This document shows, piece after piece, positions 1 through 64,000 of a DNA stretch of 64,000 bases. The translations under genes were made by a program, and so were the position numbers. The notes under the pieces are model-generated. The model searched no databases. It was not told the origin of the DNA and was given only the letters and a program-made list of their open reading frames with translations. This DNA is from Takakia lepidozioides (taxonomy: Eukaryota; Plantae; Bryophyta): assembly GCA_030704615.1 (NCBI GenBank), contig CM060734.1, forward strand, positions 37,572,001 to 37,636,000, in the 5' to 3' direction. Position 1 is the first letter of the stretch; every line of letters begins with the position of its first letter.

Positions 1-466
1 ACGCCCGAGCGTCGCCAAAACCCACGCCCGGGTGTGGCGGAGCCCGACTCCTGCTCATGTTGTTTTTTTTGCCACGCCCAATAGTCGCTTGGCGTACCAC
101 CCGGCTTACGCCACGTGTTTTTGGGTTTTATGATGGGACTCCCGGGCAGGTTAGAAAAAAAAAGGGATGCGACGCCGCGCTGGCGCCCCCACCAACGTCG
201 TCGGCTGGAGGGCCGCGACGGCGAGACGTCGCTTGACGGAGGCCCCTGCCATCGACACGGACGGCCTGAAAAGCGACGTCCGACAGTCGCGGGAGTTGGG
301 GCGGGGGCTCGCGATCCCCATACGTCGCATTTTTGCGACGTCATTTTGGCAACGCCCATGTGACTACCGGGCGTCGCAAATTCTGCGCCTGCCGCGTGCC
401 CGAAAAGGGCGTTTTCCCAACGTTGCGGCGTGGCTCGGGCGTCACGGCCCCCCTTTTCCTATAGTG
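1..466. mobile_element. Non-autonomous CACTA MITE; left end lies just outside the window
   Basis: Ends in CCTATAGTG (reverse complement CACTATAGG) at 462-466. The window start ACGCCCGAGC is the reverse complement of GCTCGGGCGT near the right end. Many GACGCC/CAACGCC subterminal motifs. Confidence 0.7.
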
Positions 467-1399
467 AACGTAGGGAATGCTACATAACACCATGTTATTT
501 GGCCTGTTTCTGTGGTGATAGCTTAACACTGTCATTTCAATGTATGTGAAATAAATACTTAACATTGAGTGCTAATTACCATTTTCCTAACATCAACTTG
601 TCTCCTCCCCAATCTCATGTTAGCTACCACCGGCAGGTGTGGATCCAAAGTGATTTTTTTTTTTAATAACTTCCTTTTAACATTGAGTTAACTCCAGGTG
701 TGGCCGGAGCTTCAGATCTGCAATTTGCCAGTTTTTGGGTTGCATCCCAACTCAGGCTGTTATGGCCGGAGCAGGTAGCCCTTTCCGGCGGGGGGGTTTG
801 TGGGGCCACGTCACAAAAACCCCAAAAACGCTGCGGGCCGTCATGAAATCAACTCCAGGCATCGCATTATTCCACGGGGTGGAATCCCACGCCCCCACAT
901 GCTGCACGTTAGCAACCAGTGTTGTTTTTTGACAGGTAGCCCTACCTTTTTTGTGACAGGTTAAACTTTTTTTTGACTTTCAACACAATTTTGTCAGATG
1001 AAATTGAAACAAAAAATGAAAGAAGTGTGAACTAAAAAAAAAACACTAAAATAAAATAAAATATGAACTTCTTACAACTACAATTAGTGAAGCTCCAGTC
1101 GATGAATACATATGGTATTGTCTTTACTATTTTCCTGGGTTCCAACCCAAACATGTAGCATTTGTACCACTTATTCTCTAACTATAAGACTTTAGCATTT
1201 TTAACCTCTTCATACGTAGTCCCAAGCCTCTCTTCTTTGAGAGATATTCTCTTGGCTTATCAATGAGCTAGGAATACAATATGCCAGTTGATTGTAAGTT
1301 AAGATTTTGAGTCATGCAGGAGCAGTGGTTTGAATATGGCACCTCCTCCACAACAAATGCTTTTGAAACAGGATCAAGAGAGGGACTCAAGAAGAATTT

Positions 1400-1620
1400 T
1401 TGTGGCATTGTTGTGGCTGTGGGTACACCATGTAAGGGAGAACAAGTCAAACATGCACTACACGATTTGAACCAGCAATTCATTTTGGCCACCTGACTCC
1501 AGTACTTAATTGTGCATTTTACAAGGGTGTATCAAGAGTAAAGACCTAGAAACAAGAAAGCAAGTGCATTCCCACATTATCCAAAATGGATATTTTCAAA
1601 TATCCGTCTACTCAACACCC
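1400..1620 (+). pseudogene. Decayed N-terminal fragment of a PLS-class PPR gene
   Basis: CKGEQVKHALHDL ... QGCIKSKDLETRKQVHSHIIQNG, with a stop and frameshift. Resembles LCMTGRLKEALHIL...ECINIQGLAEGKQVHAHIVQSG of the intact PPR gene. Confidence 0.6.
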
Positions 1621-1738
1621 TGTCTCAAAAAAAAAAAAACTAAGAATGGAGGCTGGAGCACGCACATGAAACAAAGAGAAGAGCCTAAGTAAGCTTAGAG
1701 GTTTAAGGCTTGAAACACAAAGAAGGACATCAGACAGT

Positions 1739-1827
1739 CAGCGTTTTTTTATAGGCGAATTTTCTCCAGATTTCGACCTCAAAAAATAAAATGGAATATT
1801 CTCTCGAAAGTCCCCTGTTTTTCATAG
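1739..1827 (+). repeat. Truncated copy of a CAGTGTTTTT-type MITE family
   Basis: CAGCGTTTTTTTATAGGCGAATTTTCTCCAGATTTCGACC resembles TAGTGTTTTTAAATCTGGCGAAAAATCACCAGATTTTGACC at 45872. Confidence 0.45.
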
Positions 1828-3090
1828 AGACCCTCACACTTGTCATCGATGTCAACTAAGAAACTCAAAAGCAAGAGAAAGAGATAAGAACATGAGAATC
1901 CCTAAACTCCAAAGGCACCTTAAGCGATTGGGGAAGAGGGTCATGCGCCATCACCACCCGCAACAAGCCGCCTCCACAAAGCACATAAGCAATGAAGCAA
2001 AGCAGGCACAATCGCAAGGCACTAGAAAGGAGGGAGAGAACTTCCCATCATAAGCATCCTTGCTAAGCACAGAAAAAGCCAGAGGAGGGAAGATGCCACT
2101 GCATTCATAGCGGTGTTTCCCGCTGCAAGAGAGACAAGGAGCCGCCTTCGCGCCCCCCCAGGCGCTCGTCCAACATGGGTACGACACCACAAACGGGGCA
2201 GCCACCGAAGCACGTCCGCCATAACACTCTCCTCGTGAGCTCAGAAGCACAACACGTGCTTCTGACAATGGGAGAGACGACATAGGGTTGTCCCCCGATT
2301 ATTCATCCGTGGATGAAAAATAGTAGGACGAAACCGTATACCCTGACGGATTTCATCCGCAGCAAGGTTAAAAATAGGTTTTGGGGTAGGGGTTAGGGTT
2401 TCCACCGTAATTAATCATAATTAGGGGTAGTAAAGATCAATTCTAGGCCATAATCACATCATCCATAGACAGATCACTTGTGTCAGGATGAAGAAGTAGG
2501 GAATATCATCCGTGGCAACGCCTTACCTCCATCTAGGTAATTCTATCATTCCTCACCAAACCATCCGGTATGGATAAAAAGAGTCAATAAAAGAGGAATG
2601 AAAAATTATCATCCTGGTAGTTTTTCATCCAGTACGGATGGAAAAACATGATGTTGTTGGCAACCTCCATAGAGGTAATTCTTTTCTTCCATGGTGACTT
2701 ATCCGGTATGGATGAGAGTCAATAAAGGAGGAATGAAAAGGCCAAAAGAACCATCCTAGAGGTAATTCAGTGTCCATCCTGGTGGCTCAACCGGTATGGA
2801 TGAAAAAACCTGATAGAGAATGAGAAAACAAGAAGTCAACATTGATAGCAAACTGCCAATTCCCAGTAGAGAGGGAGACAGAGGGAGAGAGGGGGCACCC
2901 ACCAACCAGCCCCTGGTATGGCAGTCCCTTATGGAGTGAGTGTGGTATGCACTCACCCCGTAAGGGAGTGCATACTAGACCCCTTCATAAGTTTTCTCCC
3001 TCTGTAATATAGTTTCCCACCCTTGGACACATTTGCCATTGGGGCAGGAAAGTCCTACATCCTCTCCACAAACTTGCGTAAGCCTTTGAT
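1828..3090 (-). repeat. Direct repeat copy A (pseudo-LTR-like), downstream of the PLE RT
   Basis: Nearly identical to 11046-12305; both start AGACCCTCACACTTGTCAT and give near-identical 110-aa and 66-aa ORF translations. Confidence 0.95.
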
Positions 3091-3116
3091 CATGCTTGAA
3101 AGGACATTGATGAAGT

Positions 3117-4909
3117 TTAAAGGGGATCCATTGTACCTCTTAGCTTGGCAACAAGCTCGTGTAACGGGAAGTAGAGGCCAGGAAATGAGCCGTGTGTCAA
3201 GAACTTTATCAAGATTCGAACCAACTTTTTGGTCTTGAAGCCGTTTCGCCCAAGTGTTTGGATAAAGACACAACATTCTTTCCAGGCAGAATCAGTGCTG
3301 CAGGAAATGTATAGAATAGGGAAAGCTTGAGAGACGACAACATTGTAGGACTGATTCACAGGTCTGTTAGAAAGAAATTGGATGTACTGTGTGTAAGGGG
3401 AAGGCAACAGCCTTCTCTTATCATATTTCTGAAACTGAAAAAGGCCGGTATAAGAATTCAATACACTGATCTGCACATTCATAAAGCATGCCTCCAAGCC
3501 AGTGTATGGTATATCATCCTTGGTTCTCAATAACTCTGGTTTAATCTCCACCACATTGAGAGGGTAAACCCACCATGGGTTTTGGTTATTTCTATCTGTA
3601 GAAGGATCAAGAAACAGCTTTGCATCACCGACATTCAACCAGCATATGTCATCGATGTACCTGAAGGCTTACTTGAATTTAGTCATAAGCTGGAACTGTC
3701 CAAGAGTAGCCAGTCAGAGAATAAATTTAATCTCATAGGATAGGAAGTAAATGTTACACCATAGAGGGGAACATGAAAAACCCATGGGTATGCCAGAAAT
3801 TTGCTGCCAAACTCGATCTCCCAATGCAACAAAACAATGAGTCATCAACCACTTATGGAGCCCAAGCAATCTAGCTTCGGAGAGCTCAATCCACGTACCA
3901 GTCTTAGGAGAAGAGGGTCCCCACCTACACTTCCCGAACGTGTTGTTCCTGGCTGGGATCCATAGTGAGTGATTGGTTCGAGGGTGAGCAATGTGGTATT
4001 GCCGGAAGGCAATTTGAACCACATATTCGATGGCGGCACCCAAATTGTCTTCACCTGTCAAGGGTATGTTTTCGTAACATTGAGTGATGTCCGCGACAAA
4101 CACATCATGAATCCTTGCAGGTAAATTCAGAGTAAAATCAGAGATGTTGTCTATTATCCAACACATGGAAGTGGACACTTTGAAAAAACTCTCATAAGGG
4201 ACAAGCCGTGCTTTGACCCATTCCTTTACCAAAGGCAATAGATCCATGGTCGCACGTGTCAATAGACTGGCAAGTTCGCTGAAAATACAATTATGGGCAT
4301 TGGTAATCCAACGGTACTTCTTTTTGTGTAGCTTGTAAATTCCCATCATGTAGGGGAGGTTACACCCTACTACTAGTATTTCAGGGAGCAAGTTTTGTAA
4401 TTCTTCAGAAATGCTTCTCAAGACTGAATCGGGTGAAAGCCATACCTTATTTTCAGAACAAGGTTTGAAATTTTTACCTGTCAGCCGATGGTATGCTTGT
4501 GTTCTTATGTGCTTCACACACATAAAACATACATTATTGTTAGCCTTGTCAAGACCAGACATGTAAAGGTGAGAAAGAAGCCATGTAAGTTCATCCCGTG
4601 CCTCTTGCACAATAAAAGGATTTCTTTCATGATGATTGAAACGGCCATTGCATCTACTAGCTTTTTGTTTCAATTTGTCCCAACATGTGTTTTCAACCAA
4701 TGGCTGCATGACATCACCCAATTCTCACAAGTATCTACTTGTAGAATGTCACATGTCTTGAAAAAAGCAGAGCAGACTTGCTCAACCACATCCTTCAACA
4801 AGGTACGTTTGAGAGGGATATGATTCATACCTAGGCTGAACACGGCTTTCAGTCTCTCATGTCTGATGATGTTCAAATCCATGGTACGTACGTGCTGTTT
4901 GGGAACAGA
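3117..4909 (-). pseudogene. Penelope-like reverse transcriptase (frameshifted)
   Basis: HVRTMDLNII..LKAVFSLG, KLHKKKYRWI, ADITQCYENIP, QQISGIPMGFSCSPLWCNIY, RYIDD near 3650-3665, thumb YDKRR...SNRP. No C-terminal GIY-YIG seen. Confidence 0.85.
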
Positions 4910-5359
4910 CACTACAACAGATTGTGGCTTTTATGACTCCCATGGGTGCGCAGTCATGACAAATTTGTGGCAGAAATGCCATTTGCAGTCGTAAAATGCT
5001 TTTGAAGTCATAATGCAGGTCTAGGGAAGGCGTATATGCGACTGTATGGCTCCGGACTCTGCGCAACACAGGTCAAACATGTTTGACCACGAATATTGGC
5101 ATGGCAGATATGACTACCAGTCACGGTCATGGCTACACTGGAATGACGTGTATATATTGCTTCATGACTCTCACTCTAATGCATTCTGCCAGATCATCAC
5201 ATGGATGAATCACTACATGACTGCACGTGTCGACACATGCTTTTCTATTATATATATAATATATGAGTATTTATATTTTGAAAAAACGGAGACTCTGACC
5301 ACTAGAATGAATTAAAAAATAAAATAAAATAAACAAAGTGCAAAAATATTTAAAAAAAA

Positions 5360-5570
5360 CACATCGGCTGGTAAGTGGCACAGTGTGTCGCCCTAGTGGT
5401 TTGGGGTTCAAACCCGCTGCCCTTATCCCGTGTGTGGGATTGTTCGTGACGGTATGTCTGGGCGTTGATCGTCATGTAGGTCTTATGGCCCATAAATGAA
5501 GGCGGGTGAATTTTCCCCCCTCCTCAAGGGCCTGTGGTTTCCCTTAAGAAAAGAAGAAAAAGGAAAAAAA
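5360..5570 (+). mobile_element. Possible tRNA-derived SINE
   Basis: A-box-like TGGCACAGTG (5376), B-box GGTTCAAACCC (5405), A-rich 3' tail and A-rich 5' flank. Confidence 0.4.
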
Positions 5571-5705
5571 TCAAAAAGGGGCTTTTAGGGTTTACAAAAA
5601 GGTTAAAAAACTTAAAAAGTTGCCCATCACGGTAGCGTGAACAAACTTAGAGCAAGCGGGAGGGGAGAGAGAGAGAGGGCTGGGACTTAGAGCGAGCGAG
5701 CGGGA

Positions 5706-6761
5706 GTGAGGGCAAACATGCATGGGAGGCCCACAGTTGGAGCAACCTTCGCATCTGAAGCAATCAACCCTAGAAACGCTAGGGTATGTGTGGGAGAAAG
5801 TGTTTTCGCCAAAGTTCATGGCACATCCTTCTACGAGTGGATGGAGGATGCGGCTGGCCAACATTATGGAAAAGTGTTCCATGGGTCAATGACGATGCTT
5901 TCTCTCACATTGATGCAGGATATTCTGAACACATACAGTTGGTTCAAGGGACTTGGAAGCATTATAGACGTTGGAGGAGGTGTGGGAGCGTGCATGGAAA
6001 TGTTGGTGAAAAAGTATCCGAGCATTCAAGCCATCAGCTTTGACCAACCCCATGTTGTGGAGCTGGCTCCTCACTTACCTGGTATCTCCATCGCCTACGC
6101 GTATTCCCTTGGTTTTTCAAGTTCACTGATTTGAAGATGTGAAATGTGCTCAATTTGTTGTCTTCCTCCTTGGAGGGTTCTTAGTTCTATTGACTAAATC
6201 TCTTCCTTTCCCTTGCGTGGCAAAAAATAAAATAAAAATGTGCTCAATCAGTAAATGCTGCGGTAAGGATCCCTAGGATTCAGTGACCACCAGTTGCGCT
6301 TTGCAACATGAGTAGGAAGACTGCGGACCTCTTTGGTGTCCAACAATTCTGTACCATGTTCTGTAGTCAGGCTGGGCCTTCTTCTGGTGTTGCAATTAGG
6401 GGGTGTTCGAACTTCGAACAAATGACAATCATGACGCAACGTGTATACATATAGGTCGTAAGTGGAATCAGATGTACCGGTTCTGTTGAATCGACATTGA
6501 GAAGGTTACTTGCGAAAAGAACTTCGGTATTCAAAGCAGGATTACCATTGGAATAGTTATGAAGAGGCAGAGAGAGAACCTGAGCTTGGACCACAATCAT
6601 AACTTGATTCTACGAGTGTGACCAAAAACCTCCTCATATTGTTCAATATACGTAGGGCATTCTGGGGTAACCATGGGTGCATTGTAATGGGTGCAAGAGT
6701 GAAGCTAGTCGGTGGAAACATGTTCGAGAGCGTGCCCTCTGCAGATTCTACCTTCCTGAAG
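5706..6761 (+). pseudogene. Plant class II O-methyltransferase (COMT-like, Methyltransf_2) fragment, two exons
   Basis: SIIDVGGGVG...KYPSIQAISFDQPHVV..AP, then a GT donor at 6082. A 65-bp exon at 6697-6761 reads VKLVGGNMFESVPSADSTFLK; its acceptor is mutated to CAA. N-terminal dimerisation domain and last exon (WILHDW) not found. Confidence 0.85.
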
Positions 6762-7180
6762 GTTCGTTTTGCCCTTTACTCTTGGGAATTTTTATAACTA
6801 GTGCATCGAATCCATCATAATCATTCCCGAAGTAAGAGTAGAGTACTTATCTACATTCCAAGATCTCTGGAATCATTCCAGCATCAACTGTAGTGCTGCC
6901 ATGCACATCTTTTTGCTTGTATAAGTCGTTATACATTTGTGTTGACCTCCCAAGCTTAGCTGCTGCAGGCAACCTCTGAACCTCTAATTTGAGATCCTTT
7001 CCCAGCTTGTAACGTACATGATATTAAGTCAAATAGAAGTCAACTGGAATTTGCGAGCTCTTGAAGCAAATGATGTGACAAGGCTTAGGTTTCGGCTGGG
7101 AGCTCGCTGTTCTTGGGAGAGTCAGCTTCGTCTTAGCAGGCCGTGTTTCAATCTCTACCCGCTCGGCTCTGATTTTACAG

Positions 7181-8525
7181 CACGAAGCAGAGCTGGCATG
7201 AGTTTCTTAAAGATCCTTCACGATGGTGGGACAACCGCAATCGCAAGGTGTGGCTTTTTCTTAATGTACGATGTGAAGAAGTTTGTCCATCTTGCAAATG
7301 TGGGTTGTTGGCTCCTGTTAGTACCATGATTTGGTATTCTTCCTGATGTTTACAAGGTTCTTGGGAGAGTTAGCTTGGTCTTAGTAGGCCGTGTTTCAAT
7401 CTCTGCCCACTCAGCTGCACCGTGGTGGTTCTCACTGACCAATCCGACATTACCTAACTACAGACACAAGCAACACACACAAGAGGTCCTCTTGGGTTCA
7501 TGGTCAGTCAAATCCTCCATGGGTCATGACACAAGGTCGAGGACAATGTGGTGAGGGCACCTTCTTCTTCGACCTATTTCAGCCTGTTTTGCCCTCTCAT
7601 CAGACTCGGCCCTTCATTTGCAGCACGGAGCAGAGCTGGCATGAGATTTTTAAAGATCCTTCACGATGGTGCGACAACCGCAATGGCAAGGTGTGGCTTT
7701 TCCTTAATGTACGATGTGAAGAAGTTTGTCCATCCTGCAAATGTGGACTGTAGGCTCCTGTTAGTACCATGATTTGGTATTCTTCCTGATGTTTCAAGGT
7801 TCTTGGGAGAGTCAGCTTGGTCTTAGCAGGCCGTGTTTTAATCTCTGCCTGCTCATCTGCACCATGCTGGTTCTCACAAACCAATCCGACATTACTTGAC
7901 TACAAGACACAAGCAGCACACACAAGAGGTCCTTTTGGGTTGATGGTCGGTCAAATCCTCTATGGGTTCTTCTTTGACCTATTTCAGCCTGTTTTTCCCT
8001 CTCATCAGACTCGGCCCTGAGATGCATATTGAATTATATGAGTTAGCTCGTTGCTCATTGATAAGTAGGGTTGGGGGTGTTTGCTGGAATGATTGCTGTA
8101 TGCATGATTTTGTGCAGAGGCATAGATAGCCGAAGGAGCAGGGATAGAGTGTGGAAGAGGGCCAGATTTCAAGCTCCAGATTATCTATGATTCCTTGTGG
8201 AAGGATAGATACAAGAAACCTGCATGGGTAGATGGTGAACTGGAAGCCGCAGATGTAGCGGCACAATTGATAAAATCAGGCACTGCTAATAAAGGCACCT
8301 TCTTCAACACATTTCAGCCTGTTTTTCCCTCTTATCAAAACCGGCCCTAAATATCAATGTCTGCAAGTTAGCTGGTTGAGTGAATCTAGTTTGGAGTGAC
8401 TTTGACATGATATTGCCAATGTGACAACATGAAAATATCGAAAAACAGTTAACGAAGATGAGGGGAAGCTGTGGAATGAATATTTTTCTAACCCCAGTCA
8501 ATGGTGGGACAACCGAGGCAAAAAG
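7181..8525 (+). pseudogene. Captured, duplicated exons encoding OSB-type PDF motifs
   Basis: 7181-7247 QSWHEFLKDPSRWWDNRNRK|GT; about 7438-7525 NPTLPNYRHK..EVL/WVHGQSNPPWV; duplicate at 7624-7967; third half-motif about 8450-8525 KLWNEYFSNPSQWWDNRGKK|GT. Confidence 0.75.
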
Positions 8526-9026
8526 GTAAATGCCTGTTGGATTACAGAGAGTAGCAGATGCAATTGAGAATAAGAACTAGTGTGATAAGTTGAGTTGGGT
8601 GTTTGCTGGAACAAATGTAGGCTGTCATTGTCAGCTGTTAACAGCAATGCAAGGATATATACATGATCTGTGCAGAGGCATGGATAGCTGAAGGAGCAAG
8701 GATAGAGTGTGGGTCCAGATCATCCAAGAGAGCCGGATTTCAAGCTCCACATTACCAATGATTCCCTGTGGAAGGATAGCTACAAGAAACTTGCATGGGT
8801 AAATGGTCATGGGTAGATGGTAGATAGTTTGGAGTGACTTTGACATGATACTGCCAAAGTGACAGATTACAGAGAGTAGTAGACGCAATTCAGCAAGGCA
8901 CTAAGGCAAACTCTCCTTCCCCGTAAGTGTGTGTTTTGGTATCTGAGTGAATAAATATGTTATCTAAGAATATAATTTCAAAATTCGTTATTTAATAATG
9001 TGTCACTGTCCCCTGTTGGTCAGAAG

Positions 9027-9080
9027 TAATAATAATAATAATTATTATTATTATTATTATCGTAATTATAATAACAATAA
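9027..9080. repeat. (AAT)n/(ATT)n microsatellite forming an inverted repeat
   Basis: TAATAATAATAATAATTATTATTATTATTATTAT. Confidence 0.8.
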
Positions 9081-9418
9081 ATTAAATCCCCCAACACCCC
9101 CCCCCACAGCGACGCGTGTCAATTGATATGAGGAACCACGTGTCAAAATCGCGATGCGACACGTGCTGACGTCTGATTCCCTCCTCTGTAGTTGGGATGG
9201 CGTCGCAGTCTGACACGTGGCGTGTCTCTCTTACACAGCGGCTGACATGGACCCGTTCAATCATTCAGTAGAGCCAGCGTGTATGACTACCCCCATAGCT
9301 GCTCAGGCGCCACGTCACAGCCACGCTGGCGAGTCATATCTGCCATGCCACAACTGACTAGGGTTTTACAACTGTAGAGTCATGAAGTCGTAAATGGCTT
9401 TCATAATTGCATTTGCAG

Positions 9419-9850
9419 TCATAACTCACGAAACCTGTTAGTTCCATCACATCCGCATTCTGGTGCCATAATCAGATCTCGCATGAAGTTGAAGTCTCGG
9501 AAAACAACAGCAGGCTGGTAAAATTCAATGCTGCATTGTTTATGATAGGTCCATCCAAAGACAATCTCATCAACAAGGAGAGCCAAGTCTGGTTGTGCAT
9601 GAGTCACCAGAGCTTCCTTAATCAGGTTCTTGGGGCTGATCCATTCCATACCTCAGTTTTGGGTATAGCATATGTATGAATCCCAAGGGGGTAGGCTTCG
9701 CCGCATGAGTTATGAATTTCCTGCCATGGGCGTGGGTCTCAATCAGCCTGCAACCTCCCTCCGGTATGTTGAGATTCTCAGAATCCTCCAAAACTCCAGA
9801 GTCCAGCCCTTGCATATTGGTACTTGAAGTCACTTGCCGTGACTAGTGGT
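9419..9850 (-). pseudogene. N-terminal part of the same PLE ORF
   Basis: IVFGWTYHKQCSIEFYQ...PECGCDGTNRF matches the CxC region that precedes HVxTxDL in Naiad/Chlamys-type PLE RTs. Lies directly beyond the CACTA insertion. Confidence 0.55.
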
Positions 9851-9917
9851 AGTTTGCATTGCTGGAAAACATGGAGGCCAGGGACTGAAATCCCACAGCG
9901 AACTAGGTACACTGGAA

Positions 9918-10142
9918 AGGAAGAGAGTGGGAAGATATTCACGTCATGTCAAGACATGGACAGGACCCATAAGGGTCATTGTCAATTAAAGACATAAACA
10001 GCCCTGGATAGGGCACTATCTCACATTTCTAGTCTTGTCAAATCATACCAAAAAGACACCACCCAATCATCCAAGACAAAACAGGGTGGGAGGGCGGGGT
10101 TTGTTCTTGTGTGGGACAAGATAAGATATTGTTGTCCCTGTG
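9918..10142 (+). repeat. ~220-bp dispersed repeat, copy 1 (inside the PLE)
   Basis: Highly similar to 37880-38100 (ATATTCACGTCATGTCAAGACATGGAC...GGGACAAGA..AGATATTG..TCCCTGTG). Confidence 0.9.
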
Positions 10143-11045
10143 CAGGGCCTGTACATATACCAACAGCTTACCATTTCAGCCATTAATTATGGTAGGTCAT
10201 GCATCAGCCAAGGCATAAGGACCAGCCTGCAGTTTGTCAGAATCTCAATATGCCACCAAGCAGTCCAACTTGAGCAAGATGAAATAGATTCCATATCATT
10301 TGTATTCACCCTGAGACATGTGATCATACAAGGTATCAAGGGAATGTGAATGCAGCCTGTCAAATTGCAGGTTCAAGACTTGTACCAACAAGCAACATGA
10401 ACAGCCGAGATCCAGCCTCTTTTGTATATAAAAAATCAGATTGCAGGTCATAGGCCTGATGTCATGATGTCATGACAGATCCAAAACTATAGGTAGGATC
10501 CCATTGTAGCTTACCATCTTCATCCTTCAAGAGTTCCATGCTAAAACATGCAAAGAACACCTTACTACGATCCAGTACACATCAGAAGTAGGCCCGAAAA
10601 GGAGTAGGGCAATACCCTATCAGGTTGCCGCCTTAAACTTCAAGGCCACCAGGTCCATAGATACCCAAAACCGCCAAAAATATACCACCAAAAACCAGAT
10701 CCTCTTTGGCCAAAAGAACTTACAACCTAGCTTAATAATCCACAGGCTTTGCTGTCAAAGATCAAAAGGTAGGGTATGGTTTGTATGCAAGCCTCAGGAA
10801 ACAGGCCAGTCAGGCCGAGCTGCGCATCGGCGGCAGAACGACAAAGGCCAGAACGCAGGCTGTAGCATATCAAGCCAGGGGCAGTCGGGTTGAAATCGGG
10901 GGTGCAAGCAGCAGCCACCTCACCATATCCCAATCTGCATGCTCAAGAAACTTTCAAAGTAGGTGAGGATCCTCACCTGGTCCCATCACAAGCCCCCACA
11001 AAAACCAACAGGTTAGTGAGGATTGTGGAACCCCAGGTGAATCAC

Positions 11046-12305
11046 AGACCCTCACACTTGTCATGGATATCAACTAAGAAACTCAAAAGCAAGAGAAAGA
11101 GATAAGAACATGAGAATCCCTAAACTCCAAAGGCACCTTAAGCGATTGGGGAAGAGGGTCATGCGCCATCACCACCCGCAACAAGCCGCCTCCACAAAGC
11201 ACATAAGCAATGAAGCAAAGCAGGCACAATCGCAAGGCACTAGAAAGGAGGGAGAGAACTTCCCATCATAAGCATCCTTGCTAAGCACAGAAAAAGCCAG
11301 AGGAGGGAAGATGCCACTGCATTCATAGCGGTGTTTCCCGCTGCAAGAGAGACAAGGCGCCGCCTTCGCGCCCCCCCAAGCGCTCGTCCAACATGGGTAC
11401 GACACCATAAACGGGGCAGCCACCAAAGCACGTCCGCCATAACACTCTTCTCGCGAGCTCAGAAGCACATCACGTGCTTCTGACAACGGGAGAGACGACA
11501 TAGGGTTGTCCCCTGATTATTCGTCCGTGGATGAAAAATAGTAGGACGAAACCGTATACCCTGACGGATTTCATCCGCAGCAAGGTTAAAAATAGGTTTT
11601 GGGGTAGGGGTTAGGGTTTCCACCGTATTTAATCATAATTAGGGATAGTAAAGATCAATTCCAGGCCATAATCACATCATCCATAGACAGATCACTTGTG
11701 TCAGGATGAAGAAGTAGGGAATATCATCCGTGGCAACGCCTTACCTCCATCTAGGTAATTCTATCATTCCTCACCAGACCATCCGGTATGGATAAAAAGA
11801 GTCAATAAAAGAGGAATGAAAAATTATCACCCTGGTAGTTTTTCATCCGGTACGGATGAAAAAACATGATGTTGTTGGCAATCTCCATAGAGGTAATTCT
11901 TTTCTTCCATGGTGACTCATCCGGTATGGATGAGAGTCAATAAAGGAGGAATGAAAAGGCCAAAAGAACCATCCTAGAGGTAATTCAGTGTCCAACTGGT
12001 GGCTCATCCGGTTTGGATGAAAAAGCCTGATAGAGGATGAGAAAACAAGGAGTCAACACTGATAGCAAACTGCCAATTCCCAGTAGAGAGGGAGACAGGG
12101 AGAGAGGGGACACCCACCAACCAGCCCCTGGTATGGCAGTCCCTTATGGAGTGAGTGTGGTATGCACTCACCCCGTAAGGGAGTGCATACTAGACCCCTT
12201 CATAAGTTTTCTCCCTCTGTAATATAGTTTCCCACCCTTGGACACATTCGCCACAGGGGCAGGAAAGACCTATATCCCTTCCTCAAACTTGCTTAAACCA
12301 TTGAT
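11046..12305 (-). repeat. Direct repeat copy B (pseudo-LTR-like), upstream of the PLE RT
   Basis: Near-identical to 1828-3090. Confidence 0.95.
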
Positions 12306-12537
12306 TAGAGCTGGACCCACAACTGGGTCTGATGGATCAAAAGAAGTGACAAAAGAGTATGGGACATACCCCTTTATACAATGGTACTTGCTTGAAATGT
12401 ACAGGATTAAGCATCCTTGGTCATGTGTAGATAATTAGCTACCATGAACGTCAGGTATCATCTTGCATATATCCAGAAGTAAGATCATAAAGATACATGC
12501 ACATAGATGAGAGGAGTATACCAGGTCATGTGTCCTG

Positions 12538-13164
12538 TCATGATCCGAAATCCCGTTTGCGGATCGGGGAGAACCCTTCTGAACTCCTCCGGGTCCTGTA
12601 TGACTCTTGGCTGGCAATGTTGATGGTGGTGGTGGAATTAGACCCCGATCCACCCGGTGGAGAGCGGTTGGTCAATCTGGTATTTTCAGATGTGCTGGCA
12701 GGAGTTTGCATCCGGCCAGAGTGTCCACCCCTTTGGTATTGGCCTCTTCCACGTACCGGGGTACCTCTTCCCCGAGAAGCATATGTTTTACCATGTTGGT
12801 GAGGCGTCTGCCCCTCCATACGCTGCCTTTTGTAGTTACTGAACTGAGGCTTAGGCTGGCTGTCCGAAAAAGTACTAGGTTTTAGCATCTTCTCAATGTA
12901 TTGGGCTGTCTTGGATTCTCCCAGCCTTATCAGTACCTTAGCATTAGGATCAGCTGCAAATTCGCAGGCTGCCTCCATAATAAATTCCCGGATCATCTGG
13001 AAGGTAATATGTGCCAGTACGGCAGATCTGGCTGCCTTCATTATCCAGGCCAGAAAATTATAGTACTTGGTTTGAATGGAAGGGTATGTATCATCAGGGA
13101 AGAAAACCGTCAGGTACCAAGTGATCAAACCAAGAAACACTACCAACACAACCAGATGAAGCAT
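12538..13164 (-). CDS. Hypothetical TE-associated ORF with RG/RGG-rich basic C-terminal half (ORF1/gag-like)
   Basis: 208-aa ORF containing SRGRGTPVRGRGQYQRGG, immediately upstream of repeat copy B in the PLE orientation. Confidence 0.35.
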   Translation of the reverse strand: MLHLVVLVVFLGLITWYLTVFFPDDTYPSIQTKYYNFLAWIMKAARSAVLAHITFQMIREFIMEAACEFAADPNAKVLIRLGESKTAQYIEKMLKPSTFSDSQPKPQFSNYKRQRMEGQTPHQHGKTYASRGRGTPVRGRGQYQRGGHSGRMQTPASTSENTRLTNRSPPGGSGSNSTTTINIASQESYRTRRSSEGFSPIRKRDFGS

Positions 13165-13354
13165 TTGTCAAGTTAAATAAACACAGTGTGAAACTAACTA
13201 GAATAAATCTAGTTGTTTGTATTTAACACTTGGATTTAGTTCAAGTGTTAAGTCAGGTGTCAAGTTTAGTTTGACACCTGAACCGTCTTATCTTCACGAG
13301 AGCGTCAGTCGTGCGGCTCATCTCTCTCGAGTTGAGCCTGCACGACCGAGCTCC

Positions 13355-14045
13355 TTTCCAGTTCCAGGCCCTATTGCCGTTCAGGGACTTAGCCATTTTC
13401 GGGCTAAGTCCCTAGACTGGCTGGCCCCGAACTGGAAATTCGGCGCCATTTTCCAGTTCTAGGCCCTATTGCCGTTCAGGGACTTAGCCATTTTCGGGCT
13501 AAGTCCCTAGACTGGCTGGCCCCGAACTGGAAATTCGGCGCCATTTTCCAGTTCTAGGCCCTATTGCCGTTCAGGGACGTGGCCATTTTCGGGCTAAGTC
13601 CCTAGACTGGCTGGCCCCGAACTGGAAATTCGGCGCCATTTTCCAGTTCTAGGCCCTATTGCCGTTCAGGGACGTGGCCATTTTCGGGCTAAGTCCCTAG
13701 GGTGGCTGGCCCTGAACTGGAAATTCGGCGCCATTTTCCAGTTCTAGGCCCTATTGCCGTTCAGGGACGTGGCCATTTTCGGGCTAAGTCCCTAGGGTGG
13801 CTGGCCCTGAACTGGAAATTCGGCGCCATTTTTCCAGTTCTAGGCCCTATTGCGGTTCTGGGACTTAGCCATCTTCGGGCCAAACCGGGAAAAATGGCGC
13901 CGAATTTCCAGTTCAGGGCTCCCAAGATGGCTAAGTCCCTAGGGTGGCAGTCACCGAAAACCGAAATTTGGCGCCATTTTTCCATTTCTAGGCCCACTCA
14001 CATCCGCCCCAACCTGGGAAAATGGTGCCGAATATGCATTTCAGG
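13355..14045. repeat. 95-bp tandem repeat (~5.5 units) followed by inverted partial units
   Basis: TTTCCAGTT recurs at 13355, 13450, 13545, 13640, 13735, 13831. Units contain AGGGACTTAGCC-loop-GGCTAAGTCCCT (left arm AGGGACGTGGCC in units 3-5). Confidence 0.95.
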
Positions 14046-14161
14046 GACCTCATTGTGTTTTTCATGAATGCAGGTACTGCAAGTTCTCCCTTTTGGAGAA
14101 ATGTCATCTGTCTTTCGAGCCACCATTCTTCCTGGCATAGAGGAACCCTGGGGCTGACTCC

Positions 14162-15793
14162 ATGTACACTGACGATATTGTGAAGGAGTGGCATCTAGAA
14201 CATTTGCGTGATTGCCCTTGGTATATGGACCTTCCGCCCGGCTCGCTCGACCCATCCGAGTTTCAATTGAAGCTGGATGCTGAATTCCGACGAAACCGGG
14301 CTCCGCTGCCTCCGTTGGGTGCAAAAGAGGCAAAAGCGCTTGCGAACTCCAGGAAAACGGCAGAGCTTACTCAGGCAGGAATTCAGGAGAAATTGCATGA
14401 GAAGAGTAAAGGCCAAAGGGAAAGGACAAGGAAACAGGTGAGTGCAGTAACACCCAAAAAGAAGAAAACCATCGGGGCATCGGAGGAGGCGCAGGAGGGG
14501 ACCCAAGAGAGTGACTCGGACGACGACTTTGTTCAAGGTCCTGCGATTGTTGTTGTTCCTACCCAGTCACCGGTCGTCCGGGTTCCCAAGTCAGTTCGGA
14601 GTGGGACTGGCTCTGCCAAGAAGTTGGCATTTGAGGGCGAGCCTCACGGCGGTATTTGGCGGTGACGTTTACACACAGGCCAAAGCTAGAACCTCCAACC
14701 ATCATCCAATGCGTCAATGAGAGCTTCCTTGACGCTCTCGCTGCCAGGGCGAAGAAGGTGGCACACAGCAAGTCTCTGGCGGAGCAGAAGGGGAAAGCCA
14801 AGAAGAGGGCTGGCGGTACAGAGCCTAAAGACAGACGGAATTCTTCACGGCTGTGAGCACGGATTGCAAGAGCACTCGGGGGGGGGTTGAGGTGGAGAGA
14901 GCTTGCGACATGATTCTCCTCGATATTCCAGATGGGGAGCTGCTGGAGGGCCTGGCCTGGAACAGGTTTACTGAGGACTACTGGAAAGTCGGGTTTGGGC
15001 TGGCGGGGATGCTTCTGGATGACGGTGGATGTGTGGTTGTCCTTGCCACGAGAGGGAAGACCACAGAGAATGCGGTGGCAAGGTGGACACCGAAAAGTGT
15101 CACCCTGGTCCTCCTCAGAAAATGGTTCTGCATCAGTACACAGGGGTTGCGAACAGAGGGCCAAAGTGTAAGTTATCAATCTATTGCATTCACTTCATAT
15201 TGTGGTGTATGTTAAGTAGACCCTGGAGTTGATCCCTTCTTTGTTGGATGTGCAGACATTGGTGTTTGAGGCATATTGCTTTGTGAAGAGAGGGTCTATG
15301 TTCAAATTCCGCAACGACGGTCGTCTTGTTGATGCCACTGTGGACCCTGTAACCTACGATGTCCTCTACAACTATGTGCCCCACTCCAGTATGCCGAAGG
15401 ACACAAAGACAGGCAAACCGTGGCGGTACAGCCGGACCCGGAGCCCTGCTTTCATCCAAACCCTCATGGAGACGTGCTCGGATGTCCAAGGGCGGATTCT
15501 GGACCTCACATGCGGCACGGGTAAGCCTTCACGTGCTCAGTTTGTCCCCTGGCCCGATTGCAATTGCATGCCAAAAGCTATTAACCGCCCCCTTTGTTCC
15601 TCAGGTGCTTCAATGTGGGCACAGGCATGTGTTCGCCTTCGAGCCAGATACTGCCCTCCACAACTCGGAACTTGCAGCGGCTGAACGTCTGCCGAAAGAG
15701 GAAGAGGCATCCTCGGAGGATGAGGAAAAATCCGAGAAGGAGCAGGGGGAGGAAGTTGGGATCGAGGCCGAGGAGCCCCCGGTTTACGAGTGA
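14162..15793 (+). pseudogene. Spliced, frameshifted beta-class DNA amino-methyltransferase-like gene (N6_N4_Mtase fold) with basic/acidic N-terminal extension
   Basis: CDMILLDIPDG (DPPY-position motif IV); WNRFTEDY...LLDDGGCVVV; intron about 15168-15255; PWRYSRTRSPAFIQTLMETCSDVQGRILDLTCGTG (motif X/I); intron 15521-15604; RHVFAFEPD (motif II). Order IV...X-I-II is beta class. Confidence 0.65.
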
Positions 15794-16960
15794 GTGGTGG
15801 CATTGTAAGTTGCCTCCAGATTTCGTGAGGCACCTCCCTCCGCTCTCTTATTTCATTGAAAACCCTTTCTGGTTGTGCTGGTATTGACATTCTTGAAGTG
15901 GATTTGTTCTTACTGTAGGATGCCAAGTACTGCCGGAGGGACGTCTACACCGGAGTTCATGGGCAGGAGGAACGTGCCTTTTTTTGCCAGGGGGGATTTC
16001 ATGCCTAGTCCAGAAAGGGAGTACATCCTTCCTACTTATGCTGCCTGGCTTGCTTCGGTGTCGGAGGTGTTCCGAACCTAGTCGTGTACAACAGATTTTA
16101 GACGAGGCAAGCCTCAAGAAAATGAAGATGAGGGAGGAGGCAGCAACTATTAGAGCCCGTCGGGCTCGTAGATTTGTCTTGGATTCTGCTGAGGAAAGTG
16201 GGGGAGAAGACGCAGAAGATTCCCAGGAGGTGAGGTGGACAGTCCCCCAAGGAGAGGATGGGATTTTTGAGAGGCATAGTGGAACTGATGCATCACAGAG
16301 CTCGGAGGATGAGGGGGATGAGGGGGATGAGGAAGAAGGTGGGGCAAGTTCCTCAGAGGGTGTAGGAGAGTAGTGCCCATTCCGGCTATGACAGTTAGAA
16401 CACACTTGTATAGACGTGGCTTGCCACAAAATTTGCAATAAAATGTTGCATTTCAAGTCCACTGGTGCCACATTCCAACTTCACATGACCCTATTTCCGT
16501 GCCTCCTAACCCTATTTCCGTGGACTCACAATGGTCTGCTCATGCTTTTTTTTTTCCGCTCATGCTCATGCCGCTCATGAAATAACAGCCCCCTCAAAAA
16601 TCGATAGCGACATTTTGCGATGGCTGCCAACAACACACAGTCCCGTCTCATTCTACATGCAATGCAATGATATGGATGCAATGGAAGCATGCATGTACCA
16701 TGGGCAGGATGAAGGCATGCAGGGGGGATGGGGATGCGGGAGAGGGCATGGCCAGGGCATGCGTCATGTCCCCGCAGCGGGCACATGAGGCGTGGGAGGG
16801 CGTGCCGCACAGCAGTGTGCGGGCGATAGAGGCAGGGGTGGGCAGGGGGTGGCGGGGGTCCACGTTGGCTGAACCGGCTCCCTCGCATTCAACTCCAGGG
16901 CCCCATCTAATGCTTGGCCCGGGGAATGGTGTGGGGCGCTGCCCAGTCAGCTCTCACGGC

Positions 16961-17486
16961 TATCTAACTCTTAATAGTCGTATGGCTGTTTTTTTTCCCT
17001 GAATCAGGTATGATATTATTAGCGATAATTGTCTCCATATGTAAGTGTCTCCATATACGTCGGATGAAAACCCATTTTGGATGAAACGTTGGATGACAAA
17101 TAGCCGTACCGACGTATTAAGTAAGATAATGTCCATCTGTCGAAGCAATCTCAAATAATCCTCGCAACTCGCCTGCAGCTCGGATTATTCTCGATAATGC
17201 TCCTCCACATTGACATTATCTAATACTTAATAGTCGTATGGCTGTTTTTTTCCCTGAATCAGGTATGATATTATTAGCGATAATTGTCTCCATATACGTT
17301 GGATGAAAACCCATTTTGGATGAAACGTTGGATGACAAATAGCCGTACTGACATATTAAGTAAGATAATGTCCATCTGTCGAAGCAATCTCAAATAATCC
17401 TCACAACAGACTCGCTGCTCCCGCAGCTCGCCTGCAGCTCGGATTATTCTCAATAATGCTCCTCCACATTGACATTATCTAATACA
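16961..17486. repeat. Tandem duplication of ~257 bp
   Basis: TTAATAGTCGTATGGCTG...TGACATTATCTAATAC occurs twice, from about 16971 and 17227. Confidence 0.9.
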
Positions 17487-20400
17487 TAGCCATTTTATAG
17501 TACTGAGGATAAGCATCTAATCTTGATAGATGGGTGCGGTCAATTATCAATAGATACGGCTGGATTGTAATATGGATATTCCAAAATCCACCGTTATCGT
17601 TGCACTGCATCTTGAGTCTTGACACTTGAAGGTGTGGAAGTCGCCTCTCAATTTTGTGCGGCGGTCCTGATGAGAGCTGTGTGGGCGCTTTTGGACAAAA
17701 CCTCGGCCCACCCTCACACGGATGCCTGTATTTGCCTACCCCCCTTCATCCATAGGGATGAACTGTTCAAACGAATCCCTACCTACCACATGCACAAGCA
17801 CCCCAAATCCTCCCAAATTCCACCGTTCCGTTTGGGATTATAACAATTTTCTTTTATAAAAAAAAAAGAACGAGGGGATTCTTCTAGTAAAGATCTTTGG
17901 AGGAAAATGGCCCATCCTTTGGTGTTTGAAGACATTGTCGAAGTGGACATATAAGAAAGCTTTCAGGTTGGGCATCGACGGCCGCTGCCATATATACTAC
18001 AGTACCCTTTCGCGCACACTTCAGCACCTGCAATAGGACCTGGAAAGGTAGAAGCGAAGGACGACAACACGCACATTATTACCAGGAGGGAAGCTAGGCA
18101 GCAGGAACGGGTCACAGGGGAGGAAAAGATCGAGGAACACTTGCAGATTGGTGGCTGCGATGCGATGCCCTAAATCCGGACGGATAGGATGACAGTGTGG
18201 CTTGACGGTCAGATGCGTGCCAGGTCATATGGGGTCTGCTTGGGTCCGTCGGTTCGGTCTACTCTGTCGGCAGACCCCACAGACCTAGCCTGGGCAGACC
18301 CAGCTTGGGGCGGACACAACGGCGACCGCGAGCGGCTTGAGCCGCGGGCCGGGGGCCACGGACTGTGGGTGCGGTGCTGCGGAGCTGCCGACGCGCTGCG
18401 CCACCCGGATGGCCGGTGCGGGGGGCGGGCACGGGGGTGACTCCGCGGCCGTGCGTCCGTGCGCGTTCTGGCCCGCACGTGAGACATAAACTCCCAATTA
18501 TTCAAAAATGAGAGGCCTGATTTATTATTGATTAATTTATTTTTCCTTAACGGAAAGGGGAGGAAGCCCTTTAAGTCATATTAAGAAATCTTGAAAATTT
18601 AACCATGAAGGAGGCCATGAAGGCTTACATCACGAAGTGATAGGGTAGCATCCAGTACTTGTCCACCTAGGGGGAAGCTTTAGAGAAGGCATTGATTCAT
18701 TGTCCATGGAGAACAACAAGCCTATCTAGAATTACTGCCATAAGCAGTAGCTCCGAGCACAAGGGGAACCTTGGTCAGGGAGAGAGCTACACTGAGAAGA
18801 AATCAAACTAAGTAACCATACATTCTACCATGTTATGAGAAGTGTTCCCAGGGGAAACACGAACCAGGCAGAGATATGTGTTGTCCAGGGGAGATAGCAA
18901 TTTAATCTGACTGCCCAACCAACAAGGAGGCCAAAGCACAAAGCTCAGGGCCTCTAGCCCTGAACCTAGCATGAAATAAAAGTTGTACTATGAAGTAACT
19001 CAAAAAATAATGCACAGTCAAAATCCTGAGAGTAACCAGTGAACCAGAGACTAGGCCTGCAGGTGAATTGAAAGAAGGTAATCCTCCACAATTCAACCAC
19101 AAGAAGATAAGCAAACCAAGGTGTCTGAGAGGGACATCTATCTATTTAATGTTTCCTACACAGCGGCTCGAAGTTGAGATGTGCCTTGACCTTGGAATCT
19201 CTATTCTTTCGGCGGCGCTAGTTGATTTCCTCCACCTCGTCTGTGTGAACGGGAGAAGGCCACGGGCTAGGATAGTCGCCAGACATCAAGTGATCTATTG
19301 GCCCAATGGGACTATCTCCATCCCTGGAACTGAAGATGCCTCCAAAGGCCCAAGTGCTGTCAAAAGCATTGAGTAGGGCCGCTTGTCTGCGTAGAGCTAA
19401 GACCATCAAATCCCACAGTTTTCGACCTTGGACAATTAGATCAAAGTGAAGTCTAGCAAGAGTGGCAAAGGGGCAGGGGTATTTACCATCAAACATCCAA
19501 GCACATCTTGACTTCCAAATGTGACAGATACACAAAGCTCTAAGACATTGCCAGAGTTAACAAGACAACCAGGGGACCCTGTTAGAAATGTTAAAAAGAA
19601 GAACGGATTGGTCAGTAGTAACCAAGGCCTTCTAGGGTAGGAAAAAAAACCGAATTCTTTTCCAGATTTGCTGGGCAAAGCTGCAGAAAATAAGGCAATG
19701 CTCTAATGACTCAGGTTGGCTGCTGGTGAGATAGTGCATAAATCCAGGGGGGGAACCTGTATAGCTGAGGCAACAGGAAGAATGTGATGGGAGATTCGCC
19801 ACATGAAAGCACTAATTTTAGCAGCTCTGTAAGTCATGCCAAATGTCTGCCCAATTATTTAGCCAGGCTCCTCGAGACAAAGTCAAATGGGCCAATTTTT
19901 TACACATCTTGGCCTCCTTTGCGTATTGAGGAAGGAGTAAGGAGTACCCTAGCTTGGCAGTACAAGAGAAAAATGGGGCGGAAAATAGGGGAGAGGGCAC
20001 CAGACTCGGCAACAGAAAAGCCCAGCCCCGAGGCCACAGAATTGCTGAGATGAGACAGAAAGATAATAACAAGGGATCCCACCCAAGCAGCCTCTCCAAG
20101 AAGAGGCCTGCCAATTATCACGGTCATCACGAAGTAAGGGGCCCCAACGAGAGTATTTACAGCATAAGAGATTTTAGGCCAGAGGTTAGAGAAACAATGT
20201 GAGCTAAACAAGGATGAGGAGAGGGGGGGGGGAAGAGTGCACCAGCTGACCAGATGACAGCTACAGAGTTAAAACTTGCACATTCCCATCGAGTCCAAGG
20301 AAGGGAGCCGCTGACCAGAGCCTCATCGTCGAGCTGAAGATTCCCAAATAAAGGTTGTTACATGACCTCTTCCCAACAGCTAGGGGGTGGTTGATAGTTA

Positions 20401-20663
20401 AAGAAACTCTCAGATTTTCACCCAAACACCCCAAATAGAGTGCCAAGCAGCAGAGCCAATGAAAGGTTTTCTATTGAGAGAGATAGCCAACGCAAGGAGT
20501 TTTTCCAAAGGGGGTCAGCCTTAGGTTTAGCAGCTTTCAAATGGTTCCAGATCATAAAAACTTATAGGGGCCAGCATCTGGCATAAATGACCTAGGAATC
20601 CGCTTATCTAGCAAGGCCGTTATCTGAGAGTGAAGATCAAGGATACCCAGATGGGGGTTGCTA

Positions 20664-22542
20664 CACCGCGAGCCTGTGAGCCCAGGAGCCCGTGAGCCCA
20701 GCATAGGCTCACGCCACGTCATCTATGAATTCCGAACTTACAGGGCGTATTTCCGCGCAAGGCGCCTATAGCCGCGGATTGACTTACCCTTTTCAATCAT
20801 TGCAGATAACGTCTTTTACATCCATCCCACCCCCAGCCCTCGTGTCGTAAACAACGATTTGATTAGTATTCGATTACCGAAGTGAGAGGAAATGAGGATG
20901 CTGGTTACATGAAGCTTTCTTACCAGTCCAAACGTAGTAGCAGCTTACAGTGCAGATCCCTAGACCCAAAAGTTAGCGGAGTGGAGTTGAGGCTTGGACA
21001 CGTGAAAATCGCCCACATGGAATAGTGTAATTTAGATGTGGTGTACATACTAAGCCCTTGCATGTTTGAAATGGATGAATGTCCTTGTATTTGAATGAAT
21101 CGGGATGGCCGGGATGAAATCAATGTATGCGGTTTGACTTGACATAAGCGAATGCACTTTTGGCAGGTTCCCCCACAGATGCCTGAAAAGTAGTTTGTGG
21201 CACCCGCATACGTTTTGTTTTTTTTGTTCCCATGAAGATGCCCTGAAAGTAGTGTGCGGCACCGTACACTCCTTTCGGGGCATCTGCGGTGCATGTTTTC
21301 TTTGCAGCTGCCCACCCCACATACGTTTTTTTTTTTTTTTTTTGTTTTTTTTTTAATTCCCACACAGATGCCCTGAAAATAGTGTGCGGTGCCGCACACT
21401 GTTTTTAGGGCATCTGCGGAGCACATTTTCTCTGCAAATGCCCATCCCACACAAGGTTTTTATTTATTTTTTATGTTTTATTTTATTTTTAATAAATAAA
21501 AAATTATTAACATTTATTCGTTTTTTCGTTCCCTCGTAGATGCCCGGAAAACAGTGTGCAGCCGCACACCGCACATTGTTTCTAGGGCTTCTGCGGGGCA
21601 CGTTTACTGTGCAGATGGCCATCCCACAAGATGTTTTTATTTTTATTTTTTTGTTCCCTCGCAGCTGACCGGAAAACAGTGTGTGGCACCGCACACTGTT
21701 TTCAAGGCATCTGCGAGCACGTTTTCTTTGCATATGCCAATCCCACACATTTTTATTTTTTTTTTGGTTTACCTTTCCCACGCTGATGCTCGAAAAACAG
21801 TGTGCGGCACCGCACACAGTTTTCAGGGCATTTGCGGTGTTTTTTTTCCTCTGTAGATGCCCATTCCACACACGTTTTGTTTTTCTTTTCGTTCCCACGC
21901 AGATGCCCTAAAAGTAGTCTGCGGTGCACGTCTTTTTTGCAGCTGCCCATCCCGCACACGGGGTTTTTTTTTTTTTTTTTCCCCGTTCCCATGCAGTTGC
22001 CCTCAAAATATTATGCGGTGCCGCACACTGTTTTCCGGGCATCTGTGGTGTATGTTTTCTCTGCAGCTGCCCATCCCACACACGCAAATTTTTATTTTTT
22101 GCTTGACAAGTACACCAGCTCAGAACATTCTCTCGAAAGACAAAAATAGATCTTCAGGTGAGGGGAGAGGCAAAGGAAAGAGGAAGGGGAAGTGAACCCA
22201 GACGGGTCTCTTTTTAGTGTCGGTTTGTTTGCAATATGCAGCTTAAGTTGGCAGACTGCACAACGTTGCAGTCAATGAGTCTCTTTTCATTATCGGTTTG
22301 TTTGGAATATGCAGCATAAGTCGACATACTGTAAATGCGTATTCCCACGGTTATAGGTCCCTCGGGTATAGGTATCTTATCTTTCGCCAAATGTGTCATG
22401 ACATCTGCTGACATGACGGACACTCACGCTTACGTGGTGTGAACGCCACGTCATGCAGAGGGAGCCTGGCTCACGCCACGTCAGCCAAGCGTGAGCTCAG
22501 CTCCCAGGCTCACGAGGCTAGGCTCACGCCATAGCTACGCTG
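20664..22542. mobile_element. TA-flanked non-autonomous element with GTGAGCC/GGCTCAC subterminal repeats, inserted in the LINE
   Basis: TA|CACCGCGAGCC...GCTACGCTG|TA imperfect inverted termini; GGCTCACGCCACGTCA occurs near both ends. Confidence 0.55.
21170..22100. repeat. Tandem array of about 8 palindromic ~120-bp units separated by poly-T tracts
   Basis: Unit core AGATGCCCTGAAAA-TAGTGTGCGGTGCCGCACACTG-TTTTAGGGCATCT. Confidence 0.9.
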
Positions 22543-23879
22543 TACCCAGACCTCCACGTTTTTTTTTCTAATAGAGCTGGGACCAGGAAACTAGAGCCCT
22601 ACAAGGAATAGCAGCATCTGTTGCTCCCAAAGAAAATTTCGAATCAAAGCTTTGATACTCTTGATAGTAGAGGCATCGGAACCAAACTGAGGCAATAAAC
22701 CACAAGGAATCTTCCAAAATTTGGTTAACCACAAGAGCCCAGCCAGCCACGGTGAGCCTAGAGGAGAACCAGAAAGAAAGCTTTGACTTGAGATGAGTCA
22801 GGATAGGCTGAAACCTCTGCTCCAGAGAAAGACTGTGCCCAATCAAGTAGCCGAGCAGCGAATGAGATCCACCATTACGTAACCAGGACAAGCCCCAATC
22901 ATTACCCCGGAAAGGAAGATGGGAGGGGCCAGAAAGAGCAAGAAGAGATCATTAATAAATCTTTGGATTTACACCAGTTGACCTTAAACCCAGAGGCGAG
23001 GCAAAAGGAATTGAAAGTACTTACCAAAAGCATTGTCAATGTTGGACTGATGAACATTCTTGAGGAAGAGGGTGGTGTCGTCAGCATAACAAGAGATTTT
23101 GAGGTTGAAGATAGCACCCAGATGCAGGATGGCTAGTCCATGAATCACAAGATGCGCATCGAACAGGCCAAGCAATTAGTAGCAATAATAAAAAGAAATG
23201 AGGATATATAGAGGACAACCTTGCCGAACAGATCTCTTGAGAGGGAAGGATTTTGAAAGATAACCATTGGTGATAACACGCCTGGAGGCAGAGGAGAGGA
23301 GGAGACAAACCCAGGAAATAAAAAAAGGTGGTAGACCTATTTTATGATGAGCCCCATTTAAAAAAACTAGTTGATGCGGTCAAAGGCCTTTTCAAAATCA
23401 AGCATAACCACTGCGAGAGGTTGACCAAAAGACACTACAGCAAATGGGGGGGAGGGGGGGGTTTGCAACGCCTAAAATAAAAAATAATAAAATAATAAAA
23501 ACACTGTGACGCCTCGGCCTTGCAAAAGCGTCAGTGAGGGCACCCCAGCACCTCTGCGACGCCATGGCGTCGCAACAACATCACCACAATGAGAGTTTGT
23601 TTTTTTATTTTTTCTTTGGGCTTTGCGGCCTTCAACTTTGCAAAAACGTTGTTGGGGGCGCCCCGCGCTGGGACGGCCAACGCTGCGACGCCGGGGGGTC
23701 GCAATGGTGTTATAGTCAACTTAGGTCATCATAGGGATGTCGCTTGGGGCGCCTGGCGGTGGGAGAGTGCAACAATAGCGACAATGTTGGGGCTGGGGCT
23801 AGGGCTGGGCACTAAGGCTGTGGAGGTTGCAACTCTCGGGCGTCACAAGAGGGACCCCTTAGAAAGAACTTGAAGGAAA

Positions 23880-25270
23880 TCTTCATATGTAACCCTATTT
23901 TAAGTAATTCCGGATTTTTGGCTTAAATCCGGACCAAACTTAATATATAACATAATTAAAATTATTTCAGGTATTAATAATAATATCGTGGAATATTGAG
24001 TCATTTAACTTGTGAAGTTGCACAATCCATTCATGTAACATCGAATGGTAAGTCGAATGACGTACTTTGCATCAGAAAATTATAAAGATAAGATCGATTG
24101 AATGAAATTATTGATAGATGTATGACGTAAACAGATGATTCAAGAATATAATATACAAATGAAAAGTAAACATCCATACCATGCTTACAGTATAGTAGTA
24201 CCATGAACCAATGTATTGCAAGTTTTCAATTGATGGATTAAAACGTTGAATGGAATAAGGTTGGATTTCAATGAAACCTGTGAATTATGTTTCAAAATAT
24301 TTAGGGATCATTCCGATATTCATATGAGAACCAAATATTGTGGAAGAGTGTCATGTAGATTCAACTATAAAGTCATTGAACCAAGCTGGAATTAGGTTTT
24401 AGGTTATAGAGTTTGGCTAGGGTACATTGAAACATAGTACTTGATATGAATGAAAAAAAAAAATATGGGAAAGTGTACAGATGACTTGGCACCTATGAAA
24501 ATTTGTTAATGAAATATCCCAACCACAGATTGTATCCAAATTTCTATGAGGAATGTGAATCAAACAGTGGAGTTTGGTTTAGGGTTTAGGGTTTTAGAAA
24601 ACTGTAAATGGACAAACAATTATGGTTTACCCATATGTAGAACAATTCATGAAATATTATCCCCACCACTTCGACGTACCCAAAATTGGAAGTAATAAAT
24701 AAATAAGCATCAAACATTGAAATTAGGTTTTAGGGTATAGAGTTTGCGAGGGTACTAACCATAGTACTTGGTATGAATGGAAAAGAAAATATTGGGAAGG
24801 GTACAGATGACTTGTCACCTATGATTTAGGGTTTAGGGAATAAAATTTCTCAACCACAAATTGTATCTAATCTATGAAGAATGCGCATCAAACAATGGAG
24901 TTACGTTTAAGGGCTTAGGGTTTAGGGTTTAGAGAACTATAAATGGACAAACAATTATGGAATGTGAGTATTTACGTGGAGGTCGTACAACAATTCAGGA
25001 AATATCCCCTCCACTTCGACCGCACCCAAAATTGGAAGCAATAAATTAAATAGGCATCAGACATTGGAATTAGGTTTTAGGGTACGGAGTTGAGTAGTGT
25101 AGTAAACATACTACTGGGTATGAATGGACCAAAAAATCTGGGAAAGTGTACAAGTGACTTGTCACCTAAGAAATTAGACTTGAATGAAATATCCCAAGGG
25201 CCATTCTATTATGCCCAACCTTGTAACCCTTGAAGAATGCGCATCAAACATTTGAATTAGGTTTAGGGTA
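23880..25270. repeat. Left subterminal region: three ~330-345-bp units rich in TTTAGGG
   Basis: AATTAGGTTTTAGG-(TT/GT)ATAGAG-type unit starts near 24390, 24720 and 25068; AAATGGACAAACAATTATGG at about 24607 and 24941. Confidence 0.8.
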
Positions 25271-25994
25271 TATGGTTTAAGGTGAGGACAATGTAAGGAC
25301 TGAAGGCCCCAGAAGTATTGTCTTTAGAAGGTCCTAATAAAATAAACAGACCCAAGATAAATTGACCTGAGATGACACGGAATAACGGGTGGCAAAGCGA
25401 GGTTCAGGACTGATTAGTGACGAAGAAAATTGAGAAGAATCTTAAGATAGTCCGAAAAGGCAGTAAAAGAAATGTAACTCTGTACTTAAAACCAGACTTA
25501 CAGAAAGCTACTGACGAGTAATGGGAGAAGATTCACAAGATTCAGAAGCAGTAAACCGCGAGAAAGCTTGTCCATTGAAGCAACAACTTTCACAAATTGC
25601 CACGCGGTTTATACTCGGGACATTTTTTAGACCAATCATATTGAGCCCAACAATACGACCATGTGGACCGAGAATGAAGGAGATGGACGAATTTGTTGAG
25701 GAGAAGACACTTTGGTGAGAACCAGAGAACCAAAAGAAATGGATGTAATGTGAGAGAGGAACTGCAAAGAGAAGGAAGCAGTGACATCAGGAAAACTAGG
25801 AACTCCGAAGTCCGGATGATCACTCGAGGTTCCTGAAACGTTACAGAGATGAGGTCCGGGAAAAAGCTGGTGGCTAGCAAAGAAGGTAGATTAATATTTG
25901 AACACGTGAAGAGAAACAAATGGAGAGTGGAGGTAAAACATTAGTTTTATTCTTGAAAACATGCCAATGAGTGAACCTCCACAATATGTCCTTG

Positions 25995-28900
25995 TCAACC
26001 TTGTTCTCCGCCCGAGGTTGCATTGTCTTCATTGTTTGACTGTTGATTGGCCTCATCCAAATTTGCTCGTGCTTTCTCCGCCTCCACCGCGGTAATTTTC
26101 TTAGAGCTATTACGTGTCATGTTTTTTCTGGCGGGCATTGTCCAAACGACAGAGTTAATGTGAATCCACTGAGGGGGATCATCTGGATTGAACTCCCGAA
26201 CTTTGGACCAACAATCTCTGTACCTGTCCAAATCGGAAGGGCTACCTCCTTTTTTGGGTCTCCACCATTCGACGTGAACCTTTTTAAAATTCTTGGATCC
26301 TTTGTCGCGGACCACATCTGATATTGCCATTCCCATCCAAACTGGAAACGTCACAGTATCTACTGGTCGAACCAAGACGAAGAATCCGTTCTCAATGTCC
26401 TTGAACGGATTTAGAGGCTGCTTCGGTCTATCACACCGGGGGCCACAATACGGCTCCATGACTTCATCTTCTTCCGACAGATCATCCTCCACAGGTGTAT
26501 GGATTTCGGCTCTGTGGTGGTTGACAGCCCACTTGGTTGAGGGCCAAAAACCCTCTTTAAGCGCGATTGAATGTCGTGATTCTCTAGGAATGGGAAGATC
26601 AAGTTCTGCAAGGATTGCTTCCCAGTATTGATCATACTGTATCATGATGTCACGATAATGATCGTCAAGCAACATCCATTTCTTCCAGAACTCCCTGTAT
26701 TTTTTAATTCCAGTTTTGATAAAAGACTGTTTATCGGATGAGTCATCTCCCACACCCCAAATTGGTGTTTTTTTTACAGCCCTGGGTTGTACTGCTACAG
26801 GCAACTTTGGAGATCCATCGGGATTCGACTTCCACATCTTCACCGCATTTTTTTTGGGGAGCCACTCATAATCAGTAGCAAACTTCTTGAACTTCATGAC
26901 AGGCCAACCATCTTCATCTACATAGAATCGAAATACATAATACATGCATTTCTGTTTGCCCAACTAAAGCCTCTTTTCCATCGAGAATGCAACCGTCCAC
27001 ATACGCCTTGAAATCTGGCACCTCTTGAATGATTTGAGGAATAAAAAGCAGATCTTGAGATATCATAAAAAACCTCATAAGATCGGAGAGAACGTAGATG
27101 TTAATTTGCTTCAGCTTCTTCGATAAATAACTGAAGAATCCGTCGATGTCCTCATGGGTATGGCCAACCATGAGAAATCCCATCTGAATCTCCTCAAACA
27201 CTCCTCTCACAGCTAGGAGCGCCAGCATCCACCTGTTTTTGTTTTCCTTCACGCAGTTGTCCAACTGCAGGTAGAGTCTTCGCGGAAGTGAGACTTTTCT
27301 TTTTTTCTTCTCCTTATCGCCGAAAGGTTTCAGGACGTCGAGACACCTCGAGTTACGCTTCATGAGAGATTCGAAAAAGGAATTATGAGGTGGGTGGTCA
27401 AAGATGTTACGACTTTTGTGGCAAGAGGGCTTCTCTAGTTGGCGGAGGCATCTTGCTAGAGAGCCAATCGTGAAGTTCGGGTCTCCCAGCCAGAAGTCCA
27501 GAGAGTACTGTCCGTAGGCTCCGTCCCCGTAGCCGTGGGTGACCATGCCGGTTAGCGAGATTGGAAACTGACCTAAGCCAGAGACCATCTTGTTCGTCGT
27601 CTGCAACCTTGGAATAGCTGTTGTCATGGTTTTAGTCATGGTTATCTAGAATTACCTACTTCTAGATAACTAGGACATTTTAGATATTTATATTTATATT
27701 TTGTGTGTTGGGACTTCATTTGGTCTCACATGCCAAGTGAGGTGTCGAGCCTCACTTGAGACATGGAGATAGGTTTTCCCCTTGTGAGTGTTGAGGAGGC
27801 TCATATTCTTGTAGTTGAGCCTCCATGAGCTTCTCTCACCTCCATAGCTCTAGGTATTGAGAGGGAGTGTGTTGAGGGCTTTGTAGGGTGGATTCCTTTA
27901 GCAAAGGTGCCCTTGGCTTGACTTAGTTTATGTGATAGAGTGGATTTCACTTGGAAGGACTAGGGCTTGTTCTTCATGTGATTGCTTCATGCTTTGAGAG
28001 CTTTCGTTGTCTTCTACTTCTCTCATTTCTCATCTCTTATCACTACAAGAAGATTGTGGTATAGCTTTCTAGGATTGTGTGCTTAGATTGTGTGGTGGAC
28101 AACGATGTATGTTGTGGCACGATGCTTAGGTGCACGACACTGTTTTCCGATGATCCATCTTGTCATGAATGATGCAGAGGAACTCGGATGGCATCATAGC
28201 TGACTCATTCCTCCAGCTGTGATAGAGTCTCTTGCAAGACTCCTGAAGCCTAAGGTGCTTATCAAGTGCTTTCTTGTGCGAGGCCTGCTCATCGCTACGT
28301 TTGACCGACTTTTTGATTAGGTCTTTGAGCATCTCATAGTCTGTGCATTTGGCAAACGTGCTACCACTTTTTCTAACCTCGACATTGGGAAAAATCCGTT
28401 GTCTGATTCTGCTGACGGCTGCATGGGAGATAGGCTTCAACCCACATATTTTATTCGTCTGCAAGATAGATAGGGGGAAATGAACCTTGCGTGATCACCC
28501 GAGCTTTAATAGTGAGAGGTCTGATACATTGCGTGGAAGCAAAACAGGGAAGGTCCCTAAAAATATAGAATTCGGAAAATGGTAAAAAAAAAAAAAAACT
28601 GACCTCACACTCCTCATGAATTTTTTTCCAGTTCAGTTCAGGTGGCAGAACTCGAAGAGTATCTCTCCGTCCGTCTCCAATACAACGGGTCTTATGAGGC
28701 ATGAGATCGGAATTTCCGTTTATAATCGACATTAAGTTTCCTTCAGCTTGACGAGTTTGTGGACGGGGCCGTTTCACTCCGGAATTCCCGTGCAATGATG
28801 TAACCACACCCTCTCTGCTTAATTTTTTGTATTCCATGTAGGTTGAACGACCGATTCCGTGAATTGTCCACCAAGTAGTCTCACACACATCAACACCCTC

Positions 28901-29907
28901 AATGGTTATGTAGGCCTTTGTCGAAACCCCGTCGATTCGATGAAGTCTTTTGGGAACATCAAAACCGAGCTCTCTCCGTTCGTCGTAAGAGGATCCCCAA
29001 TAAGCGGTCCGGATAGCGAGTGTTTTTCTCCAGTCGAAATATTGGCAACACTGTAAATTGCAACATTGTTTGCTGCTGACTTCTCGAACTGCCTGCAGAA
29101 AGAGGCGAGTATTTATCTTTTTGGAATCGTCTTTTTTCGGATCTTTTTTTGGTCTGTTGAAATGCCGGTATGCTGCTTTTTTCACACCTTTCTCGTTGTG
29201 ACCAATATATGTTTGTTCCCGGCTATTGATGAGACTGTGAAGCTCATGTGACTATGTCCTACCACTATCAATCAACCGAGTCTGCGTCAATGGCCAGTTC
29301 ACGAGACACATGAGATTGGCCAAACCGCCATTCAAAATCCTTGTAATGAGCACCCCGACGTGATGTTCTCCAACTTTCTCATAAAGTATCACATCATCAG
29401 GATGACATGCTTGAATTTTGCCCTTCGTGCAAAGCACTTTGTTCATCTCCAAGGAGAATACACAATTTATTTCTCCAACTGTCTCTATCCATAACAACAT
29501 CATTATTCGGAGACGGCCTTGACATGTCAGATTCAATTTGTTCATTGAATTTTGGATGGTAATCAGCCGCAGATGTCAATTCGACCTCCGAGAACTGAGG
29601 AACCTCATTGTTGGTGTTGGTGTCAGTCCCAGTATCTTTTTGAATTTGCACCACATCCCAAACGACAAGTTTTCCGATTGCTTCTCCCAAAGAGTCCGCA
29701 TCCATGTGCGGATATGGCAACAATACAGAAGAATGTGCCGGATCGCAAGACACTATAACAACAGATATTGTGGACCCGTTTAGATGTCGTCCATGGCAAC
29801 TTCCGCAAACCAGTCACGTTGAGACATTCTGTTGTTGCGACGATAGAGTTCGAGCCCTGAAGAGTGAGGAAAACTTGTTGACCAGTTTGGAACAACGACA
29901 TTTCCAC
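25995..29907 (-). pseudogene. Sola-like DDE transposase (DUF7869-type), spliced, disrupted by frameshifts and a solo LTR
   Basis: CCNLQCC, FAKCTD, IIHDKMDHRK|TAIPRL (rejoined across the LTR), LYLQLDNCVKENKNR, FLMVGHTHEDIDGFF; C-terminal VLVRP..PVWMG..VEWW domain. Confidence 0.65.
27622..28139. mobile_element. Solo LTR (518 bp) with 4-bp TSD CTGT
   Basis: TGTCA...CGACA termini, CTGT on both sides (27618-27621, 28140-28143). Removing it restores KMDHRKTAIPRL. Confidence 0.9.
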
Positions 29908-29913
29908 GAACCT

Positions 29914-32900
29914 CGCGCGATCGCGCGTGTATCCTACAGTAGAGATTCTGGTGATTAATGATTCGACACTTTATCGATGGACACTAAAAAAGAGTGAAAC
30001 AATAACTGAGGATGAAAATGAAAATGAACCTCGCGCGATCGCCCGCGTTTAGGGTTATAATGATTTGGAAATTGAAAATAAAACTCGGACTCTCGGATTG
30101 TCTACTAGAATGTAGAACGTAGGTCTCTTTTGGTCGAAATAGAAATTTGTAGAAAATCAAAAGATCTGCTAAAGTTACGACCCGAATGCACAACATTGTC
30201 TACGACTCCATAACAGAAATAGAACCACATCGACGGGTGTTCGCGCGTGGTTTAGATGGATGAAATGAAGGACGGATGAATAATGGTAGACGACTTTCGG
30301 ATGACAACTAAGCAAATGGATGAATAAATGAAACATGGATGAACGAAACAGCTGTAGTGCGAGTGATCATTCGAAGTACATAAAACGGTCAGATGTGTAT
30401 GTAAGATCTTTGCATACAGTGGATGGGAACAGAAGAGCAGAGAGACAGAAGAGAAACCCAGATGAAGTGGAGAGGCTCTCAATATTGACAGGAGTACAAA
30501 GGGGAATGAACGTAAAACAGACAGTCCTGAAGATCAGCGAGCCAGAGCAACTGAGAGGGAGAAAATGACATGCATGCACAGGGCAGGCTCTTATACGGAT
30601 TGTCAAACAATACGAGGTTGACGTGTTCACATTACAGAGGTGCGTTTGGAGTGTCATGGATCGACAAATTGTCGCCCTGGATATGCTCTTTCATGTAATC
30701 TAGTGGCTATTATGTGTCCTCCAGAGCATAAATTCAAGAAGGAGTCTGAAGTCCACCGAACATTAATGGGTCCTAAGTTATTGCGTCCAATGCGAATAAC
30801 TAATTGATTCGAGATCTGGAATCTGACATCCAAAGCACCAGAGTTGAATTAATGATACAAGAGAAGGAATAGTCGGCGACGAAAGTGGCCGCCTCTTAAG
30901 GCCATTGTGATGAGCCAGCGGCCATCTATGGCATGGTGACATTAAGTAGCCGCAATGAACGTGGGGCTGTAGATGAGGTGTAGGTAGAGAAAACGTGAGA
31001 CCGATCAAATCCTAGATGCACGTCCCGACACCTCATTATTGAACCTATGAATAATATTTTATCATTGGATGAAATAAGAACCTTCACGGATGAAACAGAC
31101 GTATACTGGATGATTCAACTCCCCTCATGGATGAGCGCCGTCACAGGAACCCGCAATAATTCCAGGGTGTTCACTTTATGAAGGCGTCGGATTGCCGCAC
31201 CGTAACATTCTGGACAAACTAGTGGAGTCCATTCATTACTGATAGTCATGTCGCATCATTGATTGTACCTGCATAAATTTAGGGGTCCTCAGCGAATCGT
31301 TGGGAAACATCTCGCCTTTCATTCATCCATGCATCGAGGCCACAAACCGTAGGATGCGACATAACGTCGACGGTTGAGATCACATGTGGTAAGGCATATA
31401 AGGAGGAATGACCGAAATGAGTCTCTTTTTGCATTCATTTGATACACGCGGAAGCCCTGTTCAATTTTGGACTCAAAGCAGAGAGGTGGAGATCGAGTAA
31501 GCGAGAGAGTGAGAGATCGAGGGGGCATGAGTTGGAGTGAGTGTGGGTTTGAGCAATTCACTGTGTGCGGGGGTTCGTGCATGCAGTGAGGGATTCTTCT
31601 GTGGGCTGCAGAGATTGCAGGTGCATGCTTGATTGATTGTTTGCTTGATTATTTGCTTGTTTTGATTGTTTTGATTGCTTGTTTTGATTTTTTGATTGAT
31701 TCCAGAGTTAAAGAGGTAGGATGGTCGATAGAATGATTGGGAATTGTGGAAGATTTCGGGATATGTAACGACTCTGGATTCGAGACATGAGAAATTCCGA
31801 TTTCATAGGGTTCGTAGGTACAGCTGGCAACTGTTTAGGGTTTGCAGCCTATGGTGTAGGCCTCAGTATAGGTACCATGACACAGTCCATTCACGCGCAA
31901 TCACGCGTGAACTCATTTTACCATGTACAGTTCTGGATACCAAACTGTGTTTTTTGCTCGATTCGGTTATGCACATTATTTCCATGATCTGCATTACGTG
32001 CCTCTCGAGTAGTAGGGATTCCTAGTGATTTCGTAAGCCGTAGAGAAACCTCGCGCGATCGCCCGTGTTTATTTCAGTGATAGTATTGCGAAACATGGTT
32101 TAGTTAGGACTTGGAGCGAGGCCAGTAAGCACTTTCATCAAGGGAAATGTCTGAACGAAGCACGCGCGATCGCGCGTGCTTCATTCAGTAAAAGTCGTCA
32201 CCTACAGGAGCACTAACGAACAGTAGGTAATACCAAACTGGGTCGAAGAAATCATTCATTAGTAGGACACTAAGCTTAGTCTTTTCAATTTTAAGGATTA
32301 TGCAATTATTGAACCTTGCACAATCGCGCTAATTTGACTCCATAGTTTACTGCCTGAGAAATTGAAGATGTGATGCGAAAGAATGCCTTGAAGAAGCACG
32401 TGCGATCGCGCGTGCTTTATTTGGTTGGTACTTGTATTCTAGCGACCAACAACAACACCATTGATACCCAGATGATTACATATGAGGATATGTCTGAGTG
32501 CATACTCAAAACTGCAAAGTGTTTCGGAAGACATTAGTTCACATTATACAATGTCAACTAAAATCTTCCGTCGCACTTTATCTGTCTTGTCATGTACACA
32601 AAATATGATAATTCCTGTATGTCGTGACATGGTCACTCTTATGTATGATGGGTGGAGGTGTTCAGTGTGGATACAATAATATCCAAATATCAATCCAAAG
32701 TCTAGGGCAGTTTGAAATATTACTTGTCATCAACATCGCTTAGGTTGGTCATCGATTATGTCGACCACTGTTTCTGATTAGATAGTGAAGATGTGATGTC
32801 CATGAATGGTTAAAAAGAGCGCGCGCGATCGCGCGTGCTTCATTCAGTGCAAGTCGACACCTATAGAAGCCCTATCGAACAATGGCTAATACCAAACTGT

Positions 32901-35900
32901 ACGTGGTCGAAGAAATCATTCATTAGTAGGACAATAAACTCAGTGTTTTCAATTAAAAGGATTATGCAATGATTGATCCTTGCGCAATCGCGCGAATTTG
33001 ACTCCGTAGTAAACTGCATTGGATGGGAAATTGAAGATGTGATGCGAAAGAATGCCCTGAAGAAGCACGCGCGATTTGGTTGGTACTTGTATTCTATTTT
33101 AGGCAGGCATATATTCTCGTGAAGGAGACAATCCCGAGACAACTGTGCTGTCTTCCTCCACTGAAGAAGTGGGGGGAGACAATGTAAAGGATAACGCTGA
33201 TTCTAAAGACGTCTTCAATAAGGAGATTTCAGAAATAGACTCAGGGGTGGGATTCAGTCGTGTGGAGGGGGATATGCCATTACGGATGTCACCATATCAA
33301 GGTTTAAGCCAACGAGTTAGAGACATTGTTGATGGTTAGGCTTCTAGGGCATTGGTCGGCGATGAAAACTTTGTTGAAGTGAGTATTGCAGATTATGAGC
33401 TGTCCTGACACTTGTATAACCCAATTTATAACAAACTTGATATAACATCAGAATCTTTTACCAATGGAACTATTAACCTATTGCACAGTGATAGTCTCGT
33501 AAATGAATCGAAATTTATACGGAAGTCTAATCATCCATATTTTTTGTAGATCCGTGAGTCCAATACGGAGGAAGTAATACATACGAGAACAAACGACACA
33601 CAACAGCGTACAATGTAGAAACAATACGACTTGAGAGTGAGGATATCGTCGCCCAAGGTGGCAGCTTCAGAAACCGCGGGCGATTGCGCGAGGTTACTTA
33701 TGGGAGGGGTCGACAAAAACATACCGGACGGCGAAAGACCCATCGCCGGTGGAATTGGCGGCAAAACCTCATCCAGCTTGGAGCAAGTGCCGCCAAAGCT
33801 GGTACTTCATTCTCCGCCTTCTGCTTTCTTTTTTGCATTCCATTGCGAAAATATTTCAATGAATTAATAATTATTTCCTAATGGGCAGGATGATATGATC
33901 TATCCACCACACGACTATTCCCAAGCTGTCAATCCCGCGGATTTATTTGCTCTTCCAATGGGTCCAAATGGATGTCAGCCCGGATATTATGTCCTGGTTC
34001 TGGATGTCGGGTTCCTATGTGAGGTTTACCTCCAGAATGGGCCAAAAACCCCTCCCGCAACTCAACCTTGCATCTCCGTTGGAAGATTTAAGTTAGCAAT
34101 GCGACATGAGGTGGGAGACTTCTTCAAATGGGTCGTCAAGAAGTTTTGGGTCATCTTATGGAACACTGACAAAGAAGAGACTGTCGTGGATTTCAAATCA
34201 GCCTTGTTCGGGAGGAACGCCCACAAGGTCATGCATTACAGTTTCGATCTATGTGTGGAACATAGACTTACTTTCAATACATATTGGCCTACACTACCTA
34301 AGGCCCCAATCTACTTCAAACGACTTTACGACTTGTTCGTAGACCCTGACTCTAAAGCCTATAGGTCTAACACCCTGCTTATCGATGTCGTTGGGAACAT
34401 GTACAAGTCTTTCCTCAATCCTTTGAGCCTGGTCATCTTCCTACCTAAATACGAAGCACTTGTAGATCCATACAAGGATGATTTTTGGATGGGTCATCTG
34501 AAGCCCCACTTGAAGAAGTTGAAGCATTCAAAAATGGACACTTGGGCCTTCAATGAGCATAACCCTTTTGGAATACCTAAGGATATCTACTTTCAGGATG
34601 CTAGAGTGAAATTCATTAATGGCTGGGACTTTCCATGGCCTAAGAACAAGGAGGAATGGGATGCACATCTAAAGTACCTAGAGGCCCTGGAAGTGGAACA
34701 TGAGATATTAAAGTGACTAGTTTTGAGAATGTATTGGGATTCTGAGGTCATTGAGTTCCTTATCTGTTCATGGGATTCTTCTTTTCTTGATTTACTTAAT
34801 TGTCTTTATCACTCCTTCACAGATCCGACAGCCTAGATCTCCACCTGTGAGGGGACCTCACTTGATAATTTTTGACGTTAATGGAGTGCTATGCGAAATA
34901 ATGAAGCGCCAGAGCCCAGGACCTGCTCCACGTTTTTCGGAATCTGATTACAGCATTCCTGCTATTGTTGGGTATCGGCAAATCTTTAGACAGAAGATGT
35001 ACCGGGAAGTTTGGCAAGAGTTACACAAGCACTTCATTTTAGGTATCTGGAGCTGCATGGTGCTTAAAAACTTAAATGCCATTCTGGATTTGCTCCTACG
35101 TGGTCTTCCACGGCCAGCGTTCATCATGTCGCAGGAGGATTGTATCATTTGCCCAAGCAATTTGCACCCAAATTACCGAACGGAACAAGATCAACCTCAT
35201 GTGTTCTTGAAACCACTCCTTAAAGTATGGCATAGTTCTGAAGGTTTTTACAATCAGAGTAACACTCTGTTGATTGATGATACGGCTTTGAAGTGTTTGC
35301 TGAACCCTCCTGAATCTTATCTTCTTCTCAAGACTTTTGAGAACATCGACGTCGACGATTTCTTCCTTCTCAAACTTAGAGATTTCTTGCTTAGCTTCTT
35401 GAAATTTGAGAACGTCTCAAGCTTCTTGAAAGCAAGGAGAATATGATTTCCACCTTTCAAAATTAACGATCCACAATTCATGCCTCTTTTTGACTATATT
35501 GACAATTCACAATATCGTGATTTCCGAGTAAATGATAAGTGAATATTCGCGTCCTACTGTGGACACAGTTTACTATTTAAAATTGATTGTGAAGACCATG
35601 GAATTTCAGTCTTCTTCTGATATTCTTTTGCTTTGCATGGAAATTGTTATATTGCCAAACCATATGTAACGGTCAATGGATTCGTTGTTGCTTTATGTCC
35701 GTCGATTTCTTTTCGGAACCACGCGTGGTCACGCGTTCTTCCAACTCAACTTTGTTGACATATATTTCATTTGCAGGTATGCCCATATCAATATGTTCTC
35801 CATGCCACAAATGCATCTCCAATTGGCGAAACAATATCGTCTGATATTGTTGACGATGTAGAAATGATCAGGCCAGAAGCTTTCCAAGGACCTGACAACT

Positions 35901-36822
35901 TGTTGTCTACTCAGGCATCCATTGCTGTTATGGAGAGTGTTTCGAGGCTTAAAATGTCAAAAGGTGAATCCACAGTTAGCAGGGTCGATGATTTAACTGG
36001 GGTTGGCTGCATAGTGGAGAGCGACTCTCAATATATCTTGGGGATTCCTCCTTGGAGCCGTCCTTCTCCCAACACTTTCCACCAGACGCCGTCACGGGGC
36101 ATCTACATGAGTCTACCGAACAATTGGTTGCAACTATCGCTCAACTGCCTCCTCATCATGTCGTAATTCCAAGCGGGTCACCGGATCACGAGGGCTGGAC
36201 ACCTCAGCTGCTGAGAAGTCAGGTGATTTATTTCTATTTCATCCATGCGTTTTATTGTTACCGTGTTTCTGTTCATCCTCTGATTTTCTCTCTTTACTCT
36301 AGGCCAGAAAAGCTGCAACGTATGACCTTCCTGTGTGAAGCGACAACTTCTGTGGGGTTGTATTCCAAGGTAATCTTTTTTTTTCCGTTTGAATTCGGTT
36401 CAGGATGTGCAGAAAGAAAGAAACCAAATTCCATTGCCAACCGTCAGCGAGAAGATTATTGAACTCACTCATTCGCCGACTGAGGTCAGCACACCGACGA
36501 GACCGACAAATATTTCTGCACATCCCCAACCCCCCAGAATTCCGGATAGTCTTGTGTCAAGGAAACGTCGCAGATCACAGCAGTCAGCGGCGGTCGTGTC
36601 CGACGATGAAAAAACAGCATCTGACGTTCTGTTATCCCTTCAACATTCACCTGCCTCCAGTGGTAACCCGCCTCATAATCGGAGGGTAAATCTAGCAAAG
36701 GTAATAAGTATCTCCTTCACTTGGTCCTCTGTCTTATTGGTTATGGCTTCCTAGTAATCATTACATATATCATTTACGTTGTCGACACAACTTTCACAAA
36801 GTAACCTAGCGCGATCGCGCGT
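29914..36822. repeat. Dispersed palindromic motif CGCGCGATCGCGCG and variants, plus a ~300-bp duplication
   Basis: Copies near 29914, 30032, 32052, 32163, 32398, 32821, 32982, 33677, 36810; 32150-32450 resembles 32810-33100. Confidence 0.8.
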
Positions 36823-37150
36823 GGTTGCAGGAAACTCAGAGACTCCCGATTGTGATTTTTTGTCTCAAGTCTCAATTGGATGTCATAATGCTGAAAATAT
36901 TACCTTAGCAAAATATTCCATTTGAAAATCAGGGTATAGAAACGAGGTAAACCACAAAACGCAAGTATGTCGTGGCATTTTTTGAGTTGCAAAATGTATC
37001 GGAAATACCTATTTTTTGGGTTAGATAACATAAACTAATGGGCTCTTTTGGATGGTTCAGAACGTTGTTATTCAAGAAATGTGTGGTGTCCGGAAACACA
37101 AACGCATGTTGCTGGTACTGAGTGTCAATGGACTTCTTTGCTACAGGCCA
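33890..37150 (+). pseudogene. Multi-exon gene with two full and one truncated FCP1/NIF-like HAD phosphatase domains (TE cargo)
   Basis: VLVLDVGFL...NTLLIDV..KSFLNP (33890-34712); LIIFDVNGVL...LGIWS...NTLLIDDTALKCLLNP (34823-35446); LLVLSVNGLLCY (about 37105-37145); GT-AG sites between segments. Confidence 0.7.
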
Positions 37151-37879
37151 CCTCCTACCGGAGGTGATCTCTCTCACCCTCACCCTCCTCCGCTCACTCT
37201 TCCTCCCTCCCCTCCCTCCATCCCTACTTTGTTTTTTCTTGCTCTCGAGCTCTCCCGGGCGCAACTACCCCTGCGCGCCGGAGCGTTTTCCGGCGGCGGT
37301 GACGCAACATTGACGCGCCACGACGTTCAAACCCGCGCGCGCCCTCTCTCCATCTCGCCCTAATCCCTCCCCCTCACTCTCTCTTCCTCTTCTATCTCTT
37401 TTTGTTTTTTTTTGCTGTTTGAGTGAGCTGGGAGCGCACCCCCGTGACCTGCTGGTGGAGCGCCAGCCGAATGCCAGCGCCGCAGGAGGGACCCGCCAGC
37501 GTGAAGGAGCTGCCGCGTGAGGGAGCTGCCCTCCCTCTCCTTCTCTCTATCTCATTCTCCCTCTTAGCTCTCACTCTCCCTCTCGCCCTTATCTCTTTCC
37601 CTCATTCTCTCCCTCGCTCTCTCTCTCCATCTTCTCATTTTTTTTTTTTTTTTTGTTGTTTGAGCGAGGGAGTGCGCCCACGCGACCTGGTGGTGGAGCG
37701 CCAGCGTGAAGGAGCTGTTGCGTGAGGCGCCCAACTGCAGGTAAGCAGCCATGCATTTCTGATCTTCATAGTGAGAGATTTCAGTGAGAGTTTGGGTTCC
37801 ACGGAGTAGACAGTGGAATCCCCACGGATCTCATAGTATATAGGACAATAGAAGAAGTGTTCTTCAGTTTCAATTTCAT

Positions 37880-38100
37880 GGGGAGAGAGGGAAAATATTC
37901 ACGTCATGTCAAGACATGGACAAGACCCATAAGGGTCATTGTCAATTAAAACATAAACAGCCCTGGATAGGGCACTATCTCACATTTCCAGTCTTGTCAA
38001 ATCATCCTAAAAGACACCACCCAATCATCCAAGACAAAATAGGGTGGGAGGGCGGGGTTTGTTCTTGTGTGGGACAAGACAAGATATTGCTATCCCTGTG
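37880..38100 (+). repeat. ~220-bp dispersed repeat, copy 2
   Basis: Homologous to 9918-10142. Confidence 0.9.
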
Positions 38101-38657
38101 GGGAGTGAGAGGCGGTCGGTGCAGCCGCGGCACGCCAGTGTGGCGACCCCAGCGGCGATCAGGCGCCTTCGCGAAGGGGAGAGAGAAGGGCGGCCACCTT
38201 GGCAGGAGGAGGATCCGCTGCAACGTTGGGGAATCGCACGGGCGTCGCTGCCTCAGGGGGACATTGCACGGCAGTCGCAGATCTGGCGCAGAGGTGAGTT
38301 GAAGAGGCATCTCATTTTTTATTTTATTTTTTTGGTTTTTTGGATTATGGGGTTTTGCAAGGATCATTTGGGTTTATGGGTCTTTGGCTCCTAGGGTTTT
38401 AAGGGTTACATAGTTTAGTTTAGGGTTTAGTTTCATAGTTTAGTTTAGGGTTAGTTATAATATAGTTAGTTTAGGATTAGCTGCAATATAGTTTTATTTT
38501 TAGGGTTTTGTTTTTTTGTGGGTGGGGACATATGGCTTTACGTTTGTAGGGTTTTTTTTTTTCAAGTTTTTCCAAGGGTTGGGAGTGTAATTCCTCCGGA
38601 GGTTACAGTGGGTCACAATACGGTAGTCTACCTCTCTCTCGTGCTAGGTCATGCCGC

Positions 38658-40457
38658 GTGTTTATCGACGTGTCACGCTTGAGGATTCGTTGCCGACTGT
38701 GCCACAACCACCTGCTGAGGGCAAGACAGCACGTTCGCCTCGTCTACGAGTTAGGCGGCATCGCCATGTCTGCACAGCTTCGCTTCCACGGCCACCACCC
38801 CGAGGTCGTAGGCCGCCGAGTCCACAGGCACGAGCCCTGGGGAGACCCCGCCGGAACCGCCTCCCCAAGATTGAGTGTTGGTGCAGTTGGTGTTGGGCAC
38901 GACTACCGGTTGGGAGGACCACACCGATGATGCGGCGACCCCAGTTGTGCAAAAACATTACGCCAAGTATGAGATTGCTGATGCAGCAAAGGTAAGTCGT
39001 CCATATATCTTCTCACGTACTCCTCAATTAAAAATACTATATCTAATGAAACCTCGCGTTTGTGAATTGAGTATTGATGTATTTCATATCATGCATCTTG
39101 CAGCCCTGTCTTGATGTCCAAGCTCGCAATTTTTTTGTTGAAGAAGCATACCGATGCGGGTTTCTTCCTTCTTACGAGCCCCACCCCGTTCCGGATGTGA
39201 ACATTTTTTTCTCGCAACATGGCGTAGATGCAGTTTGTGAGGTAGCGGGGTACGATGCGTATTTTTCTATTTTTGGGCACCGGGCTAGGCGCTTGCCACC
39301 TACGCACACACATTCGTCATCCTCGACATCAGCACCCCCATCATCACCATCATCCGCATCATCCGTTCCTTCTATTGTAGATGGTCTTTCCTCATCACCA
39401 TTGCCATCCGAGGTCCCTCATACCGACCGGCTACGTGTCCCTTCCCCTCCATTGCCGAGACCACAGCCGCCACCGAGTCCGAGTTCGACATCCTCGACAT
39501 CGGCACCCCCATCATCACCATCATCCGCATCGTCCGTTCTTCCTATTGTACATGTTCTTTCCTCATCACCATCGCCATCCTGGCCATCTCGGCCAGTACT
39601 ACCTCCACGCGAGATCCCTCATACCAACCTACGTGTCCCTTCCCCTCCATTGCCGAGACCACAACCGCCATCGAGTCCGTATCCGGGTCCTCCGGCAGAA
39701 CCCGGATGGATCCTACCACCTTTGGGGACTGTGTATGACTGGGACCGATGGATCACTAGGTTCCCACTCCGGGAGAAGGACCCCCAAAGTGATGGACGGG
39801 CACCGCCCCTTAGGAGAAGTGGACCGAAGTTGTTTCGCACGGGTGTCCGCGCCTTCGCCGGCCTGATGACGGCACCATATGTCATCGTGGTGCTAGGGAG
39901 CTATTCACGATGGGAGTCCAACCCCATTTCTACCAATGTCTTGTGCTTTGTCCAGTTCCGATTCCCGAGGGTGAGCCCTTTCTTTTTTGGGGTCGCATGT
40001 ATTGCGTGATGGAGGCAATGGACCCTGGTATGGGTCGCGGACCTTTTTTGATGGAGGATGTAGTTTTGGGGGGAGGAGAGGATTTTGTGGATTTGTTCCC
40101 CTATTTTGGGTCGAGGTACACCCACCGGGAGTGGCAATTATTGCAAACAGACGGCCTTGGGTCCTTGATCCATCCTTACATCCTTGTTGTGAACGACAAT
40201 GATGTAAGGGCGAGAAATTTGGGCAGCAAAGCCCATATTTATTGTGACGGAAACCCCGATGTGTACGGCAATGTGGTTGGGCTCATCAACAGTTCAGTTA
40301 CCTTACCGCCGGGCCACACTGCCAACGTGTTTTGGGATGAACGCCATGATGGGGATAGTAGATTGGACCCTACATCACCACTTTTGTGATGACATGTGCA
40401 AGGAGGACTATTAGGGCTGGAGATGAGTTGTTTGCAGAGTATGACTTTAGGCGTTAG
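38658..40457 (+). pseudogene. CACTA-borne gene: Cys/His N-terminus, Pro/Ser-rich linker, C-terminal SET domain (frameshifted)
   Basis: IRCRLCHNH..HV; internally duplicated PSS-rich segment; PIPEGEPFLFWG ... YGNVVGLINSS...ANV, then in a shifted frame VMTCARRTIRAGDELFAEYDFRR* (SET NHS and ELxxxY motifs). Confidence 0.7.
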
Positions 40458-41759
40458 CCGACTTTCATCATGTGTAGATGGACGTAGGAAAACATTTTGT
40501 ACATTGAGGTGACTTCCTCCACCGTGTATATATATACATAGGCATTGATGTGTATTTGGATGTAGTTTTTCATGCTATATTCAAGGGAGTTTGGGTGGAC
40601 GTTATATGTGAATTTGGGTGAATTATATAGTGTCTCCTTCATGTGGTGAAGCAATGTATGTATCCCCCTCGTGTGTATAAATGTGTACTTTGGGTTTTAT
40701 GATAATGAAACAACGCCACGTATGGAAACTGATAATGACATGGTTGTTTTTGGCATCTTAGGATGCTGGCCACAACCCATGACGTTAATTCATGAAGTTC
40801 ATGACGTTAATTCATGAAGTTCATGATCTTGACATGAACCGGTATTTTGTTCATTCGGAGGGGGTGCGTATCAAAGGGTCCCGACCCCGTCTGAAATGGC
40901 GGTCTCCGATGATGAGGACAATGATGAGGACAACAATGACAATGGAATTATGCATGAGGATGTGGCAACAATGGAGGACCTCTTAATGCATCAGTTGGTA
41001 GATGAGGACACAGACTCTTTGAATGACATGGAAAAAGAAGCCAAAAGGATGTAAGCATGTTAGAGGTAGGCCAAAACTGGCGGATAATGGGTACTTGGGA
41101 GTAGTTTTGTGGCGTAGTGTAGTGGTGGTAGATGATAATATAAAAATAATGGCAAAACACAATCGTGCCATGAGTCCGAGTCCCGCATCCAACAGTCCAA
41201 GATTAAACAAAAAACAAGAAAATTAAAAAAAAAACGTAAATAAACCTGCCATCGAAAATAATATAGTTCAAAATTTCACCATTGTTTGGAGGTTTCAATT
41301 GCACGTAGCACTAGGTACCGTGGTTTGGAACACATCTTCTTCAGGAGTCACTCTTAAATAATAACATTCTTAGGTACTTAAATCGATGGCTTTTATAAAT
41401 TAGTAGTTGCGTATACAAAAATCATTAGACCTTTCATACATAGCAGGTACTCGACGGCTCTTTCTGAGACTATTTTGCAGGTATTCAAGCATGCATGAAA
41501 AAAGATTCATGCGTGCAATTGGTACTTTTTAGGGGTAATTTTGGCTTTTCATGTTCGAGGATGTAGCGAGCTACACCTACAACCTCCTCGCACAATACTT
41601 CACAAGTACCATCAAAACATACCCGTTTGCAGATTGGAAAAGTGTTATGTTTTCCTTACAACATCATCTTTCTTCCCATGTCATTTTCAAGGAAGTTCAA
41701 TGTAAGATCAGAATGCACTAGAGTACTTTGAAGACCACAGTCTGTCAAAATCCATTTGT

Positions 41760-44010
41760 GACAGTATTTTTGGCCAACCTCTAACATGCTTTCACCCAAA
41801 ACTCCCTTATACGAAGGGGCCAAAGTGAGTAGACTTTCAACCATCTTGTTGTTGCTGAATTTGTAAATCCGGTTTGGCATAAGTAATGTGGATATGTCCG
41901 CCATAATGCGGACTATTGCGGACTACATCCTTGCCCCACATTTGAAGCCGAGAATGCCACGATCAAGAAAAGAGGCAAGAGCAACCTTGGATGCTGTGGG
42001 GATGGGCTATAAGATTTTTCATGCATGTCCATGTGATAAAACCCTGTACTACGGAGAGGATGCGAAACTCACCAAGTGTCCAAAGTGCAACAAAGACCGA
42101 TATCGGGATGATATTTAAGGGAAGAAAGCCCCGCGCAAGGTATACCCGCGCCACAATACACTTGCATATTGCATTCTACCTTTTTGCATCCACTACAAGA
42201 TGTAAGGTTTTACTTAGAGATATGAATGACACTGATTATGATATGGGGCCGACATGGGGATGGTGCCAGAAAATGCACTACTTTCCAATCATCCCGCGAC
42301 TGCAAGCACACTACCGAAGCCCCTCATTGGCACAACTGATGAGATGGCACGCCTCGCATCGGAGCCCCTCGAGAAAGGTGTGCGGGCCACAAGATTCACA
42401 AGCATGGAGGCACACTGAAGAGATGTGGCCTTTTCTCTTGGAGGACCCACGACATGTCCGCCTCGGCTGCTCCTCGGATGGGGTCAACCCATACTCTGTC
42501 CAGTCATGTAGTCACTTGGCCGGTGACCATGGTGAATTACAACATCCCTCCGTATCTTTCAATAAAAAAAGGCCATATCATGTTGGCTGCCATTGTACCG
42601 GGTGAGTGTTCCCAATTCATGCTTATTATTTATTTGGATTTTACATTAATCTTCTTCTCTTTGGCGCAATTCCAATGGAAGATTGATGAGTGACGTAATC
42701 ATGTAGTAAGATGTGTCATTCATTATGAAGTATAATTAGCATGGTAGAGCATTGAAACAATTAATGGTGTGAATGTCTCATACATGGACACGTACTTGCG
42801 TCTTCTGCACCGTAGTGGGGTAGATGCACATGGAAACATTTTGTCTTTCCTAATGTGGCGGAATGTCTACAGGACTTATTGTTTGCTCGGGGTTGAGCAC
42901 TAAAGGCTATCACGCATGCCTACATTGTGGCGATGAACTTGATGCACAAAGCTCCAGCAATCTTCGCAAGATGGTGTATCCTGACTACCGCAAGTTTCTT
43001 CCTATGAGCCATCATTGGAGAAGAAGAGACAAACACTTGTTTGATGACAAAGTGGAGTTACGTCCTCCACCTGTGACACCATTCAGGCACTTTTGGGAAG
43101 ACCGATGGAAGGAGGCCTATCCGGAGAGGTCCTGTGAAGTGGAGGTGTCCGGCATGAAGCGGCTTTCAATCTTCTACGAGTTGTCATATTGGGCGGTACA
43201 TATTCCACAAAAACACCATCAATATTGCTATGCATGTATGGGACCTGAAGATTCGTCATCTTCTAGATCCCATGCATATTGAGAAGAATGTTTGCTCGTC
43301 CCTTTTCGTGTTCTTCATGGCACGCCGACAAAGAAGGGAGTGGCTGCAAAATGAGTTTCTCTCGATGTTAGAAGGAACTTGAGGAGCAGGGTCGCATGTC
43401 CCATCTATGGGCCGAAGAAAATGGTGTGGACCCAAAGGGTGTTGTACGGTGGAAGTATAGGCGTGCACCTTGACAATGGACAAAGGAGGAATACAAGAAA
43501 GTGATAGCCACCATAGGAGTTGTCTGAACACCAACTGGTTATGGGTCATCCCTCCGTATGAAGTTCGACGAAGATGGGGTCCATGGTTTGAAGTCTCATG
43601 ACTACCACAATCTATTGCAAGACATCTTGCCCATTGCAGTAGGTGGGACATTGACTCCCGAGGTTCGCGAGACAGTCTATAGATTGGGAGCATTGTTCCG
43701 GTGGATTTGCTCCAAAGAGCTGGAGGAAGCGGACTTTTCACGCATGAAGAAGGAGGCGGCGGTGGTCATGTGTCTGTTGGAGATGCACCTTCCTTCCTCC
43801 TTCTTTGACATCCAAGTGCACTTGGTAGTGCACTTAGTGGAAGAGGCTTCGATTTCCGGCCCCGTTCATTCTCGGTGGATGTACTACCTTGAGCGATATA
43901 TGAAGACTTTGAAAGCACATGTAAGACAAATGGCACACCCGGAGGGTAGCATGGCGGAGGGGTATACATTGCAAGAGGCTATGTTCTACTGCGTGGAGTA
44001 CTTGACAATT
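41760..44010 (+). pseudogene. CACTA/EnSpm TnpD-like transposase (Transposase_21 + DUF4218), degenerate
   Basis: HACPCDK..Y..KCPKC...RY, YFPIIPRLQ, LMRWH, RHVRLG.SSDGVNPY, WPV...YNIPP, SGLSTKGYHAC, DPMHIEKNV, GLKSHDYH, FFDIQVHL, GPVHSRWMY..ER, PEGSMAEGY. Confidence 0.95.
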
Positions 44011-44689
44011 GCTCAATTATGTTGGCTGTTTCAAATGCCTCCCCTACTGTATTATGGGGTAGCATATCCACTTTCTTTTGTAATTCAGGTCTTAGTCCAC
44101 TCATAGACTAAGTCTTCTGTAATCGTGGTTCTGGTACAACAGCCAACTTTTTCATCATTAACTCCATTTTCTCCATATATTCTTCAACAGTTTCATGCTT
44201 CTTTTGCCTCAACTGTTGTAGACTCCCATACACTTCATCCTCAGTTTTGCTTGTCCTGAACCTGTTTCGGAATGTTGTACTAAGACCATTCCAAGTTAGG
44301 AAATGATTATTAGGAAACCTTGCATATCATTCACTTGCTTTCTTGATAAGTGAACAAGGAAACAGTCTCAATTTGGCATCATCGCCATTTTCATTGTTCA
44401 CTGTACACATGTGCTCAAATTGGCTGATGTGTACATCAGGATCCCCTTTTCCTGCATATATTGGAAAATGTGGCCCATGTTGGAGGTACCACCATCTGTG
44501 GCCCTACACCCTGCTCTCTGACAGGTGTTGGTCTTCCTGTAGGTGTTGGTCCTTGAGGATCTGCTATTGTAGTGATGGAACTCCCACCAGGTGTTGGCCC
44601 CTGAGCACTCCCTGTTACTGGCCCCCCTGTACTTGTAGTACCCTCAGCTCTAGTTGCACTACTTACCATTTCTGCCTTCAACCCAAACC

Positions 44690-45725
44690 CTAAACCCTCA
44701 TCGGAAACCCTAAACAAAACCCTACACCATTGTTACGTCTAAACCCTTATCCTTCCTTTGCAAATGGGAATGAAGTATCCATACCATAATCATATGTATC
44801 TTAATACCAGGTTCCAAGGACGAATCCTCAATCTAAATACTTCTCCGGCCCAATGACTCTTCCATAATATTTGTTTCTCTATTTTTATTTTTATTTTTTA
44901 TCCTACTAACACACACGAGTGTGAGTCTTCCATATTTGTTTGTCCATTTGTACCTTAAACCCAAACCGAAAACCCTACCTTTACCATCACCCCTAAACCA
45001 TTAATCTTACCATAAACCAATAACTTTAATGTACTACCTTAGTTACACTCCAAACCTTATTGTACTACCATGTTACCTCTTCTCAATGTTTCATGCTCTT
45101 TTAATATTTTCTTTTGTTGGATAAGGTATGATATAATGATTACAGGGATATCAAATTCCTCAACCATTTCTTAATTCTACCGAGTGTGAGTCCATCATAT
45201 TTGTTTGTCTTTTTGTACCCTAAATCCAAACCCTAAACCCTTACCCTTACTGTAAACCCAAACCTTATTGCACTTCTCTCTAGTTACACCCCAAACTTTA
45301 TAGTACTACCCTAATACCTCTTCCGAATGTTTCATGCTATTCTAATATTTTACTGCCCTTGTCACATCCAAAACATGATTCATTCCAATGGCGTGGTATG
45401 TGAACATTGTGCTTGATATGAAGATTCAATCGATAAAATTATTAGCAAGTTGTATTGAGTATGGTAGAGTAGAAGTCTAGCCCATGTTCGATGCGACCCA
45501 TTTGTTTATCGCGATCCTGCAATGGAATATTACATTATTCGACTTCCAAGTGGACGTTCAATGAATTGTTCAATACTGCTACTTCACATTGAGCACTTCA
45601 ATGTCAAATGGACCTTTTATATGACACATTTTGAAACAAGTATGACATCACCTATAATTTCACAATGTTCAATCACACATTACACCATGATATTATTAAT
45701 ATTTCAATTAATTTTAATTCAAATT
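44690..45725. repeat. Right subterminal region, inverted homologue of the left one
   Basis: CATATTTGTTTGTCCATTT (about 44931, variant at about 45197) closely matches the reverse complement of the left AAATGGACAAACAATTATG; CCCTAAA motifs; 45660-45720 resembles the reverse complement of 23950-24015. Confidence 0.7.
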
Positions 45726-45870
45726 GTGTTGAGGGCATGATCTGTTGAAAGGCAATGTCATTAACCATGTTAATGAAGTCCTCAGAAATAATAATCCATA
45801 AGGCCTTATACTGTTAGAAGGCCATCCAAGCCGGGGGGCTTTAAAATCTTGAAGTGCCAGAAGGTGAGGG
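45725..45870 (-). pseudogene. Continuation (more N-terminal RT segment) of the LINE broken at 23432
   Basis: Minus strand reads, with frameshifts, KAPGLDGL..YKALW.YISEDFINMVND, the RT domain-0 motif. Confidence 0.7.
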
Positions 45871-45871
45871 C

Positions 45872-46156
45872 TAGTGTTTTTAAATCTGGCGAAAAATCAC
45901 CAGATTTTGACCTGGAAAATGGGTCGGCTACTTTTATAAAGGAATTATGGGAGTAAAAATAAAAAAACTCGCCAAAAAGCGCCAACGGTTAAATATCAGG
46001 AGCCAGAATTTTCCTACATGGACCTGTTGAAATGTGACACCTGTTATATAGCCTCTTTTCTAACCCTGCCACCTCGTTATTCTCACCACATAGGCACAGG
46101 GTAGAATTTACATGTAGCCTTTGTCGCGAATTTGGAAAAGTGAAAAAAAAACACTG
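45872..46156. mobile_element. MITE-like element with YAGTGTTTTT...AAAAACACTG termini
   Basis: TAGTGTTTTT at 45872 and AAAAACACTG ending at 46156; related to 1739-1827; no clear TSD. Confidence 0.5.
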
Positions 46157-47109
46157 GGCCCTCTCTCACAGCCTCCCCTTGCATAAAGAAAGTACCGTGA
46201 GATGGGACCAGTGCATGAAGTTCTTACCTCATTCCTGGTGTCCTCCAGGGTTTAGAAGGTTACCCTGCACACTCTCCCCTCGCCCTTGTGCTTACTGCTC
46301 TTTGGGTGACACGGCTCTCCCGGCTCGGCCTTGCCATGTACATCCAGTATTTCCCCTCCATGGAATACCAAATGACCACTTCCATTTCCAATAAACTTTG
46401 CCTCATTTTCAATGAACTTTGCTTCATTTCCAGTCAACTTTGTCTCACAGTTTGATTGTTAAATCATGCATCACTAAGCCGAATCTCGTTAAATCGTGCT
46501 CCATTAGTGAGCCACTGTTTATTGGAGTTTATTGGAAATGGAAGTGGTCGTTTGGTGTTCCATATGGAAAACCACAGGATGGAGAGGTCATGAGCACATT
46601 TGTGACATTGTAAAAAACAGAAACCTCCGGAAATCCTGGAGAGGTTTCAATTCAGATCCTCATTGCACAACAATCATGGGAGCATCTAGTGTCAATTTAG
46701 AATGGAGATGTGAAAGACCTCAGCTTAAGTCATCCAGCGTTCTTTGGTGATTAATAAGACCAGTCCACCTTGAAGTGTTCTCATGGTCTGGTCTGCCAAC
46801 CTTGGGCATTTGACACTTTGTTAGAAGGTTGTTGGTTCACCCATACTACTACAGTGTGCATCAGAGTGGCATGGACCAAGTGGGGTAGGAGGGTAAGCTC
46901 CGATTGGTGTATTGATCATCGTTTTACAAATGGTTGCACCCTGACAGAGGGTGGGTGTCCATAATGATCAATAACTACACAGGTTGTTTACTGGCTACAA
47001 TTGACAGTAGATGCTCCGGCGCTGCACTTCAACATGCTTTGGTGCAAAATTTTCAACCCCATGACTCTTGGGGTTTCTTCATGCCCACTGGTATGTGTTG
47101 ACTGCTCCT

Positions 47110-48140
47110 CTGGTATAAGGTCTGTGCATCCATGTTCTTCCCATCCAGACCCCTCCATTGCCTCCCTGTAAAATTGAACCAACCCACCATCTTCAGCAAC
47201 ATCAAAAGACAGCCATAGTGCTTGAGTGATTACTCACATTTGATGCCACAAATGCACGATGCCAGCATATTCTCAGTAGTTCACAAGGGAGAAAAGGAGG
47301 GAGGTGTGAGAGAGACCGTTGAAGGGGGTCCTTCGAAGGACCCATGCACCTATATACACAACCTAGAGCAACGGAGGTTCAGTGGGTAGAAGAGTCAACT
47401 AGCAGCTGCAGATGGTTTCACCTTTGGGGTGATAAGCCCTCATCCTTGCTTCCTCCCCCTCAAAAACACCCAGTGGCAGTCATCCTTGAGATGGATTGCG
47501 CATGGCTTCAAACACAGAACTGCTGGATCTAAACTCTGGACAGCCATTTGGCAGGCATGGAACATCTTAAGACCCTTTCTACGTAAATCAGAACCTAGAA
47601 CCTATCGTGAAGTACTCAGACAGCACTTGTTCCTCAACAATAACCAACCCTCTAGGGAACAAAAGTCGCACGCAAGGAGGTGGTCTGCTTGGGATGTCTG
47701 TGGTATCTCTCAGATCAGAGATCTTTGGGTCAACAACACTCTTGTTTCCCAAGATGTTGTCTCTGATAAGGTGGGTAAGCGGCTGGCCCTACAGGAGACC
47801 ATGTCTGTAGGTAGCAGGATATATAAAAAACTGAGAATCAGAAAAAGCAGACATGTTGAAGCTGTACCAAACTCTACCAAACAAACAATACAGCTCACTC
47901 TACATTCGGAGTATAGAATATGTCACAACTATGACTGGTCAGTGAAGCTTACCTGCTCCCGTTCCACAGCCGGGTCACACTGTTGTACTGGTATGGTTTT
48001 CCATTTCAGCCCACCCCAAAACAACCTGATAATGCAGTATTGCGTGGTCTAATGTGACAGCAACATGAGCGTCTAGTAGATGGCCAGTCTTCCCAGTTAA
48101 ACTGCTGCAAAGCTACCTGCTTGAATCATGCAGGTGGAGT
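47110..48140 (-). pseudogene. Decayed duplicate of two exons and intron of the beta-propeller gene, interrupted by a LINE fragment
   Basis: 47110-47240 GGLVQFYREAMEGSGWEEHGC versus GGLVEFYWEAMEGWGWREHGC (53920-54050); 47950-48140 resembles 54495-54730; intron motif ACATGTTGAAGCTG shared. Confidence 0.8.
47340..47790 (+). mobile_element. LINE ORF2 C-terminal fragment
   Basis: SLRWI...GSKLWTAIWQAWNILRPFL....P....EVLRQHLFLN...GISQIRDLW, typical of plant L1 post-RT region. Confidence 0.55.
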
Positions 48141-48234
48141 TTTGACTTGAACATGCAAGATTGGGCCTAATATAGATACCCCTCTGAAACCGTGTTCGAA
48201 ACAATGGGCCTTCTTTCAGGCATGTTGCTTCCTC

Positions 48235-51200
48235 TCACCAGTAATCCCCACAAGAACAGACCCCATCTTTGAAGTGGTGAAAGCGATTGGCATCCCTCAC
48301 AACAACTGGTCGCTCAACAATCTTTGAGATGAGCTTGGTTACAGTGTGGCAGTCACCACACACCCGAAGGTTTTTGATGATACGGATAGGCGTCCCAGGG
48401 GGTGTGCTGATAAGCCCAAAGGCAATGGCTAGCTTCTCACTGTGGTAGCTAAGAGAAAATTCCTTACGCTCCTCCTCAGCATCGTGCAATACAAAGCTCG
48501 TGTCAGGCATGTAACCAGCCTCCTTCATTTGCCCAGACAATCTCTTCAGCTCAGCATGGATTTCCTCAATTTGGGGATGCAATTTGTCCTCTACAACAAA
48601 TGTATGGACGTGGTTGTCCACCTCAATGCAGCTGCGCCCTGGCTCCTTCCTGATCCCTCTGTCCTGCATCATTTTCCTCACCTTCGCTGTATCCTCCCAC
48701 CTGCCGGCAGCGGCATAGATGTTTGATAGCAACACATATATCGCAGGATCCTGTGGATCCAATTCGAGAAGGAACTTCACTGCACGTTCTGCTATCCCTA
48801 CATTGCCATGAATTCTGCAGGCACCAAGCAAGGACCCCCACACAGAAGCAACTGGTTTGACAGGCATTCTGTTAATGAAGTCCTCTGCCTCATCCAACTG
48901 CCCAGCACGACCGAGGAGGTCCACCATGCAGGCAAAATGCTCCACGACAGGTGTGAGGTCATGATCTCGACTCATGTAATCGAAGTAGTGACTGCCTTCA
49001 TCAACTAGGCCCACATGGCTACAAGCAGAAAGAACACTTACAAAGGTGATACAGTTTGGCTTCAAACCTTCTTGTTGCATTTGTTCAAAAAGCTGGAGGG
49101 CCTCCCTACTACGTCCATGCTGACCATATCCTGCGATCATCGCACTCCATGAAACAACATCTTGTTCAGCCATATTATTGAACACTTGACGCGCATCCTT
49201 CAAGTCCCCGCATTTGGCATACATGTCAACAAGGGCAGTCTGCAGTATGACATCTTGCACAATTCCAGCTTTGATGATGTCAGCATGTACTTCTTTGCCC
49301 TTCTCCAGGGCTGCCAGAGTGGCACACACGTTCAGAATAGAAATGAAGGTGACTTTATTGGGCATCACCCGTGTCTGCATCATATGCTCATACATCTTAA
49401 AAGCCTCCCTAGCACACCCATGCTGAGAATATCCACCGATGATCGCGCTCCATGATACCACGTCCGGCTTCAAGCCTTCCTGTTGCATTTGTTCAAATAG
49501 CTGGAGGGCATCCCTACCGCACCCATGCTGAGCATAGCCTGCTATCATTGCATTCCACGTGACCAAATTTCGCTCAGCCATATTGTTGAACACTTCATGG
49601 GCTTCCTTCATGTCCCCGCATTTCGCATACATGTCGACGAGGGCAGTTTCCAGAATCATGTCTGGTGCAATTCCAACTTTAATGAGGCCGGCATGGACCT
49701 CTTTGCCTTTTTCCAGGACTGCTAGGCTGGCACATGCATTGACAACACCAATGAAAGTGACATTGTCTGGCGTCACCCCTTCTTGTATCATCTGCTTATA
49801 GATATCAAAAGCCTCCCTACCACACCCATGCTGTGCATATCCTGTGATCATGGTGCTCCATGATACTACATCTCGTGTAGCCATCTTGTCAAACAGACGA
49901 CGCGCATCCTTCATGCTTCCACATTTGGCATACATATCCACCAAGGTATTCTCCAAAATGATATTTGGCGCAATTCCTGCTTTGATGATATCAGCATGGA
50001 CCTGTTTTCCCTTTTCTAGAGCTGTAAGGCCGGCAAAAGCCTTGAGAACACAAATGAACGTGACCCTGTCAGGCATCACCCCTTCGTGTATCATATGCTC
50101 ATACATTTCAAAGGCCTCCCTACCACACCCATGTTGAGCATATCCTGTGATCATTGCACTCCATGACACCACATTTCGTTGAGCCATATTGTCAAACACT
50201 TGACGTGCATCCTTCATGCTCCCACATTTGGCATACATGTCCGTAAGAGCAGTCTCCATTATGATGTCTGGTGCAATTCCACATTTGCTGATATCAGTAT
50301 GGACCTCTATACCTTTTCCGAGGTCTGCCAGGCTGGCACAGGCCTTGAGAGCACACGTGAACGTGACCATGTTGGGCATCACCCCTTCCTGTTTCATTTG
50401 CGTATAGATATCATAAGCCCCCTGACAACACCCATGCTTCACATATCCTGCCATCATTGTGGTCCACGTAAACACATCTCGTTCAGGCATTTTCTCAAAT
50501 ACTTGGCGTGCATCCACCAGGCTCCCACACTTGGCATACATGTTAACAAGGGCGTTGAGCAGAAAGATATTTAACTTGAATCCACTTTGGACAATGTGGG
50601 CATGTACCTGCTTTCCCTCTGCTAGGCCTTGGATGTTGATGCATTCCCGCAAGAGACACTCATAAGTATCAGAGTCTGCCGAAATGCCTCGTTCCTCCAA
50701 AATGTGCAGGGCCTCTTTCAGTCGTCCTGTCATACATAGCTTCCTCACATCACCATACTGCGCTTGACCTTGGATCATGGCAGCTAACTCTGTTTTCACC
50801 CAAGGAGGGGTTGATAAAGCTTCAATCCAAAGACCCTCGCTTGAACGCTTATGTCTGAAGTCTGGCGATTTTGGACTCTTCTGTGAAAACCATCAATGCG
50901 CGACTGAGCAGCCATAGCTTAAACCACGACCTCATACAGATCAGGTAACAACCACCGAGCTTCGACAAGAAGTGGGCTTTTACTCAGGACATTCAGTTAA
51001 AAAGGAAAACACTCATCAGTGTAAGCAATTGGAGATGCAAATGAGTGCACAAAACATCAACATGCCAGCTTCAATTACAAGCTCTCCCAGATTCATTCAG
51101 AAAGTTAGCCTCACCTTATCAAGCCTGTTGTCCCACCACTGTGAAGAATCTGAGAAGAACTCCCGCCAGACCTGATCTTTGCTCATTGTTTGACCTGCAA

Positions 51201-51558
51201 GCAAACACCAATTAAACATATACTCCTTGGGCAGCTGCTACTTGTTGCGTCTGATTCAGGAACGGATCGCTGAGTCTCCCACACTTTCCAGAACCCCCAA
51301 AATTGCACAAAACCCACAAACTTTCACAAAGATAGGCATGTGTTCACCTTTCTCCCGTATCCGTGTAAGCTGGGGAGGTGCTACAGCCATCATTCGCAAG
51401 GGTCTGGGGCCCGACTGTGCCAAGTTGGATATGCATTTCGCACCCACAGCCTGGCCCGATAATACTTTGCACGATGAGACTATACTCCTCCGTTCACCGC
51501 AAGGATTGTCAAGGACCTTGGGAATGGGCTCTCCCAGCGGGCTCAGGAGAGCTGCCAT
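48235..51558 (-). CDS. PLS-class PPR-E-DYW RNA-editing factor with N-terminal targeting peptide and OSB-type PDF motif; exons 51558-51348, 51194-51115, 50880-48235 (978 aa)
   Basis: Long P-L-S array (MYAKCG..DAR.VF), PGRSCIE, HSEKLAIAFG, CGDCH, C-terminal DYW. Three exons have GT-AG sites and compatible phases. Confidence 0.93.
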
Positions 51559-52689
51559 CGCCTGTGCATGTGACGAGCGCAGAGTGAAGGGACGGTCCGT
51601 GTTTCTCCTTCTGACTCCTCAGCGGGCACATATGTTCCCTTGTGTAATACACAATAAAATTCTCTCCCTCTTCCTTTCCTTCATTTGATATGTTTTACAC
51701 TGAAACCCACCGGCATTGCCTTTTTTCAGTTGTTAAGCTATGAAAACGATGATCACAACGTGACATTGCTGAATATAGTCTTCTCAACTGTTGCAAGGAG
51801 TTTGGAGGATGATGCAGTATTGTGCTGGAAAGAAGTTGATATGAAACAAGCAGTCATGAGACAGATGCACTCACCATCAGGGAAGGACATTCTCAAGTGT
51901 CAAGTAACTATTATAAAGTAGCTGAACGTTATCACAGCGTGTACATAGAAACATGAGTATTTTACAAAGCGGATGCCTCATTGGGACTGAGCGTCAAGTT
52001 AGTAGGGGACTTTCCCGTTCAAGCTCTAAACGATGTTATCTCCATCTTCTACCTATTCAGACGCACAGACCAGCACACCAGGCCAAGCTTGGAGATTAAT
52101 CTGCACAAACGAAGTGCTTTCGCTGGACAGAACCTACAGTCATTGTAGGCTACCAAGGGGAATATATATATGATGGTGGATTGACCACCATGAGACCCCA
52201 GAATAATTTCAGGGTTGGATCCTACTAAGATCACCCAATCAGATCTAGACTTTCACTATGTACTGATAGAATGTTGGTCTTGATAAAATGCTGTACCTAC
52301 TGGGGAGAGGAATCTGTGAACTATGTGGGCATCAGTCGGCCTCTTTACCTCCCTTTTCCCCCTATGTCCCTATCTCCCTTTTTCTTCGTAAGCAGTAACC
52401 ATAGAACTGCCTGGGGTGCAATGGCCTCTGACCGTGCAATTTTAGCCCTGTAGAGTGCCACCACTCCCCATTTCTCATTACCTGACTTATTTGTTTCATC
52501 TGTAGGCTTCCTTGGTATGAGTCATATTCCATCACTCAGAATGATTACCTGTAGAAACTAGACAAAATGCCACTGTGTTGTGTTGGGAAGATACTTCTGT
52601 CACCTCGTCACCTGCCTGTTGTCCAGATCTTCACATCAAATTCTTCATCTTTGCAGAGAACTAGGAAACAGTATGGCAGTAGATAGCTA

Positions 52690-55600
52690 CTACAAAGGAG
52701 GCCCAGCAGCCCAGTAGTTAGGGCGGCAAGCACTAGACGGTGTGTCATGGACAGTGGCCCATTTCCATGTGCCTTCTTCAGTCTTTTGCAGATCTGCAAG
52801 CTGCCACCACACAACCGACAAAATTGAGGTCATTTCCAAATGTCATGTCATTAAGAGTACAAAATTCATGAAAACAACTCATGTTTTAACCTGATTGAAA
52901 CCAAATGATGGGTTGGAAATTGCCGCGCTCTTGGACCTTTAACAAACAGGCATAGGTGTAGAAATTGGTTTACTCCTACAACAGTACAATTAGATTTCTT
53001 AGGGATTGACCCAGTTCAGCAGCCAATGTTAAGTCAGTACAACATTTACTGTTTGGCAGGAGAAAGTAGAAGAAACGATCGGAATTCAGACGTTTTCCTT
53101 TACAAGCTCCAATCTAATTATTGTCTATCCACCCAAATTCACCACTACAGTGCAAAGTTGCGCCCAGGTGGTTTTGTGAATGCCTAAAAGCTCCAACCCA
53201 AAGATGACAAGGTGAAGAATTGTACCCGACCATCCCGGAGCACAAATACAGCTGAGCCAACAGAGAGTGCTATAGGACGAACTGGCGCAACCTGCAATAT
53301 TTAGAGATTTTAGAACACGCTATTTACTATGTTGTGTCAAGCTTGGTTTTAAGCTGATAAGCCCAATGGAAACAGCTCTTTCCTTTACATACACAACTAC
53401 CTGAAAAAACAATTCTAGGTGATTGGTCGAAAAAGATAATACAAACGTGCATGCACCCAGCAGCCCCCCTCTGAATACGAGGGTACACTAATGCACACAC
53501 CAAGAAAAGGAACTCAGAAAATCAGTATGTGAATGTAAGATCATCAACAATATGTTTGCATGATTCAGCAGATCGAATGCAGATAAACTTGTGAGGATAA
53601 AAGACCAGATTTTCTTACCAAAGGGTTGCATTCACCATCGAATGAGACGTAGACATCAAGGACCCCAAACTTGAGATTGCTTTGGGCAAAGACGTTATTG
53701 TTTTCAAGGGGGCTCAGAATCATATCTCTCTCAGGCCCCTTGTGTTGAACTGCTGTTCCTTGTGGAGCTTGCATGGCAGTTTCTGGCCCAGGGTGTCCAT
53801 GATCAACCCAAATCCACTTGTCTTCCACGAGGTGTCGCCCAAAAACTCGCCCATCGGAGACAATCACAAACAAGTGTTCCCCCCCTATGGCAGGCCCTGG
53901 CGACGTGGCAATAGGAACTCCTGGTTTTGGGCACCCATGTTCTCGCCAACCCCACCCTTCCATGGCCTCCCAGTAGAATTCAACCAACCCGCCATCTTCA
54001 GCACGCATCAAAAGAGACCCTTTCGTGCTTTGAGAAATAGGTCGCATTGATGCCCCTAAGGCCACAGATTCAGCATGCCAATATTAGGAGAAGAATGCCA
54101 ACAAGGGAGAAAGGAAGGGAAGATGTGAGGGGTGACCCATATCACTTCCATGAGGGTAAGCTTTTGGGGCAGATAAACCCAGTGGCTAGGCCACTGTGGT
54201 GGAACTTTGTACCCACATGTGCCTATTTACTTCCCTTATTTAGGCAACCCAGCTGCAAGGTGGGTCACAGGGTAGACCAGGCAACTGACTACTAGGTCCA
54301 CGTATAGTCTCACCTTTGGGGTGCCAAGTCCAAACATGTTGAAGCTGCACCAAACTCACCAAACAACAACCCCTGCTAACTCGTCTCTTCTTCTGTTGAA
54401 TGAGTGTCCATGGCATGAAAAGATATAAAGAGAGAGCAGCAGTCAGCCTACTTTTTGAATTATAAAATACATCACCATTATGAACGCTCGAAAGTTTACC
54501 TGCTATCTTGGAGAGGATGATGTGAGAAGGTTGCTTGTGGGCATACCACAGCCGGGTTACCCTGTTGTACTGGTATAATTTTCCATTTCTCCCCACCACA
54601 AATACAACCCGATAACGTAGCATTTCTTGGTCTAATATGGCAGCAACACGAGTGTCTGGCGGATGGCCACAGTCTTCCCAGGCAAACTGCCGCAACGCTA
54701 CCTGCTTGAATGAGGCAGCTGGATTTCAAGAGATGTGAATGAAAATTCAGATTGACCACAAACAAACATGTGGATGACTTCATGACAGTGTGACACCAGT
54801 TTGGGTGTCATGTATCCACAGTAGGGGAGTTGAGCATCAAGTCAAATCCTACAGATTGTACTCATAAGACGTTGTTTGCCGTAGCCTTGTGGCCATTGAC
54901 CCCGCGCCCAGTTTGAGCGGGAACAAAAGGGACAGAACCTACCTCTGTCAGGGGCTGACGTTGGTAGTAAGACTTACCTCCATATAAAGAATTAATCCGG
55001 GTTTTCCAGATATCCTCTAGAAATCCCTTCACACAAGCATCAATCTGCTGTGTGTGATTTGCCCAAAAACTAGGCCTCAGGAGGGCCTGGGCTTTTGGCT
55101 CAGCCTCGAGACTTTCAAAGTTGGTAAACAGGGGTACAGGCACAATTCCCTTAATAGATTTGAAGAGAGCGTCTCTTTGGTGAGAGAACCCCGGACAGTG
55201 TATCAGAAAATGAATCCTGTCTTCAGATTGCCCACACAACGGGCAATTGCACTCTCCCTTTCCTCTCTGCTTCTGTTTGCTGTTCAAAGGTAGGCTTCCT
55301 GCCCTGAGTTTAAATTTCAGTCTAGTGCCGAGAGTGGGTAGACCCTTGAGGTCATCCAAGATGTCCTCCCCCATGTCACAGACTGGAAACAAGTTCAGGG
55401 AAGTTTTCTGCCTAACTTCATTTTCATCAGACAATCTCATGGCAACAGACATGGCTGAGGACACTACAGCCTCCAAGTCAGATTTATCCAGCAGGGTCAA
55501 GACTTGCGGATCCAGGTCCAGGTCCTTGAGAATCTCTTCTACTCTCTTCTGCCAGGACTTAGCCTGTTTGACAGGGCGGTCCTGTTTCCAAGATATAGAG

Positions 55601-58600
55601 TCGATTAACTTAGGATATCTGGTGTTGGGCATATGTTGCAGCTGACCCCACCATCTGACCTTGAATTCATCTCGTCGGGAGCTTAGGGACGGAATGCCAA
55701 ACTCACCCCGAACAGCCACATTGCTGTTTTGGAGCTTGCTGACATACACTCCTTAAGCACCCCCACTTGAATGGATTCTAGAGACTTAGCCTGGTTGGAG
55801 TTATCAACCCATATAGCAGATCCGTTACTCCAAGGCAGGTCTAATAACGCGACAAAGCATGGTTTTCTTAACCTCAGAGTTGACCCCTCTGCAGTGGAAA
55901 AATTTAGTGAGAGCTTTGCCCTTGCCAGTTTGAACAACTTTCCGGATATGTGCAGCCCAATTACAATTGGAGGAGAACTCAACGCCCAGGTAAGTGTAGG
56001 AAGGGAGGACCGGGATCTCTTGGCTACCCCACTGCCACTTAAGATCACTTCCTCCCTCTCCTCTGTCGTTGAATGCTACCACTGCAAATTTGCTGACATT
56101 AGCCTCTAGCCCCCAAAGATCAAAGTATCTCTTCGCGCAATCAATCAACTCCTGGAGATTGGTTGGAGTCTCCCCTATGCCTGCGAAGTCATCCGCAAAC
56201 ATAAGGGCTGGTATGGTGGTATCACCCACCCTTAACCCAAATCCCTCACTTTCCACATCCTCGAGGAGTTGATTGATGAAAACATTGAAGAGCAGAGGGG
56301 AGAGAGTACATGCTTGAGCTACACCTTGGTCTATGTCAAAGAAGTTGGACTTCTGTCCGTTAACAGTGACACAGCTTTTGGTGTGAGCATACAAATTTTG
56401 GACAACTCTCCACATCTTTCCCTTGATCCCACAAGACCAGAGGCGGAACCATAGGCCATCTCTCCACACTGTGTCATAAGCCTTTTTGACATCCAGGAAA
56501 AAGACATAAGTGGGTTTCCCTTCTTTTTTCCTTCCCTGGATAATCTGGCTTAGAGTGAAGATATGATCCAAACAGCGCCTGTTTCGCCGAAAGCCAGCTT
56601 GGCCTTCGTGGAAACAACCTCTAGACTCCAGATCAACCTCGAGACGAGTACTTATAACTCTGCAGAATGTCTTGCCAACAGCATTGAGGAGCGTGATGCC
56701 ACGGTAGTTCCCCGGTTCTTCTCTGTCACCCTTCTTGTATAGATTGACAATGACCCCCTGTCGCCAGCGAAAGGGGATCATTTCAGTCTTCCAGATAAGG
56801 TTAAAGAGGAGAACTAGGGCCTCTATGATGGGATCGCCACCGTGCTTGATAAGCTCGTTGACAATTCCATCAGGTCCACCAGCTTTATATCCATTTAAAT
56901 GTTCAATTGCTTCCACAATCTCAGAAGAACTAATGGGAGCATTATAAGCCATTGAAATATACTCCAGTTCATCAGGGCTGTTTTGAATCATAGGAACAGT
57001 TTTTCCAACTGTGTCCCTCCATTCAGCAGAAGACCCCTCACTGTTAGACCTAGAAGTTCTGCCAAGGATACTGTAGTGAGTTTCAAAGGTTTTGACAATG
57101 TAAATCGATGAAGTCACCACTGCACCTTTAGTAGTCTTCAGCGCTTGTACTTGCTGACCGTTTTTCGGCTTGTACAAACGTTGAAGGGCCAACCAGAATT
57201 TCTTGTCAATACCACCATGGTGGTTTGAGTTTATTTCACTGTATAACTTGTCCCAGTATAATTTCTTCTGAGACCTAACAAGCTGATTGATATCTTTACG
57301 GAGCTGGTAGTACCTCGCCCACAATTCTCTGTTGGTTTCCAAATTGCAGCACTCTTTATAGAGGGCTCGTCTCTCAGCTATCTTGAGTTTAATCTCATTA
57401 GTCCACCAATTAACTGCTCTACCGCAGACAATTAGTTTCCTCCCAATGATCTTGTCAGCCACGGAGGAAACGAAACTCTCCCAAGAGTCCACTGCTCTTT
57501 CGACTTCATTTCTTGCGTTAACAGAGCGTGACTGAAGTTCTTGGAGCGATCGGACAAAATGAGGGAGAGCCTCTTGCAAGGCCTGGACGTACTCAGCCTT
57601 GACCTCCTCATTGTGGAATTTTTCTATGCGCCACTTCCGAATCGAACGTTTCACAGATCTCTTCGTGGTGGGAAAACACCTTTTGATCTCAGTCCAAACC
57701 AGGAAGTGGTCAGAGGTACCAATATCAGTTCTGTCGATCAACACATTGGCACACTGGGGGAACAAAATTTTGTCCATTATGATATAGTCCACAATGGAAC
57801 GTTCCCCAGTTTGGGGTTTCTCACGAGTCCACTGCACTTGGTCACCTCTTGTCCTGTTATTCAAGGTCAAAAGCTGAAGCTCTTCTAGACAGTTAATTAA
57901 CCGTCTGCCATTAGAATTCAGCTCGTCCTCACCAAAAGGTCCAATGATATCCTCCTGATGGATCCCTTTGCCCACCCGGGCATTGAAGTCCCCCAATAGT
58001 ACCACCTGACCTTTGGCAAGGAACGAAGCACAGTCCAGCTTTACATCTTCGAAGGCCTTGTCTGCGTCAGCACTAAGGGTCCCCTCTGTGGGCATGTAAA
58101 CACAACCAACAAAGAGGTCCTTTGTACTTATGCCGCACTTCAAATTCAGTTTTAGCCAGATACTATGCTCGTACCTCAAACCCTACAGAAAGACGTTGCT
58201 ACGTGGACTTTTGAACACTCAAAAGACACAAAAACAGCCACAAAGGTGCAGAGAAGCAGTCAATGTTCCTTGCACTAGCATATGCTTTGTGAATTAAAAC
58301 AACAATTTCCTTGACTTCACACCTTGAAATCCCTGGAAAAACTGGAAAGACTGCTTACCAGAAACTCCAGCAATCGACCGTTTTCATCGAGAAAGAAAAG
58401 TGCATCATCCACTGTGACCAGACGAGTCTCCCCGAGCAAACCAGGATCCCATGGAGGTCCCGCAATGACTTTTCTTCCTCCCTCCATTTCTGTACAATTC
58501 AGCCACCTCAATGCATCCCCAAGCCTTTCTCGCATCAAAAGATATCCATCGGTGTCAACAGCAAACAGACTGCCGTTGTAAACCCCAAGAACACCAGCAA

Positions 58601-61600
58601 TTCGAATTGTGTGCACGTGAGTCAGCCATAGCCAGGCCTCCCCATTGAAAAAACGTTCAATTGCTACTCCATCCCTACCTACTGAGAAAAGAGATTTGTC
58701 AGCCTGGATCAATCGCAACTTGAACATTGTCTCAATGCTCTGGTTAAAGGGACGCCTAAGCAGGGGGGGATCAATTCCAGAACTCTTTGTAGCTCTAGGA
58801 TGCTCAGCTGACTGAGTTCCGGGGCTGGTACGTGAACGTGATCCTTTCCCCCCTGACCTCTTCTGTTGTGAGACATCGGTCGAGAATGCCAGCTGGCTAC
58901 TCCAGCCAGGCGTGTCCTTGCTACCTTCAAGGCAATTTGCAGGTCCACGCATTGCAGTGCAGTACTCGGCATTTCCTCCTTCAGACTCGGGGACTTCATG
59001 AATTGACCACATGTAGCCAGCCACTTGCCGTTTCCCAGTGCTGGAAACTGCACCAAGTGTGGGGCCTCCTAAGCCTGAAAGGTGGAGTTCCCCAATCCGT
59101 CCATCTGCTACAGGGAAGAACAACCGTCCACTGCTGAGAGTGACTCCCGCCACAGAGCTTGTCACAGCTGCTTGAAGAGGATGCTTATGGGTCACCCACG
59201 TGCCTTTCTCATCTGCCGCATTTCGGGTGCTTCGGGACGTACCTAAGGAGCGTTACAAATTGGGCCCATGTTATGTTACGGGATCCACCACATTTGAACC
59301 TGTCTGATAGGCAAGAAAGAAAAAACTTTACATCCACAGGAAGCCCAAAGTTACTAATGGGAAATAACTAAGAACATTGCCCAAAAGGCCTATGGGACTT
59401 ATATCACTTCCCAAAGATGGAGTGGCTTATAACGGAGGTGATGATCACATCCACCACAATCCCAAAGTCGGTTCAGGCAGGGACTATGTCCTCAAAGTAA
59501 CATGAGAGTCAATGTCCACAGGGAACTGTCAACGGACGCATCCCTCCCTCTTCAACGCATTGTGATGACAACTGTGAAGTGCACAATGTCTGTCAACAAA
59601 ATTTGTGGGGTACAGATCCCTGATAAGATGGGAGAAAATAATTACCAGACAACTTATACTCCAAGACATGACCATGCTGAGATGTGAGGAAGATAGAGGC
59701 ACCAGCCCTCCCCACTGACATGTCCTTCTCCACCAACTTAGGGCCCAGTGACAGACTCAGGCGAGCATCATTGGGAGGGAGAGGGTGCAGTAGCCACCGC
59801 CATTTGCTGTATTGCAACCGCCGTTCTACTAGGAAACCATCCTGCAACCCTTCACATCAGCATTCCGCTTCTTTCATACACTAAACAGTGTCAACACAGT
59901 CCATCTTCTCCAAGCATAAGAAGCAGTTGTGAAAAACCCAAAAAGACAGATCTGGAATTGGCGTCCTGCTAAGCCATGAAGTGTATCATGATACCTTTCA
60001 AAGCGCCCGAGTGTCAGTTCCTATCATACAGGAGTAAAGGACAAAAATTCAACCATGTCAAGCTCCTACAAAGACCACAACTTCGCTTGCAACCATTGCA
60101 ACAATTCCACCCTACAACCATAAATCCCGGCAGGTACCAAGCCAACAATCTGTATTTTGAGGCATACATCCTTGTTGCATGCATGTGTCGATGAAAGAAC
60201 CACGCATGAGCATCCCAAACCAAAAAATTAACTATTCTGCCTTACTGGCCTTCTCCTAAGAAATCTATCCTCGTGGTACCTTTGTCAATAAAAAGAGAGA
60301 GGCACTGCCTGGCCCTGCTAAGCCATGCACAGCAACGCCACTGCAGGCAGCGAGCGGCAGGTCTTCTAGAGCTGAGCCCTCCCTAACATGTTTTTTCCAA
60401 GCAGGTTTAGACCCAATGTCAAACTCGTAGAGATCACCACTCGTGCTGCAGCCCACATGCAAAATTCGGTCTTTCCTTTAGTAATGAGTCATACTAGCAC
60501 CCTAAAATTTTCATAACATGAACCACCATCGTACAAATCTCTCACGGCCTCCTCGCTCTGTGCATGAGATGCCACTTACTTGAATTTACATTTTTATAGC
60601 TCCATCCACCTACACGACGTAAGATTATACAACGTAGTACAATTGAGATGAACGATGTACAAGTACATCTGATTTCTGTCATTGTTTATCTTTACTCTAA
60701 AGGTAGAAGGCTAGACATTTCAGTTACAGACGGACACATTCTGAGTCGTCTTTGTTTTGTTTTAAAAGGTCAATCGCCCTTGTGCCAAGGACTAAGTTCC
60801 TATAGTTCCCTTCCAACATTTACTAGTGAAAATCCGCTTCTCAGCAATAGAGCATATTACCAACACCATGGATTGACTGGAAGACACTATAGCTCCACCA
60901 GTCAATAGTATGAAATAGATTGGAAAGGAACATCCACAAGAAGTACCTAACAGTAAAAACGACACCTGGCCGTAGAGTTTTTGCATCCGCCACTGCCGCA
61001 ATGTCTCCACCACGTGGATGCTGATGATTTGCCCATCTTTTGACCACACATCCCTTCCCCCTTCAGAAAGTGAAGTGCACAGCCACAACACATTTGCAGA
61101 GGAGGAATAGATGCAATTTCCTTTTATCAGCATACAAATGCTCACACCCTTGAAGAGATGGATACTTACTTGATCGGATGCAGTGTCAAGAGTTCGGTCA
61201 ATGATCCATCTGAGGTGGCAAAGTAGAGGGCCCTGTTGATTCATTGGCACAAAATGAGCGAGATTAGTTCCTTCGAGTCTGAGGTCATGATCATGGCCAG
61301 TTCACTGGTTCAGAGATGTAGTCACAAACAAAACAAGAGAAAGACCTACCTGCCATCCTCAGACACAAGGCCAGGTTTGCGGAGAGTGACACTGCTAGAG
61401 CTCACTCCTGAGTCCGCATAGCTTGTGGGCAACCATGGCCCACATTGCACCCAATGCAGCTGACCTGTTCCATCAACTTGAAGCTGTTCCAGCATATGCA
61501 TCCACCACAAGCAGTAAATTTCCCATGATAGAGGGGGAAGAGCTTGGTCAAAGGGTGAGAGAAGGGCGGGGGCAGGAACAGAGGACAGAGTTGAGAACAC

Positions 61601-63296
61601 CTGAACCCTGACACTTCAGCACAAATACAATAGCATTGCCTTGTAGTCATAGCCCCATTGAAAAGTTCAATGCAACCGGATGGTTGACAACCTTATGGCA
61701 TTCAAACTCAAATATACACAGGAGCAAGCGTTACATGCTCAGCAAAAAAGCCTACCAGTACCCAATCGATACCCGCATAAGAACTGCAAAAGATGAAAAC
61801 CTGGTAAAGCAAGCCTGGCTCAGACTGGGCCAGCATTGTACGGTTCACACTCATGACAGAGATGGCACGTCCAGCAGAAACCGGCAGATCATGTGGGATA
61901 ACAACCCACTGGACACCATTCCAAAATCTCTCATAAATTGCCCCGCTCTCTCCTGAATTCCAGAGTGAGACGTCTGAGAACCGTGTCATTGAGAATCTCC
62001 CTTGGTAGGGCAGCAGTGGTGGCTGTTTCTGTACCAGGTTTCAACGTTGGTTGTTAGCAAGAATACTGACTGATGAAAAAAATTCATGTTGCAGTGAGTG
62101 AAACGGGCAAAACATAAAAGAAGCACAGCCTTTCTTTTTGAGCCACTCAATTGGAGGTGGCCTCTGGTTGACTATCACTTTCAAGAACGACTTGTCAATC
62201 AACAAGCCAAGTCATGACTCAAGAGGTAGAAGGGACAATAGGGTCCTGAATCTCCATAAACAGGTTTCCTAGAACTCAATCGAGGAAATTGAGGTTTGTA
62301 AGGTCAGAGAGGAAGGCATGTCAACAACGAGGGGAAGGAAGCTTACTCTAAATCTCTTGTGGGTCTTTGATGAACAAAAGAAATTTCAGGAACTTCAGGG
62401 GCCTTCCGACACTGCGGATTAGACTGAAGTTCAAACTCAGAGTAGCTTACCCCTGACTGGTAATGACCCAGTTGGGGGGAAATAACAACATGTGGCTATC
62501 TGTGGACATGATGGAAGAACAGTGTCCGTTACTGGTGCAATGAGTAGGAATTTTTCTGAGCTAGAGAGTACTGGTTGCAATCATCACAAGGATTGTTCTT
62601 GCACCTCTGTATGATAAAAATCAATTATCTCCAGATAGAAAGAAAAGCCCTGACCCACCTTGATTTCAAATTTTAGGGGTAACTATCACATAGAGTTGAT
62701 ACGATTATCCCGGTCTTCCTGTGTCAAACCTTATTTACATTGGTGATGTCCCACTACTGGACATTGCCCTCCAAGAAGACAGTGGCCCTCCTGCTGGTCA
62801 TGCCCTGTCCAAACTGGGCATGGGTTTTTATGTCCTCAAGGCTACAGCAGGCTTATTACCGCGCAGTTGAAAAGTATACCTTTTCTGGTGCATTGACAGA
62901 GCCACTTTCATTAACCTCATGTGTGATTCCCAACGCAACCCTGTCCTCCTGCAGTTGTGCATTTTCCTGTCCATTTTTCTTTTCAGAGCTTGTGGAGCTC
63001 TCCTCGTTATTGGTTCCGATTTCTGGAGCGGTCAACGATCCCAAGCCAGATGAATCCGAGCTACCCAAAGCCCAACTGGGCAGAAGGCAGCTTATGTCAG
63101 CTAGGCGCCAGGTCTTCGATGCAGGGTCGTAAGCCCAAAATTCACTCGAGCGTTGCACAAATCTGGAAGGGTAGAGGGGACCTCCCAGAGACAGATAGCT
63201 TCCCAAGACAAAGGGAGCAGAGAGAGACGAGAGAGCGAAGGCATGTTGGGCGACCACAAGTGCCAAAGCCACCCTTAAAAAGGTCAATCGTGTCAT
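52690..63296 (-). CDS. Multi-exon secreted/membrane-anchored protein with WxWxxHGxP repeats (probable lectin-like beta-propeller), function unknown
   Basis: Signal-peptide-like start MTRLTFLRVALALVVAQHAFA. Exons include 63296-62880, 62028-61801, 61483-61350, about 61232-61170, 61040-60950, 60450-60280, 59870-59650, 59300-58350, 54710-54500, 54060-53740, 53290-53226, 52800-52690. Repeats YERFWNGVQWVVIPH, WRWLLHPLP, WIWVDHGHP. Confidence 0.8.
54856..58175 (-). mobile_element. 5'-truncated LINE (APE-RT-CCHC; RTEX/L2-like) in an intron, with ~14-bp TSD
   Basis: LLGDFNARVG, IVDYI, SDH, KAGGPDG, NYRGITL, FLDVKKAYD, QGVAQACTLSP, FADD, YTYLG, CPLC..EDRIHFLIHC. Two frameshifts near 55825 and 55750. 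TCAAA(T/C)CCTACAGA at 54842-54855 and 58176-58189. Confidence 0.92.
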
Positions 63297-64000
63297 CTCA
63301 TTTTCTGATCCGGGGGTCCTGAAATATCTTCTTGGTATCTAAGATCTCTCCTGCAAGAGTCCAGTCGATTTGCAAAGTTACAGGGTAGATTAAGGTTCAC
63401 ATCCAAAAGTTGAGGGTGACTTGAATAGTTTTCAAACGAAACTCAACAATTGGAGCCCGGCAGTCAGGCCTTCATATATACTCTCGTGTTCTCTATACTT
63501 CAACCCTGCTCCTTGTCTGCCAAGTTAGAACAAGGATGAACGCTCCTCCTGAACCTAGGAGTTTATAACCAACCCCTTCCAGTAGAACTTCTTTCAGATT
63601 TCCTCACCCCATTGAAAGCCCCTGTTGGAACCTTGAACTCAATCCAATTACCATACTATGCTAGTGGGTCCTTGATTCAAATCATGTCGCACTCCTCTGG
63701 TAGGCCAAACGATTCCAAATTAATGTGTCCGCCAGCAAACTTCTCGTCTTCCTGGGTCCATAGAGGTCTCTTCCCTAGCGTTCAAACCCCAAGTTGAGAT
63801 ATCGGATTCACCCCTCTGGAGCATTCAGACATATTTGTGCCCTCCTGTTCTCAAACACAAGCATAAGCATAAGCATAAGAATATGTTTTGCAACTGCAAG
63901 TGCACATTTTTTACAGCATAGAACAGGTTGCAAGATGTTTCTACCACGATTTTACCAACGGAATTCATCTCCACACAGCAGCTCAGAGTCGAACCTCATA

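Follow-up and report, generated by a model that had tools for sequence, protein, structure and literature searches.

The 64,000-nucleotide stretch of Takakia lepidozioides DNA analysed here (the window) contains a CACTA transposon, a decayed member of a multi-copy family. On balance, we consider it probable that one gene of this element gives rise to a predicted lysine methyltransferase, which would act on the element's own chromatin in the element's favour, and likely to the transposase as well. The proposal is built on the exon layout below, on a SET-family domain recognised through its relatives, and on the recurrence of the same layout in Riccia sorocarpa and in metagenome loci.

Exon layout and decay of the window copy

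The features of the element and its immediate surroundings are:

38140..38293 (start approximate), plus strand: 5′ untranslated exon, followed by a GT donor at 38294 (X8 contig)
38294..38647, plus strand: GT-AG intron in the 5′ UTR (X8 contig and sequence)
38648..38991, plus strand: first coding exon (exon 1), with ATG at 38651, an Arg/Pro-rich stretch, then CxCxxC...H, and a phase-0 donor
38992..39103, plus strand: GT-AG intron of 112 nt between exon 1 and the SET exon (X8 joint; an X5 DNA contig crosses the intron)
39104..40457, plus strand: SET exon, with Ser/Pro linker, SET and a stop at 40455-40457
40762..41046, plus strand: acidic exon leading into the transposase, with a phase-0 acceptor (AG 40761)
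41047..41797, no strand assigned: MITE-like insertion that interrupts the transposase frame, bounded by 30-nt terminal inverted repeats and by a flanking duplication of 4-6 bp
41796..44006, plus strand: CACTA (tnp2) transposase, broken by stops and frameshifts; it contains introns and is cut off near 44006
44006..44700 (right end approximate), minus strand: high-copy LTR gag fragment outside the element, truncating the transposase

The splice evidence comes from a single run, X8, which, like X9, is guessed to be RNA, none of the runs being recorded as such; X9 contributes a single short diverged piece in this region. An X8 contig carries 154 loose letters before 38646, the end of which matches the end of the 5′ exon (38293), and the end of exon 1 directly adjoins 39102 in an X8 contig. 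Exon 1 is thus spliced to the SET exon in this putative RNA run. The start codon is found at 38651, not at 38658 where the preliminary description began the gene, and the Cys/His motif, placed there ahead of the SET-like pieces, occupies a separate exon. Its likeness to the CACTA transposase-associated motif is indirect and comes from relatives rather than from the window, where exon 1 has no PF13963 match and does not rise above background with a motif profile built from four relatives; two of the three related metagenome loci match PF13963 weakly (L002 and L003, E 5e-4 and 1.6e-3, below the cut-off), and exon 1 of L001 has no PF13963 match. Within the SET exon, a Ser/Pro-rich repeated linker spans 39313-39679 and the SET domain about 39950-40454.

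The window copy is broken and decaying. Behind each of 38943, 39844 and 40371, contigs from other copies are one base longer, revealing three frameshifts in the window copy, the latter two within the SET exon, which has zero in-frame stops. The extra base behind 40371 is present in contigs of all four runs, and this frameshift is private to the window copy or its assembly. With the three bases restored, 38651-38991 and 39104-40457 form a single frame of ~565 codons without internal stops. Among the 40 difference rows listed, of 97 between the window copy and other copies, 36 are coding, with 28 amino-acid-changing and 8 silent; T>C and A>G together account for 23 of the 40. The DNA runs hold many variant contigs, 80-99% alike across the region, their depth being no measure of copy number, and loose ends at 40383 and 40420 in runs X1, X5 and X9 suggest that this species also has another, diverged SET subfamily. 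Directly upstream of the 5′ exon lies a 220-bp repeat (37883-38100, 95% identical to 9923-10142), and the region around it is very high-copy in the runs.

The SET domain and its relatives

Judged from sequence comparisons, the assignment of 39814-40457 to a real SET-family domain is confirmed. Three-frame translation of the window places GLINSS...ANV within the open reading frame 39814-40386, which reads MGRGPF...LFPYFG...GNVVGLINSS...ANV, and ARRTIRAGDELFAEY in a different frame, ended by the stop at 40455-40457; both had been singled out earlier as SET-like motifs in two frames, and both are upheld by the translation and by a profile of relatives. This family profile, built from 16 relatives with the window excluded and run over 2075 stop-to-stop window segments, scores 93.9 bits against 39814-40386 (profile 34-161) and 23.0 bits against 40362-40454 (profile 172-195), the two pieces lying in the order of the profile. 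The best other window segment reaches 8.3 bits, and the window SET read through with an X at the break reaches 120 bits. A phmmer search of 39976-40371 over 1.84 billion representatives returned ten proteins at E<=0.001, nine of them relatives (33-47% identity) and one an unrelated repeat protein.

Comparison with PF00856 gave a divided outcome. A Pfam scan of both window SET pieces produced no match at E<=1, whereas 9 of the 29 proteins scanned from these searches passed the cut-off (3/10, 4/16 and 2/3 locus SET exons, the count including the three SET exons from metagenome loci). These relatives contradict the absence of a SET match, which the preliminary description had named as a refuting outcome. 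The split window pieces, which have no Pfam score, are assigned to the SET family by the phmmer, profile and Riccia comparisons. A word-based homologue search with 39814-40386 scored none of 35 candidates, and solved-structure and Atlas searches with the split window piece gave no useful match.

Hallmarks of SET domains are a GxG cofactor motif, Y-x-G and a terminal GEELxxxY with the catalytic Tyr, together with the canonical motif RxxNH(S), i.e., NHS with its His. The window reads GRG, PYFG and GDELFAEY, and the SET motifs are conserved across alignment rows that are ~30-45% identical to its own. The family alignment retains GxG, Y-x-G, N/Q and the terminal Tyr; this Tyr is seen in the 11 rows that extend to it in frame, as well as in the last of the window pieces. 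The canonical RxxNH(S) is replaced by G-x-x-N/Q-S/N, with the His missing in all 22 covering rows of the 24-row alignment; the alignment contains no post-SET cysteines, and no pre-SET modules were found. Against solved structures, the family profile matches two SET structures (LegAS4) at E ~8e-6 and EZH2 below significance. The predicted folds of two relatives (AlphaFold), compared with the SET pseudoknot fold, are poor, with pLDDT of 50 and 53; with these low-confidence models, every PDB row listed by Foldseek is a SET domain, none at E<=0.001, and a VIA search gives Z<=3.0. LegAS4, the closest solved relative, also lacks the NHS His and is reported, in the accessible part of the source, to methylate H3K14 (10.64898/2026.05.29.728679), so that the His is non-obligatory and its loss leaves the question of activity undecided.

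The same observations bear on a rather unlikely reading, in which the layout is unchanged but the SET protein either methylates a target other than histones, such as a silencing protein of the host or the transposase itself, or binds non-catalytically as a decoy or scaffold. Non-histone substrates are known for many SET proteins; the family-wide loss of the His, the absence of pre- and post-SET modules and the lack of a close solved relative also suit this reading. Against it stand the conserved GxG, Y-x-G, N/Q and terminal Tyr, as well as the precedent of LegAS4, which as the nearest solved relative shows the same His loss and yet is a histone methyltransferase.

The SET exon recurs with its surroundings elsewhere. 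All three metagenome loci (L001, L002 and L003) contain a CxCxxC-H exon, a phase-0 intron and a SET exon ending in a stop. In L002, the one locus long enough beyond the SET (L001 and L003 end too early), these are followed by another acceptor in phase 0 and by an acidic exon, the end of which is a short motif resembling the start of the transposase. The L002 copy is also broken, with an in-frame stop at L002:1135-1137 within the linker of its SET exon, and its SET core nevertheless passes the Pfam cut-off. In the genome of Riccia sorocarpa, 13 related gene models are spread over 7 chromosome-scale sequences, and one of them (P0017) starts with the CxCxxC-H motif; some Riccia genes annotated as “SET domain-containing” would accordingly be parts of transposons.

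The layout common to three unrelated loci and to dispersed Riccia copies argues that the SET exon is not a one-off capture, a possibility that the preliminary description had raised against itself; the exon also occurs in further copies of the family and in CACTA families distant from it. That a fragment of a host gene was captured once and neutrally, in the Pack-CACTA style, is therefore extremely improbable. Such a capture would agree with the broken and drifting state of the window copy, but the same exon holds the same place in elements that are ~30% identical, those of Riccia included, and other copies are frame-intact and spliced (X8, putative RNA). Moreover, no host SET family is found among the phmmer matches at E<=0.001, which argues against a recent capture of a host gene.

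As to the more distant origin of the exon, a complete relative has SET clusters as its Atlas neighbours (0.96-0.97), several of them from giant viruses. A family tree of 20 rows is unresolved, with the window row on a long branch, and, as it contains no host SET proteins, gives no information on where the exon came from; 92 pattern matches in viral contigs included no relatives. Tentatively, and with more doubt than we attach to the main proposal, the element could represent a long-lived land-plant CACTA lineage that encodes a histone methyltransferase derived from outside the host, possibly from a virus-like source. Alternative splicing would link this enzyme to the Cys/His module of the transposase, which is predicted to deliver it for enzymatic anti-silencing. 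If true, the enzyme would rewrite the element's chromatin directly, unlike the non-enzymatic VANC and TnpA.

The giant-virus neighbours also touch on the direction of the mark. One giant-virus SET enzyme is a repressive H3K27 writer, and since the nearest Atlas clusters are giant-virus SET proteins, the enzyme might write a repressive mark and so limit the activity of its own element. H3K27me3 is carried by bryophyte transposons, according to the accessible part of the source (10.1101/2022.10.24.513474), which is in keeping with such self-repression. We nevertheless hold it to be unlikely, as the accessory regulators VANC and TnpA activate their elements in the descriptions available.

The transposase, its probable splicing and the surrounding DNA

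The expectation that a CACTA transposase lies downstream of the SET domain proved correct: PF02992 is matched at 41946-42602 and 42854-43279 (E 1.7e-9 and 1.3e-11) and PF13960 at 43528-44103 (E 2.6e-33), on the same strand as the SET and in broken frames. The MITE-like insertion is missing in three of the four runs, where an empty site joins 41040 to 41796; with the insertion removed, the acidic exon, which in the window has a broken frame and a 22-nt tandem duplication, runs into the transposase start. Indeed, an X5 contig of 1599 letters joins 39650-41040 to 41796-42023 and thereby links the SET to the transposase across the empty MITE site. On the far side, the gag fragment is marked by PF03732 at 44111-44326 (E 3.5e-10) and by contig loose ends at 44006.

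CACTA/EnSpm elements end in CACTA/G terminal inverted repeats flanked by a 3-bp target duplication. A comparison of 22 left with 34 right candidate ends yielded none that is convincing, and because the gag fragment truncates this copy, the ends of the element may be lost. The element is thus provisionally classed as CACTA by its transposase, terminal repeats not having been found in the window. The 91 flanking segments scanned, of 111 listed, contain no further transposase domains.

Two phase-0 acceptors follow exon 1, both in the window and in L002. In run X8, one contig (320 letters, depth 6.16) has letters 9-216 placed on 38786-38992 and 104 letters unplaced; one X8 contig, also of depth 6.16, covers 40843, 41 letters from the contig end; and the X8 depth in bin 40506-40922 is 1.24, corresponding to ~84 letters at depth 6.16. 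From these matching depths and lengths, the simplest reading is that exon 1 and the exon at 40762 adjoin in a single X8 contig. The SET exon thus probably serves as an alternative last exon, placed after the first coding exon of the transposase and before the second. Of the earlier picture of a SET gene just upstream of the transposase, the linkage stands, and a separate gene is unlikely.

In Riccia, 9 of the 13 models include the acidic exon, P0020, P0021 and P0024 match the window's transposase (E<=7e-8), and two further models end at its first residues. The predicted P0020 and P0021 proteins combine SET and transposase, and would fit a SET-transposase fusion protein in which the stop is avoided by splicing out of the end of the SET. 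We regard such a fusion as having a slim chance. In the window, as in 3/3 loci, the SET frame stops just past the terminal Tyr, and the Riccia models exit the SET at several different points and drop the terminal Tyr, which looks like gene-prediction error rather than true fusion. A weaker point is that no relatives of 990-2825 residues are found among 4238 candidates, lengths of 621-989 residues lying outside that range. We thus retain the alternative last exon as the likely arrangement.

The surroundings of the element contain several further features. A weak AT-rich inverted similarity connects 23954-25100 with 44700-45719, both with TTTAGGG-like tandem repeats, and could mark the ends of a larger element or of two related elements; the stretch 23950-45720 encloses DUF7869, NIF and CACTA genes. 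A NIF/FCP1-like phosphatase frame lies within 33871-36750 on the plus strand (PF03031 at 34727-35443, E 1e-6) and is preceded by a similar-looking frame. Both face away from a broken DUF7869 gene (25995-29813, minus strand; PF25273, E 4e-33), with CGCGATCGCG motifs in between; the 33-37 kb region is multi-copy in the DNA runs and is possibly another transposon with phosphatase cargo. Further to the left, direct repeats of 1.26 kb (1828-3090 and 11046-12305, 96.6% identical, 9.2 kb apart) are LTR-like and enclose reverse-transcriptase-like frames (3117-4724, minus strand) and an O-methyltransferase-like fragment (5691-6134, labelled by reading the translation). A 95-bp tandem array with an inverted end occupies 13260-13995, and 21173-22100 is an array of about 120-130-bp units with a long palindrome in each. 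To the right, LINE-like endonuclease and reverse transcriptase frames (54862-58182, minus strand) lie among host-gene exons, and an intact PPR gene of 885 codons (48235-50892, minus strand), which we take to have a DYW-type end, is likely an organellar RNA-editing factor. By this gene, the window is plant DNA.

Proposed action and comparison with known systems

In the mechanism we propose, one promoter would give rise to the 5′ exon and exon 1, from which splicing to the near acceptor would produce a protein of Cys/His module, Ser/Pro linker and SET, and skipping to the far acceptor would produce the transposase. Through the common Cys/His module, the SET protein would be recruited either to the element itself or to the complex of its transposase. 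There, the SET protein would methylate histone lysines at the element, so that the element could be expressed and mobile despite host silencing, and would thereby fill the accessory-regulator role held by TnpA in En/Spm. This supports the preliminary reading of a candidate transposon-encoded chromatin modifier. The conserved, spliced SET exon offers a testable case of a plant transposon that may write its own chromatin marks, in host lineages whose transposons are partly silenced by H3K27me3, and the window adds splice evidence (putative RNA run) from the same species.

SET domains on transposons have already been published; an enzyme exon nested in a land-plant CACTA transposase gene is described in none of the titles and abstract starts that our search covered (Repbase and subscription papers lying outside it). 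The red-algal Plavaka PAG2, in the EnSpm/CACTA superfamily, carries a long-retained PF00856 SET cargo, and Helitrons and HarbingerS also carry SET domains, as stated in the accessible part of 10.1101/2025.02.11.637652. As described there, Plavaka PAG2 resembles the window element in being an EnSpm-superfamily DNA transposon with a SET domain and a proposed action on chromatin. It has, however, an accessory gene besides the transposase locus, in which an N6-adenine methylase (PF01555) is joined to the SET, whereas the window element has the SET alone in an exon inside a land-plant transposase gene, the comparison being one of layout; PF01555 has no match in the window segments scanned or in the relatives. 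HarbingerS and MuDR families of Phytophthora encode SET genes (cited in PMC12730594) and, so far as that source describes them, are likewise DNA transposons encoding a SET lysine methyltransferase, which in the window element is predicted; they differ in superfamily and host kingdom, and a common first exon is not described in the part of the source available.

Among free-standing SET proteins, LegAS4/RomA of Legionella is compact and also lacks the motif His, and giant-virus SET proteins form the nearest Atlas clusters; both show weak similarity to the family. VANC of the Mutator-like VANDAL elements is, in the descriptions available, comparable in its proposed element-encoded anti-silencing role, for which the SET protein is a candidate, and differs in being another protein from another superfamily. 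VANC and TnpA act, by the same partial accounts, as sequence-specific regulators. The closest parallel in gene structure is En/Spm, where alternative splicing of one gene yields the transposase (TnpD) and TnpA, and in Arabidopsis TnpA-Spm3 makes members of its own family CG-hypomethylated, according to the accessible part of 10.64898/2026.08.24.746577. No TnpA-like gene was identified in the truncated window copy. In both elements, a transposase and an accessory product would come from one CACTA gene, the transposase splice being deduced here; TnpA-like products are, in that account, transposase-derived DNA-binding domains, whereas the alternative product of the window element would be an enzyme domain.

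Follow-up and report, generated by a model that had tools for sequence, protein, structure and literature searches.

The plant proteins closest to the gene described here belong to two types, of which the first comprises the PG-type PLS DYW editors such as Physcomitrium PPR56 and PPR65. Physcomitrium DYW proteins were reported to edit alone in E. coli (PMC6397227), in agreement with another account in which Physcomitrium editors work alone (PMC9459714), and MORF helpers are described as confined to seed plants (PMC13386178). Editing by PPR56 was reported to be inhibited by RNA structure (PMC10482289). The second type comprises the organellar OSB proteins. According to reviews, the PDF motif of OSB1 is sufficient for ssDNA binding (PMC6963530, PMC13393729), and OSB1 was reported to limit R-loops (PMC8330923). 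Fusions that add a nucleic-acid-binding or helper domain to a PPR protein, as this gene does, have also been described, namely RRM-PPR (maize PPR4), MORF-P and RRM-DYW (PMC9459714, PMC13386178). In contrast to those cases, the added domain here comes from DNA maintenance, resides on PLS-E/DYW editors and is found in dozens of paralogs per genome.

The window, that is, the whole 64-kb stretch of DNA analysed, contains a single long frame on the minus strand at 48235-50892. Joining three exons (51558-51348, 51194-51115 and 50880-48235; Table 1) gave a stop-free frame of 978 aa ending in DYW, in which a leader and a single PDF motif were followed by an array of 18 PLS repeats, by E and E+ and by a DYW domain that was intact. 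Between the PDF motif and the first repeat came a short linker and a helical cap (approximately 40 aa). Exon 3 translated alone yielded 881 aa, with Pfam matches for PPR, E, E+ and DYW. The first-pass annotation had placed the junctions at 51348/51194 and 51115/50880, where the frame indeed joined openly and both introns had GT..AG ends. Its ORF of 854 aa was recovered when counted from the GTG at 50799; counted from the ATG at 50778, the ORF had 847 aa. The leader was rich in S, A, P, L and R and contained four acidic residues; judged by this composition, it is a putative organelle transit peptide.

Table 1. Features of the gene and of its surroundings in the window.
Feature	Position	Strand	Remarks
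Exon 1	51348..51558	-	ATG and 70-aa leader; open frame, GT donor
Intron 1	51195..51347	-	153 nt, phase 1, GT..AG; retention would bring in-frame stops
Exon 2	51115..51194	-	PDF first half at 51180-51115; in-frame ATG at 51186
PDF motif, first half	51180-51115	-	in exon 2; 24.8 bits alone, OSB-only profile
Intron 2	50881..51114	-	234 nt, phase 0, GT..AG; splits PDF motif
Exon 3, coding part	48235..50880	-	PDF second half through DYW and stop
PDF motif, second half	50785..50880	-	start of exon 3; 32.2 bits alone
PLS-type PPR array, 18 repeats ending P2-L2-S2	48850..50673	-	Pfam PF13041/PF01535
E and E+ motifs with PG box	48535..48810	-	PF20431 at 691-753, PF20430 at 758-782 of exon-3 protein
DYW cytidine deaminase domain, HxE..CxxC zinc site, terminal DYW and stop	48235..48516	-	PF14432
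3' untranslated exon part	47952..48234	-	ends at GT donor; probable 3' UTR intron
LINE-type endonuclease and reverse transcriptase frame	55825-58182	-	
CACTA tnp2/DUF4218 fragments	41946-44106	+	
NIF-like phosphatase frame	34727-35446	+	
DUF7869	26914-27645	-	

To follow splicing, sequencing contigs from two runs, X1 and X2, were used, both of which were presumed by guess to be RNA. At 94% likeness, two X1 contigs joined 51115 to 50880 exactly, omitting 50881-51114. One of these (209 letters) was identical across 50700-50880 and had 28 letters on exon 2, a short side below the tool's mark of 31. No such joint was found among X2 contigs at 94% likeness; at 85% likeness, X1 and X2 each contained a related contig that was joined at the same place and carried six other letters. 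The proposed RNA check of the junctions was thus borne out for 51115/50880, in two X1 contigs, and left 51348/51194 unseen among the joints listed. A start inside exon 3, named earlier as the case that would overturn the gene model, is made unlikely by the intron-2 joint. A single exon-2 position differed in 78 X1 contigs and 33 X2 contigs at 85% likeness, which points to many expressed paralogs. At the other end of the gene, contigs of both runs matched 47952-48264 with one difference in 313 letters and stopped at the GT donor at 47952, the pattern that would arise from a spliced 3' UTR.

The 5' end of the model is open to another interpretation, namely that the protein starts at the exon-2 ATG (51186) or has a different leader, in which case it may lack a transit peptide. 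Among the joints listed for X1 and X2, there was no contig with intron 1 removed, exon 1 and intron 1 had zero cover at 94% likeness, which in itself speaks for neither model, and several database models (P0021, P0087 and P0398) start just ahead of the motif. Against this, intron 1 has canonical ends and preserves the frame, and related contigs covered exon 1 at 85% likeness. Furthermore, the metagenome loci L078-L080, which represent one gene close to the Sphagnum protein P0092, have the same acceptor context directly ahead of the PDF exon as intron 1, and the P0092 model itself runs on through this context into a leader. A wrong 5' end is accordingly considered quite improbable, and translation from the exon-2 ATG without the leader may nevertheless occur.

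The assignment of the gene product as a PPR-DYW editing factor held up, since Pfam matches were obtained for the PPR repeats, for E and E+ and for the full DYW domain: PF14432 aligned over its full length (1-93 of 93) with residues 789-881 of the exon-3 protein at an E-value of 2e-43, and the zinc motif HxE..CxxC was intact. The P2-L2-S2 end, E, E+, PG box, zinc site, terminal DYW and standard code residues are shared with PPR56 and PPR65; unlike in those editors, a PDF module lies here between the leader and the array, and the 5' part contains two introns. Of the P- and S-type repeats that precede the last S2, all 11 had standard code pairs (positions 5 and last). The N-terminal repeats of PPR proteins face the 5' end of the RNA target. 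Target prediction, which had been put forward as a follow-up, was performed with the general PPR code and gave nUAnAGnUGnAUAnGAnn upstream of the edited C, with the edited C four bases on.

Since Pfam has no model of the PDF motif (no Pfam or PHROG family covered it in the copies searched), it was tested in both directions, with a profile derived from PPR proteins and with one derived from OSBs. Alignment A1 consisted of eight PDF motifs drawn only from PPR proteins, and its profile retrieved 585 proteins from 3672 candidates, with named OSB2 and OSB3 proteins being numerous among the 120 listed. Conversely, the OSB-only profile was built from 63 motifs cut from 19 of 19 source-named OSB proteins, with bounds set by means of A1, and it gave 63.3 bits on residues 76-129 of the spliced 978-aa protein. 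When the first 160 residues were shuffled (1000 shuffles made, 742 scored), the best score was 7.2 bits. Thus, the OSB-type identity that had been read from the sequence was recovered with both profiles. In 284 OB-fold-linked motifs, 16 residues were conserved at a level of at least 75%, and the window's motif kept 13 of them; one of the three differing positions has Ser in place of a Pro that is 90% conserved. The net charge of the motif was only +1, which, like the Ser, counts against the single-strand grip proposed below. PPR-linked motifs contained more aromatic residues than OSB motifs (9.3 versus 6.9), and this enrichment may reflect a changed role.

Structure prediction suggests that the PDF motif forms a small domain. 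A homologous whole motif was modelled as a helix, short strands and a helix with a pLDDT of 89.6, and the window's exon-3 half folded alone had a pLDDT under 50. No solved chain matched the motif by sequence at E-values up to 10, Foldseek gave no structural match at E 0.001, and VIA-align found no clear solved match (best Z 3.0, rmsd 2.7, 45 aligned), which does not imply a new fold. With the 45-residue half motif as the query, there were two candidates, none of which was scored, and Atlas yielded no usable match. A likeness to mycobacteriophage gp49 (PF25690) from Atlas was discarded, as its scores of 0.76-0.82 were below the mark of 0.9 and profile searches gave no support.

In common with OSB proteins, the gene encodes a PDF motif of approximately 55 aa, and tandem copies are frequent in its family. 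The differences lie elsewhere. In OSBs the motifs are C-terminal, whereas here the motif is N-terminal (76-129 of 978) and is followed by an RNA-reading array and a deaminase. No SSB match was found in exon 3, exon 2 or the exon-1 frame, whereas named OSBs match PF00436, and tblastn found no OB match within the window; just 75 residues lie ahead of the PDF motif. Because an OB-fold is absent, the gene product is not an OSB. Classified by its sequence, the protein is an editor with an OSB part: the sequence tests for a DYW editor were all positive, and two tests for an OSB were negative.

It had also been guessed that similar fusions exist in ferns and other non-seed plants, and a large family was indeed found across clubmoss, peat moss and fern. 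With residues 1-130 as the query, 374 relatives passed, and 45 of the 120 listed carried a whole or half PDF motif, a share that is biased upwards because the query contained half of the motif. Among these 120, carriers made up 36 of 38 Diphasiastrum proteins, 2 of 2 Sphagnum proteins and 7 of 18 unnamed proteins, and there were none among the two Funaria/Ceratodon matches or the 60 gymnosperm matches, which come from two species (Cryptomeria, 0 of 11, and proteins with the prefix 'Gb_', which we take to be Ginkgo, 0 of 49). The A1 search matched 1222 representatives, and the 150 listed comprised 66 proteins with an OB-fold, 11 with PPR and 73 with neither. Among the 219 proteins listed for residues 1-130 and for the 585 retrieved with the A1 profile, 88 were PDF+PPR proteins. 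Fern members of the family are Adiantum P0154 and Pteridium P0136. An OB-fold was found in none of the 88; 25 had a DYW match (24 with the zinc motif) and 63 had none. In 87 of the 88, every PDF motif precedes the array. The sole internal case is Diphasiastrum P0131, with two PDF-PPR units in one chain, which may be a merged model. Six other proteins (P0222, P0224, P0229, P0236, P0249 and P0310) have 3-10 tandem PDF motifs with no OB-fold or PPR match, and some of them have leader-like ends. The fusion is a family, and the host of the window is itself probably a seed-free land plant.

In metagenomes, a PPR match in the motif's own frame was found at 55 of the best 80 of 419 loci. Most of the best 80 were intronless within the motif, in a ranking that favours intronless loci. 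Two high-GC contigs (L070:1304-1501 and L076:26-223) encode a PDF motif that is C-terminal and contains an insertion; neither PPR nor OB was matched in these loci.

The fusion proteins are present in public databases as hypothetical, and no published description of a PDF-PPR fusion was found; mention in subscription papers or supplements is possible. PDF and OSB are absent from the main text, as available, of a 2026 survey that covered 364 genomes for domain fusions of editing factors (PMC13386178), and neither term occurs in bioRxiv 10.64898/2026.10.24.761589. The available part of a 2026 OSB survey, which was restricted to proteins that have a PDF motif as well as an OB-fold, contains no mention of PPR (PMC13393729). 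Domain surveys could miss the module because it has no Pfam model and, in this gene, is split by an intron. The PDF-PPR-DYW fusion therefore appears undescribed, both types of component being already known.

Conservation was compared along the protein. Identity to 21 clubmoss proteins averaged 68% in the exon-2 half of the motif and 57% in the exon-3 half, versus 45-52% in the PPR repeats, 34% in the linker and 9% in the leader. For dN/dS, 36 of 80 metagenome loci were intact, and removal of near-copies left 22 distinct loci. The ratio was 0.15 for the PDF motif (0.20 without the search pattern), 0.36 for the next PPR repeats and 0.84 for the upstream region, values weakened by the selection of loci by motif likeness, near-saturated dS and poor upstream alignment. 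The PDF motif looks to be under purifying selection. These data bear on the view that the module is a passenger, present in the gene from which a PPR clade expanded and copied along with it, and has little role in editing. Early land plant PPR expansions have been attributed to retroposition-linked duplication (PMC13386178), 25 of the best 80 metagenome loci, many of them evidently broken, lacked a PPR match in frame with the motif, and decayed PDF pieces lie at 7180-8830 in the window. However, in moss, clubmoss and fern alike, conservation of the motif exceeds that of the neighbouring PPR repeats and far exceeds that of the leader and linker, and a mere passenger appears improbable.

The reading that we prefer, with a probability of approximately 0.55, is that the gene encodes a PLS-type PPR-DYW C-to-U editor in which the PDF module would serve as a built-in, sequence-blind anchor to single strands. 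Plastids or mitochondria are the predicted destination of the protein, whose repeats would read RNA 5' to 3' and whose DYW domain would deaminate one or a few C to U. Since the N-terminal repeats are oriented towards the target's 5' end, the module would lie far from the active site, placed to grip rather than to catalyse. At the 5' end of the track, it may act as a loading aid that holds the enzyme on single strands, and this grip would let the repeats win against RNA folding. The module is read in this way on the basis of its position combined with ssDNA binding by the OSB1 motif and the inhibition of PPR56 by RNA structure. The strand held may be ssDNA of the organelle, where nucleoids are transcribed, or the part of the transcript that lies upstream of the editing site, between which our expectation is split about evenly. 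OSBs prefer ssDNA to RNA, and this preference weakens the part of the proposal that concerns a grip on RNA. Going by OSB biochemistry, the module may help tether the editor to nucleoids, R-loops or ssDNA, as the first-pass annotation had suggested. Because Physcomitrium editors work alone, the module would be an aid at most; as, in addition, neither of the two Funaria/Ceratodon matches has it, it does not appear to be needed for MORF-free editing. Nor is it tied to catalysis, because most PDF+PPR proteins have no DYW match.

Those proteins without a DYW match would need a donor of the domain, which is one argument for a different role of the module as a protein-contact or stabilising cap. Such a cap would pack on the first repeats or recruit partners, for example, DYW donors for the DYW-less proteins or OSB-coated nucleoids. 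In the exon-3 model, the last PDF helix continues into the cap helix (residues 26-50, at low confidence), PPR-linked motifs are richer in aromatic residues, and OSB2 was reported to be a tetramer (PMC6963530). However, the residues that the motif retains are the ones conserved in OSB motifs, which are reported to bind ssDNA. Moreover, the length of the linker varies widely and up to four tandem copies occur, which is easier to reconcile with an avidity module than with a fixed cap. A cap or contact function in place of a single-strand anchor thus seems unlikely.

The protein could also act on DNA, with the PDF module holding organelle ssDNA, the repeats reading it with the code used for RNA and the DYW domain deaminating genomic C. 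Designer P-type PPRs were reported to bind ssDNA by the RNA code (PMC12733224, PMC9508816), bacterial DYW-like enzymes were reported to deaminate ssDNA, and the PDF motif binds ssDNA in OSBs. Nevertheless, the array, E, E+, PG box and DYW are as in ordinary RNA editors, most family members are without DYW, and activity of a plant PPR-DYW protein on DNA was not found among the literature matches listed. Editing of DNA is considered highly improbable.

A broader and doubtful proposal can be formulated, in which an undescribed PPR subfamily with an OSB ssDNA-binding module would run much of the organelle editing in seed-free land plants. Docked by the module on R-loops or on ssDNA in nucleoids, the editors would act on transcripts as these emerge. 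In seed plants, separate MORF helpers would have taken over this job, and the fusion appears to have been lost there. Seed plants are the MORF-bearing group, and none of their 60 matches carried the motif, as counted with the PDF-biased query in two species; this distribution also speaks for the single-strand anchor. The subject bears on how moss, clubmoss and fern lineages with a heavy editing load can do without MORF helpers, and on whether editing is coupled to transcription at nucleoids. A deletable module of 55 residues on a single-protein editor makes both questions testable in the E. coli editing system, and if the module raises editing on structured RNA, it would be a ready part for synthetic PPR editors.

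With regard to origin, the gene represented by L078-L080 has a donor at the same codon as intron 2. The intron positions that it shares with the window's gene, together with the mostly intronless loci, suggest an old intron-bearing founder with later retrocopies. A DYW tree was built from 36 of 40 chosen rows, four being dropped for lacking a DYW-type end. On this tree, the PDF label required two changes, and a single PDF clade was not rejected (p-AU 0.324). The rows nearest to the window's protein by path were gymnosperm proteins without PDF, with no strong support. The PDF module was probably derived from an OSB gene via exon shuffling, early in land plants.

Approximately 43 kb from the gene, at 7180-8830 on the plus strand, the window contains a decayed cluster of PDF half-exons. 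It includes a 443-nt tandem pair (7182-7247 and 7625-7690) akin to exon 2 and intron 2 of the gene. Two pieces of the cluster resemble the gene's DNA at 68-72%, the likeness extending into intron 2, and for three pieces (8156-8260, 8466-8531 and 8721-8810) the best match was the PDF motif of an OB-fold protein (P0384/P0336). Downstream of the cluster, there was neither an OB-fold nor a PPR frame. The decayed first halves have GT after the same codon as in the gene, and one of them is OSB-like; this piece hints, and only hints, that intron 2 predates the fusion. Likewise, it is only a hint that PDF exons move about in the genome.

The decayed PDF pieces adjoin an O-methyltransferase fragment (PF00891) at 5691-6131 on the plus strand, and both are enclosed by a perfect 19-nt inverted repeat (5097-5115 and 9332-9350). 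Possibly, they are gene fragments captured by a transposon. The cluster of fragments is flanked by a 1263-nt direct repeat (1828-3090 and 11046-12305, 96.6% identical) in which no clean TG..CA ends of an LTR were found. Other features of the window are listed in Table 1. Just upstream of the gene, the region 51878-52500 and beyond was matched by a 4695-letter X1 contig and a 1479-letter X2 contig.
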